64,000 nucleotides of DNA. It comes from Takakia lepidozioides (taxonomy: Eukaryota; Plantae; Bryophyta). The translations under genes and the position numbers were made by a program. Positions 1 through 64,000 of this stretch are shown here, piece after piece (position 1 is the first letter of the stretch; each line of letters begins with the position of its first letter). The notes beneath the pieces were generated by a model. That model did no database searches. It was not told the DNA's origin and worked only from the letters and a program-made list of their open reading frames with translations. The stretch lies in contig CM060734.1 of the NCBI GenBank assembly GCA_030704615.1, forward strand, positions 62,248,001 through 62,312,000. The letters run 5' to 3'.

Positions 1-1353
1 TCCTCCTCTCACTCAAGGTGATTCCAGTTTGAGTTTCCACACCCTGGTAGTAGACACATCCAGGAGGTTCAAATCCTGTCAGGACTCTATCTCGAGGGTA
101 TGTCATAGGCAACATTTGACGGGAATGGTCAAAAAGTACCTATGTATGCCACCTAAGAGAGAAGCATAATTGTGGGACCTGCTGTGAAAAGTAGCGCATC
201 TGTTCTTTATTTTCTGTTGCCACCTTCATCAGGCCTCCCTTGACAACCTGCCCTCAGCCCACACACATCATTCAGAGATTGTCTACAAACACTTGGCATG
301 CCATTAGGCAATTAGTACAGAAGTCCAAGTTTTCATGTAGCAGGGATCTTGCAGTTACTTCTGAATCAGAAATCTGAGAGCAGGTCAAAGAAATGGGTTT
401 CATACCTGCTTGCCGTTTCAACAGTTTCAACTCCTGTTCAAACTAGCTTGAGGATCCAGCTTTTCTACAACACCTGCCAGCCCAGCAAAGCTCACAGTCG
501 ACCTCCGGCCCCAAGAGCGTAGCCAACGTCACCAAGGTAGAATGATTCTGACCTTCAACTCGATTATCCAATGCTCCTTGCAATGCCTCTTGATGTGCTG
601 CACTCGGCCACTAACACTGGCAGCCATCATCATCTCTTGGTGCATCCACTCTCTCTAGTGTTGCCTAAACCCTTTCACACGTTAGGAAAGCTAAGAGTCA
701 GCACAGTCGCTCTCCCACTTTCGGCACAGAAGCAGTATCAAGGCGAAGTGTAGGGAGAGACCAACCAGAACAGCCCCCATTCCTTAGTTTGCACATCAGG
801 TTCTTTCACCATCACTTAACACCTCAATGGCCAATGCAATATATTTACTGGTAGTGACTGCAAGAGGTCATTGGTGCATCTAGTGTGACCCCCCTAGCTC
901 ACACGCGGGAAAATAGACAACATTGTGCACCGTAAAGCCCTTCAAAGTCTGGCTTCTGTGGCATTCCTGTCTCCTTCCTCCTCTCTCCTCAATTTAAAAC
1001 TTAAAATGAATATAAAGGACTGCAAAGGCAGACCTGTCAAAACAGGGAGTGGAACCAAACCTCACACTGGGCATATGGGACAAGAAACCCAACAAATAAA
1101 AGCATACACCAAGAGGAAAGGAGACGAAAACTCAGAAAAGAAGAGTAGGGCTATTCTCATTCTTGCAGGGGCCAAAAACCCACAGAACTTTTCCTCCCTT
1201 TCCCTCCACTTTCCTATCACATTTACTAGAACCCTAACCCATCCTTCATAAGACTATTCTGCGGATTAGGTCCAAGTCCTGGAACGTACGATTCTGGGGA
1301 TGTATGATTTCCTAGAAGTAAAACCACTTTGTACAGAGAAGCACTTGAAAGAG

Positions 1354-3036
1354 TCAGGGCACTAATTGCAACATGTGAAGCCCTGCATCAAATCCCAACC
1401 CAGTGGTAGCTGCTGGCATTAGTTCCCCATCCACCATACCCCCGAAGATGAGAAGGGAATGCCCGGAGTCCAGAGCACAAGCTCCATGGAAAGACCTCTT
1501 ACTGGGGGGTTGTCCCCATTGCTTGAGTTTCTTCCAGAATTTCTGGGCTAATTTGTTTGCCTTGAACTCTGCTGCATTCTGAGGAAAGCTCAAAATACAG
1601 GATGAAGGTCTGCCAACCAGCACCCCCGCACTGGGATCGAGAATCCAAACATCTCCCTTGCGAAGCCTTCGTGCATCCTCCCCTCCAAATATCAGAATTC
1701 TACCACCGAAAATAAGGGTCGCTGAATGGCCTGCCCGAGGAGGTGGACAGTCATGTAGAGGCTGCAGCTCAGAGGCCCGCAGCTCAAGCCACAATGGCAT
1801 ATCTCCTTCCAGATCTAGCAACCACACATCATTCAACACTTCAAACCTTGTTCCGCGACCTCCAAACAAGACCATGCGCTTGCCCCCAATCCAGGTCAGA
1901 GAATGGCCTGACCTGGCTGACGGTGACACAGGGGTGGCCACTTCATGCCAAGATGGGCAGCTTTCCTCCAAATCCAGCAACCATGTATCCCCTAGTCGCA
2001 CCCCATCTGCCCCAATGCCTCCATAGATCACGACCATCCTCTCACCCGCATAACAGCCAGCATGTGCGCCTCGTGGAAGAGGCGATTTAGCAACTTCCAG
2101 CAATTCCCACGCAGAGTTCTCGCAAGGATTTGTCCCACATATACCTCTGTTCAGCCATGTGTCACACTGGCGAGTTCCCTTGTCGTTGATGCCTCCGAAG
2201 AGCACGAGAGTATCACCAACCGCTGAACAGCTTTGGCCAAACCTTCCTGACGGACTTCCAAAGCTGCCCTGTTGCCAAGCCACGGCCTCCGTCATGTCAC
2301 TGGGAAGGGATGCTACCCATGTGTCATCCAGATGACGCCCACCAGCACAGCCACCACCAAACACAGTAATTCGTCCTGCAACTGTGTTCATTGAGTGAGA
2401 TGCCCGGGGAGCTGGCCATACATCACTTTGATCAATTCTGTGCCACGATGCTGCCTTCAAAATCAACATCTGCCGATACACCCGCTTCCACCCACCATTC
2501 TGTCGCCCAACAGAAGGCCATGCATGCACGGCCCTGCTTCCCCAATCATGCGTACAAAGAAATGCCCAAACTGCATCACAATCGGCGAGCTCCCGAAAGC
2601 GATGGCACGTCATGCCAAACGAGATCACAGATTGCACTGGCAAAAGCTTGAGGATGGTCAAAACCTGGTCTGACCCCAACACATATATGCCCGCCTCTGC
2701 TGAACCATCCCTGCCATCCTGATACTGTGACCACTTCGTAACCATGTCCGTGTCAATCGTGCCTCCTCCACTCCAGCAAAATGACTTCCAGCTTACCGCC
2801 TCTGTCTCCTCCGATCTCTTGTCCGAACTTGTGCAAGGGTTTATGAGCGAGAGCGCACCCTCCTCCCCCCCTTTCCCAAACTGCAATACGCGGTCCCTCC
2901 CTGGAAGCATCCAGCATCGTCGCCACAACGGCATGCAATAGCTCTCACACAAGAACCCACAATCAAATACAACGGGGACACATGCCCCCGTGACAGTCAG
3001 AATCTCTGGCACGCATTTTGAGCTCCAACTCATCAT
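1354..3036 (-). CDS. F-box/kelch-repeat protein (At1g51550-like), intronless
   Basis: 560-aa ORF with an F-box (DQVLTILKLLPVQSVISFGMTCHRFRELADCDAVW) followed by kelch repeats (PAPRASHS, SGRFGQS, PRGAHA, SARSGHS, PPRAGHS, SKRSFHG, each with an FGG/YGG motif). True start could be a downstream Met. Confidence 0.9.
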   Translation of the reverse strand: MMSWSSKCVPEILTVTGACVPVVFDCGFLCESYCMPLWRRCWMLPGRDRVLQFGKGGEEGALSLINPCTSSDKRSEETEAVSWKSFCWSGGGTIDTDMVTKWSQYQDGRDGSAEAGIYVLGSDQVLTILKLLPVQSVISFGMTCHRFRELADCDAVWAFLCTHDWGSRAVHAWPSVGRQNGGWKRVYRQMLILKAASWHRIDQSDVWPAPRASHSMNTVAGRITVFGGGCAGGRHLDDTWVASLPSDMTEAVAWQQGSFGSPSGRFGQSCSAVGDTLVLFGGINDKGTRQCDTWLNRGICGTNPCENSAWELLEVAKSPLPRGAHAGCYAGERMVVIYGGIGADGVRLGDTWLLDLEESCPSWHEVATPVSPSARSGHSLTWIGGKRMVLFGGRGTRFEVLNDVWLLDLEGDMPLWLELRASELQPLHDCPPPRAGHSATLIFGGRILIFGGEDARRLRKGDVWILDPSAGVLVGRPSSCILSFPQNAAEFKANKLAQKFWKKLKQWGQPPSKRSFHGACALDSGHSLLIFGGMVDGELMPAATTGLGFDAGLHMLQLVP

Positions 3037-3071
3037 CCAATTGGGATCCTCAGTCTCTCTACATGGGTTGA

Positions 3072-3133
3072 GGGCTGTGTTGACGAGGATGGTTAGTGTG
3101 GCAGGGCTGTGTTGACCAGGATGGTTAGTGTGG
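3072..3133. repeat. 31-bp tandem duplication upstream of the F-box gene
   Basis: gggctgtgttgac[g/c]aggatggttagtgtggc occurs twice in tandem. Confidence 0.85.
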
Positions 3134-4047
3134 CCCTTGTTGGATGTTAAAGTCTTCTTTCTGTTTCCTCTTTGAGGGCATCCTGTTTCTCAGCGATCTT
3201 CCACTCTTGGCTTTTATAGTGCATCACTATAAATACGCGTATGTCTGTATCGATATTCTCGCCGAGATCTCTGTTGACCCTTTTGCTTTGTGTTCTTTCA
3301 AATGTATTCGCGAAGCTGTGCTGGGGAGATGGGTTGGCATGTACATCAGATCTTGGTGTCTGACAGGAGCTGGTGGATGTGGGGGATTGGTCATATGAGA
3401 CAACGGTGACTAGATTTGAGTAAGTTGCTATGGACCTGCAAATGGAACTCTGTACATACACACAAGTGGATTCATATGCCTTCTTAGCAATGACTGGGAC
3501 TCGTGGTTGCCAGAAGAGTCTCCACTGCAGCAGGAGGATACCGGACTGAAGGTAGAGAGGATCTTCATGATGTGATTGCCTGTAGCCACTTTCAGAAATA
3601 AAACAGGCAAGGTAAAATGTTGTATGCAAAATGGCAATCCAGCCTCACCCTCACATCCCCCTGCCCAAATTTCCTCAGACCTTGAAACCCTCAGCTAAGT
3701 TCTCCACATGCAGCCTACTCTTCAGGGGTTCCCCTTCCTGTCGCTGCATTCCTTTAAATGCTTGAGCATATGTTTCAGAGAGCAAGGTTGAAGGGTGTGG
3801 AGTGATGAAAATGGTGGAGGTTGCCCCCTCTTACAGACGGGCTCCAAACTTGCTGGATGAGAGCTTCAGCACAGGAACATCGTCACTATTTTCAACTGAT
3901 GAAGAAGCAAGTTTGTACCCTCTCTCACTCCATAGCTCCGTCAAACAACCTCTTATGAGTAACGTTGTCTCTGCGTAGTCTCTGTTTACCAACTTTCAAA
4001 ACCTTGAGGCTGAATAATTGAGTATTGTGATGTGTGAGAGAGAGAGA

Positions 4048-4150
4048 CCTATCAGAAAGAATCGCTGGGTCAGAGCCATCCTTCAGGATGTTGGCACCCA
4101 GAACCGCCTTCTCCAGCAGCTCCTTGCTCACCACTGGTGGCGGTGGCACC
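4048..4150 (-). pseudogene. Fragment of mitochondrial ribosomal protein mL54 (L37-type)
   Basis: SKELLEKAVLGANILKDGSDPAILSD resembles the conserved plant mL54 segment (VGANILKDGxDPKILPDSEYPDWL). The following EYPDWLW exon was not found. Lies next to the LINE tail. Confidence 0.5.
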
Positions 4151-5044
4151 CACAAACACACGAATTGGTGGAGAATGACAAAGCTCTGAAGAAGTTGTCT
4201 TCCACTAGGAGATTGGCGTTGGGACTTCTACCCTTCCGTCTCCAAGAGATGCCAAATCTTCGTATGGCCTCAAGCCAAACTCCAAAGGAAAGACATGTGG
4301 CCAATATTACACAGAACAGGCACAACACGCAAATGGATAGTACATATACCATCTGATCGAGATTTCATCGACTTCGCAGGAGTAGAACCGCCAGCCTTCT
4401 TCGAGGGTCCACGAAGGCGTACCCGGCCATCATCATCTTTGATTTTCACACCCTAGCTTCAACCCCTAAACCTCTCGATTCTGTCCGTCATGTATTACTT
4501 TTCTTTTTTTTCTTTTTTTTAATTTAGAAAGGGGGATAGTAGCCCTGTAAATTTATTAAAAAGGAGGTAAGGAAAAAATAACCTTACAGAGAGCCATAAG
4601 GCTGATGACTGAGATACCACTATGAGCCTGCACATCTAAAGAGAGGGGGGAGATAAAGTGGACAAAGCTAAGGCATGGCAGAAGAGCCAAGCATCAACTT
4701 CTGTGGGGAGCTCCACTCCATCAGCAGGGCCTGAGCTGGAGCCATAAACTAACTACACCATTTTGTAGCACTAGCAGCAGACAACTATGGCAAGAAAGAA
4801 AATGTAACCAATAACCCTAGCAGCAGGGAGGAGAGCAAGAAGCATAGATCAAGGAAGGGGTACCCTGGCCCCAGCCTGACTGACCAAAGAAATGATCAAA
4901 TCTTCCAAAAAGGAAGGTAGGGAAGTAGAATCCTTCTCGTAATCAAGAGGAACCCCGCTTCCTTTTGGGATTCTCAAATGATAATTGCGCCTTAGATTTT
5001 GCCGTCTAAGACTTCTTTTGTGCCTCCAATTCACTTCTCCTTCT

Positions 5045-8000
5045 TCAGATTCGAGGGAGGACCGTTTGGCTCCTATGGAACTGCCACCAGGGTGGGAGGT
5101 CTTCGAACCACTGAACTCTTGACTCTGAAATCCGTCTGCAGAAGAACCCTCCCCTCCCCCACGAGCTGTCAAATGCTGCAACGAGCTGGTTTCTCCTTCT
5201 GTTATTGCACCCGGAAAGAGCTGCCACCAAAACATCCCATGCCTTGCGAGCCTCAGACAACATGTCTGAGTGAACTAAGAACAAAAGTTTCTGCAAACAT
5301 GGAATTGAATTTTGGAATAGGGTAGAGCATCTCATTTTCCAGATATGCCAGAGAGTGATGCCTCTAAGAGCAACCCAAACAGGGCAAGAGCAGAAGGATC
5401 TGCCATCCTTGATATTGAGAAGAAGAGCAGAAATGGGGTATATGAGATCCCTGTCCCAAGAAGAATAGCACGAGCCCAACATAACCAGCAAATGGGCAGG
5501 ACACTAAGCAATGTTCCAGATCCTCAGGGGCGTTTCTATTGCATGTGGCACATTTCAAAGGAGGGTCAGAGATGTAGTGTCCAACTGGAATTTACGGTTG
5601 GTGATTTTCCAAAGAAAGGCAGACATTTTGGAAGATCTCTGCTTTCTCCATATGTCTGCCCAGTTTCCAATGAATCGGTTGTCCGCCAAGGTGAGCCCAT
5701 TTGTTTGACCATTTCCTGTCAAAGGTTTGATTGGCATCAGTAGAGAATATCCTATCTTAACCGTGTAAGAGAAGAAGTGATCCTTGTTTTTGCTCATCCA
5801 ATGCCACTCTCCTGGGTCAAACTGCAATTGACCGACAGGAGCCGATAGGAACCATATGAAGAAGCCACTATAAAGTTGGAGCTCAAGCCGGGGAGGGGGG
5901 GGGGGATCAGCATTACCAGAATTTGAGCAGAATACTCTAATGTCATAGCAGTCCGACCTGGCAGGAAGCTCGCCGAGGCTGGGGATTAAGGAGAAAACCA
6001 TCACTTGCCACACTGAATCTTGTACCCAAAATGTGGTTAGGATCAATGGATGTGGCATATAGCGCGAATTTCTCCGAAGCCTGGGAGAATCCCAACCATC
6101 TAGGAACAGATCTCAAGTGTCGATTTGCCAACAACTGAGTCTAGATGGGGGGTAGGTCTTCCAAAATTGTGCCCCGACCAGAAGCCACTCTTCTCTGGGA
6201 GAACCTTGCTGCTGCTTCTTCCATGGAAATAGGCAAACCAGAATCTTGGTTCCAAAAATGCAGCATGTGCGACAAACCTGCTGCTTCCCAATGAGACCAT
6301 CTTCCAGAACAGTACACCAAGGTCTCAGAGTCCATGTTGAAGTTTCCGAAAAGAGGCTGTCTGATTACTTCATCATAGGAGGTGGGTTGCAGCTGATAGA
6401 GGGAGTCACGGAGCCTACACCAGGAAATCCATATCGATGCCAAGCTTTGGATCCAACAGCAGGTTTGGCGTTCGTTTTTCCTCCTTGCACGGGCTTGTTT
6501 TAGGCACTGCTGCCATCAAATGGTGCCTCACCAATTTACTCCAGGGACTAGATAAGTTGGTGAAACCCTCGGCACCCATTTAGCCAGCAATGTTGTTATC
6601 TGAGACTCTGGATCAAGCACTCCAAGACCACCATGTTTTTTTCCCTGGTAGATCTGAGCCCAACTAACAAGTTTTTATTAGATGTAGCATCCGTGGCACC
6701 CCAGATAAAATTCCGAGTCAGAGATTTGAGCTTCTTGATGAAGGATGCCCCTAGTGACCATACAGAGGAGGTGAACCAAGAGGAAGCCAGCAGTATTTGA
6801 TTGGCCACCAAGGCTCTCCCAACCACCGTAAGGTGAAGTGAACTCCAGTATGCAAATCTTCTTTTCAGCTTAATTAGAACAGCTTCTACCCTGCTGTCAT
6901 CTGAGATGTCAATCCCAATCTGATGTCCCAGAGATTCGTGGGTCTGGCCCTCGGCAAGCCACTTTAACCCCAAGTCATCTCCCCATGGATCACAATGTTT
7001 CATAATGGCATTTGCTGGCAGCTGGCTGAGAAGGCCGTTAGATTTGCCCCAGTATATTTTCAGGCCGGAAGCTTCACAAAAGCTATTAAGGGAGCTAAGA
7101 GTGGAGGAGACATTGGCAGAGGATCTATTATCTATGTACAAGGTAGTGTCGTCAGCATAGAGAGAAGATCTAATGGAGGTAGAGGGGTCCAGAGATGAGG
7201 AGTGAGGGATAATGAGACCAAGGGAATCATTTCTCTTATCCATTAAGTGTCCAAGCCCGTCTGCAGCAATGAGGAAAAGGAAAGGGGCTAATGGGCCACC
7301 CTGCCTAACAGATTTAAAGAGCTGAAAAGAATTGGAGAGGGTACCATTGATGATAACTCTACTAGAGGCCGAAGAAAGGAGGATATCTATCCAAGACAGG
7401 AAACTCCCATTGAACCCAATGGCTTTTAGGGCCCCCAACAGATATGTCCAGTTGATATTGTCGAAAGCTTTCTGGAAATCCAGCATAAGCAAAGCCAGGG
7501 GTTGCTGATTCGAATGAGCTACATGCAAGGCCTCATTAGTGAGGAGGATGTTGTCCAAAATCATCTTGTACTTTAGGAAGCCAGTTTGCTCCGGCCTTAT
7601 AAGCTTGGAGAGGAGCGGTTGCAAGCGCAAGGCAAGCACCTTTGCCAAGATTTTGTAGGTGGAGTTTAAAAGAGTGATAGGCATGTAGTTGGAGAGATTG
7701 TCCCTGTCCCCCTTCTTATAAATGAGAGTGATCACTCCCTGTGACATTTGGGAGGGCATGACGCCTTTCTGGAGGACATCATTGGCCATATTTAGGAAAT
7801 CATCAGCGATGCACTCCCACATACTCTTGAAGAATTCCACTGGTAGCCCATCCAGCCCTGGTGTCTTCATCGAGCTCAATGATTCCATGGCCTGCTGCAA
7901 CTCTTCAGTAGAAAGGGGCTTGGAGAGCAAGGCTTGTTCTGCTGTCGACAGCAAGGAGGGGAAGGAACTGAGCACCTCCTCTCTGGAAGACTGCGCAAGA

Positions 8001-9309
8001 GCCGAGTCAGCATGTTTTGAGAAGAGAGCCGCGAAATGCGCAGCCGCTGCTGAAGCCATTTCTTTGGGACTGTCAATACTGAGACCACTAGGGCCAGCGA
8101 TGCAGGTGATGAAAGTGGATTCCCTCCTTTGCTTTGCCTTTTGGAAGAAGTAAGAATTCATTTTCTCACCTTTCAAGGACCAGTTGACCCTTGCCCTAGA
8201 TCTCAGGAATTTATCCGAATCAGCAATAAGACCCCCAGATTTCGCTTGGCAGCTAGGTATCTTTCCATAATGGCAGGGTTTGTGACACCTATTTCCAGTC
8301 TTTTTTGACAGTGTGTGAGACACTTTGTCAAGGCTTTGAGCCGCTGAGATCTTTCCTGCGCCAGGGATCTTGATAATGACCGAGCCAACTTTCTTGTGGC
8401 CTGCAGCTTGTGAAGGAAGACCACTGTTGGAGAAGTGAAGTTGTTCCCCGAATTCTGCCACATTTCTTTCAACAACATGATGTGCTCTTCTTTCTTCAGA
8501 ACTGCTGTATCCAGCTTAAAGTACCCCCGACCTCTACCGTGCGCTCCGGGTGGGGTAAATGCCACAGCCACCGACGCATGGTCGAAGTCTGGCAAAATTG
8601 GAGCTTGTGGGAGACATTTTGACCAAGACAGGGGGAAGTGCGAGCAATACACTCTATCCAGGCGAGCCATGCTCAAGTTTGGTGGCTGCCTCAAATTGGA
8701 CCAGATGAAGTTCAAGCCCAGTGTAGAGTCCGAGACAGCATCAGTCAACCCAATGGAGAAGCATAGCCTATCCCAGGGCACCTACTCAACATCTGACAGG
8801 AAGTGAGATGAGTGCGCAAGCCGATCGGAAAAACTATCCTCCATGTTGAAGTCTCCCGCTAAGATCCAATTAGTAACCAGGGGAAGGTTGACGATCTTGT
8901 CCCTGACTGAATCCCACAAGGCAGCTCTCTCCAGGGAAGAGTTAGGTGCGTACACATTGAGGAAGGCGGTGGACCCGAAGGATGAGGTAGGTTCAGTGAA
9001 GAGGCATTGAATTCGTCCCTGCATCCAAATCTGAACCTCTTTGATGGACGAGGTCAGTGTAGGAGAAATAAGAATGGCAGTACCCCCTCGTGAGGTTGCA
9101 ACCGTGGGGTTCCACCAAGAAAGGTTGTCTGCCCAGAAGGTGTTCCCTATAGAATTTATCTTAGCAGCATCCAATTTAGTTTCTTGCAGGAAGATGATGG
9201 AAGGTGACGACATCAAGGAGGAGGCCCAACGCATGATTTTCCTTCTATTGGGCACTGAGGCATCTGATCCAATGCCTCGGATGTTCCACGAGTGCAGGAA
9301 CCATGTCAT
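5045..9309 (-). pseudogene. LINE ORF2: AP endonuclease, reverse transcriptase, C-terminal CCHC finger
   Basis: SWNIRG, FLQETK, NVYAPN, GDFN, ARLDR, DH (APE); PGLDG, DFQKAFD, RQGGPLAP, YADD (RT); CATC...EDLEHCLVSC (zf). Broken by a stop at 8782 and several frameshifts. Confidence 0.92.
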
Positions 9310-9543
9310 GATGGACACAATGAGCAGCCTATGGATGTCGGTCCATGATTTGATGGCTGGTGATGACACTGGGTAGGGTTTCCATCTGTAAAAATGCAGG
9401 TAGCAGGAAACAAGTGGAAACAAATGCAGGCCCATAGCCTTCTGAAGCAAGAGAATCGAAGACTTGCACTACCAGTCAACAATTCAGTCACTTCAGGTCT
9501 GAAATCGTCAACACTATCAGTCATCAGATCTGTCTTTTAAAAG

Positions 9544-10284
9544 CTAGGGGCAATCAACTTTAACATGCCCATCCTTGTGACAATGATGGCATATGATGCT
9601 GAGGCACTCGTCAAAAACAGCAACTGTGATATAAGCATTGTCCAGGGTGGGCAGTTTCAAGGACTCCTGGATTTTCACACTTTCCGGCATCCACACAACT
9701 AGCTTGGGAACCCCCGAATCCCAGGAGGGGTCCAAATGGCCTTCAGAATCGATGCTCAGCTGCTCCAACTCCTCAAAATCACTAACATTTAGGGAGCCTA
9801 TGTATGAACCGAAATGAGCCCCTATCTCGGGTAAAGATCTCAAATAGCTCCCAGGCAGAAAAGACAAGGCTATGATCCTTGGTTTGCAAGCGACACCTAA
9901 TCTGTGTCCCCAATGAGCTGGCCAAGGGAATATGTGCACTCTAAACCTTGATTTCCTAACATTGAACTTCAGGGCTTTGGCAGCATCCTCAGCAGAACTA
10001 AACACGATCGAGAAGAACCCTCTACCCTGGGGGTGACAAAAATGAGGGGTGAGGCCACCCACAGTCCCAAGGTGTTCAGTGGTCCACGTTCTCGCCCAGT
10101 GCTTGTTTCTAACCCTTGCTGGAAAATACAACAAGATCCCTTGTTCTGACAGCAGCTTAGTGTGCTCCTTAATGACATTCATGTCGAGACTTAAAATTGG
10201 TTGATCTTCGGAGGATTTTGCAGCAGCCTCGCTCCAGGTCTCAAGCTGTCTTTTCGTGGTATTACTTAATAGTCGTATGGCCAT
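9544..10284 (-). CDS. LINE ORF1 (RRM-like region plus zinc knuckle), possibly truncated
   Basis: GRGFFSIVFSSAEDAAKAL segment and terminal CHHCHKDGHVKVDCP (CX2CX4HX4C), directly upstream of ORF2. Confidence 0.8.
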   Translation of the reverse strand: MAIRLLSNTTKRQLETWSEAAAKSSEDQPILSLDMNVIKEHTKLLSEQGILLYFPARVRNKHWARTWTTEHLGTVGGLTPHFCHPQGRGFFSIVFSSAEDAAKALKFNVRKSRFRVHIFPWPAHWGHRLGVACKPRIIALSFLPGSYLRSLPEIGAHFGSYIGSLNVSDFEELEQLSIDSEGHLDPSWDSGVPKLVVWMPESVKIQESLKLPTLDNAYITVAVFDECLSIICHHCHKDGHVKVDCP

Positions 10285-10319
10285 TTTTTTCCTTGAATCA
10301 GGTATGATATTATCTGTCC

Positions 10320-12300
10320 TTCAAGCCGCCATTCTTCCTCGCATGGAGGAACCCTGGAGCTGACTCCATGTACACTGATGTTATCGTGAAGGAGTGGCAT
10401 CTGGAGCATTTGCACGACTTGCCCTTGGTATGTGAACCTTCCGCCCGGCTTGCTCGACTCATCCGAGTTACAATTGAAGCTGGATGCGGAAGCCCGACGA
10501 AACCGGGCTCTGCTACCTCCGCTGGGTCCAAAAGAGGCGAAAGCGCTTGCCAAGTCCAGGAAAGCGGCAGAGCTTGCTCAGGCAGGTATTCACGAGAAAT
10601 TGAATGAGAAGAATAAAGAACAAATGAAAAGGACACGGAAACAGGGAGTAAAGTAACCCCCAAAAAACAGAAAACCACCGGGGCACCAGAGGAGGCGCAG
10701 GAGGGCCCCCAAGGGAGTGACTCCGACGACGACTTTGTGCAAGGTCCTGCGACTGCTGCTGCTGCTACCAAGTCACCGGTCGTCCAGGTTCCCAAGTCAG
10801 TTCGAACTGGGATTGGCTCTACCAAGAAGTTGGCATTTGAGGGCGAGCCTACACGGCGGTATTCGGCGGTGACGTTTCCGCAGAGGCCAAAGCTAGAACC
10901 CCCAACCATCATCCAATGTGTCAATGAGAGCTTCCTTGACACTTTGGCTGCCAGGGCGAAGAAGGTGGCACACAGCAAGTCTCTGGAGGAGCTGAAGGGA
11001 AAAGCCAAGAAGAGGGCTCCCAGTACAGAGCCTAAAGACACCCCTAGTTTCGAATCCATGATGGAATTCTTCACGGCTGTGAGCACGGATTGCAAGAGCA
11101 CTCGGGGGGGTTGAGGTGGAGAGAGCCTACGATATGATTCTCCTCGATATTCCAGATGGGGAGCTGCTAGAGGGCCTGGATGGTGTGCCCACCTGGAACA
11201 AGTTTACTGAGGACTACTGGAGAGCCGGGTTTGGGCTGGCGGGGATGCTCCTGGATGACGGTGGATGTATTGTGGTCCTTGCCACAAGAGGGAAGACCAC
11301 AAACAATGCAAGGTGGACACCAAAAAGTGTCACCCCGGTCCTCCTCAAGAAATGGTTCTGCATGAATACGCAGAGGTTGCGAACAGAGGGCCAGAGTGTA
11401 AGTTATCAATCTATTGCATTCACTTCATATTGTGGTGTATCTGAACTAGACCCTGGAGTTGATCCCTCTTTTGTTGGATGTGCAGACATTGGTGTTTGAG
11501 GCATATTATTTTGTGAAGAGAGGGTCTACGTTCAAATTTTGCAACGACGGTCGTCTTGTTGATGCCCCTGTGGACCCTGTTACCTACGATGTTCTCTATA
11601 ACTATGTGCCCTACTCCAGTATGCCGAAGGACACAAAGACAGGCAAACCGTGGCGGTACAGCCGGACCCGGAGCCTGCTTTCATCCAAAACCTCATGGAG
11701 ACGTGCTCGGATGTCCAAGGGCGGATTCTTGACCTCACATGCGGCACGGGTAAGCCTTCACGTGCACAGTTTGTCTCCTGGCCTGATTGCAATTGCAATT
11801 GCAAGCTACTAACTGCCCGCTTTGTCCCTCAGGTGCTTCAATGTGGGCAGGGACGTTGTCCGACAGGCATGTCTTCGCCTTCGAGCCAGATACTGCCCTC
11901 CACAACTCCGAACTTGCAGCGGCTGAACGTCTGCCGAAAGAGGAAGAGGCATCCTCGGAGGATGAGGAAGAATCCGAGAAGGAGCAGGGGGAGGTACAAG
12001 TTGGGATTGAGGCCGAGGAGCCCCCGGTTTACGAGTGAGTGATTGCATTGTAAGTTGCCTCCTAATTTCGTGAGGCACCTCCCTTCGCTCTCTTATTTCA
12101 TTGAAAGACCCTTTTTTGCTTCTACTGGTATTGACATTCTTTAAAGTGGATTTGTTCTTACTGCAGGATGTCAAGTACTGCAGGAGGGACGTCTACACTG
12201 CAGTTCATGGGCAGGAGGAATATGCCTTTTTTGCCAGGGGGGATTTCATGTCGAGTCCAGAAAGGGACTACACAAAACTTAAGCCAAAATGGAATGAATA
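10320..12300 (+). pseudogene. Spliced, frameshifted gene with a beta-class N4-cytosine/N6-adenine DNA methyltransferase domain
   Basis: Motif IV-like YDMILLDIPDG (~11128-11160) precedes motif X/I EPAFIQNLMETCSDVQGRILDLTCGTG|ASMWAGTLSDRHVFAFEPD. GT-AG introns 11398-11485 and 11750-11832 splice in frame. Frameshifts near 10650, 11110 and 11670. Gene boundaries approximate. Confidence 0.7.
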
Positions 12301-12304
12301 CATG

Positions 12305-13500
12305 AGCTTCACCTTCCCCTTCCTTGTCCTGTCACATGCTAATGTATGGTTGAAGTTGCTATGCATGCCTTGAGCCACAATCTATTTTCTTCATGAAGAC
12401 CACCTCCAATGATCTCCCACATGTGCTCCAAGCTCTTCAATGCTCTAGGCTTGGTTTCACATCATCATGGATAGAATTTTCACCCATATGCTTCCCTTCA
12501 AACCTCTTGAGCTTCCTAATGCTCTCCAAGTGTTTGCCCTTGTTGTCTTCAAGCCCAAGCCTATGTAGCTCCTTGGCTTCTCTTCTTGAGCTTGCTTAAC
12601 CCTAGATTGATAGTGAAATGAGTACTAACAATCATTCAGTTGCTCTCCACAAGCCATGGCACACACCATTGATTCCATAATGCATAGAAATGATTATCAA
12701 TCCCTAGAATCCATACTTCCACACACACAAGACTTCCCTCTTGCAATCCTTGCAAATCTTGGGGCAAACAAGCTCCTTCTTGAGCTCCCCAACACCTTGG
12801 TAAAACACCACAAGTACCTTTCCTAGCTTGCAACCCTTGCAAGCCTTGTGATACAAGAGCTAAATTCTCCTAGCTCTCCAATTTTTTGGTGCATGCAACT
12901 TCACCAAGCACTTTTCCTTGCAAGCCTTGTGATCTACAAGAGCTCCATCTTTGAGCTCTCTACCTCCTTAGGGCAAAGCAATATCTCTCAAAGCCCTAAC
13001 ACCACAAGGATTTTCCTTTGCAATATATGCAACACCTTGCAACACAAGAGCTATCTTCCCAAGCTCTTCAACACACAAATGCTAAACTAACCCTTACACT
13101 CCGTACTCACAAGCATAAGGTCATCTTCTTGTAGTGATAATGAAAGTGAACTCAATGGAAACACTCCACTCTTGAATCCACTCAATCACATAAACTAAGT
13201 CAAGCCAAGGGCACCCTTGCCAAGGGAATCCACCCTACAAAGCCCTCAACACACTCCCTCTCAATACCTAGAGCTATGGAGGTGAGAGAGGCTTATGGAG
13301 GCTCAACTACAAGAAGATGAGCCCTCCTCGACACTCACAAGGGGAAAACCCATCCCCATGTCCCAAGTGAGGTTTGACACCTCACTTGGCATGTGAGACC
13401 AAATGAAGTCCCAACACACAAAATACAAATATAAATATCCAAAATGTCCTAGTTAACTAGAAGAAGGTAATTCTAGTTAATCATGACTAAAACCATGACA
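12305..13500 (-). mobile_element. Truncated 5' end of a third member of the DNMT-gypsy family (A repeat 13135-13500 plus leader)
   Basis: Aligns by eye with 54150-55200 and ends in the same ...CATGACTAAAACCATGACA terminus. Confidence 0.85.
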
Positions 13501-13821
13501 CATTCCTTGTCGTTGAGTCCGAGTGGAGAGGGGTGCTATTGGTTGGGTGGGGGGTATTTTGGGTCGTTGGTTTCTACGAAATCGATGCTGAGTACCTTCC
13601 GGTAAGCCCTCCTGTGACACCCACGTTTTTTTTATTGCACATTGCGTCATATCACTTAGAACTGCCAAGGGAGTGACACGTGCCTCTAGTACTTGGGGAG
13701 GATTCATTACGGAGTAGGATTAGGTACGATTTAACAAAGTTGGGAGAGCATTTTTCTTAGCAAACACCTGTCGAGTAGGGATAAGCCAGAGCCATAAATG
13801 GCGGAGGAGGAAGACAGAGGA

Positions 13822-14545
13822 TGTCGCGGCCCTTTGCCTTGAGGGCAGGGGGTCGGGACACAGAAGGGGCTGCCCCTGTGGTGGGGGCAGTAGCAGCGAT
13901 AGATACGGGGGCCGAAGCACCCTTGAGTGCCCAAGGCACTCAAGGAGGCGGAGGCGCTCACTAGGCGGAGCCCCGCACACCGGGTTGCGGTGGGGGTGGC
14001 TCCACAAGGGGTGGTGGTAGCTTAGCGGGACTTAGTGGGGGTGGCATAGGACTCACCATAGGGTGGAGACCTCGAGGTGGGAGTCGTGGGCAGTCTTGGG
14101 ACTCATCACGGTCCATTGGGGCCGCGGTGAGTGGGCCAAGACTCACCGCGACTCACCACCGGGAATCGAGGGTCTTCGTGGTGGTTCACCATAAAATGGC
14201 ATGGCTGTTTGTGGAACCCCCGCGGACAGCTACAGAAGTATATATAGGGAGTAGTAACCCCGAGAACGGTGCAAGCCCGTTGGTGACCAAAAACTAGTGA
14301 GTAAGCGAGCGAGCCGGAAAGCGACCAAAGAGTGGGGAGCTGTTCCGGACTGCCATCTACCAAAGGGAATTCCACTAGGCCCAAATAGGTGGAGGGTCTT
14401 TCGGGGGAGCAAAGGGGGACCGTTATGTCTCGGTGAGCAGCCGAAGCTCCAAGTTGGCCCGGCGGCCAGGTTAGGAGTCAGGCGCGCGCATCAAAGCGAG
14501 TAACTATGACTTGAAGGGGAGCTTATCGAAGTGAGGTGCGCGACA
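13822..14545 (+). repeat. 5' LTR of chromovirus element
   Basis: TGTCGCGG...GCGCGACA; about 10 mismatches to the 3' LTR by manual count. Confidence 0.97.
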
Positions 14546-14547
14546 CT

Positions 14548-14559
14548 TGGTATCAGAGC
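14548..14559 (+). promoter_or_regulatory. Primer-binding site for initiator tRNA-Met
   Basis: TGGTATCAGAGC, 2 nt after the 5' LTR. Confidence 0.95.
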
Positions 14560-14600
14560 TTAGAGTTCAGTACGCGATCGTCCTTGGGATTGGCCTCATC

Positions 14601-17600
14601 ATGGGGTCGGGCAAGCCGAAGCGAAAGCGGAACGGCCCAAAAGATGATGATCCCGGTGAGCCCGATGGGGGCGACGTGTCACCGAGGCGGCCGTTTGAGG
14701 AAGCGATGCATGTTTCCGAAAACGAGGCCGCTCAAGAGCGGAAGGAATCCGAGGAGTCGGAGCCCGAGGAATCCTTGAGAGCCCAACAAGCCAAGAGATG
14801 CCTCCTATGCCGGCAGCCTTTTGGGAAGGGTTGTTGGCGCAGTTTGGCGGGACGTTGAAAGACGTGTTGAAGGCGACTAATGCCACTCCCACTAAGGCAA
14901 AGTTTAAGGTGAAGCCTAAGGAACCCGGCACCTTCGAGGGCGTCCAAAATCGGAAGGCACTCAACACCTGGCTCCTGGAGCTAGAGCAGTACTTCCGGGC
15001 GGCCAAGTTGAGTGACGAGGATCGGGTGGAAGTGGCTCCCACCTATTTGAGGGGCTATGCTCAACAATGGTGGCAGAAACGTCTTCACGACCGAGGTCCA
15101 AGCCCGGAAACCTTGAACTGGAGTGGGTTCAAGGAATTGATGAAGAGACAGTTTGTGCCCCTCAACGCGTCCTGGCTTGCCCGGGACAAGATGAGGAATT
15201 TGAAGCAAACAGATGATATTCGGGGGTATGTCCAGGCTTTCAATGTGCTGCTGCTCGAAGTCGCGGACATGACAGAACCAGAAATGGTCTTCAACTTTGT
15301 GGCGGGACTGGCCCCGTGGGCCAGGCGGAAGTTGGAGGAGAAGCCGCCTAAGACTCTGAACGAGGCAATTGAGAGGGCGGAATGTTTCTCGGATGTCCCT
15401 AGGGGTGAAAGACAAGGCCGTACGGAGCTGAACCACAAGAAGGCCCGGCGGGAAGGTGACTCTTTCCGACCGGAAAAGAAGTGGGATAGGCCACGCGGCG
15501 ATAATGGCACGTGGAAATCGAAGGGAGGGCCTTCACACGTCAAGGCGGCACCTGGTGCTCCGAAAGGAAAAGCAAGTGCAGCGGCTTATGGCGGACAGAA
15601 GGCGACCTTTGATGGAGTGTGTTTCAATTGCGGGGAGCCCGGGCACATGGCCAAGAAGTGCACGAAGCCCCGACAGTTGAACATGACTCGGGCGACCACA
15701 GAACTGTCAGAAGATACCATCAGTCGCCTGGTGGAAGCGGTGGTCGCCAGGACTTGCAAGGTAGGCACATTTTCTTGTGAGTTGTATCAAGAAACTGACG
15801 CCTTACGTAAAGGGAGTCAGTTATTGTTCGTGGATGGGATAATATCCGGAACTAATGTGTCGTTGTTGGTGGACATAGGAGCGTCGCACTCCTTCATGTC
15901 ATCGGCAACGGCACAAAAGCTAGGACTCCCGACAAGTGACGTGGGGGCCTCTATTGAGGTGCGTTCTGCCAAAGAAGAACCACAGTTGGCGTTCGATGTT
16001 CCTCTTCAACTGGGGAGTTGGGAGGGACGTGAGAACTTCACCATCTGCGAGATCGATGGAGTAGATCTCATTTTGGGGATGACATTTTTGAGCAAATCCG
16101 GAGCGGTCATAGATGGCCGCAAGAGAATAGTCACGCTGCCATGTGGGAATGGTGGCAAGGTCTTACGAGTGTCGGAAACGCCCAAATCCGTGGGAGGGCG
16201 AATAAACCTTCTATCAGCAAGGGAGTGGGCCGTGGAGGAGGCACACGAACCCCAGTTTTTGCTTTACATTAGAGAAGTGAAGGGAGAAGGCGATGGGGAG
16301 CCGAGCCCAGATTGGATCAAGGGGATTTTGGAGAAATACCAGGATGTGATGCCGAAGGATTTACCAAGCGGCTTGCCACCGCGAAGAGGAGTTGACCACA
16401 AGATTGAGGTGATACCGGGAACGGAACCGCCTGCCAAGGCACCCTACCGGTTGAGCCACAGGGAGTTGGTCAAGCTGAAGACTCAGCTCAAGGATCTAAT
16501 GTCAAAGGGGTACATCCGGCCGAGTAAGTCACCTTACGGAGCCCCGGTGCTATTCGCAGACAAGAAGGATGGGACGCTGCGGATGTGTGTCGATTACAGG
16601 GCTCTGAATAAGGTGACTATCAAAACTGGTACCCTTTGCCAAGGATCGACGACCTCTTCGATCGGTTGGCAGGAGCGAAGTATTTCAGCCGGATCGACTT
16701 GCGCTCCGGCTATCATCAAATTCGGGTGGCGGAAGGAGATGAGGAGAAGACCGCGTGCAGGACAAGGTATGGTTCATATGAGTTCTTGGTGATGCCTTTT
16801 GGGCTCACCAATGCACCAGCGACATTTAGCACGCTGATGAACAGCCTTTTTCAGGAGTGGTTGGATGACTTTGTGATCGTGTACATCGACGACATCTTGG
16901 TGTACTCGAAAACAAAGGAGGAGCACCTGGAGCACCTCAAAGGGTGTTCCAAAAATTGCGAGAAGGGAAGTTGTATGCCAAAGCTTCAAAGTGCGAATTC
17001 GGGGTCACGAAAGTGGAGTTCTTGGGGCATGTGATTACACAGGATGGGATCAAAATGGATGACAGAAAGGTGAGGGCGATCTTGGACTGGGAGCCTCCGA
17101 CTTCGGTCCCGGGAGTGCGATTCTTCCTAGGACTCGCCTCCTATTACCGGAAGTATGTGAGAAATTTCGCCAAGATCGCGGGGCCGCTGTCGGACCTTCT
17201 GTGTAAATCCAAAGTCTGGGTATGGAACACATTTTGTGGCCAAACTTTTGCTGAATTGAAGCAGCGGATGGCGGAAGCTCCAGTCTTGAAAATCCTGGAG
17301 TTCGATCGTCCATTTGAGATACATACAGATGCGTCGGACTTCGCGATTGGGGGTGTACTTATGCAAGATGGACGTCCAGTGGCTTACGAAAGTAAGAAAC
17401 TGAATGAAGTGGAGCGACGGTGGCCGACGCACAAAAAAGAGATGAAGGCGGTGGTGCATTGCCTTGAGCTTTGGCGCCACTATGTTGGTTCCAACCCAGT
17501 GAAGGTGTTCACGGACAATGTCACAGTGAAGTATTTTGCCACGCAGCCCAAGTTGTCCCCAAAACAACTTAGGTGGCAAGATACTTTGGCGGTGTTCGAC

Positions 17601-18687
17601 GTGGATATCCAGTACAAACCGGGACGGGATAATGTGGTGGCCGATGCTTTAAGTAGAAAGAAGCAGCTCCTGTTGGTGTACAGGGGCGAGACGGCACTCC
17701 AAAGGAAGATCCGAAAGGCTTGCCGGAAGGATGAGCTGGCGAAGTCCGTGATGCAGGACTTGAGGATGGGGGTTAAATCGCAGTTCCACTTACAAAATGG
17801 ACTGCTCCGGTATAAGCAAAAAAGTCTATACGTGCCAAAGGGAGGGATCAGAGATAGCATCTTGAGAGAATGCCATGATAGCCCGCTTGCGGGCCACGGC
17901 GGAGCCAAGCGCACTGCGGCACTCTTGAAGAAAGAGTATTTTTGGCCCAAACTGAGGGAGGAGGCAGAGGAGTATGTCAAGACATGCACCACATGCCAAC
18001 AAAATTGGAGCGAGTACAAAAAGCAAGCGGGGCTGTTACAACCCTTGCCGATTCCAGAAGGGACTTGGGAAAGCGTCTCGATGGATTTCATGACTGCTAT
18101 GCCGCTGTCAAAAGGATTCGATGCAATCGTGGTGATGGTGGATAGGTTCAGTAAAATGGGCCATTTCATCCCCACCAAGGAGACGGCAACGGCGCAGGAG
18201 ACAGGGCGACTTTATTTCGCCCACGTCTTAAAGCATCATGGAGTCCCGAAGGATATTGTCTCGGACCGCGATCCAAAGTTTACGAGTAAATTTTGGAGGG
18301 CACTTTGGAAGAAGATGGGGACGAGGCTGAAGATGAGCACCGCCTTCCGACCTACGACCGACGGCCAAACAGAAAGAGTGAATTCCGTAGTGAAGCAGAT
18401 CTTGCGGAATTACGTGTCGGCAGACCAAACAGACTGGGTGGAACACTTAGACGCGTCAGAGTTCTGTTATAATAACACAGAACACTCCTCAACGGGAGTT
18501 TCCCCTTTCGTATTGGTCTATGGAAAAGCACCTCTGGTGCCGACAAGTTAGGCCGCCCAGGACGTTGAGGAACCGGCAGTAGCGGCGGTACTGGAAGAAC
18601 GCGAGCGTTTGTTGAAGCTCGCAAAGTACAACATTGCCAAAGCTAGGAAGCGGTATGAAAGGCAGGCGAATCGGAAGCGGAGGCACC
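14601..18687 (+). pseudogene. gag-pol of chromovirus element (Gag, zinc knuckle, protease, RT, RNase H, integrase core)
   Basis: [14 protein letters not shown]; [10 protein letters not shown]; YIDD; TDASDFAIGGVL; HDSPLAGH...CTTC; SMDF, SDRD, DGQTER. Frameshifts near 14790, 16625 and 16945; stop at 18549. Confidence 0.93.
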
Positions 18688-19487
18688 ACGGCGTCCCATG
18701 GCAAAGAACCAAACCCCACACTTGACTCTACTCTCCACTAGCTAGTTCGGCCGACTTCCTCCAAGTCTCGGCCAAGGGTGGAGCCTCTCCAGCTCCTCCC
18801 AGTGCACTCTTCTTGGCCTACTTCAAGGCCAAGGAACGATCCTCCCCGAGGATCGAATCGCCTTACTGCAACAACATTGCTTGCGATCGCTCATGATGCC
18901 GCTTTTGGCATCACCTTGAGCAAGGGTTCACCTGGAACCCTCTTTGACTAGGAAGATAACCTTGAATCAACCGTGCACCCCAATCACTACAATTGGGTCC
19001 GCCTTGGAATGCTGGCCTGAGGTACGGGAACACGCCGAAGCCGCACTACGACTTCGTCCCGAGGCTACACGATTATAGTACGTGAACGGAAGCACGTAGC
19101 TTCCGCGTTAGCCCGCACTACAAGGCAACCCCTTCGGTAGCGCAGTTATAATACGCGCACGCGCCAGGTGCGCACTAGCACGTGAACTCCCAAAGAAGGC
19201 GCAAGTTTCATTGCCTCTTGAATGGGGGTCACCCGATTTCGGCACTACGCAAACACACGATTAACCCAATTTACCTCTCCCACTTTTATAAGCTAGCATG
19301 CATTCTACACACTAACCAACCATACCATGTATCACCATTCCAAACAAAATAGGAAGCACAACATTTGGAATCCATTCCATTTATAGCACGTTTTGTACAA
19401 TACAAGTTTTTGCAATCGGATTCCTAAGCTAGCTAAACCGGGCTAAGCATGCATTTCCTCCCCCACGCTCCAAGGTTGATGTCCCCA

Positions 19488-19945
19488 TCAACGCTTCTTC
19501 CGCTTTTGAGGTCGCCCTTCGAAAGCTGCAACCGCCTCGGACGCGTTTCCCATTTCTGAGGCACGCACCCAAGATGCCTCCACATGATGATAGCCCTTCC
19601 ATTTGACGAGATACTCCGTTTCTCGGTTCTTGAACCTCCTCGACTTAAGTATTGTCTCCACCTCGTACTCAGGTTCATTTTCATGATCCAACAGCATAGG
19701 TGGCGGACGCAACACTTGATGCCGATTCGGACGTGCTTCATCTTTGAAGTAAGGCTTCAAAAAGGAGACATGGAATACTGGGTGCACTTTGCTGTTTGCC
19801 GGCAGCTCCAATTCATACACATCCTCATTCATAACCTTCCGAATGCGAAAGGGTCCCGCATACGGAGGCACGAACTTCGGGCTCACTTCCGGAGGCAGTC
19901 GGAAATTCTTGATGTTCAACCAGACCTCCGTGCCTGCCTCAAACT
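19488..19945 (-). pseudogene. Integrase C-terminus (GPF motif and chromodomain), inverted relative to the rest of pol
   Basis: YAGPFRI...HPVFHVSFLKPY...EYEVETILKSR...EYLVKWKGY...SWV on the minus strand. Continues the plus-strand RQANRKRRH that stops at ~18687. Confidence 0.9.
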
Positions 19946-20037
19946 ACTCCTTGATGTGGGACGCCACAACTTGGATGTTCGTTTCTACAAAATGGACAAG
20001 TCGATGAGGACATCGACTCCCTGTTGGTAGGGGTGTG

Positions 20038-20761
20038 TGTCGCGGCCCTTTGCCTTGAGGGCAGGGGGTCGGGACACAGAAGGGGCTGCCCCTGTGGTGG
20101 GGGCAGTAGCAGCGATAGATACGGGGGCCGAAGCACCCTTGAGTGCCCAAGGCACTCAAGGAGGCGGAGGCGCTCACTAGGCGGAGCCCCGCACACCGGG
20201 TTGCGGTGGGGGTGGCTCCACAAGGGGTGGTGGTAGCTTAGCGGGACTTAGTGGGGGTGGCATATGACTCACCATGGGGTGGAGACCTCGAGGTGGGAGT
20301 CGTGGGGAGTCTTGGGACTCATCACGGTCCATTGGGGCCGCGGTGAGTGGGCCAAGACTCACCGCGACTCACCACCGGGAATCGAGGGTCTTCGTGGTGG
20401 TTCACCATAAAATGGCATGGCTGTTTGTGGAACCCCCGCGGACAGCTACAGAAGTATATATAGGGAGTAGTAACCCCGAGAACGGTGCAAGCCCGTTGGT
20501 GACCAAAAACTAGTGAGTAAGCGAGCGAGCCGGAAAGCGACCAAAGAGTGGGGAGCTGTTCCGGACTGCCATCTACCAAAGGGAATTCCACTAGGCCCAA
20601 ATAGGTGGAGGGTCTTTCGGGGGAGTGAAGGGGGACCGTTATGTCTCGGTGAGCAGCCGAAGCTCCAAGTTGGCCCGGCTACCAGGTTGGGAGTCAGGCG
20701 CGCGCATCAAAGCGAGTAACTATGACTTGAAGGGGAGCTTACCAAAGTGAGGTGCGCGACA
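20038..20761 (+). repeat. 3' LTR of chromovirus element
   Basis: Direct repeat of 13822-14545, preceded by a G-rich PPT-like tract. Confidence 0.97.
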
Positions 20762-20766
20762 GAGGA

Positions 20767-21162
20767 GGTCATCCCAGGGATGAGGATAATGAACCTGGAC
20801 CTCAAAAAAAAAACCCGAAAGGGGCCAGGTACAAACTTCGTTGGGACATGTACAATGACCCCAACATTCTTGCGGAACCAAGTTGGGAAGTTTGGAGGTT
20901 GGGGCAGCGGTGGTCGCTTGGTGACTGTAAGAAATTTGTGGACTGGTGTCACATAAATCGTTTGTGGCCCAGAGATAGGCGTGAGCCGCAAACCAAACAA
21001 AATCAAGCTAGCTTGCATTCCTGTGCCAACCCGCATTTCCGCCACATGGCAGAGGAGGTACATACAACATTGTGGGGTCAACCGCTTGTCAATAACAAGG
21101 TCCCGTATTTATTCGCGGCCATGTTGTACACAGAGTTGATTTTATTGCGACCAGTGGATTGA
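20767..21162 (+). pseudogene. Unknown ORF split by the chromovirus insertion (first 8 codons at 13798-13821)
   Basis: Removing the element and one TSD gives an in-frame MAEEEDRG|GHPRDEDNEPG...LLRPVD. No recognisable domain. Confidence 0.5.
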
Positions 21163-22411
21163 CAAACTGCCACCGCGAGACAGCGTACTAGACAATACAT
21201 GTTCTGATATCCCAGACCTGTATATACGTGAGGGGCATGACATCGTACGGTTGGATGGAAACGACGAGGTGGAAGGAGCAAAGACAGAGGCAGCGGTGGT
21301 GTGGGAGGTGCAAGTGTTAACGCACGTACACTATTGAGTCTCTCTAAGTGTGGTTGTGCTCGAGTTTGCGTTTGTTGGTAATGATGGCTGTAAATGATCG
21401 GATGATTGTAAGGTGTATGGCTTGAAGATTGGTAGATAGTAACAGTAGGTGGTTTAAAGTTTTTGTGCATAACATGCAGACTAGCATTGTGAATGTCACC
21501 TCTTGTTTAGGGTTTAGGGTTTAATCGTCGCCTCCTTATGGAGGAGCCAATAAAAATAGATGTTCACATACTTTCCCACATAGGTAGGTCGGCCCACACA
21601 TATGAACAGGTATGGCAGAATAATGAGTTGAAGAAACTGCTTCATCCGGACTAGAGGTTCGTCATCCATCACCACTAGAAATCCTAGAGTTGAGGCTGTG
21701 CTAATCCGCGCGGGATGCCCAGCAAACACCACAACAGATTCTGCGAGAGTGCACGCCATGGAAGGGCTCCTGCTGTCGGTCCCTCACACTTCGGCCGCCA
21801 AAGCTTTGCAAACTCTGGTCCTTGATGAAAAGAAGGACCAAGAGCATGAAATAAATGGCTCTGGCACTGACCCGGTGTGTCCGTCGTGTCTCTCCCTTTC
21901 GTTGTGGTGACTTTACTGCCGAGTACACGTTCGTTTTGGTTTTAGTTCGTTGTGAGAATTTCACTGGTGTTACTTGTCGGTTCTACTTAAAAGTAGTTCC
22001 GATTGCACTGGTGGAGGCCGTGTAGCTTAGGCAATTGACCAGTTTGTAAAGCTTTCAAAGCGTGCACACTTTTCCACTTCGGAGGTCAACCTTCTAATCA
22101 CTGTGGCTCCATCCGTCGCCTTTGTTTTTATCGAGATGAAAGATTCAACTTTTGTTGCTCTTAACTTTTTGAACTAGTCCCGGGTTTGTGAATGCATATT
22201 TCAGGTCAAAATAGTTTGCAAGGCTCCGTGATTGGTCCGAATCCGGAGCTTTGTCCAGTTCTTGTCATTGATGTGTCTGAATCACAAGCGGTCTTTTGTA
22301 TTTGCATTGGCTGCTACGTGGAAGTTGTCTTTGAGATGAGCTCCACCCTTACTAATCAAAGTAATTACAATTACGACTCTACGTCTGCCATATCGATCCA
22401 AAGTTGACGAT

Positions 22412-25491
<3,080 letters not shown>

Positions 25492-25733
25492 TAAAAGCTA
25501 AACCCTAAACTTGTCCTTTTCATGAAGTATATCACCAAGTTAGCACATGGTGCAGATCATGCAGTCAAGAAGAGTGGGGGTTGATTCAGCAGCAGCAATT
25601 GCATCCATCAGCCTAAGGGAAACTGCTCTATTGCTCTACTTGGGGCCCACTATATACATTCCTCCTGTCTTGGTCTCCTAGCTGGGAGCAAGTTAGAGAT
25701 GTTTTTTAGATCTGAAAGAAGTGCCTCTTTTGA

Positions 25734-25850
<117 letters not shown>

Positions 25851-27405
25851 TGATTGTTCAGTAATTCATCTTCACTTGAGAACTGGAGGCTCATCCTCAT
25901 CTGAGTTCAGACTGCTGGCATGGCATCACCTGCAGTAGCTCTGCCAATACAACTGTTGAAATTGTCCAGTATATTTTGTTGTAGCAATAAAAGGCATTGT
26001 CCATAGTGGAAAAGAACTCTGCACACATTTCTCAGGCTATTTGTTACAATACGGTTATGTATGTTTATCTCATCCCAATTGTGCACTATTGCAAGTACAG
26101 CAGGATAATGCAGATCTTTCAAGGAGTAGATAAAACTTGGTTTTGTGACTTTGAGGCTAGATTTCTTTCAATGCAAGGGGCTTGTAGAATTCCTTGTGAA
26201 GTTGGAAGACAGGATAGTGGCACATTCGGTGTGGAAGACAAATCACATCCACAGATTGAAATATCCATGCTGGACTGAAAGGATTGTCTGGGCTGGACAC
26301 TCATTTTGTATTGCATGATTTGGAGGGGCAAAATGAGTTCTCACTACATTCAGAAGCTAGCCATTGCTTTGGGGCACCCCCTGGGATGCCTCTCTGTGTC
26401 TTCAAGAACCTCCAGGGTCTGTGGGGACTGCCACCAAGTTCATCGGTTTTCTGCTAGGAAGACCTCGGCACTAATCATTTGACTTTGGTGCAGGGAAAAG
26501 AGGGCCATTTCCTTCTATTTGGTCATCCCTGTAATTGCAGCCAAAGAAACTCTTCTATTTGACTTGATTTGAACTTGCCACTACAATGTAAGGTGTCCAG
26601 CCCCCACACCTTTATGCGGGCCCTGAATTTTGAGCTGTTGACCCATGCTTCTCCAGAAAGGCTCGGCAGTTTTATGTCAGCCTGACTCCGCCTCCAAAGC
26701 TAGTCTACATCAGACAAAATAAGGAACAGTTCAGTGTCTTCTGCTTTTCACAATTTTGTGCCGTCATGGTGGCCACCTCAAACCTTCAAAACAGGGTGAT
26801 CAGTGATCACAGTCAACCGAACCAAGCAGCTCTTGCAATGAGGAGCTCTTGATTCAAGTAGCAGTCGTGAGGACAAGCATGGCGCACATTCCAACCTTAT
26901 TCATTTCATGATAATGAATGACCACCTAAGATGTATGAAGCTACCAGATGAAGGCCTCAAAACACGAAACTCTTGACTTGCCTGCAGTGAGCAGAAGTCC
27001 ATGTCCAAAGTCGGGCGCGTTCCATGCTTTGGAACAATCTCAGCTCACGAAAGGACTGTGTGGCGGACAAGCACATCAAGCTCAGTTGTATCCCGTCAAA
27101 TTGCAGTACAGTGTACTCCCAGCCTCTTTGTGAAAGCTTTGGGGAATGTGGACACATGTTTATTGTGTTTCTCTTCTAATTATATGATGGCCCCCAAGGC
27201 CTTGCTCGAGAGGGACGAATTCGGCAACGGCTCTGGTTGGTTGTGCACGTGCCCAGTAAGATTTGGGCTCGTAACAAAGCGAGGCAGCGGGTGTTGGAGC
27301 AGGAGAAAGCAGCAGCTTTATGGGTGTGATGGATATGCTGCAGCAAGCCATGCGAACTTGGGCTCTTGATAGCGACTGCAGAATGGATGTGTAGACTGAG
27401 GCGGA

Positions 27406-30400
27406 TTGAAGTTAAGTGAGAAGGTTCAGACAAAGGGAACGGGAAGGGATGGTGAGGGCAATGCTGATTCCTCCGCCAGGCAGTCCCTGGGACGGGGGGC
27501 GACAACGCTGCTGGAGCAGCTTGAGCGCCACTGCCTCGCACCCGACGGCTCTCTGGCCACTAAAGCGGCCTTCCATGACCTCGTTCAGGTAATGTAAAGA
27601 CAGGAAATACCATGCACCTCCGGGTTCTCAACAAAAGGCCGCAGATTGTGAATCTTTAGATTAGAGCTGGTCAATTGACCTAGCCTAGATTGCATCTTGG
27701 ACACACATGCCTATTTCGGATGAAGAGCTCTCTCATTTCGGTCAGGTCATGGAGCTCCATCGATGTCTATGCATGGACTTGTAGTCGAGAGTGTGAGAGC
27801 ATGAAGCAGTGAGAGAGAGATGTACCCTTTGACCGATCTCTGTAAGAGGCATCCTTGCTGTGGTGTTATCCTCCGGGAGCCGATCCTGGGGTTTTCCCCC
27901 CACCAGAGTATGAAATTTAAGAGGTTTTTCTCTAGCTTAACACAGACCGGACAGAGATCAATAGAGAGAGAAAGCAACCAGGGGGGTGCTTTCCTTTGTT
28001 CTTTGGTTCCATGTGTGTGGCCAGAAAGTCTGGGGGGCTGTCATTACCTAGTTGCAGCCACCTATTTGGAACTTGAATTTCTGTCTTTACTCTTCCTGGG
28101 CGGGGGGGACCTTGCAGGCACGAGAAGAGATGAGTAGAGAGTGGCTGCGCTACTTGGAAGTCATGGTGAACGTTAAACCCTACACATCTTTCTCATTGCT
28201 GTGGTTTCCAAAGGGAAATGTTAGGTCAGTTTTCCAAAAATACCTGCAATGGAGGGGATTTGCCTGTAGGCCGTGTACAGTGAGGCAGTGGCATTGGTAG
28301 AAAGATACCAGCAAGCAGTTTCCATTGCAAGTGTGGGTGGTATCCGGGATTTGATGACAGTGCTCTCTCAACTGGGCCTTTCCTCTGCTCCTCAGGTACT
28401 TCTAAAATTATATATGGGTTTCTTGGGGCCTGTGGGTGCTTACAAGATGAAAAAGAAAGGTAGTCAGACTGGAATGGGTAACACAATTGCCTCTTTCTCT
28501 TTCTGTGTTCATCTTCAGGAGTCTAGGTCAAAGCCTTGTTGGCCAGTGAAAACTTTTTAGGGTTTCAAGCTACATTCGCTGTAAACCTGGACTTTCTGAA
28601 TTGGATGGGTCCTCATTGCACACATTACCACATTGGATGAATCACAGCCCTCAATTTGGCATGAAGTTATCTGATGTGAATGCAAAACAATTGAAACAAC
28701 CCCCAGAGGTCCTTCAAAATCCTATCCCTAAGTCATGAAACTCAGTTTGCTTCCTCATCTCTTCTCTCTGCATGAAGAAATAGCTCAAGCTTTTCTCGTT
28801 TGTCAGGTATATGATGCATTGGAACAGCGATTGACCATGTCAGAAGCAACCCAGCGGCTTAGACTACCGTTACTTTCAAAGGATGGAGATGTCCCTGAAG
28901 ATGAGACAGCTGAATGGGGCAACATTTCTCGAAGTTCATTCGACAGCACCACCACAAGCATCAGTTTAAGCACATCAACCACTGTCCATACAACAACTGC
29001 AAGCACCGTGAGTGCTACAGTTGCCTCAGGGGGAGGTAATCATACAGATGTAGCAGAGCCGGGGGTGGGAGGGGTGGTGAATCGCTTCTTGGGAGTTACA
29101 CCCGGGTGGCTACACCAATCTCAATTCACTCGTGCACCTTTTGCTGAGGTGGGCTTCATGATTGGCATCTTCAACTTCATCATTTTCCTAATATGAGATC
29201 TGTAACCAGTGAGACCCTAAAGTTTGGCCCAAATTGAGACATGCCACTGACTGTAAGGTACAAGGGTTCCCATTTGTTCAGCAGCAACAAGACCTAGGTG
29301 CAGCAGTTTTGCAGGTTAAAATTTTCTGTAGCTTCAAATTTCTGTTGCATTCGCTCCTCTCAGGCTTCACTGCTTTGTTATTCTGCCAGCTTGTTGTGCT
29401 TGGTAGGAACTTTTAAGGCAGGGTGGTGGGTATGCACAGGTAGGGAAATTTGTCTCAGTGGAATTGATTGAAAAGCATAACATTTTAGGCTGAATGATGA
29501 TGATGGTCCAGGGTAGGGCCTGATGGAGTACTTGTTGTAACATGGTGACAGGATAGCACAGGATACCAAATGGCACTCATACCTGAGATAGATGGTCGAT
29601 TGCGTGCAAAATGTGACAAAATTGCAACCACTTTCGAGGCTGATGAAGCTGGTAAGCTTAGTGTTACAGAGATATGATGACGACTGCAGACTCTCTGGAT
29701 CAACCTGAAGCTTCCAGTTTGTAATCTGGTCAAATAGCATTGAGATGGTGACATGAAACCATCCGTCCTGCTCTCTCTCTAATGTCTGTAACTCCTTGGC
29801 AGATTCTGCAGGGCCACACCCATCCATTAGCTTGCGGCTTCCAGAGAGGTCAGTGAAGAGACTCTGTTTGTATCCATTTGTTCAATTCTTTCCACTCACT
29901 TTTGTAGATTAATGCACAATTGAGTTTTAAGGAAGTAGAGATATGCGCATCAGGTTCAGGAGAGGTTTAAGTCCCTCATTATGTTCCTCACTGTCTGGGT
30001 GGCTGCTGCAGATTAAAGCTGGCGGTGGAAGATGTAGAAGGAGAGGAAGCAGCCCTACTTGAGGATCTGTATGCTGCAGACCGAAAATTCTCCGAGTACT
30101 ACAATGTACACTTTCTGAGTCAACTTCCGCAGATGGGCTCTCATCTTGAGTTATGTAACTCGGCTCCTGTTGCAATTAAGACTTTCTGTTGGTTGAAGAG
30201 GTGGATCCGAATCATTATCCCAAAATACAATGTATGGTAGTAACACAGAATAATTTCCAAGACAACCGCGTCGCCAAATTTCCCCCATTCTCTCTTCTTT
30301 GCCTCCTCCTCCATTGTATTCCCAACTTGATGGCATGGGTGCAGGTGCTGGAGCAAATCTTAGCAGTATTACTGCGGCTAGTGAAGGAGTTCAAATTACA

Positions 30401-32060
30401 GCATCAACATGAATATGCGGGTGATTTTTTCCAGTGTCGCACCAGTGGTCAGATGTAGGTGAGATCAGATGGTACTGGGTAATTGGTCCCTCGGGGGTAT
30501 GTCTTTGTTCCCATTATGCTTATGTGAGGCATGCTGGGGATGACAGGATGGGATGAGGAAGGAATGGCTGTGCAAGCGATGCCAAACCATGAATACCAAG
30601 CTCAGGTCCTCTTGTCTTCTGCTGGAATTGACAGTTTGCTTTCTCTTGTGAAGTCAGTGCTCGCCGCACATCAACCCTACATCCAAACTGTGTCTCTGTG
30701 CCCAGTTTGAGGGAAATCTCAGGCTGAGTTCACGCCCTTATTAAGCATGCGTGATTTGGTTGATCATCTAAGTAGTTTTCGTCTGTTGTGTTTATCTGTC
30801 TTGCTATGGAGCTTTGGGTTTCTTGTGCAGAGTGCTGGAGCATCTGCTATTGTGGGACACATACACACAGGAATCTATGCCCGCCCTTCATAAAATCAGG
30901 TACTGAACTCAGTTACGCCAGCTTTCTGTTTGTGAAACTTGTCCCTCTCATGAATCTTTTTTTGTGGTTCCTCTCCCATGAGAAGAACTCCTCAATGCTT
31001 GACAAAAGGCACGACATGCCAAGACTCACACATGGAACCTGCAAATTTGTATGCTCTATTGTCTCTTGCTTCAGTTCAGTGGTGCTTACATAAGGTGATT
31101 GTTAATGATGTGAGAAATTCATTGTAGTGAAAATGCCTAACATGATTTACAGTTTGCCTGTCATGGAGAAGCCTAAGCCTCAGCTTTGGGATTGTGTTTG
31201 GTGAGTCTTCAAATAATATTGGCATGGTTTGTTCTTACTCGTAAGCATGCAATTTAAAGAAAAAAGATTATTGGTCAGCATTATGAGAAGAGGGGTGGCA
31301 CAGGGCATATGTGGTGGAGGCCAATGAAGAGGCAACTGCAGCTTACAATCGAGCCGTGAGCTCTCCCTCTCTCTTTGTCTGAGGCATTCCACGGTTGTCT
31401 AATGCTAGAGGGGTTCCTTGCTTCTTGTCTTTTCTACTTCCCTTGGCCCCCTGGGCCTCCAATGTAGGTAGTAACTATCGTTTACTTTTTCTTTCATTCT
31501 GATGCCTTCAGCTGGTCGAGAGCTATCCTCTGCACTCAGATTGTTATTCAACCACTAAGAGTTCAGGCTGTGGTATCTGATGTATTGACATAACAGTGTG
31601 TACTTCAATGAACATTTTTTAAGTGTGTACATATGGAGCTCAATCTGCAGGTGACCCGGTTGCGCGAATATCAAGGTGTGGATCAATACTTTGATGACAT
31701 TGCCAGATGGTACCATGACCTGGTCACGGTAAGAATCAGAAAACCCATTGTTGCCTTTGCACTGCTAAGCACACAATCCTATTACTCACTGGCTCACTTC
31801 TATGTAAAGCAGTGGGAGGAGGGTAAAACTATGCCCACTTACGGTGCAGAGGTCCCAGCTATATGGGTGCACATATAGTATTGAGCTATGCAGTAGCCAT
31901 CAGCCACCAGCCATTGAGATGTGTAGCCAGGTGGTTTATGAATATTTGATCTTTACATCTGGTTGTTTGACTGTTGCTGCAGAAGCTAGAGGGCATTCAG
32001 TGGACGATACGGAAGGTGGAAATGGACTTGAACACTGCCCATGAGCACTCCCCTCTCTAA
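27406..32060 (+). CDS. AUG4: Augmin subunit 4 (HAUS4), about 13 exons, start uncertain
   Basis: Exons in order: QLERHCLAPDGSL; AREEMSRE; AVYSEAV..PQ; VYDALEQRL..NRFLGVTP; YQMAL..KCDK; RLPER; EDLYAADRKFSEYYN; VLEQIL; WLCKRCQTMNTKLR; VLEHLLL..ALHKIR; ANEEATAAYNRA; VTRLREYQGVD; KLEGIQWTIRKVEMDL...TAA. Confidence 0.9.
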
Positions 32061-32094
32061 TAGGTGAAGACAACACCTCCAGATGTTCCATAAT

Positions 32095-32772
32095 CACTTT
32101 GATGCGCGCGCCTAACTTCCAAACTGGCCGGCGGGCCAACTCGGAGCTTCGGTTGCTCACCGGGACATAACGGTTCCCCTTTTGCTCTTCCACAAGATCC
32201 TCTCTCAATTTGGGGCTAGTGGAAATTTCCTTTGGTTGATGGCAGTCCGGAACAGCTCCCCACACTTTGGTCGCTTTCCGACTCGCACGCTTACTCATTA
32301 GTTTTTGGTGACCAACGGGCTTGCACTGTTATCGGAGTTACTACTCTCTATATATATTTCTGTGACTGTCCACGGGGGTTTCACAAACAACCATGTCATT
32401 TTATGGCGAACCACCACGAAAATCCTCGACCCCCGGTGATGAGTCGCGGTGAGTCTTGGCCCACCCACCACGGCCCTTTTGGATCGTGATGAGTCCCAAG
32501 ACTCCTCACGACTCCCACCACAAGGTCTCCACCCCATGGTGAGTTCTATGTCATCCCCACTAAGACCCACTAAGCTGCCGCCACCCCTCGTGGAGCCACC
32601 CCACCGCAACTCGGTGTGCGGGGCCCCACCTAGTGAGCGTCTCGGCCTCCTTGAGTGCCTTGGGCACTCAAGGGTGCTTCAGCCCCCGTACCCATTCTTG
32701 CCACTGCCCCCACCAGAGGGGAAGCCCCCCTTGTGTCCCGACCTCCTGCCCTCAAGGTAAAGGGCCGCGACA
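32095..32772 (-). mobile_element. Solo or truncated LTR related to the chromovirus LTR
   Basis: Reverse complement begins TGTCGCGGCCCT and aligns with 13822-14500. Diverged; no TSD found. Confidence 0.9.
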
Positions 32773-33149
32773 GCAAGGATGACCAGTCACATTAAACCGG
32801 CCCACCAATTTTGCTAATATACCATGCACATGTACGGCATCTGTCAATTTCAATTGCATGAAAAATGTTTTTTTCACATTCACACTCATGTAGTGGGGAA
32901 GAAGTACTTCACCCTGTAAACAAATTTACAATGGTGTCATATTTGGTCATGATGTATATGCGGGTATTTGCAATGAACTCCGAAAGCTGGAGAACAAGGA
33001 AAATTGATGTCAACGAATAAGTTATAACGAGTTATGAACGGTTGTCTACCAAACAAATCTCGCCTGGTCCCTATGTATTTCATAATCATTTCGTAAAATC
33101 TATGATGTTTTTCTACGAACGTATCCACAAAGTTCTCAAAGCACAAAAT

Positions 33150-34560
33150 AATTTCGATTGATCTCATATTACATTGGCACGTATCAGAGGGTACATTGTA
33201 CGCACTGGCAAAATTTCAAAGCGAACGAAAATCATTTGGATTGGCAACCATCCGTTGGCCCATTGAACGAATTTTGATTGATCTCATATTACTCTGGGGT
33301 CTCTTACATGACACATTGAACATAGTGGTCAAGTCTCAAAGCGAACCAAAATCATTTCGATGGCCAACCATCCATTGAGCCATTGAATGAATTTCGATTG
33401 ATCTGATATTAGTTCGGGACCTGTGAGAAGGTGTCTCGAACGTACTGACAAAGTTTGGAAGCAAACAAAAATGATTTGGATGGGCAACCATCCGTTCATC
33501 CGTTGAATGTATTCCGTTGGATCTGCTATTGCTTTGAGACCTATTGGACTATGTTTCGCGTGCTCATAATTTTTTTTTTCATTCTGTTTTTTAATGGGGC
33601 GTGTAGTGTAGCCATATGCAACATGTGTGCCAAATTTGGGAGCGGTCAAAATTCATTTGGACCCAAAACCACAGTTTCTTCCCTGTTTTCCACTCTTAAC
33701 TTGATTTGTGTTCTACTTCATGCACTCTTCATGTAGAGTTCTGCAATAGTGAGCGAAGAGAACATTTTTTTCGGAGAGCATTTTTTATAGGTCCAAATTT
33801 TGGCAGGGGAGTAGCGGTAGGATGCTGGAAGCCGCAGAACAAAATTGAGCCAAAAACAAAATCGATACGTGCCAGAAATCCCCAATGAAAGGCAGTGCAA
33901 ACTTATTTATTGGCTTAAAATAAATTTAAATTCAATTAAATTGTGGAATGGCTTGAGGAGGAAGCGCGTCGATGGGGAGGCAAATGATTTATTCATCTGT
34001 TGTGTCTCCGTACACATGTTCAAGCACATGCGGGCAAAAGAGGGGCTTCAACCACATCCGTTCAATGGGTGCAATAGTCGTGCACGCATTGCAAGATTTT
34101 TTTTTCGCATTGAACAAAAACCAGATGACAAATGAACGCCTCACTGGACAATCGAATGAATTTCAATTGATCTCGTATTACACTGGGACGTATCAGAGGG
34201 TACATTGAACACATTGGCCAAGTTTCGAAGCGAACGAAAATCATTTGGATGGGCAACCATCCGTTGGCCCATTGAATGAATTTCGATTGATCTCATATTA
34301 CTCTGGGGCCTCTTACATGGCACATTGAACATAGTGGCCAAGTCTCAAAGCGAACCAAAATCATTTCGATGGCCAACCATCCGTTGAGCCATCGAATGAA
34401 TTTCGATTGATCTGATATTAGTCCGAGAGCTGATACATGATATGTTGAACATAGTGGCAAAGATTGAAAGCAAACGAAAATCATTTGGATGGACAACCAT
34501 TCAATCGCCTATTGAATGAATGGGGTTTCGTCTTCGATTATACTGGGACCTGTTACATGA
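33150..34560. repeat. Two blocks of degenerate ~120-bp tandem repeats (33150-33540 and 34150-34560)
   Basis: Recurring AATTTCGATTGATCTCATATTA...CGAAxxAAAATCATTTxGATGGxCAACCATCC...ATTGAATG units. Confidence 0.85.
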
Positions 34561-34609
34561 TATGCCGTTTGAAGCTCTTTTTGTAGTGTCTCATGCCTCG
34601 TAATGTGGT

Positions 34610-35727
34610 TTGGACTTGATCATGGAGGCAAATGATTCAGCGCTCCCTCTGAGGCTATCAAATTTGTTGATTGCCGATGTTGAAACTCCAGTATCAGAGC
34701 AGGACGTATCCATATTTGTGGGTTATTGTTTTAAGACGGTATTCTCCTTGTATGACCGGTACTGCCAACCTGCTTTGAATGCCAAGCTTTTGTTCAATAC
34801 TTTTGAAAAGAAGACATATACTTATTACACCGAAACTATTGGAAAACTGCTGAGGCCTGACATGCTTGGAATTGCCGGTGGATGCACTTTTCTGGTTGGT
34901 GAGGACAAGCTGGCCGGCTTAGCTGCTGCTGAAGAGGATATTTTGAGAAAGATGAGGCCACTTAGTGCGACGTTTTATGGGGACATTCAATTCATTCTCG
35001 GCTATATCGCAGCAGGCACAGACTTCCAATGGGTTTATATCAACAAGGATGGAAAGACGGCAGCTCGAATCAAGCCATGTCTTAATGTCAATGAAGCTTT
35101 ATGACCGCCTCTTGTTGTTAGTCAGCCTTGGCAATGCCTATGAGATCATGAAGAAGATGGTGGAGTCAATCCCGGAAGTGCCAGGCCGGCGGGCAATGTT
35201 TTCTGAAGAAGCATGTGGGGATATGACGATATACTTTCTGCCGAGCAGTGTTCAGAAGGCAATAAGGAACTTCCCAATGTATTGTATTGAGAAAAGGACC
35301 ACTTTTGAACCGATTCGGTGGGCCTACAATGTTGCATGAGGGGTCCCTTCTCTTCTGCAGGTAATTTCAGATCCTGAAATGGATCGTAGAGGTACTTATA
35401 ATATTGAGATCAGTCCGCTGGGCTACTCCCCGATGTTGAGGTCGGAGAACGATATGAAGCTGTTGGCTCGGGACGTGTTAAAGGCTTTGTCTGTCCTGCA
35501 TGCGGTAAACCTCGTCCATAGGGATATCTGGTTGCCCAATATAGTGCAGGTTTCAGCGGAGGGGTTCATGCTCATAGACCTTGAAACGGTAGCTGAATCT
35601 CCATTCCTCTGAGCAGTACCGACATAGCGGTACTGCTCAGAGGTTTATTAGCAGTCTATGTCTAAGCAGTGGACTGCAGTGGAGGCATTGAAAGATGCTT
35701 GGTTATCTCCTGTACAAATTACATGAA
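34610..35727 (+). pseudogene. Crinkler-like protein: restriction-endonuclease-fold domain plus protein kinase
   Basis: RPDMLG...FLVGEDK (PD-(D/E)xK-like) followed by kinase motifs LHAVNLVHRDIWLPNI and LIDLE. Frameshift near 35095; stops at 35337 and 35610. Confidence 0.7.
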
Positions 35728-38368
35728 ACTGTAGAGGCTGACTCCATTGGCTACACCTGAAGTTATTTGGTAAAATGCGGGAGGCTAAAAGAAAGGTTTT
35801 CTTATACAGGGAGAGTCCCTTGATCTGGCAGCTCGCTGGTTATCTCATTTCCCCCCTGAATATCCAACTTTTGAAAAGTGGTGGTGAAGCTGTATATATT
35901 ATAAAACTTTTGATCCAGACAAAATTGGTGTAGAAAGATTTTGGGTTTTCTTGTCGCATCACCAGCAGTGAAGATGGCAAGAGAGAGCGTGCACAGCTGA
36001 AAGCTGTGTTGGGACAGTTTTCTGGTTTTCCTTGGTCCCGTTTTAATGGAGACAAAACCGGCCAGCTTTCTGACAGGGGGGCGACGAGGCACTCTAGAAA
36101 GGCGCACTCTGATTGAGTCATGTATAGTCTGCTGAGTATTGCTACAAAGAACTGAGCTCTATGATCCGCGATGGTCTTGTATAGGCAGGAATTTATTTCT
36201 GGTAATTGCTTACACTGATACATTCGTATTTGGTAAACTGTACGGTGACAGTTCAGTACATGTAAGAGATATACACAAAGATCTTTAACCCTTGAGTGCC
36301 CTGAGCTGTTTTGGAGAAACCGAAGTTTCTTAGAGCATAATTTTGGCATGTTCTCTTAGTTACTCATTGTGCAAGTTTTTGGTGCAGGATTCTAGGGACT
36401 CTGGGCAATTCTTGGTCAGTTCTACTCATTTATGTTTCTACCCTTGTCTACTTTTACAGGCTAAGGGAGTCCGGCTCTTGCACCAAGTCAAGTTGAAGAC
36501 TAAATTTCATTAAGTTCCTTCAACATGATTTGAGGGCCATCATTCACTTTTCCCGATTGTGGTTTCACATCCTTGGGCATTGTTGGTCCAATGAGAAAGC
36601 CTAAAATTTGTAAGGTCAATTATAGAAATTGTATCAATCTACTGCTGCTTATACTTGGCATGGTTAATACATGCAATAAGCTTCTGAACCTCTCCACATG
36701 CCTTGAACTTTGGGGTTCGAATTTGTGAGTTGGGCTATTTATCAGAGTGTCCTTTACAAATATTATCTTGTTTGGTGCGACTGATGGATTACCTTTAAGT
36801 AGACACTTGTAGGGGTTGGCTTGTTAGTTCCTCCCTGTTAGAGTTTCAAGAAATCGTGTTCTGATTCATTATAGATTTTAATCTAAACAAACCACCAGAG
36901 TCCTCAAAAGTTTTAGGGTTTAGGGTACTTCACCCTAAACCCCCCATTTCGATTCAGCATTGAAGCAATATCTTTGTTTTTCGCAAACTTAGTGAAATTT
37001 TTAGCATTTGAAATTTATAGCATGAAACAACGTTGTTGTCAAATTGAAAAGTACTGCTCTGTAAACAGCCTCTGGTTTCATATAGAGTGAAGTGCCTTTC
37101 TCTTTTCTTGTTTTGTTCCGAGGAATAATAATGACACATCAACAAAAATGAATACTTTGTTTACTCGAGCGAAAACTGAAACGGAAGTTTTAGTTTTGTC
37201 TTTATCACATCTACTTTATCTGATGGAAAGCTAAGCTTGAAGAGTGAACTGTGAGTTCAACATGGAATCACAATTACACGGGAAGCTCAGAAACAGGGAT
37301 GTTCTCAGAATTGGTGAAACCACCTATGCAGTTGCGGAGGTCAAATCCTGCCTCAATGGCAACATTCAACACGACGTGCCGGACAACAAGATAAGAGTGC
37401 ATCAAGGGATTGCTGACTCGAATTTGAAATCATGGAGTCACTAACTGAGGCTGTCATGGCCAAGGCCATCTGCAGAGTCCAAAAATTCCAGTAAGGCCAA
37501 CAAAGACATCTCCTAAACATTAAGAAAAACAGTGCTGTCATTGTACTGTACAGATCTATTGGACCTTGACCAGGTACAAGAATCTCTGGTTCATTCTCCT
37601 AGAGTACATGATGGCAGAATGAGGTTCATGGGTTTCCAAAAATTAAACCCCAACACTTGTCTCCAAGAACTAAGTTCTTTGTAGCAACATTCTGCACATA
37701 TCAATATTCAGTGTACACGCCCAGCAGGGATGCCCTCCCTATGAGCAAGATCGCCGAGTTTCTGCACATGTTCCAACATGACTTCCAGTTGCACAGACTC
37801 TCTCTTGCGATCTTCAGTACTGGTGATGGGTCATGAAATACCAAAATCGATCAAACAAACACCTTAATGCCCCCTAAAATCAACCAAGATATTAGGGCAT
37901 CGAATGTCCCCATGAAGAAGTGCACAGCAGCAAGTGCATTAACAGTCGCTTCCACCACCTCTAGTCAAAACTCCTGCAAACGACACATCCAACATATTAG
38001 ACAACCACTTTGCTACAAGCTTAAGCAAGAACCGCAGACTCAAATAAGCGGGATGCCCAGCTCAGAGCAGACAACTCTTTCGCCTTTTACCAAGAATTAC
38101 AGTGCAATCAGAATGAATTCCAACAGCTCCAGTTTTCTGGGATTCCCTCTCATTTGGCCAGCAACAATTCTTTATAGTCTATTTGATTAGATCATCTAGA
38201 ATTATGTGAAAAAATGGAGGTGCCATAAAACAGTGTACAAAAGGTCAATCAGAGAATATAGGTTAAAGAGAATCCAATTGCAGATTTAAGAGCCTCAAAC
38301 ATGTAGCAACTAAGGACAAGGTTTTACCAACTTGCACAAACATCAGCAAACATCAGCAAACATCAAGG

Positions 38369-41061
38369 TCACAAAATGAGAGATGAATTAGGATAAACCC
38401 ACAGCATGAGCTCTGATAGCCAAGGATGTTGTAATGCCTGTGATGAACTGAGTTGTTTGTCAGTGAGCTTCCTTATAAAGTCTTCAGCATGTGCTGTCCT
38501 TGCAACGGGGATATACTCATCCAGGAGTTTGCCAACACTATACATGTCTGAAAAGGGCGTATACTGGTTGCCCTCATACATCTCCGGATACCAGGCTGAG
38601 AAAGGCTGAAATCCATCAAACAATTTGATAGAATAAATTTCAATTCCCCATAAAACATCGGATTAAGCGACCTCATCTTAGAACGAAGATCGCCTTCAGC
38701 TGCATGCAAGTTGTCAACCTTGTCTTCACCTACTAGGAAGGTGCATCCAAAGGCTATGCCAATCGTATCAGGCCTTGTCCTGTGTGCAGTAGTTTGGGAG
38801 AAACTGCACCACGCCCTTTCAGTAGAATTGAACGAAAACGTGACCTTAAAACCGGCCACATATTGCTTGAAAACGCCAAAGAACTCTTGCAAGCCGCCGC
38901 ATGCAACGAGGAACGATGTTTGTATCTCGGTGACTATCTCCTCAAGTTGGCGCAATAGGAAGGCTCCCACTAAACAAGGAAGTCTTGAACCATCTGTCTC
39001 GATTAAAACATTCGCCGCCAACTCGGGCATTGTTGCTGATACATACTCGTAGGTCTGCGGCGTTACAGGAAGCTTCCGATGCTGCTCAGGGAACAATACC
39101 TTTTCAAGACCGGCCTTATTTTGGGGGAGCTCAGGTAGCTGTGGGAGCAGCATGTACCTAATCCAAGCTTCGGAACGATCTTTGCGGTAACCTGCTTGAG
39201 ATGTATCACAAACAACAGCAACAAAATGACTCAGAATAACAATAGAAGTGGATGCAAGGACGGCAAGCACTCACAAGTGAACGACCAAAATGACGGTCAA
39301 CTACCAGAATATCAAGGCAGAAGTTACCACGATCCGGTGACAAACGAACCCCTAACTATCAGCAAACTCAGGCCACAGGACCCTAAGAATCTCAAACCAC
39401 CACAAGGCAACTCGTTACTCTAGCTAATCATTGTCCAGACAAACTCCAGAAACAGAACCTAAGTATCAAGAACTCCACAAATACTCGATGCAACAAATAA
39501 AGACAACCCTAGGCACTCATGAGAAATGAGGGGTTTGAATGATACTACTCATATTTGCAGCCACGCATCAAACAAACCCTAGCTATGAAAAGAATCAAGA
39601 AAAGATCCCAGCATCAGCAACCTAGGTGCCAAGAATCTACACAACCCCTGAATTACACCAAACGGGACGTTGGGGATTTAGGGGACCCTGCGGGAGTAAA
39701 CATAACCTACGGGACAAACAGCTCCAGTAAGTACAAGAAGACATACCCTACAACCCTTGCTACGAAAGCCTTGCAAAAATTTATGGAGTGAAGGCAAGTG
39801 GAGCTTCTGCCTGCCTTCACAAAGTTTGCAAAGCTTTCAATAATTCAAATGTGCCTGCCCATCATCAGAATTGCAGACATAAAAACAAACGGGCTCAGAC
39901 TGCCCTAGGCAACCCATCGACATTCACCAGACTCTCTCCATGACGCACTATCTGACACCCTAGCTAATGGGTGAACACTGTCACAGAAGGTTCTGCAGCC
40001 AAGGCGGTTTTGGTTAACTCACATAAGTCACCAACAACCACATTCTGTCATCGACCAATTAACAGCTCAACACATGCGCACAATTTCGGCTAGAGCTTTC
40101 TATCTTCTGAAGATGGTACTCAAGAAATCGTAAAGGTTTGAACAACACTACTGATTTGCAGGTCACATGCATCAAAGTACTGAAGAGAGAACAGAAACTC
40201 ATTCTTCACACATTGGTAGCAAACCCTACAAACTTACACTCACCAGACTCCCTCCTTGACGCACTATCTGACACCCTAAACCATCAACCATGGTTTCCAT
40301 AACCAACAATCCCACAAAGAAAGTAGGCTGCGAAGACAGACACAACACCGTTCAACCAAGAAGCAAGAGACATAACAAAAATCAGATGAAGATTTGAAAC
40401 CCTAACCCTGTACATACTCTTGGGATGCCATTGAGCCCGTCCAAAACTGTTTCGGTTATGGTTATGGATGCAAAAAAACCAATACGGCAATCACTCACAA
40501 GTGAACTACCAAAATGACGGTTTAGAGTTAGGGTTTCAGGCCACACAACACTTTAAACCTGCCATCATCTGCCGCAATCTGACCGACCACTGCGCTTCAA
40601 GAGATTCAGAAGGGCTTGCCCTCTGACCTCGCACGAAAAGTGCCCACAAAGGTTCACGGCCAGACATTTCCAAGAAGCAGTGCAATTCATATAATCCTTG
40701 TGAAAACCCTTACTCCAAAACGAGTGTGTCGGCAACCAGAATTCCACATACAAATAACAAACAACCGTGAATAAGAATGGAGCAAAAAGACATCTATCCA
40801 ATAAAGCGGCAAAGAGTCTACAAAACCTATCCAATAAAGCAGCTGGGAGTGAAACATACCAGGAGCAGGAACAGGAGCTGGTAGGAATGCCTGCTTCAGG
40901 AGTGCGACAATCGCAACATCTGTCCAACGTGGGGGGAAGTAGCGCTCTGGTTTCCCACCCACATCCTCATAGCTCATAAGACGCCCAAGTATAACGCCCC
41001 TTTCCTCCTCAGAAAGTCCAGGCAGAGTCCCGAGTTTGTCCACCCAGCCAACCTGCACCAT
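38369..41061 (-). pseudogene. Second Crinkler-like REase-kinase paralog, internally deleted
   Basis: Exon 41061-40860 splices in frame to 39191. RPDTIG...FLVGEDK, FYGELKFIL, then jumps to the kinase C-lobe (PEM...SDMYSVG...ALQHPWL). Confidence 0.7.
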
Positions 41062-42137
41062 GTTGTCCAGGCTGACTGATGCAGGCCCCGGGAGAGCAAC
41101 CGATGAAGTCAACCCCGAAACCCTAAATCGCCCACAGCCGTAGAATCAACCAGAAAGCAAGTAGCACTGAGGTTGTAAAGCTCTCAGTTGCCACGCGCTT
41201 CCACCGTTGCCACGTTCGCTCGTCTCTGCTCTGAGTCCATTCAATCAAAGGCCAGTCACACTGCTATTGCAATCTACACCACATAATTCTCTTTTTGTTA
41301 CTAAGCTAGAAATCAGACTATATGGCCATGGCGTCTCTCTGTCTTCTTCGAGTCCACTGACACGCTCCACTTATTCTCTTGGTCATGCACCGGTTGTTGC
41401 TAATCCAGAACTATATAAAACATCGCTTCCATATCCACATCTCTTGCCCGTAGTGTTCACAAAAGGCAGTAGCGCGGATGCAATATGAGTCTCCACGATA
41501 GGTTTAGCCAGCCCCAAGCGCCATGTTTAATTTAAGCTAACCGCTCTGCTTTAGCCTAAGCTTTTCGCAAGACAGTGCAGCAAGCAAATTGGCAAAACCG
41601 TGGCATAACCGCAAATGGCATCTCAGTTGGGCCATGTCACAGGAGCTGGCCGAGCACCGTGAACCCTCACGAGGCACCCCAATCTAGATACATTCATCTA
41701 CTACGGGCAAAACTTTATTATACGTCCAAGTACTTGGGTTCATACATCCATTGACAGTCCCATGGACTACGAGGAGATAGATGACGTCCATCGATTCACA
41801 GGGATGAAAACTGAATGGATGGTGTCCCTACGGATGATAAAGTGAGCTCATCCCTAAGGAAGCCTGTGCAGCCAGTACACTCCTTTCTCACTTTTTTCAT
41901 CCTCTCTTGGCGTTCTTCCTTTCTTCTTGGTCCGCTTGTGAGAAAGGGCCCTATTGCGTGTTACACTAGAGCTCCGAGGAGGATTTTGAGAATGACTCTA
42001 AATCTGCTGTTTGCTGTGAATGTAGCCGCAGAGTACACAACATTGTTCACCAGTCTGTGAGGGACTGGACAGTAGCTGAAATGTACCTTTATTTTCCTCA
42101 TCTCTAGAGTCTTTTGTGTTCACTTGAATCGGGGACC

Positions 42138-42590
42138 ATGGGAGAACAACCCCCGGAGCCCATGGATGAGGACCGCGCGGAGTTTAACGAGAACGATGAT
42201 GCGAATAAAGACACTGTAGAAACCCGCCAGCTGTGTGAAGGATTTAGCCCTGACTATCTGCGGCTTTATTATGGTAAGTCCTGGATGGCCTGACAGTGTG
42301 AATTGCAGGACCTAGCTTATGTCTTCTCCCATATTAGTTTGTCTGGTCATAATCTCATCGGTCGACTCCTCATGAAGCGCGTGTATACGCACAATGCGTC
42401 TGATATGCCCGGTCTGCCATTTTGAGCTTCTAGGTCTCTTTGCCACCTCATTCAGACACTATTGTTGATGTTGATGCGAATCGCCTGTTTTCATACCTTC
42501 GCATTCCAAGCCCGTAGATTGAGCTCACGTGTTTGATGTGCTACCAGGAAGGCTATTTGCTTACGCAGAAGTGGTTGTCATATGGACAAG
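42138..42590 (+). pseudogene. PRIM1: DNA primase small subunit, first two exons only
   Basis: FSPDYLRLYY|GRLFAYA...KWLSYGQ matches the primase N-terminus. Intron 42274-42547. Exon 2 has a frameshifting deletion; the remainder is not in the window. Confidence 0.7.
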
Positions 42591-43258
42591 GTAAATTCCC
42601 AAACAATGTGGTCTTTGTCAATGACTCGGGAGTTCGTCATCTTTCTTTGTTTGTTTACCACCTTAGAGTAGCTGCGTTTGGACTCCTTGTTCAATATTCT
42701 GTCTTGTACCCTGCTTTCTTTTGTATAAGCTCTTTGAGCTTTCCATGGACTTAGCAAAGTTTATTTATTTATTTATTTATAATATATACGGAGATCTGTA
42801 GGATGATCTTGCCTCGTGGTCTCACCCTTTGAAGTTGTTGAGTTTTTCGAAGTTGTCGAGTTTTAGATGCGTTTGTATCCCCTGCTTTAGATCATTGCAT
42901 TGTTATGTGCTATGAGTCTATACGATAGTGCATGCCATAAACTCCCTCTCGAGTAACGCATGTAAGATCATCTAAGTTGTTCCTAATGTGTCCATTCTTT
43001 TGCAAAACAGAGATAGGGTTTTATTCTCCTGTGTGTCGTGCACCTAAGCATCGTGCCACAACATACATCGCTGTCCACCACACAATCTAAGCACACAATC
43101 CTAGAAAGTTATACCACAATGAAAAGAGTTGAGAAATGAGAGAAGTGAAAGACCATCAAACCACTCTCAAATATGAAAGAAAACGCAATAAGACCACACC
43201 TTAGTCCTTTCAAGTGTGAATCCACTCCATCACTCATATATAAGTTCCCCCACTACCT

Positions 43259-44124
43259 CTATCCAAGGCATCGTGGACACAACCATTCTCCACTATGAAC
43301 CTCCTCAAGTGGCGGTGTCAAGCATCCCATGTGCCACCCCCTTGAGCATTTGTCACACACCAACATGGTCGTGGCACCACCAGCATGCCCACATAGCATG
43401 CAACGCAACCCTGCAGGTACCACTACAAGGTTGGGATCTATCCTCCCATCCACATGTGCATTGGCGCACAATTACGCACATGGTCCTTCCATACCATCCC
43501 ATCTCGACCCTCCAGAATCAACACTCCTGAAGGCAATACCTCCCGGACCCTTAGAATCACACGACCTACTATGACATCCAAGGTCGTAGGCGCTGTCTGC
43601 TGCAGATACACATAGTCCCCAGGATGGAAACGCCGAACACCTGGCTGATATCCCCCTCCACGTATAGTGACGTACCTCAATGTATCTCGGTGTTGGGCAA
43701 TAGCAAGGTTCTCAAAAGCCATAGGCATGACTCTCTTAAACAACTTTGCCCGTTGGGCACATGCTTGTGTCCACACATACGGATCATCAAAGTTGAGGAC
43801 TACTGCAGTCTCCCTGCGAATAAATGCAGGCAAATCTGGCTCTCGGCCAAAGATAATGAAATAAGGCGAGAATGAGGCAAGTGATGATTGTTTGCTAAAC
43901 TTGTAGCCCATGGCCAACCAAGGTAGCTGAAGGTCCCAATCTCCCAAGTGTCCCTTCTGCAAGCCATACTTGCGCAAGCCTCGCTTGACTGTTTGCAAAA
44001 CCCTCTCGACCAAGCCATCAGCCTCGGGATGATCCCGAGAAATAGTGCAGTGATCTATCAAGGCTTGCTCACACAAAGCCTGAAACTCCCCCGAGAATTC
44101 TCTCCCCTGGTCCGTGAGTACCTC
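43259..44124 (-). pseudogene. Copy B integrase core and C-terminal PHD finger
   Basis: VLTDQGREF, HPEADGLVER; CMLC...MLVCDKCSRGWHMGCLTPPL...WLCPRC (intact C4HC3). Confidence 0.9.
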
Positions 44125-44705
44125 TGTCGTGCACCTAAGCATCGTGCCACAACATACATCACTGTCCACCACACAATCTAAGCACACAATCCTAGAAAGC
44201 TATACCACAATGATAAGAGATGAGAAATGAGAGAAGTAGAAGACAATGAAAGCTGCAATCACATGAAGAACAAGCCCTAGTCCTTCCAAGTGAAATCCAC
44301 TCTATCACATAAACTAAGTCAAGCCAAGGGCACCTTTGCTAAAGGAATCCACCCTACAAAGCCCTCAACACACTCCCTCTCAATACCTAGAGCTATGGAG
44401 GTGAGAGAAGCTCATGGAGGCTCAACTACAAGAAGATGAGCCTCCTCAACACTCACAAGGGGAAAACCTATCTCCATGTCTCAAGTGAGGCTCGACACCT
44501 CACTTGGCATGTGAGACCAAATGAAGTCCCAACACACAAAATATAAATATAAATATCTAAAATGTCCTAGTTAACTAGAAGTAGGTAATTCTAGATAACC
44601 ATGACTAAAACCATGACAGCTGTCATGCACCTAAGCATCGTGCCACAACATACATCGTTGTCCACCACACAATCTAAGCACACAATCCTAGAAAGTTATA
44701 CCACA
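44125..44705 (-). repeat. 3' terminal repeat block B1(44705-44621)-GC-A2(44618-44211)-T-B2(44209-44125)
   Basis: B1 and B2 are near-identical 85-bp repeats; A2 is near-identical to 54789-55200; a PPT-like AGGGGGGCG lies at 44716-44708. Confidence 0.92.
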
Positions 44706-44933
44706 ATCGCCCCCCTAGCTGGTGGTTAGGTCCATCTAACTCCAGATAGCTACAAGATGTAATAGCCACAGCCGTACTAAGTCCTCTATCACTGTCCCTA
44801 TTGTACTCAAACTCTATAGACCAAGAGGTCGGGTACAAGAGCAACCCCATCGTTAGTTGCCGTCTTGCAATGTGTGAACTTGAGTCAGGATCTCGTGTGT
44901 TAGTCTCCTAGTAGCTTGGCCTTGCATTTCTTG

Positions 44934-47900
44934 TTAGTCTTCCATGGTTGTATCCACTCCCACTAATCCAATGCAATGCGGACATAACCAATCCCCATCA
45001 GGAACCATCTCAAGAGGTGGAGTCAAGCATCCCATATGCCAACCTCTAGAGCATTGATCATACACCAGCATGGTGGCTGCCCCTCTAGCAGACCTACACA
45101 ACATGTACCTCAAACTTGTAGGTACCACTGCCAGGTTTGGGTCAACCCTTCCATCAACATTTGGAAGGTGACATGGCGCGCAATTACGCACATGGTCCTT
45201 CCAAATCATGCCATCCCGACCATCCAAGATCACGACTCCCAAGGGCAACACCTCTCGAACCCTCAAAATAGTACGTCCTACAGTCACATCCAAGGTCGTA
45301 GGAGCAGTTTGCTGCAGATAAACATAGTCACCAGGGTTGAATCTCCGAACCCCAGGACGATAGCCCCCACCACGTATGGTAGCATACCTCAACATATCAC
45401 GATGTTGTGCAATGACAAGGTTCTCGAAAGCCATGGGCATGACTTTCTTGAACAACTCTGCACGCTGTTCACATGCACGTGCCCACACGTCCGGATCATC
45501 AAGGTTAAGAACTGTAGCAGCTTCTCTGCGAATGGATGTAGGCAAATCCGGCTCTCGGCCAAAGAGAAGAAAGTATGGTGAGAATGAGGCAAGTGATGCT
45601 TGCTTGCTGAACCTGTAGCCCATGGCTAACCAGGGTAACTGAAGGTCCCAATCTCCTAGGTGTCCATTCTGCAAGCCATACTTGCGCAAACCCCTCTTTA
45701 TTGTCTGAACAACTTTCTCTGCCAAGCCATCGGCCTCAGGATGATCCCGAGAAGTGGTGCGGTGGTCTATCAAGGCCTTGTCACACAAAGCCTGAAACTC
45801 CCCCAAGAACTCTCTCCTTGGTCCGTGAGTACCTCACTGGAGCACCGAATCGGCTAAGCACACAATCCAAGAATGCATACGCAGCTCCCTCACTAGCATT
45901 TATCAGGCAATGGAACCAATTCAATCCACTTGGAGAAGTGCTCCACCATCACCAACACGTACTTGTTGTGGCGCATGGTCAGTGGCAATGGCCCTACGAA
46001 GTCAAGACTCCACCTGTAGCCCAATCCCATGATCGAAAGAGGGTGCAATTGTGGAGTAGGGGCGTTGAATGAAGCACGCACCCTGTCACACACCATGCAC
46101 CTAGCCACAAATTGTTGCACCTCTGTGTGCATACCATGCCACCAATACTGCCCCTGCAGTAGACTATGAGTGCGTCGCACCCCAAAATACCCCAACTCCT
46201 CATGGGCATGCCGCACTAACCATGCCCGCTGTGTTGGGTGAGGCACAATCCTCACTCGACCATCCTCCCACACTCGGAGTAGGTGTGTCCCCTCCCATTT
46301 GAACCTCTTGGCTCATTGTAGGATCCGATCCCTCTCCTTGGCAGTCACAGTGGCTGCAGTGTCTCCAGTGCGGAGGTAGTCCAACACAACTGAATCCTCA
46401 TGTATATCTTTGGCGCCACCTTGCTCATTGCTGGCCTCAGGGTCCTCAGACACTTGATCTACAGTCATCCCTGTTGCAGGTCCAATCTGGCCTTCCGCTG
46501 CCAAGATACACAGAAATGCAGATGCATGCCATCCGGGCACCATCTCCTCGTCCGTCTCACCATGCCACCGAGCTCCAGTGTCATCCTGTTGGCTCGTGCA
46601 TGGATTGCGACTCAACCCATCTGCATTGCGATTGACCAAACCCGGTCGATGCACCACCTGAAAGTCATACTCTTGAAGGATGAGTGCCCACCGTGCAAGC
46701 TTCCCCGTAAGCTTGTCTGACTCCATCAACCACTTGAGTGGTTGGTGATCCGTGACAAGGGTGAAGAGATTGCCGTATAGATAGCACCTGAAGTGTGCCA
46801 CGGCCCACACTGCAGCTAAGCATTCTCTCTCATATGAGCTATACTTAGACTCTGCAACGTTGTTTGAGCGGCTAGCATAAGCCACTACGAACTCTCTTCC
46901 CTCATCATCCACCTGTGTGAGCACCGCTCCAAGCCCCAGCATGCTCCAATCTGTATGCAGCTGAAAAGGACGCCCCCTGATAGGTCGTCTCAAGATGGGC
47001 GCCGAGGTCAACCTCGCCTTGAGCTCTTGAAAAGCTTGTTCTTGCTCATTTTCCACTGCCACTCCTGGTCCACCTTGGTCAGCTTGGTTAGAGCCTTTGC
47101 AATGGCACTAAATCCCTTAACAAACCGTCTATAATAGTTTGCTAACCCCATGAAAGCTCGAACTCGGCTCACATCCGTGGGGCGTGGAACCTGTGCAATG
47201 GACTCTACCTTAGTCTGTTGTACCCCCAATCCTCCAGGATATATCATGTGACCCAGATACTCAATCTGGTTGTGGAAAAACTTGCACTTTCCGGATGTAA
47301 CTTCAATCCGTGCGCCCTCAAGCGCTCAAATACCCCCTGAAGGTGTCTCTCATGCTCTTCCACCGTAGCACTAAAGATGATGATGTCATCTATGTAGCAC
47401 CGAGCAAACTCCACCCCTGCTAGAATCTGTCCATGACTCTCTGAAACTCTGCCGGAGCGTTCTTAAGCCCAAATGGTAAGAACCGCCACTGGTATAGGCA
47501 ATCCTTCCCGTGCTCATTGATCCCCCAGAATGCCGTCTTTTGCTTATCCGCCTCCTTGATCGGCAACTGGTGATATCCGGATCGTAAATCCAACGTGCTA
47601 AAGACCTTGGCATGCCCAATGGCATCAAAGATCTCCTCTGGTGTTGGCATGGCATACCTATCGGACTTGGTCTGACGATTTACAGGCCGGTAATCACCGC
47701 ACATACGTCTCTCCGTCCAATTGCCAAAGACATCCTTCTTGGCTGGCATCACTGTGGCTGAAGCATACTCTCCCCCAGATAGCTCCACCAAACCAGCCTC
47801 CCAAAGGTCCTGAGTTCTCATCTGAATCAAGGACCTCTCCATGTCACTGTATCTATAGGGTCTCCGAAAGATTGGCGTGTCAGTAGCCAATTCAATGCGA

Positions 47901-48094
47901 ATCTCTTGACCCTTCAGTGCTCCTAAGTCCTTCAAACTGAAGGCAAAGCAGTTCCTGTAAGCCCTCAAGAACCGCCGTATACGTCGTCTCTCTCCTCCGG
48001 TGACTATAGGTCCAACATCAGGCTCCCAGTTGTCCTCCGTGACTGCAACCTTGAGTCCAGCAGGCTTAGAGGTAGAAGACGCGTCCCGTGGTTG
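44934..48094 (-). pseudogene. Copy A pol: RT, RNase H, integrase, PHD finger
   Basis: [28 protein letters not shown]; TDWS..GLGAVL, TDHQPL; HEELG..CMVC, SLDF, HPEADGLAE; PHD with two Cys-to-Tyr changes. Several frameshifts and a stop at 46313. Confidence 0.93.
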
Positions 48095-51000
48095 CTATGC
48101 TGCAACCTCTTGAGCAGTGACCACTGCCTCCTCTGTCAGTGACAATGTCTCATCCTGCCCCATCATCCCATCCTTGAGGACCTCCTCAATCCGAGAAAAA
48201 TCCCCAACCTGATCCATCACCGCCGCCTTGGCTGCCAACTCCTTCTGAACCTCGAGCACCTCCCACGTGTGCCATGGATGCGGCCTGCACCTCGTGGTCC
48301 TCACCTGCTCGCCCCCACTCGCTGCCTGTACCGTCTCGGTAGGCAGGGAGACCATGAAGGGAAGTGTACTCCGTACTCTGCGCTGCTCAGCCATAGCCAA
48401 GCTGATAATCCAGGTCAAGCAATTGAGATCCATTGCTTGCCCCAACACCTGACGACGTGATGCCTCAGAAAGAGATGGCACCGCCGTGGTACCTGTGGTA
48501 AAACCCATCGCCCGCTCGCGCTCGTCAGCATTGGGCTCCACTAATTGTTGCAACTGGCTATCCCACAAGAGGCCAGGTCCACCATCCCGAAAAGCATGGG
48601 ATCCTGGGAAGCTGAGCAGTGTAGGTAATGCTGCTCGTGGTTGACCCACCCTGTTGACCACTGCCAAAGGCGAACGGTCATCGTGTCTCACACGTTGAGA
48701 CTGCCTCCCTGTGTCCAAAATGCTATCCACTGTGAGGTGTGCTGGCCGCTGCACCCCATCAAATGCACGCTTGAGCAGTGCGGGTGGCATCAAGTTAGTC
48801 CACCATAGCCGTGGACGATGAGCCCATGACCCCACTGCAGCTGCATCCAGCAACACTGCTGACCCAAGCCACGACCGGACTTGATGCACACTGGCCATCA
48901 CCCTGGCCCGAGAATCACCCATCAGTGGCACATTCTCCAAGATGTATGCTGGAGATACAGCTTGATGAAGCTGCAAGTGGCGCAAAATCCGCACCATCTC
49001 CCAAAACAGACCCGTCCTCGAGTCTCGCAATCCATTGCCATGCCCGGCTGATGAATGCCCTTGGCAGGGCCAACCTGCCACTACCAGATCAATGGAGCCA
49101 ACCCGCTCCAAATCCTGCGCCCCCAGCAACGAAATGTCTGCTGGCAAGGCTTGTTGGTATCCACGAACTGCAGACACTGGCAACAAATCAGGGTACTGCT
49201 GTACCAACTGAGCAACATGGCGCAGTGAGACGCGTCGTGCAGTCTCATCCCTCTCCACATACAGGTAACGTCGAACTCGTACACCTGCCTGCAGTACTGC
49301 AGCCAATCCAGTGCTGATCCCGCCAAACAAGTCCAGAAGGCATATGCCTTCATCCGGGCACTGCCACACAAGAGGTGTGGTGTCCAATGGCGACAACTGA
49401 GGTGGTCCTGGTGCAATCACCGCACTCTCCTCTTCTCCTGACGGTACGAAGGCCTCTACCCAGGCTTGTTGTACCCGTCCATCAGCAGCCTGCTGCAAAT
49501 CCTTGCTCGTACCCCATAATGGAGTGTGAGCAACCATGGCAGGCAACTCCGCCGTACCATGCATGTCATCCTGCTCTGCTGGAGGTGGCACATCCTCTGC
49601 ATGGGCATTGCCTTCCAGCAACTCTCCAGGCCAACTAACTGCAGCTGTAAAGGCGGCTAGTGTTGGCATCTTGCCCCGCTGGGCAGCCGCAATACCCCCA
49701 ATGAATGTCACAGGGAGCTGTGCACGACGACCATCCCCTGACTGCCATCCAGGCCTGTAGGATGCTGACTCCTCCCAAAAGTCCAGGGTGAAGCCCATGG
49801 GATATAACACTGCCCCACCAACAAGGACATCGTAAGAGACCGCGTCTGTCACAATGGCCTTGGCTCGCATCACTGAGCCATCTACAGGATGATCTGGTTG
49901 TAGTCCAATGGCCAACTCACGCCGTGTCATGCCCCGAGCCTGCTCTGATCCTCCCAGAGATGTCTGTATCTGGAAAGGACAAGGCTCCATATCCGCCTCC
50001 ATGAGGCCCAAACCTGCAATAGCAGCTCTGCCCAACATCAGTGGCTGAGCTCCTGAGTCCAACAAGACCCGCAGTGGCCGGTACTTCTTGCCTGCCGGTC
50101 CACTCAAAGTGAAAATGCCTCCCTGGTTGTCTAACAAGACAACTCCAGGTGTCACCATGGCGCGCTCAAAGGCTGGCCTAGCTGGCAGCTCCGTCAACCT
50201 GGCAGCTGCAGCTTGCCATGGCGCAGCCGTGGCAGTCTTGACCCTCAAATCCGAGGATCCCTCTGCCACTACACCTTCCAGTAACTCCGCAGAAGATGAA
50301 GTGACCTCCCCACTCTCGCAGAGTGTTGCTGCTAGTCTGAACACTGCAGCTGGTCTTACCCCCGGCGTCGCAATCATGGTTGCCGAGAACAGTGGGGCTT
50401 GACACACAGAGGTGGCTGCCCCCAATAACACACCGGCTGCACTAGCCTTGGTAGCAGGTGTCAGTGCTGCACGTGTAGCTCTCCCCAATGGCATAGTAAC
50501 CTCCGCCTCGGTAACAGTCGGGCGAGAACTAGGTGCCATGGATGGCGTCGACACTGTCTCCGCCAATGTGAATGACTGAGGAAGCCTCGCCTGACGGCTT
50601 GCCTCCCCACGCTGTGGATCCAATTCCACCTCTGCACCTCGTGGCTCAGGAACTCGTGCTGCTCCTCGAGTCACGGCTGCAGCAGACTCCACCTGCACTA
50701 GTGGTAGTGCTGCTCCGCACATGAATCCCATGCCTCCCATATCTCCTCCCTCAGGAGCAGGAGGTGGACCATCCCGCCTGGGAGCCGGTACCACCTGAGC
50801 TGTAGCCATGGCAGCGAGCCTCTGCTCTAGCTGCTGAAGCCGGTTGGCCATGTCTTGGTCAACACCCTGACCTCCGCGTCCTTGGCCATGTTGAGCTTGC
50901 CCTTGGCCTGCACCTCGTGCCCGACCACCTCGTCCTCTCTGGGCTGGTCCACCTCGCCCCCGGCCACCATTGTTCCCTTGGAACTGGCCTGGGCGCAACT

Positions 51001-51196
51001 CAGGGTGCAAGTCATAACACTGGGCATCTCCATGCCCATACTTGCCACAATGCCCACACTGCAACTGTGCAGGCTGTGCTTGTGCCGGCCTTCTGCCACT
51101 CTCTGGGCAATCTCTCTTGACATGGGGTCCTCCACATGTCCAACATATCACCCCTGGTTGCTGTTGGCCTGCAAAAGATGCCACGGGCCTCTGCAC
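48095..51196 (-). CDS. Copy A polyprotein segment: two zinc knuckles, aspartic protease and C5 cytosine DNA methyltransferase (DNMT3-like)
   Basis: 1033-aa open frame: CWTCGGPHVKRDC, CGHCGKYGHGDAQC; LLDSGAQ; LDLFGG (I), YVERD (II), GWPCQG (IV), ILENV (VI), AHRPRLWWTN (VIII), ERAMGF (IX), VLGQAM (X). Confidence 0.93.
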   Translation of the reverse strand: MQRPVASFAGQQQPGVICWTCGGPHVKRDCPESGRRPAQAQPAQLQCGHCGKYGHGDAQCYDLHPELRPGQFQGNNGGRGRGGPAQRGRGGRARGAGQGQAQHGQGRGGQGVDQDMANRLQQLEQRLAAMATAQVVPAPRRDGPPPAPEGGDMGGMGFMCGAALPLVQVESAAAVTRGAARVPEPRGAEVELDPQRGEASRQARLPQSFTLAETVSTPSMAPSSRPTVTEAEVTMPLGRATRAALTPATKASAAGVLLGAATSVCQAPLFSATMIATPGVRPAAVFRLAATLCESGEVTSSSAELLEGVVAEGSSDLRVKTATAAPWQAAAARLTELPARPAFERAMVTPGVVLLDNQGGIFTLSGPAGKKYRPLRVLLDSGAQPLMLGRAAIAGLGLMEADMEPCPFQIQTSLGGSEQARGMTRRELAIGLQPDHPVDGSVMRAKAIVTDAVSYDVLVGGAVLYPMGFTLDFWEESASYRPGWQSGDGRRAQLPVTFIGGIAAAQRGKMPTLAAFTAAVSWPGELLEGNAHAEDVPPPAEQDDMHGTAELPAMVAHTPLWGTSKDLQQAADGRVQQAWVEAFVPSGEEESAVIAPGPPQLSPLDTTPLVWQCPDEGICLLDLFGGISTGLAAVLQAGVRVRRYLYVERDETARRVSLRHVAQLVQQYPDLLPVSAVRGYQQALPADISLLGAQDLERVGSIDLVVAGWPCQGHSSAGHGNGLRDSRTGLFWEMVRILRHLQLHQAVSPAYILENVPLMGDSRARVMASVHQVRSWLGSAVLLDAAAVGSWAHRPRLWWTNLMPPALLKRAFDGVQRPAHLTVDSILDTGRQSQRVRHDDRSPLAVVNRVGQPRAALPTLLSFPGSHAFRDGGPGLLWDSQLQQLVEPNADERERAMGFTTGTTAVPSLSEASRRQVLGQAMDLNCLTWIISLAMAEQRRVRSTLPFMVSLPTETVQAASGGEQVRTTRCRPHPWHTWEVLEVQKELAAKAAVMDQVGDFSRIEEVLKDGMMGQDETLSLTEEAVVTAQEVAA

Positions 51197-52269
51197 CTGA
51201 GGTCCCCTGTAAGCTCCATGGAACTTGGGTTGGGCAACCTTGCCCCCTGACCACGCTGTTGGGCAGTCCCTTGTACCTGTTGGCTGGCAGCTGCACCTCG
51301 TGCAGGCATGTCCTTGCCAAATCCAATGGTAACAACTCGCTCCTCCACCATGTTGAGCTCAATCCGCTCAGCCAGCAGAAACACATCCGCTAATGTGGGT
51401 TGGGCCGCTTGTAACAGGGTTGCATCCCGCACCCTTCTCTTGAGCTCCTTGTCCAAAATTCCATACCAGAACTGGACTGCCTGAGCTTCAGTAACCCCTT
51501 GGGTCACACTTATCAAGCGCCTCATACGAGTGTAGGCCTCTCGCAAGCTCTCACTGGATTTGCGCTGGAAGTCTTGCAAACTTCGCAGCTTCTCTGTCCG
51601 TACACCTTGGTAGTTCCTCCGCAACTCCTGGAAGAACTCCACCACCGGGTTGAATCTAGGCACATGTGTTGTAATTGTGGCAGGAGGAGTAGTAGCACCT
51701 TTTGAACTGGTACCACCTGCAGAAGTGCCGGCACTACTTGTTCCACTACTAGTGCTTGTAGTTGGAGATGTTTGTGTAGCTGCTGGTGTCACCGCTGCCC
51801 TTGTGCCTCTAGTGATTGAGACATAGTTAGGTGACCAATACTCTCGCCACTCCTCAATCTCCACCGCATGTCCCCGCCTAAATTCATGGTAATCATCCAT
51901 GGGCGGCCCCTCAAGGTGCTGGAATAGCCCCTTCCACGCCATAAAGGGCGTAAACAGTTGTGGATTGCGCATTTGCTGCAAATCACACCAACTGTCAAAC
52001 TCTTGTATAAAGTCATCAAGCTCGATGGTGCCCACAGCTCCAGAGTACCTACGTGGCCCCTTGGTAGCTCCATACATCTCCTCCATCGTGTCCCACAACA
52101 ATGGCACGGAAATGACTTGCACCCTCGGCGAGAATCCTCCTGACTCCGAGTCTGAACCTTCCTCAGAAGACACTGAAGGTGAAAGTGGCCTAAACCGCAC
52201 ACCTTGTCTTGTGTACCCACTAGTATCGCTGGTGCTTGTACCGGCACTCCCCTCAGCAGCTGGTGGCAC
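51148..52269 (-). CDS. Copy A Gag (capsid-like)
   Basis: YSG..ELDDFIQEFDSWC, LQDFQRKSSESLREAYTRMRRL, FWYGIL. Overlaps the zinc-knuckle ORF through a frameshift near 51180. Confidence 0.8.
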   Translation of the reverse strand: MPPAAEGSAGTSTSDTSGYTRQGVRFRPLSPSVSSEEGSDSESGGFSPRVQVISVPLLWDTMEEMYGATKGPRRYSGAVGTIELDDFIQEFDSWCDLQQMRNPQLFTPFMAWKGLFQHLEGPPMDDYHEFRRGHAVEIEEWREYWSPNYVSITRGTRAAVTPAATQTSPTTSTSSGTSSAGTSAGGTSSKGATTPPATITTHVPRFNPVVEFFQELRRNYQGVRTEKLRSLQDFQRKSSESLREAYTRMRRLISVTQGVTEAQAVQFWYGILDKELKRRVRDATLLQAAQPTLADVFLLAERIELNMVEERVVTIGFGKDMPARGAAASQQVQGTAQQRGQGARLPNPSSMELTGDLRCRGPWHLLQANSNQG

Positions 52270-52947
52270 CTCCGTGATGAAAACTCACAACCCAACCGGT
52301 TGTCAACCTGTCTCTAATCCCCACTTTCTACAAGGTAACCGGGTAAAGAACCTGTTGCGGCTACTGGTTCAAGCAGGAATAATAGGTTTCTAACGTAGAC
52401 CTGTACCTGCACCTGCATCCACCGCAAGCACTCCTATGGTCTGCTGGTCATCAACCCAGCCTCACCATAGAAGAAACACTGGTGGTCTTGCTGGTCATCA
52501 CTCCAGCCTCACCACCGACAGCATACTCTAGGATTGGCCGGTGATCAAATCCGGACCAACCTCCTATGAAAACAAGCGCCCACACAAAGCTAACATGGCG
52601 CACAGTCAAGCATGCAGGTGTGGAGGGGATCCAAACACAAGAAAATCAAGACAGCAACTCCCCCACACCAAAAACACTCCACAGTGTCGCTCCTGCAAGG
52701 ACACCCCAGCCCAAACCCGGACTGACTCTTGCCTCCACCTACGGAAAGGTTTTGGCCTACAGAGAGGGTGAAAGACTATGGAGAAGAGAAACTAAAGCAA
52801 TTCCTAACCCCAGAATGCTCTCATCCCACCACTCTCCCTCCTGTCTCTATCCACTCGCTTGTATGGCCGTGGCAAGTATCCTTCAATATCCCTCAATCAA
52901 TCCTTCAAGAGCTCTTCAACATTGTCCACCAAAGCTCCTCGAAGGGT

Positions 52948-53058
52948 CCTCCAAGGACCCCAAAGATCCTCCAAACACTCCTCCAAGGACCCCAAAGATC
53001 CTCCAAATACTCCTCCAAGGGCCCTCAAATATCTTCCAAACAATCCTCCAAAGGCCCT
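52948..53058. repeat. ~32-bp tandem repeat, 3-4 copies, in the copy A leader
   Basis: cctccaaggaccccaaagatcctccaaa[c/t]act units. Confidence 0.85.
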
Positions 53059-53084
53059 TAAATTTCACTAAGTCCTTTCACTGT

Positions 53085-53480
53085 TGATACCTTAACAGAG
53101 GTATAGTCTGAGGTTGCTAGGGTCCCTTATGTTGATGATACCTTTACAGAGGTATAGTCTGAAAATGAGGGTTCTGTTTGGTATACTAACAGAGGTATAG
53201 TCTGAGCTGATTAGGGTCCACATATGGTGATACCTCAACAGAGGTATAGTAAAAGGGACAAGCTCCTGTTTGGTATACTAACAGAGGTATAGTCTGAGCT
53301 GATTAGGGTTCACATATGGTGATACCTCAATAGAGGTATAGTAAAATGGACAAGCTCCTGTTTGGTATACTAACAGAGGTATAGTCTCACATTAGGGTTC
53401 ACATATGGTGATACCTCAACAGAGGTATAGTCAAAGGGACAAGCTCCTGTTTGGTATACTAACAGAGGTATAGTCTGAGC
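53085..53480. repeat. Nine-unit palindromic tandem array with ~92-bp dimeric period in the copy A leader
   Basis: Core A[C/T]AGAGGTATAGT at 53095, 53147, 53189, 53238, 53281, 53330, 53373, 53419 and 53462. Confidence 0.92.
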
Positions 53481-54788
53481 ATACACTACTAGGGTTTGTA
53501 ATGAAGAGCTAGAATGCAAGTCCTTGACTTCTATGCTTCTACTCAAGCAAAAATATGGTCTCTAGGTGGTCATAAGAGGCATCTTCTTGCTCTCTTCCAC
53601 CCCAATGTGCAACCAAGAGTGGTCCAACTCAACTTGCAAGTCATTGTCCACCAAATCAATCCCCCTTCTAGTCCTTGGGATTTGATTGCAAACTACCATA
53701 TCTCCATTGCCGAGCAATCATGCATTTGTCTCCTCATCACTTGACAATTGCTCCAAATCAACACAAATTATCTCAATGTGTAGGAGCAATGCTTGTCACT
53801 TACAATAATGCTCCCAAGCAATCCGCCTTGGATCCCACTCTCACGCCATATGCCTCATTTGGGGTCTTGCACCAATCCATCATCCATGTGCTCCCCGTGG
53901 TCATTTGAATGCATGTTTCATGACCTCTTGGCCTATGTGTTGCTCTCCTTCATCATAACATGAATCAACACCTCTCCACTTCACACACAAATGGATCTCA
54001 AAGGCCTTCACCTCTTGCTAGTTCAAGAGCTCCCCTTCTCAAACTTGAACTTACAAACTCAAGCGAGCATGCTCCACACATGCACCACTTGCTTGGTCAA
54101 CTATCCACCACAAAGCTCGCACTACCAAGAGCATGAATAGCCAAGTATTGCCTCCCCCTCTTGTCACATTACATAGTTAGGGTGAAGCTATGCATACATT
54201 GAATGATGATTTCCCTTCAAGGATTTCCCACCACATGTTCTCCAAGCCCTTCCAATGGCACCCTAAGCTTGGCTCCACACCACCATGATTGGAAGATTTC
54301 TTCACATGCTCCCTTTCAAAACCTCTTGAGCTTCTTAGTGCTCTCCAAGTGCTTGCCCTTGTTGTCTTCAAGCCCAAGCATATATAGCTCCTTGGCTTCT
54401 CTTCCACAACATCCACACTTTGAACTTGCTTAACCCTAGCTTGATAGTGAAATGAGCACTAACAAGCCTTTAGTCACTCTCCACAAGCCATGGCGCACAC
54501 CATCGACTCCATAATGCATACAAAGGATTCTCAAACCCTAGAATCCATGCTTCCACACACACAAGACTTCCTCCTTACAATCCTTGCAAAATCTTGTGAC
54601 TCAAGAGCTTTCTTCTCAAGCTCTCCAACTCCTTGGTGCATGCAATACTCGAGCACCTTTCCTTGCAACCCCTTGCAAGCCTTGTGATACAAGAGCTAAA
54701 TTCTCCTAGCTCTCAACCTCTTTAAAATACAAGTGCAAAACTAATCCTTACACTCCGCACTCACAAGCATAAGGTGATCTTCTTGTAG

Positions 54789-55200
54789 TGATAAGAGATG
54801 AGAAATGAGAGAAGTAGAAGACAATGAAAGCTCTCAAAGCATGAAGCAATCACATGAAGAACAAGCCCTAGTCCTTCCAAGTGAAATCCACTCTATCACA
54901 TAAACTAAGTCAAGCCAAGGGCACCTTTGCTAAAGGAATCCACCCTACAAAGCCCTCAACACACTCCCTCTCAATACCTAGAGCTATGGAGGTGAGAGAA
55001 GCTCATGGAGGCTCAACTACAAGAAGATGAGCCTCCTCAACACTCACAAGGGGAAAACCTATCTCCATGTCTCAAGTGAGGCTCGACACCTCACTTGGCA
55101 TGTGAGACCAAATGAAGTCCCAACACACAAAATATAAACTAAAATGTCCTAGTTAACTAGAAGTAGGTAATTCTAGATAACCATGACTAAAACCATGACA
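54789..55200 (-). repeat. 5' terminal repeat A1 of copy A
   Basis: TGTCATGG...CTTATCA, 412 bp, matches 44211-44618 apart from two short indels. Confidence 0.93.
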
Positions 55201-58200
55201 CCTCGGCTGGAGCACCAAATTGGCTAAGCACTCGATCTAAGAATGCAGATGCAGCCATTCACCTTCCTTGTAAGGCAATGTCACCAGTTCAATCCATTTG
55301 GAGAAATGTTCCACCATCACCAACACATACTTGTTATGGCGAATAGTTAGTGGCAATGGGCCTGCGAAGTCAAAACTCCAACGATAGCCCAAACCCATAA
55401 TGGGTAAAGGATGCAATTGTGGAGTAGGTGCATTGAAAGAAGCTCACACTCTATCACACACCATGCACCTTGCCATTAACTGTTACACATCCATGTGCAT
55501 GCCCCGCCCACCAATACTGTCCTTGCAGCAAACTATGAGTGCGCCGCACCCCAAAATGTCCCAACTCCTCATGGGCATGGCGTATCAATCGCGCTCGTTG
55601 TGTTGGATGAGGCATAATCCTCACTGGTCCATCCTCCCATACTCGGAGTAGGTGAGTCCCCTCCCACTTGAATCTCTTGGCTCGTTGTAGGACCCGATCT
55701 CTCTCCTTAGTAGTCACACTGGCTGTTGCCTCTCCGGTACGAAGGTATGCCAACACTGGTGCATCTTCATGGACATCCTTAGCACCACCAAACTCCTCAC
55801 TAGTCTCTGGATCGTCATGCACGCTATCTACATGATCTATCACATGGGATGGACTAGCTTGAGCTCCCATTGCTAGGATGCACAAAAAGGCATATGCATG
55901 CCATCCTGGCACCATCTCCTCATCCGTCTCACCATGCCACCGAGCTCCCGTATCATCATGCTCGCTCGTGCATAGATTACGCCTCAATCCATCTACAACC
56001 CGATGGACTATACCGGCTCGATGCACCACCTGGAAGTCATACTCTTGAAGCATAAGTGCCCACCGTGCAAGCTTCCATGTAAGCTTGTCTGACTCCATCA
56101 ACCACTTCAATGGTTGGTGATCCGTGACAAGGGTGAAGAGATTGCCATAGAGGTAGCATCTAAAATGTGTCACTGCCCATAGTGCAGCCAGACACTCCCC
56201 TTCATAGGAGCTATACTTCGCATTGGCATCATTGTTCGAGCGGCTAGCATATGCCACGACGAACTCTCTTCCCTCATCATCCACCTGTGTGAGCACTGCT
56301 CCAATCCCCAACATACTCCAATCCGTATGTAGTTGGAAAGACCGCCCCCGAATAGGTCGCCTCAGAATAGGTGCAGAAGTCAATCGAGCCTTGAGTTCCT
56401 CAAAGGCTTCCTCCTACTCCTCCTCCCACTGCCACTCCTGACCCACCTTGGTCAACTTGGTAAGAGCCTTTGCAATGCTGCGCTAATCCCTTGACAAACC
56501 GTCGATAGTAGTTTGCCAACCCCATGAAAGCACGAACTCTGCTTATATCTATGGGGCGTGGAATGCGTGCAATGGCCTCCACCTTTGTCTGTTGAACACC
56601 CAATCCTCCAGGGTATATCATATGGCCCAGATACTCAATCTGATCGTGGAAGAACTTGCACTTTCCAGGGTGCAGTTTCAATCCATGCGCCCTCAAACGC
56701 TTAAACACCACCTGAAGGTGTCTCTCATGCTCCTCAACCATGGCACTAAAGATGATGATATCATCAATGTAGCACCGGGCGAAGTCTAGCCCTGCAAGAA
56801 TCTTATCCATAACCCTTTGAAATTCCGCAGGAGCATTCTTCAACCCAAACGGTAGGAACCGCCATTGGTACAAGCAATCCTTCCCATGTTGGTCAATCCC
56901 CCAGAATGTCGTCTTTTGCTTGTTAGCCTCTTTGATTGGCAACTGGTGGTAACCGGATCGCAAGTCCAATGTGCTAAACATCTTTGCATGCCCAATGGCA
57001 TCAAAGATCTCCTCTGGAGTTGGCATGGCATATATATCGGACTTAGTCTGACGGTTCACAGGACGGTAGTCCCCACACATCCTCCTTTCTATCCAATTGC
57101 CATCGATATCATTCTTAGCTAGCATCACCGTTGCCAAGGCATACTCCCCGCCTGACAACACCACCAATCCAGCTTCGAACAACTCCCTAGTCCGTGAATG
57201 GATCAAAGACCTCTCCATGTCACTACACCGGTAGGGCCTTCGAAAGATTGGTGTGTCACTTGCCAAATCAATACAAATCTCCTGACCCTTCAAACTCCCC
57301 AAATCCTTCAAACCGAAGGTAAAGCAATTTCTATAAGCCCTTAGAAATTGCTGGATCCTCCGTCTCTCTCCTCCAATGACTGTAGATCCAACATCTGGTT
57401 CCCAATTGTCCTCAGTGACTACAACCTTGGGTACACCAGGCTTGGAGGTAGGAGACGCATCCTTTGGTTGCTAGATAGCAACCTCTTGGGCCTTGTCTGC
57501 CCATCCTGACTGTGGCGTAGCCTCCACTTGCTTCGCCATAGCCACCTTGAGAACATCCTCTGGGGAAGAAACATCTTCAACCTCTTCAAAAACCTTAGCC
57601 ACCTTGGCCTCCAACTGATCCTCAGTGTATGGCTCTCCCCACTCCTCATACTGCTGCTTGAGAGATCCAATGACTCTCTCTTTGCGCATCTTATCCCACA
57701 TCTTCCATGGGTGTTTGCACCCCATGATCATGTGCTCGCCCCCACTCACTGCCTCCACCGTCCCGGTTGGCATAGAGGGTGCAATATCCAATGGGAGAGC
57801 GGAAGTAGCCACCAATGCTTGCAATCTCCATTGTTCAGCCATACACAAGCCAATGACCCATGTCAAGCAATTGAGATCCATTGCCTGACCCATCACCTGA
57901 CATCGTGATGCCTCTGACAGAGCTGACACAGCTATAGTGCCCGTGGCAAATCCCATTGCCCGCTCTCGCTCATCCGTATTGGGCTCCATCAGTTGTTGTA
58001 GCACACTCTCCCAAATCAACCCAGGACCATTGTCTCGAAAAGCATGAGACAAGGGAAAGCTCATGAGCGTAGGCAAGGCTGCACGTGGCTGCCCAACTCG
58101 ATTTACCACTGCTCAGAGGTGGACGGTCATCATGTCGCACCCTCTGTGGTTGCCTCCCTTGGTCCAAAATGCCCTCAACTGTGAGATTGGGTGGCCGTTA

Positions 58201-58355
58201 AATGGAATCTTATGCTCTCTTGAGCAACTCTGGTGGTGCAAAATTGGTCTACCATACCTAGGCCTATGTGCCCATGAACCCACTGCAACTGCATCCAACA
58301 ATACAGCTGGTCCAATCCATGACCGGATCTGATGCACACTGGCCATAACTCTCAC
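55201..58355 (-). pseudogene. Copy B: DNMT C-terminal half, RT, RNase H, integrase N-terminus
   Basis: AHRPR, ERERAMGF, VMGQAMD; YIDD; TDWSMLGIG; HEELGH. Colinear with copy A; several frameshifts. Confidence 0.92.
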
Positions 58356-61068
58356 TAGAAGCATTCATGTCTTTTCCGAATCGACTGCATGTCCAAAACC
58401 ACTAAGGGAACAACTTTGAGATGTTTGTTACTACTGCACAGTCGTAACGGATAAATTCGCATTTCTAATGGCGGATAGAAGTTGCATCAATGACTCCGCA
58501 GTCAATGCAATATTCGCGGCGATTTAATTCAATTACGTAAATTGTTTTATTTTAAAAACAACAATTACAAGTGGTTTTAAGCACTAGAGAACGACTCTTA
58601 ACAACTAGGCATTCATTGCACACCCTATTCAAAAATGTGTCAAGTTAAATAAGCACAGTGTGAAAACAACTAGAATAAAGCTAGTTATTTGTATTTAACA
58701 CTTGGATTTAGGTCAAGTGTTAAATCAGGTGTCAAGTTTAGTTTGACACCTGAACTGCCTTATCTTCACGAGAGCGGCAGTCGCGCAGCTCATCTCTCTC
58801 GAGTTGAGCCTGCGTGACCGAGCTCCTTCATCGCTTCAGGACTGAGTGTGCTTGTGATGGGAGTGTAGGTTGTTGTGGGGTGGAGTCCCCATAGCTTGGG
58901 GTGCCCCTGGCTTGACTTCTATTTTAAAGAGTGATAGCGATGGATTCATGTTGTTTCTGGTGTGAATAGTGTGTCTCTATGCTTGTTTATCACTCGAGAG
59001 AGATGACCGTTATCTAGTGTGTTGGTGCTAAGCTAGATACAATGTTTGTTTTAGCATTATTATAATATATATCTTGGGGCGGGAGTCCATCTGGCCCTGC
59101 TGTTTCCATGGGCTGTGCGCGCAGATTTAGTTGTCGTCTCTGCTCGTGAGTTTGAAAACCAAGAGGTGTGGAGGTTGAAGACGTTGATAGTTGGCTTCCC
59201 TACTCTCTTTCACTTGGACGGAGGGAGACGAGACTTGTGTAAGCTTTGGATTCGGACCCAAAACAGTTGGGAGTGGCTAGATCACGAAGTGCAAACAGTT
59301 TGGGGTGGCATCATCCTGGTTGTGGTGGCTTCCTCTGGTGGAGGTGTTGCTGCTGCACCTGCCGGAGAAAAGGAGAAAATGTGCAGGAGTGTCGAGACTA
59401 AGTATGCAGACATAGGCAGTGAAATGAGAGGCCTGGTAGAGTGGATTGAGAGTTGGTTGCAATCTCCTTAGTGAAAGAAAATTTAATTTGCCGTGGAGAC
59501 ACAAGATGGTGGAGGATGGCGATGGCTGTGAGCTCGGTGTTGGCAGAGTGTGAGCATTGTGCTTCATCTCTGTCGGACGTTGTGTCCTCTTTGCTGATGC
59601 AGCTTTGACGACGGAGACTCAAGTGTCTGGCAATCCATTTCTTCTCGCTTGCACTTCCTGCGTTTCCTCTTTGCGATTGCGCGTTCTATGATGGAATGGC
59701 GGAGAAGGTGATGTAAGAGAAGTGTGGAGGTGTGGGGCTCGGGGGCAGCAAGGGAGTGAATGCTAATTGGATGGAGGCAGTCACAAGAAGGAAGCGTGGT
59801 AGAGTGCCTGGCAAGGTCGTGGCAATGCTGCCCAGTGCCTGCTCTCTGCAAATGTTGAGCGTTCATTCTTCAGCTTGAAACTGGGGTCGTGCTTCAACTT
59901 GCATGTGAGAAAGTAAGGAGGAGTGGGAAGAGGAGCATCTGGCTGGGTCGCGGTGCGTTGCTTTGGTACAGCAGAGAGAGGTAGTCCAGGGATGCCAGCA
60001 CGTCAAAGGCCTTTTCAATCTTACCTTGCAGCCTGATCCCGGAAGCCATCTCCATAACAAAGGCCCTGTTGTCCTTGAGCAGCGCAATCCCGTCAGTGGT
60101 CGGGTTCAGCAGCTCGATTGACCCCATTCGGGGTTGACGTTCATGCCCTTTTGAAGCTGGTTCCATGTCCAGCGCATGCTGTTGGAGCACCTGGTAGCCC
60201 ATCTACAATTGCAGTGGGGGCTGAGAGCTAGTGCCTTCGAGGATTGGCTGATGTTCGTTCGTGGGGGAAGGAGAGTGTGGCAAGCTCTACAGATGCGAAG
60301 GTTTAGCGAGGAGATGGCGATGGCTTCCGACGCAAGTGAAAGACTAAGAAGGTTTAAGGAGATTTGCTAATAAAGTGCAAATCGCAGCCTGGTGGAGTGA
60401 ATGCTCTACCTAATATCTGCCAGACTTGCGCATACTCTGGATTCCGTGGTCGCTCCTCATCTGTGGGAGACTGGAGTGTGCGTCTCGGGTTCCTGTCCCG
60501 GCGGTCACGGGTGTGCTACCAGGAGTTTGCTTCTCAAATATAAAAATGAAGGTGGCGAAGTATGTGCCTGCAAGTCGGTGATTGTCCCTCTCTCGATCTG
60601 ACCAACCAGGATTCAAGGGCGGCTTGTTCTGACCCCACTGTCTCGCCTTCTGTCTCTCTGGAAGACGCGGCCTGGTCTTCTTCACAGGCAAAAACAATGG
60701 TGATATAGGGACTTCCAATTGATTGCATTTCTTGGGGCGATCGTTGGTGGTCACCATCTGGTCTCGTGCGAACTTGGTTTGGAGTGCCTGGTCGTCAGTG
60801 AAGTGCTGCTCGTCAGGGATGTGCATGTCGCTGACTCCTTTGTCCCCTTTGATTGGGTCCAACTGAGCAGAGCCTTCGTCTTTGTTGCTCACCCTGGTCG
60901 TATCTTGTTTCACTAGAGTGTAGAGGTTGAGGGAAACCTATGGGGTGTGTTAGAGGACTGTCTGGGACTTAGGCACTTTTACGGGATCTGTGGGGTACCC
61001 TTAATTTTTGCATAGACTAAGACCAACAGGAGCCTTAGGGGTGACAGCAACGCACTTTAGGGGGAGAT

Positions 61069-61190
61069 ACACAGCCGACACAGCCGTCACAGTCCGACAC
61101 AGCCGTCACAGCCAGTCACAGCTCAACACAGCCCGACACAGCCCAACCTAGTCGCACAGCCAGTCACAGCTTGACACAACTGTCACGACC
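61069..61190. repeat. ~10-bp minisatellite (CACAGCCGTC / CACAGCCGAC type)
   Basis: About 11 degenerate CACAG units in tandem. Confidence 0.85.
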
Positions 61191-61723
61191 ATAGGGAACG
61201 GATAGCAGGACAGGGAACGACTGTGGGGAACAACATCTGCGAATGGAACATGTTACTTCACGGATGACGGTTAATGAGGGAAACGGTTAGAACAACGGGT
61301 AGGAAGATAAAGCCAGGAGCGAGGACTGGAAAAGGATCACTTCTTGGGGGACTTCGGACATCACTGGGGGGGAAATGAAGCGGAGAGCGCATCTCTGAGC
61401 AGAAAGAGGGAGAGCACGAAGAAGGAGGAGAAAGATCTGTTGATGCTTGATGAATGCAAGCAGTAGAGTTGTAATGTAGAGCAGATTAGAGATTCCATGG
61501 CTTCAGCCTGATACTTGATAGATATTAATCTGATACATACTTCATACTCACACTGTGTAGAGAGATCTGAGTGAAGCTGTGGAATGAATGGATGAGTTGA
61601 TGGAATCCGATAGATTGCTGAAGCAAACTGATACTTAAATACCAACAGTAAGGTAACTAGCTAACATGAATGCGGGAAGGAAAACAAATAGGAAACAACC
61701 CCATGATACACTAGCTGTAGGTC

Positions 61724-62419
61724 ATGACTGATTGTTCTGAGTGGGCTGAGTGCTTAGAGATTTCCAACTCTTCTATCTTGGAGTTCCCGCCTCGGATAGC
61801 GAAGGGATGGGTGTGTAAAAGCCGCGCGACATTTGGCGACCATACTGGGGAACAGGGTCATGAACAACCAAATGTGACAGGCATCTGGTGGGATCATGGT
61901 GGTTGGAGAATTAAAGAATTTGATGTGAATCAAATTCCTTATGAAACTGAGAAGGAAAGATTGTCCAAACGATTCTTTCAGAGGTTCTTGGAATTGCCAG
62001 ACGGTTGTAAAGAAAACATTCTTAAGAGAGTGCATGATGCTGACCCTGAATGGGGTCTGGAGAAAGGAGTGATAAAGATTTATCAGGTGGCCTGTAGAGG
62101 AAGAGCACGTTGGTTACCAACGTTGGTTTATGTGATAGCATTGCTATCCATTAAGCGAGTAGAGTTTGAAGGCTGGGAAGAAAGAAAGGTGAATGTTTAT
62201 ACTCATATGCATGAAGAGCTTGTACTGGTAAAGAATTGGATTCGAAAGGATATTTTGTGGATCAAACTCACACCAAGAACAACTTTCCAGACTTGTTTGC
62301 CATATGGTTATATGGTAACGGAGACTTCAAGTATAGCCAAGGGTGCATTGAAGCTTGAAAGAAACCCAGGCATATACGAGAGATATTACAGAAGAGAGTT
62401 TTGGTTATTGCCACATTAA
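61724..62419 (+). CDS. Unknown 231-aa ORF immediately upstream of gag (extra ORF of element C)
   Basis: ATG-initiated, protein-like composition, ends 21 bp before the gag ATG. Confidence 0.55.
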   Translation: MTDCSEWAECLEISNSSILEFPPRIAKGWVCKSRATFGDHTGEQGHEQPNVTGIWWDHGGWRIKEFDVNQIPYETEKERLSKRFFQRFLELPDGCKENILKRVHDADPEWGLEKGVIKIYQVACRGRARWLPTLVYVIALLSIKRVEFEGWEERKVNVYTHMHEELVLVKNWIRKDILWIKLTPRTTFQTCLPYGYMVTETSSIAKGALKLERNPGIYERYYRREFWLLPH

Positions 62420-62440
62420 AAGAAATGAAAGACATGGGAC

Positions 62441-63912
62441 ATGAGTGATGAAAGAGAAGCTAGACGCCAAAGATATTCAGCAAAAAGAGAAAGCTATTTG
62501 AAAGCTAATTATCCATATCTTTGGGAGAGAGGAATAGACATAGGGGAATCATATGGACCTCTCACACCATTAAGATCAAAGAGTACATCACCCATACCGG
62601 AAGAACTAGAGTTGGATGCCACTCCTTATGTTTCTTTGCAAGAGAGATTAAGGGAATTGGTACGAGAAGAAGATCAATCACGAGGTGAAAGATCTGAGGT
62701 ACATCCCTGGATAAAAGATTTGACAGAAATCTTTGATAAGAGTTGGCATGGAACACCGAAAGCAGGAACTCCAGTTTCTGAAGCGGAAGGTGAAGAAGGA
62801 GGAGAGGATGTGGCAGAGCCAACGGAGAGTTCAGACTCTCCAACACCATTGCAGTTGAGTTACATGAGTGAAGAAGAAACCCAAGGGCAGAACTTGGAGG
62901 ATGAAAACAGGGAGAAGAAATTGGAAGAGGAAGAATATGAAGAAGTAGACCCAACGGCTGAGGTTGAGACTACAACCAAGACATCCCAACCCGTTGGACC
63001 TGGATCAAGTGGAGCACTTGGATCACAGGCCAACGAAGGTGTCGGCTCAGGGGGATCAGGCGGGCTGCCTGGATCTGGCTCTGGGGGACAGGGAGTGTGG
63101 GAAGTAGTGCAACTGGAGCTGGGAATACTGTGAATATCGTGGGGCCAGTAGCAGGGAGTGTTCAAGGGCCACCACTTGGTGGAAGATCCACCACAACAAC
63201 AACAAGTCCTGAAGGACCAGCACCAGCAAGGGTGCCAGCACCTGTCAGTGGGCAGAAGGTAGGGCCACAGATGGCGTTACAACCAACACGGGCAAAACCA
63301 CCTTTTCCAATATATTCAGGAAAAGGGGATCCCGATGTACACATTAGCCAATTTGAGCACATGTGTATAGTGAACAATGAGAATGGCAATGATGCCAAGA
63401 TGAGATTGTTTCCTTGTTCACTTATCAAGAAAGCAAGTGAATGGTATGCAAGATTCCCTGATAATCATTTCCTAACCTGGAATGGCTTGAATACAACATT
63501 CCGAAATAGGTTCAGGACAAGTAAAACTGAGGATGAAGTGTATGGAAGTTTACAACAGTTAAAGCAAAAGAAGCATGAAACTGTTGAGGAGTATATGGAA
63601 AAGATGGAATTGATGATGAAAAAGCTGGCTGCTGTACCAGCACCATGTTTACAGAAGACTTGGTTTGTGAGTGGACTAAGACCAGAGTTGCAGAAGAAAG
63701 TGGATATGTTACCCCATAATACAGTGGAGACATTTGAAACTGCAAACAGAATTGAGCAATTGGGAATGCTCAGGAGAGAGAAAAAGGATGATGAGGACTC
63801 TGAGCACCACAATCCTGCAGAAACAAACGATTGCTACTCCACAGGCGGTACAGTTACTGAAGGAGCTGCGATTGGAAGGATTGCAAAGCAAAGATTGGAC
63901 ATTGCACCATAG
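62441..63912 (+). pseudogene. Ty3/gypsy Gag with long acidic and Gly-rich N-terminus, frameshifted near 63095
   Basis: FPIYSGKGDPDVHISQFE...LFPCSLIKKASEWY...TWNGLNTTFRNRF...LKQKKHETVEEY...WFVSGLRPEL (Retrotrans_gag pattern). Confidence 0.85.
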
Positions 63913-64000
63913 ACAGTACATGCGGTGAAGGGAGTTGAATTAGAAATTACTCCCCTATACCTACAGCAATTGTTTGAATTGCCATCAGGTCAGGTGCATG

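Follow-up and report, generated by a model that had tools for sequence, protein, structure and literature searches.

A DNMT3-like methyltransferase domain, a conserved stop before reverse transcriptase and an internal palindrome in a Ty3/gypsy retrotransposon family of the moss Takakia lepidozioides

Structure of the element and its older relatives

The window (the whole stretch of DNA analysed, 64,000 nt; GCA_030704615.1, CM060734.1, 62,248,001-62,312,000) of the early-branching moss Takakia lepidozioides contains an element of about 11 kb, element A, inserted into the integrase of an older member of the same family, whose two parts are called copies B and C. Contigs joined position 44121 to 55202-55203 across element A. 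The Ty3/gypsy order Gag-PR-RT-RH-IN with a DDE integrase was present, and the features were located as follows.

44125..55200, minus strand: whole element A, 11,076 bp, TG...CA ends
55201..55204, minus strand: left copy of the 4-bp target duplication GAGG
44121..44124, minus strand: right copy of the 4-bp target duplication GAGG
51148..52284, minus strand: Gag capsid part, frameshifted relative to the knuckle frame (PF03732, E 0.0014, below the cut-off)
51000..51145, minus strand: two Gag zinc knuckles, at 51145 and 51058
49680..50175, minus strand: aspartic protease, LLDSGA at 50065-50048
48380..49360, minus strand: DNMT3-like C5 cytosine methyltransferase (DNMT), every catalytic motif intact
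49336-49319, minus strand: DNMT motif I
49075-49058, minus strand: DNMT motif IV, GWPCQG, catalytic Cys codon at 49066-49064
48937-48926, minus strand: DNMT motif VI, ENV
48820-48800, minus strand: DNMT motif VIII
48523-48503, minus strand: DNMT motif IX
48445-48431, minus strand: DNMT motif X
48089..48097, minus strand: TAG stop in frame with RT, with CAA CCA directly after it; predicted to allow readthrough
46316..48094, minus strand: reverse transcriptase plus RNase H, with frameshifts close to 47426 and 47290
45105..46312, minus strand: integrase (H2C2 finger, rve core), with a stop at 46313-46315 and frameshifts in the region of 45815-45898
44973..45104, minus strand: PHD finger at the integrase C-terminus (PF00628, E 3.3e-8)
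55205..58352, minus strand: copy B, a 5'-truncated older member with half a DNMT, TAG CAA CCA at 57473-57465, RT, RNase H and the start of the integrase
43034..44120, minus strand: copy C, with the remainder of the copy B integrase, an intact PHD finger (43420-43262), a partial A repeat and a B repeat

The minus-strand frame at 48095-51358 was open over 1087 codons. A sequence-only reading had proposed that one frame unites the zinc knuckles, the LLDSGA protease and a C5 methyltransferase, and this was borne out by the mapped motifs and by a PF00145 match (E 1.9e-12; 47.7 bits against a cut-off of 22). The same reading had spoken of a retrotransposon with an intact methyltransferase; the DNMT frame is indeed intact, but the element A copy is dead, broken by frameshifts and a stop. 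Its protease gave no Pfam match in the profile search, whereas relatives matched PF13650, and its PHD finger has lost two cysteines. In Marchantia protein P0004, the Gag capsid part lies in one frame with PR-DNMT. The integrase tail carries the PHD finger in place of a chromodomain, and the closest fingers were those of CHD4, KMT2D, KDM5A/B-PHD1, ATXR5 and BHC80, several of which read unmethylated H3K4.

Across DNMT, RT and integrase, the contig depth in run X1 summed to about 0.9-1.1 million, compared with 667 in the flank, which shows that the family is highly repeated, although depth is not equal to copy number. CpG depletion did not mark the element (0.42-0.64 in the element, 0.51 in the whole window). 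C-to-T decay was general across these copies.

Identity and conservation of the methyltransferase domain

The motifs of the domain occur in the canonical, unrearranged order I, IV, VI, VIII, IX and X. The best solved relative by sequence was DNMT3A (E 6e-11), with DRM-type and HhaI entries behind it. The predicted fold (model pLDDT 94.6) was closest to DNMT3A/B (Foldseek E 2e-20), with a Z of 29.3 and an rmsd of 2.5 over 273 residues against DNMT3A, compared with Z values of 25.9 and 24.2 against the bacterial CpG methyltransferase 4dkj and HhaI, respectively. An Atlas feature search with the domain placed phage and streptophyte clusters in a tie at 0.96. By sequence and modelled fold, the domain is a complete DNMT3-like methyltransferase with predicted activity. 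A DRM identity was rejected, since the rearranged order of DRM (VI-X before I-V) is absent, and contamination by a bacterial gene was rejected because the domain is fused in frame to the protease in many hosts. A chance open frame was likewise rejected as its source. The Pfam search of the frame detected neither a targeting domain nor a host-type N-terminus on the DNMT.

The catalytic Cys was retained in 132 of the 139 proteins whose alignment spanned the site, among 190 examined. The motif VI Glu was conserved in 160/170 proteins, and the two motif VIII Arg residues in 156/182 and 160/177. A count of 81/81 for the Cys among loci was discarded, as the search pattern itself demanded Cys. The dN/dS between subfamilies was 0.07-0.21 in 13 of 22 pairs, far below the value near 1 that would have counted against a selected domain; three close pairs gave 0.41-0.52, similar to RT, and the others were saturated (five) or near-identical (one). 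Judged from these ratios, the DNMT domain is under purifying selection.

Relatives of the DNMT were found in liverworts, peat mosses and green algae. Gag-PR-DNMT proteins occurred in Marchantia, Calypogeia and Sphagnum, and public contigs of the element A family covered the DNMT as they did RT and integrase, so that the domain is a family trait rather than one lacking from most members. The suggestion that copy B carries the same domain held for family membership; what copy B retains, on the other hand, is the C-terminal half only (domain residues 151-322, 58352-57832), without motifs I-VI and the catalytic Cys. Among the named minority of the 190 listed of 536 DNMT matches, there was no fern, lycophyte or seed-plant name and no Klebsormidium name. 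Viral contigs yielded 76 pattern matches and no relatives. The RT-RH-IN tree had the other Ty3 element of the window as its sole outgroup.

The stop between the methyltransferase and reverse transcriptase

The sequence-only reading overlooked the conserved stop that closes the open frame and lies in phase with RT. TAG or TAA stood at the homologous place in all 26 DNMT-RT junctions examined, directly followed by CAR-YY in 25, against a background of 229 in 24,125 stop triplets. Most of the 19 junctions with CAA CCC were near-copies of one family, so the sample amounts to about seven independent lineages, six of them with CAR-YY; the strict CAR-YYA was limited to 6/26. SIRE1 uses the same CAR-YYA hexamer. 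In the accessible part of the source, CAR-YYA is given as the plant-virus readthrough consensus (PMC2194720). No stable RNA structure was predicted behind the stop, the value being no better than that of shuffles (z -0.76). A contig from one run that was guessed to be RNA spans the stop, a sign too weak to count as evidence.

Since the CAR-YY stop parts Gag-protease-DNMT from RT in 25/26 junctions, the enzyme is likely made at the Gag level. Distant relatives have no stop: PR-DNMT-RT lies in one frame in P0340 and P0379, as does DNMT-RT in P0429, P0039 and P0040. Furthermore, none of 20 RT-RH-DNMT-IN elements had a CAR-YY stop before RT. Gag-level expression is therefore not required across the clade, as the relatives without a stop indicate.

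Repeat layout and proposed mode of copying

Element A has the order A-core-B-A-B and lacks two matching LTRs around the core; a full B+A LTR is present at the 3' side only.

54789..55200, minus strand: repeat A1, 412 bp, 94.6% blastn match to A2; putative downstream part of U3 plus R-U5
44211..44618, minus strand: repeat A2, 408 bp
44621..44706, minus strand: repeat B1, 86 bp, 82/86 identical to B2; putative upstream part of U3
44125..44210, minus strand: repeat B2, 86 bp, right end of the element
55016..55028, minus strand: 13 nt forming a complement to the sequence immediately after A1 (chance rate 5/9661 positions); predicted to act as self-primer at the 5' end of the RNA
54777..54789, minus strand: predicted primer-binding site of the self-priming type, with no TGG tRNA-type site
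44707..44722, minus strand: polypurine tract immediately preceding B1
44612..44627, no strand: palindrome of 16 bp, perfect, spanning the B1|A2 joint and made up of the element end, 2 bp and the element start; the integrase is predicted to cut here

The A-core-B-A-B order with a 4-bp duplication was found in the window and in locus L024. A nested insertion was ruled out as the origin of the layout, because L024 has an identical layout and joint. TG..CA ends and a 4-bp target duplication accompanied all three elements with both ends visible, among them the rearranged copy L018. The self-priming complement, at an offset of 163-181, was detected at both 5' ends of the window and at 6/8 loci tested; its sequence in L024 differs from that of the window at a shared offset. 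The same polypurine motif precedes B in L004, L009, L012, L015, L016, L022 and L024. The palindrome core was located behind the integrase in 12 of the 23 loci with a tail of at least 1.5 kb, including distant RT-DNMT-IN elements, compared with 0.1 strict matches per set of shuffled sequences. It was absent from the other 11 long-tailed loci; L009 and L012 end at B1.

The primer site and the polypurine tract border the B+A unit, and the layout is consistent with an integrase that cuts inside an ordinary LTR. In the account that we hold with slightly more confidence than doubt, a DNMT produced and packed at the level of Gag methylates the element's own cDNA before it inserts, and RT-RNase H-integrase-PHD comes only from occasional readthrough. 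Readthrough at UAR-CAR-YY would very probably set the ratio of Gag-protease-DNMT to RT-RNase H-integrase-PHD. In all likelihood, the RNA would prime itself in the manner of Tf1, with the plus strand starting at the polypurine tract and B+A being the copied LTR. The integrase would then probably ignore the cDNA ends and cut within the 5' LTR, at the palindrome where B meets A, giving CA-3' ends with 2-nt overhangs, and joining of the leftover A and B ends would yield A-core-B-A-B. DDE enzymes also cut palindromic end-to-end joints at the circle junctions of the IS3 family. Cutting of palindromes at 2-LTR circle junctions by foamy-virus integrase is described in the available portion of PMC1180852. 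In L018, traces of both the primer site and the polypurine tract survive at the A|B joint, as expected of an end-joined product. A symmetric circle should also give A-B-A-core-B, a form seen in none of 10 distinct 5' ends; a bias towards cutting the 5' LTR must therefore be assumed, for which a possible reason is that the 5' LTR would be the first LTR finished. We infer that the role of the enzyme is methylation of the element's own cDNA: it is reasonably likely that the released DNMT would act inside the particle, so that new copies would arrive pre-marked. The chances are about even that the PHD finger would steer insertion by reading the unmethylated histone H3 tail.

The layout itself equals that of DIRS, and copying of the DIRS/Ngaro kind, with ends rebuilt from an internal joint and the A|B joint inherited via RNA, would explain why A-core-B-A-B is the sole form seen. 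However, the primer site behind A1 and the polypurine tract before B1 define a normal B+A LTR, the L018 joint contains remnants of both, and a DDE integrase with 4-bp duplications is present without a tyrosine recombinase. Splicing around the stop, which would complete this reading, is at odds with a single in-frame codon in a conserved 3' context, and the combination is very unlikely. The palindrome also invites a restriction-modification logic, in which its methylation by the DNMT, either in the genomic copies or in the second LTR, would leave the integrase a single site to cut. An uncut palindrome is kept at B1|A2 in each full genomic copy, the site has CG and CHG cytosines around an AGCT centre, it accompanies the DNMT in both main domain orders, and C-to-T forms of it occur in the window, L012, L016 and L024. 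Against this, C-to-T decay affects these copies generally, host enzymes could methylate the palindrome, and every locus was chosen by its DNMT, which precludes a comparison of the co-occurrence with DNMT-less relatives. We consider this logic unlikely, and we are equally doubtful of its wider form, namely, that an ancient green-lineage Ty3 clade swapped end-processing for palindrome cutting, with the DNMT3 shielding genomic palindromes from its own integrase and land plants dosing it by readthrough.

The DNMT lies on the abundant side of the stop, has a DNMT3 fold and shares its element with a chromatin reader, all of which would suit an enzyme that is produced in bulk alongside Gag, enters the nucleus and there methylates insertion sites or the element family, thereby restraining or redirecting silencing; a benefit to the host is discussed by the 2018 authors (PMC5890265). 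Such a role is quite unlikely, however, for a domain that has no targeting domain or host-type N-terminus and that would stay confined to particles as part of the Gag polyprotein, and the Klebsormidium methylome is ordinary (PMC5890265). It is highly improbable that the domain is retained for nucleic acid binding or RNA methylation instead of DNA methyl transfer, given that the catalytic Cys, the Glu of motif VI and the two Arg residues of motif VIII are conserved and that the fold is of the DNMT3, not the DNMT2, type. Gag-side domains often bind RNA, which counts in favour of that role. So does the yeast assay in which the Klebsormidium enzyme showed no activity, a result that its authors called inconclusive (PMC5890265) and that also weighs against the account of cDNA methylation.

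Why a transposon carries a transposon-silencing enzyme has been a question since 2018, and the known cases are in algae with few genetic tools; with clade members in Marchantia polymorpha, it becomes testable in a model plant. The predicted readthrough stop would tell the timing and amount of enzyme made. DIRS-like repeats in an element with an integrase have had no explanation, and the internal palindrome offers a mechanism for them; it also leads to the prediction that a retrotransposon integrase cuts at a specific site. Having no paired LTRs, elements of this type are likely missed by standard LTR finders, and the DNMTs that they carry can swell the number of genes annotated in bryophytes.

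Comparison with known systems

The prior example of the kind is KnitGypsy-Dnmt3 of Klebsormidium nitens (de Mendoza et al. 2018; PMC5890265), and the sequence-only reading was correct in naming dinoflagellates and Klebsormidium as precedents. KnitGypsy-Dnmt3 shares the Gypsy domain set, an intronless, unrearranged DNMT3-like domain, purifying selection and DIRS-like A-core-B-A-B repeats. Its DNMT is encoded in one Pol frame together with RT and RNase H, whereas the Takakia subgroup has an in-frame stop (26/26), and its host is an alga, not a land plant. The portion of the text of PMC5890265 available makes no mention of a PHD finger, readthrough, target duplication or palindrome for it. SymbioDIRS-Dnmt3 of Symbiodinium (PMC5890265) also has a DNMT3 within a retroelement and an equal repeat layout, and it methylates CG de novo in yeast; however, it uses a tyrosine recombinase in place of a DDE integrase and was reported as an independent capture. 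DIRS and Ngaro elements differ in the same respect, the Takakia element having an rve integrase and a 4-bp duplication and no tyrosine recombinase.

Tf1/sushi-type elements and the plant Tcn1 chromoviruses (PMC6317226) are likewise self-priming, the latter being moss Ty3 elements whose integrase tail bears a chromatin reader; the likeness in priming is drawn from complementarity in the Takakia element. The Tcn1 elements have a chromodomain where a PHD finger is found here, ordinary paired LTRs and no methyltransferase. SIRE1 and, as far as the accessible part of PMC2194720 goes, tobacco mosaic virus have an in-frame readthrough stop with a CAR-YYA 3' context, whereas the Takakia stop sits between a captured enzyme and RT. 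A DDE enzyme that cuts a palindromic end-to-end joint is the feature that the proposed mode of copying shares with foamy virus (PMC1180852, available portion) and the IS3 family, in which the palindrome arises on circularisation only; the Takakia element has it within the LTR sequence itself, and the actual ends of the cDNA would remain unused. DAM-LTR/EpiLTR elements, in the available part of bioRxiv 10.64898/2026.05.21.726589, are Ty3 elements with a methyltransferase and a chromatin reader, but their enzymes are adenine or DNMT4-like, their readers are chromodomains, and they are stated to be distinct from streptophyte Gypsy-DNMT3. Our literature search returned no land-plant report of the kind, and neither the readthrough nor the palindrome was described in what it returned. 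The kind is already known from algae; as far as the search reached, the additions of the present analysis are the land-plant host, the predicted readthrough stop, the PHD finger on the integrase, and the palindrome together with the 4-bp target duplication, the self-priming signature and the polypurine tract.

The methyltransferase domain and its host element

Element A, the Ty3/gypsy element at 44125-55200 on the minus strand, carries a cytosine methyltransferase domain (DNMT). The sequence-only reading had placed this domain in a single open frame, and a minus-strand frame of 1087 codons (48095-51358) indeed joins two zinc knuckles, the LLDSGA protease (PR) motif and a C5-methyltransferase. 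Motifs I, IV, VI, VIII, IX and X occur in the canonical order claimed, the catalytic Cys is present (codon 49066-49064), and Pfam PF00145 was matched at E 1.9e-12. Copy B (55205-58352, minus strand), said to carry the same domain, retains a remnant covering only domain residues 151-322.

The closest solved protein by sequence was DNMT3A (E 6e-11), followed by DNMT3B, DRM-type and HhaI entries. A structure model built from a 43-row alignment (pLDDT 94.6) matched DNMT3A with Z 29.3 and rmsd 2.5 over 273 residues, whereas bacterial enzymes scored lower (25.9 and 24.2). Judged from its sequence and predicted fold, the domain is DNMT3-like. The dN/dS of the DNMT, for which a value near 1 had been named as contrary evidence, fell between 0.07 and 0.21 for 13 of 22 pairs, figures that are rough because dS exceeds 1 for most pairs. 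Three close pairs gave 0.41-0.52 (RT, the reverse transcriptase, in the same pairs: 0.43-0.60), five were saturated and one was uninformative. The catalytic Cys was retained in 132 of 139 proteins spanning that site.

Outside the DNMT frame element A is dead, with Gag, RT and integrase (IN) all interrupted. It was inserted in the integrase of an older family member and split that member into copies B and C (43034-44120, minus strand); contigs bridge the insertion. A PHD finger at the integrase end is damaged in element A, intact in copy C and found in most long relatives. Its best solved matches were the CHD4, KMT2D, KDM5B, KDM5A, ATXR5 and BHC80 fingers; by analogy with the properties of these fingers, we infer that it may favour unmethylated H3K4.

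At 52284-52086 (minus strand), an open, conserved stretch of the Gag frame precedes the first ATG, with a TRxG motif common to three related loci (L001, L004 and L011); distant relatives start MVRTRSG at the matching position. A non-AUG start or a spliced leader is possible for element A. Its 2.5-kb leader contains tandem 43-51 bp units with a 92-bp higher period (53084-53492, minus strand) and has a contig depth about tenfold below that of the core, suggesting that some subfamilies have different leaders.

The other features of the window were as follows.

1354-3189, minus strand: intact single-exon F-box/kelch host gene, At1g51550 family
6596-11203, minus strand: decayed LINE with endonuclease and RT
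13822-20761, plus strand: second Ty3 element, young, ordinary paired LTRs 98.6% identical
32091-32772, inverted: solo LTR of the second Ty3 element's family
33150-34578: 120-bp repeat in two arrays
34604-35104 and 38473-39270: open frames accompanying the arrays
58353-58940: AT-rich repeat, high-copy and separate, adjoining truncated copy B on its upstream side
62968-63912, plus strand: Gag belonging to another Ty3 element that extends past the window end

No DNMT or PHD match was found in the second Ty3 element, and no Pfam match in the 38473-39270 frame. The two array/open-frame regions have a 146-bp inverted match in common. The DNMT family has a third 5' end in the window (13500-12403, minus strand), made up of an A repeat and leader and carrying a 14-nt self-priming match of its own; no coding sequence was found with it. 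In a tree using 39 of 121 sequences, the F-box/kelch gene grouped with Ceratodon, the only moss named there (support 100/99), outside the subclade holding Ceratodon, and stood apart from liverworts, lycophytes and ferns. An early-branching moss is thus the most probable host.

Domain layouts and the stop before RT

DNMT relatives numbered 70 long and 466 short, and 190 of these 536 matches were listed and inspected. Among the matches listed, the named relatives were from Marchantia polymorpha, M. paleacea, Calypogeia, Riccia and three Sphagnum species. One was labelled as the green-algal genome Chrzof1, which we take to be Chromochloris, and another, on a 2.4-kb contig, bore a bacterial-bin label that is probably erroneous. 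A profile search, its profile including flanking columns, returned 732 representatives at E 1e-30 or better.

Two layouts dominated the 80 metagenome loci retained of 123: (a) Gag-PR-DNMT followed by RT-RH-IN-PHD (RH, RNase H), as in the window, and (b) RT-RH-DNMT-IN-PHD. A third layout has PR-DNMT-RT fused, with no stop in between. Quick RT and DNMT trees, made from 31-32 rows chosen by hand out of 81 and a single outgroup, had a branch with support 99 that set layout (a) on one side. A G-patch domain adjoins the DNMT in some RT-RH-DNMT-IN relatives (proteins P0427, P0341 and P0066).

In both window copies the DNMT frame ends TAG CAA CCA, in frame with RT. TAG or TAA occupied the homologous place in all 26 examinable DNMT-RT junctions (24 loci and the two window copies; locus L027 was entered at its first stop). 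CAR-YY followed the stop in 25, including strict CAR-YYA in 6 and CAA CCC in 19, and one junction read TAG TAG CCA; background rates were 0.9% for CAR-YY and 0.3% for CAR-YYA. Many rows are near-copies, leaving about seven independent lineages, six with CAR-YY. No CAR-YY stop preceded RT in 20 layout (b) cases. RT was lacking in 39 of 45 PR-DNMT proteins, some of which stop at a contig end; the other 6, including 4 gene models from Marchantia or Sphagnum, continued into it. In plant viruses, CAR-YYA is described as directing readthrough by itself (PMC2194720, part of the text). We suggest that the layout (a) subgroup produces the methyltransferase in Gag-like amounts, with RT and integrase arising from leakage past the stop.

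Terminal repeats and integration

Element A spans 55200-44125, has TG at its start and CA at its end, and is flanked by a 4-bp duplication. Its repeats are ordered A1 (412 bp), core, B1 (86 bp), A2, B2. L024, a locus from another host, follows this plan too; its sequence differs, and it has a 4-bp duplication of its own. A polypurine tract immediately precedes B1, and the 13 nt immediately behind A1 are complementary to a stretch 172 nt inside A. A complement at that offset was present in 6 of 8 loci tested and absent from 2 (chance 5/9661); in L024 both sequences differ from the window's, and 16-17 nt still pair. At the sequence level, the primer complement and polypurine tract characterize a self-priming element in which B+A would be the true LTR. 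Self-priming is recorded for plant Tcn1 in the accessible part of PMC6317226.

The B1/A2 joint is a perfect 16-bp palindrome made of the element end, 2 bp and the element start. Of the 23 loci whose tail was sufficiently long, 12 had the palindrome core, layout (b) loci among them; so did 3 shorter ones. In the simplest reading, integrase would cut the palindrome at the B/A joint of the 5' LTR, after which the remaining ends would be joined; foamy-virus integrase provides a precedent for such a cut (PMC1180852, seen in part). A plain circle is disfavoured by the absence of the mirror product A-B-A-core-B among 10 distinct 5' ends, and by two loci, L009 and L012, that end at B1. A DIRS-like copying route for the ends is improbable: L018:5897-13444, rearranged by an internal inversion, is still bounded by the A start, the B end and a 4-bp duplication, and its A/B joint retains primer-site and polypurine-tract remnants, which fits end joining.

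Role of the enzyme and known systems

As a role for the domain, we somewhat favour a chain in which the DNMT would be cut out of the Gag-protease polyprotein inside the particle and would methylate the cDNA, so that new copies would arrive pre-marked. That the DNMT shields the palindrome from integrase is unlikely, and action on host chromatin is slightly less likely again. A non-catalytic role, or one on RNA, appears very improbable.

The observation is real, and DNMT capture by a retrotransposon is itself not new. The capture that the sequence-only reading named for Klebsormidium was borne out by KnitGypsy-Dnmt3 (de Mendoza et al. 2018, PMC5890265), for which the available text gives a Ka/Ks <0.2 and an enzyme without activity in yeast. 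That main text, as available, does not mention Marchantia, PHD, readthrough or a palindrome; its figures may show PHD or domain order. 'Streptophyte' elements are mentioned, land plants not being named, in the accessible parts of PMC12344493 and bioRxiv 10.64898/2026.05.21.726589, and the DNMT domain is not mentioned in those of two liverwort genome papers (PMC12885004, PMC9985172). A literature search, with most subscription journals outside its reach, found the family reported from no land plant, and no account of the readthrough or the internal cut. The repeat plan of KnitGypsy-Dnmt3 is identical to that of element A. In contrast, its DNMT lies in the Pol frame, whereas the element A subgroup has a stop between DNMT and RT (PMC5890265, same portion). 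What is new is the place of the DNMT, in land plants, at a predicted readthrough stop, together with the predicted internal integration site; with these two features an existing question becomes testable in Marchantia.
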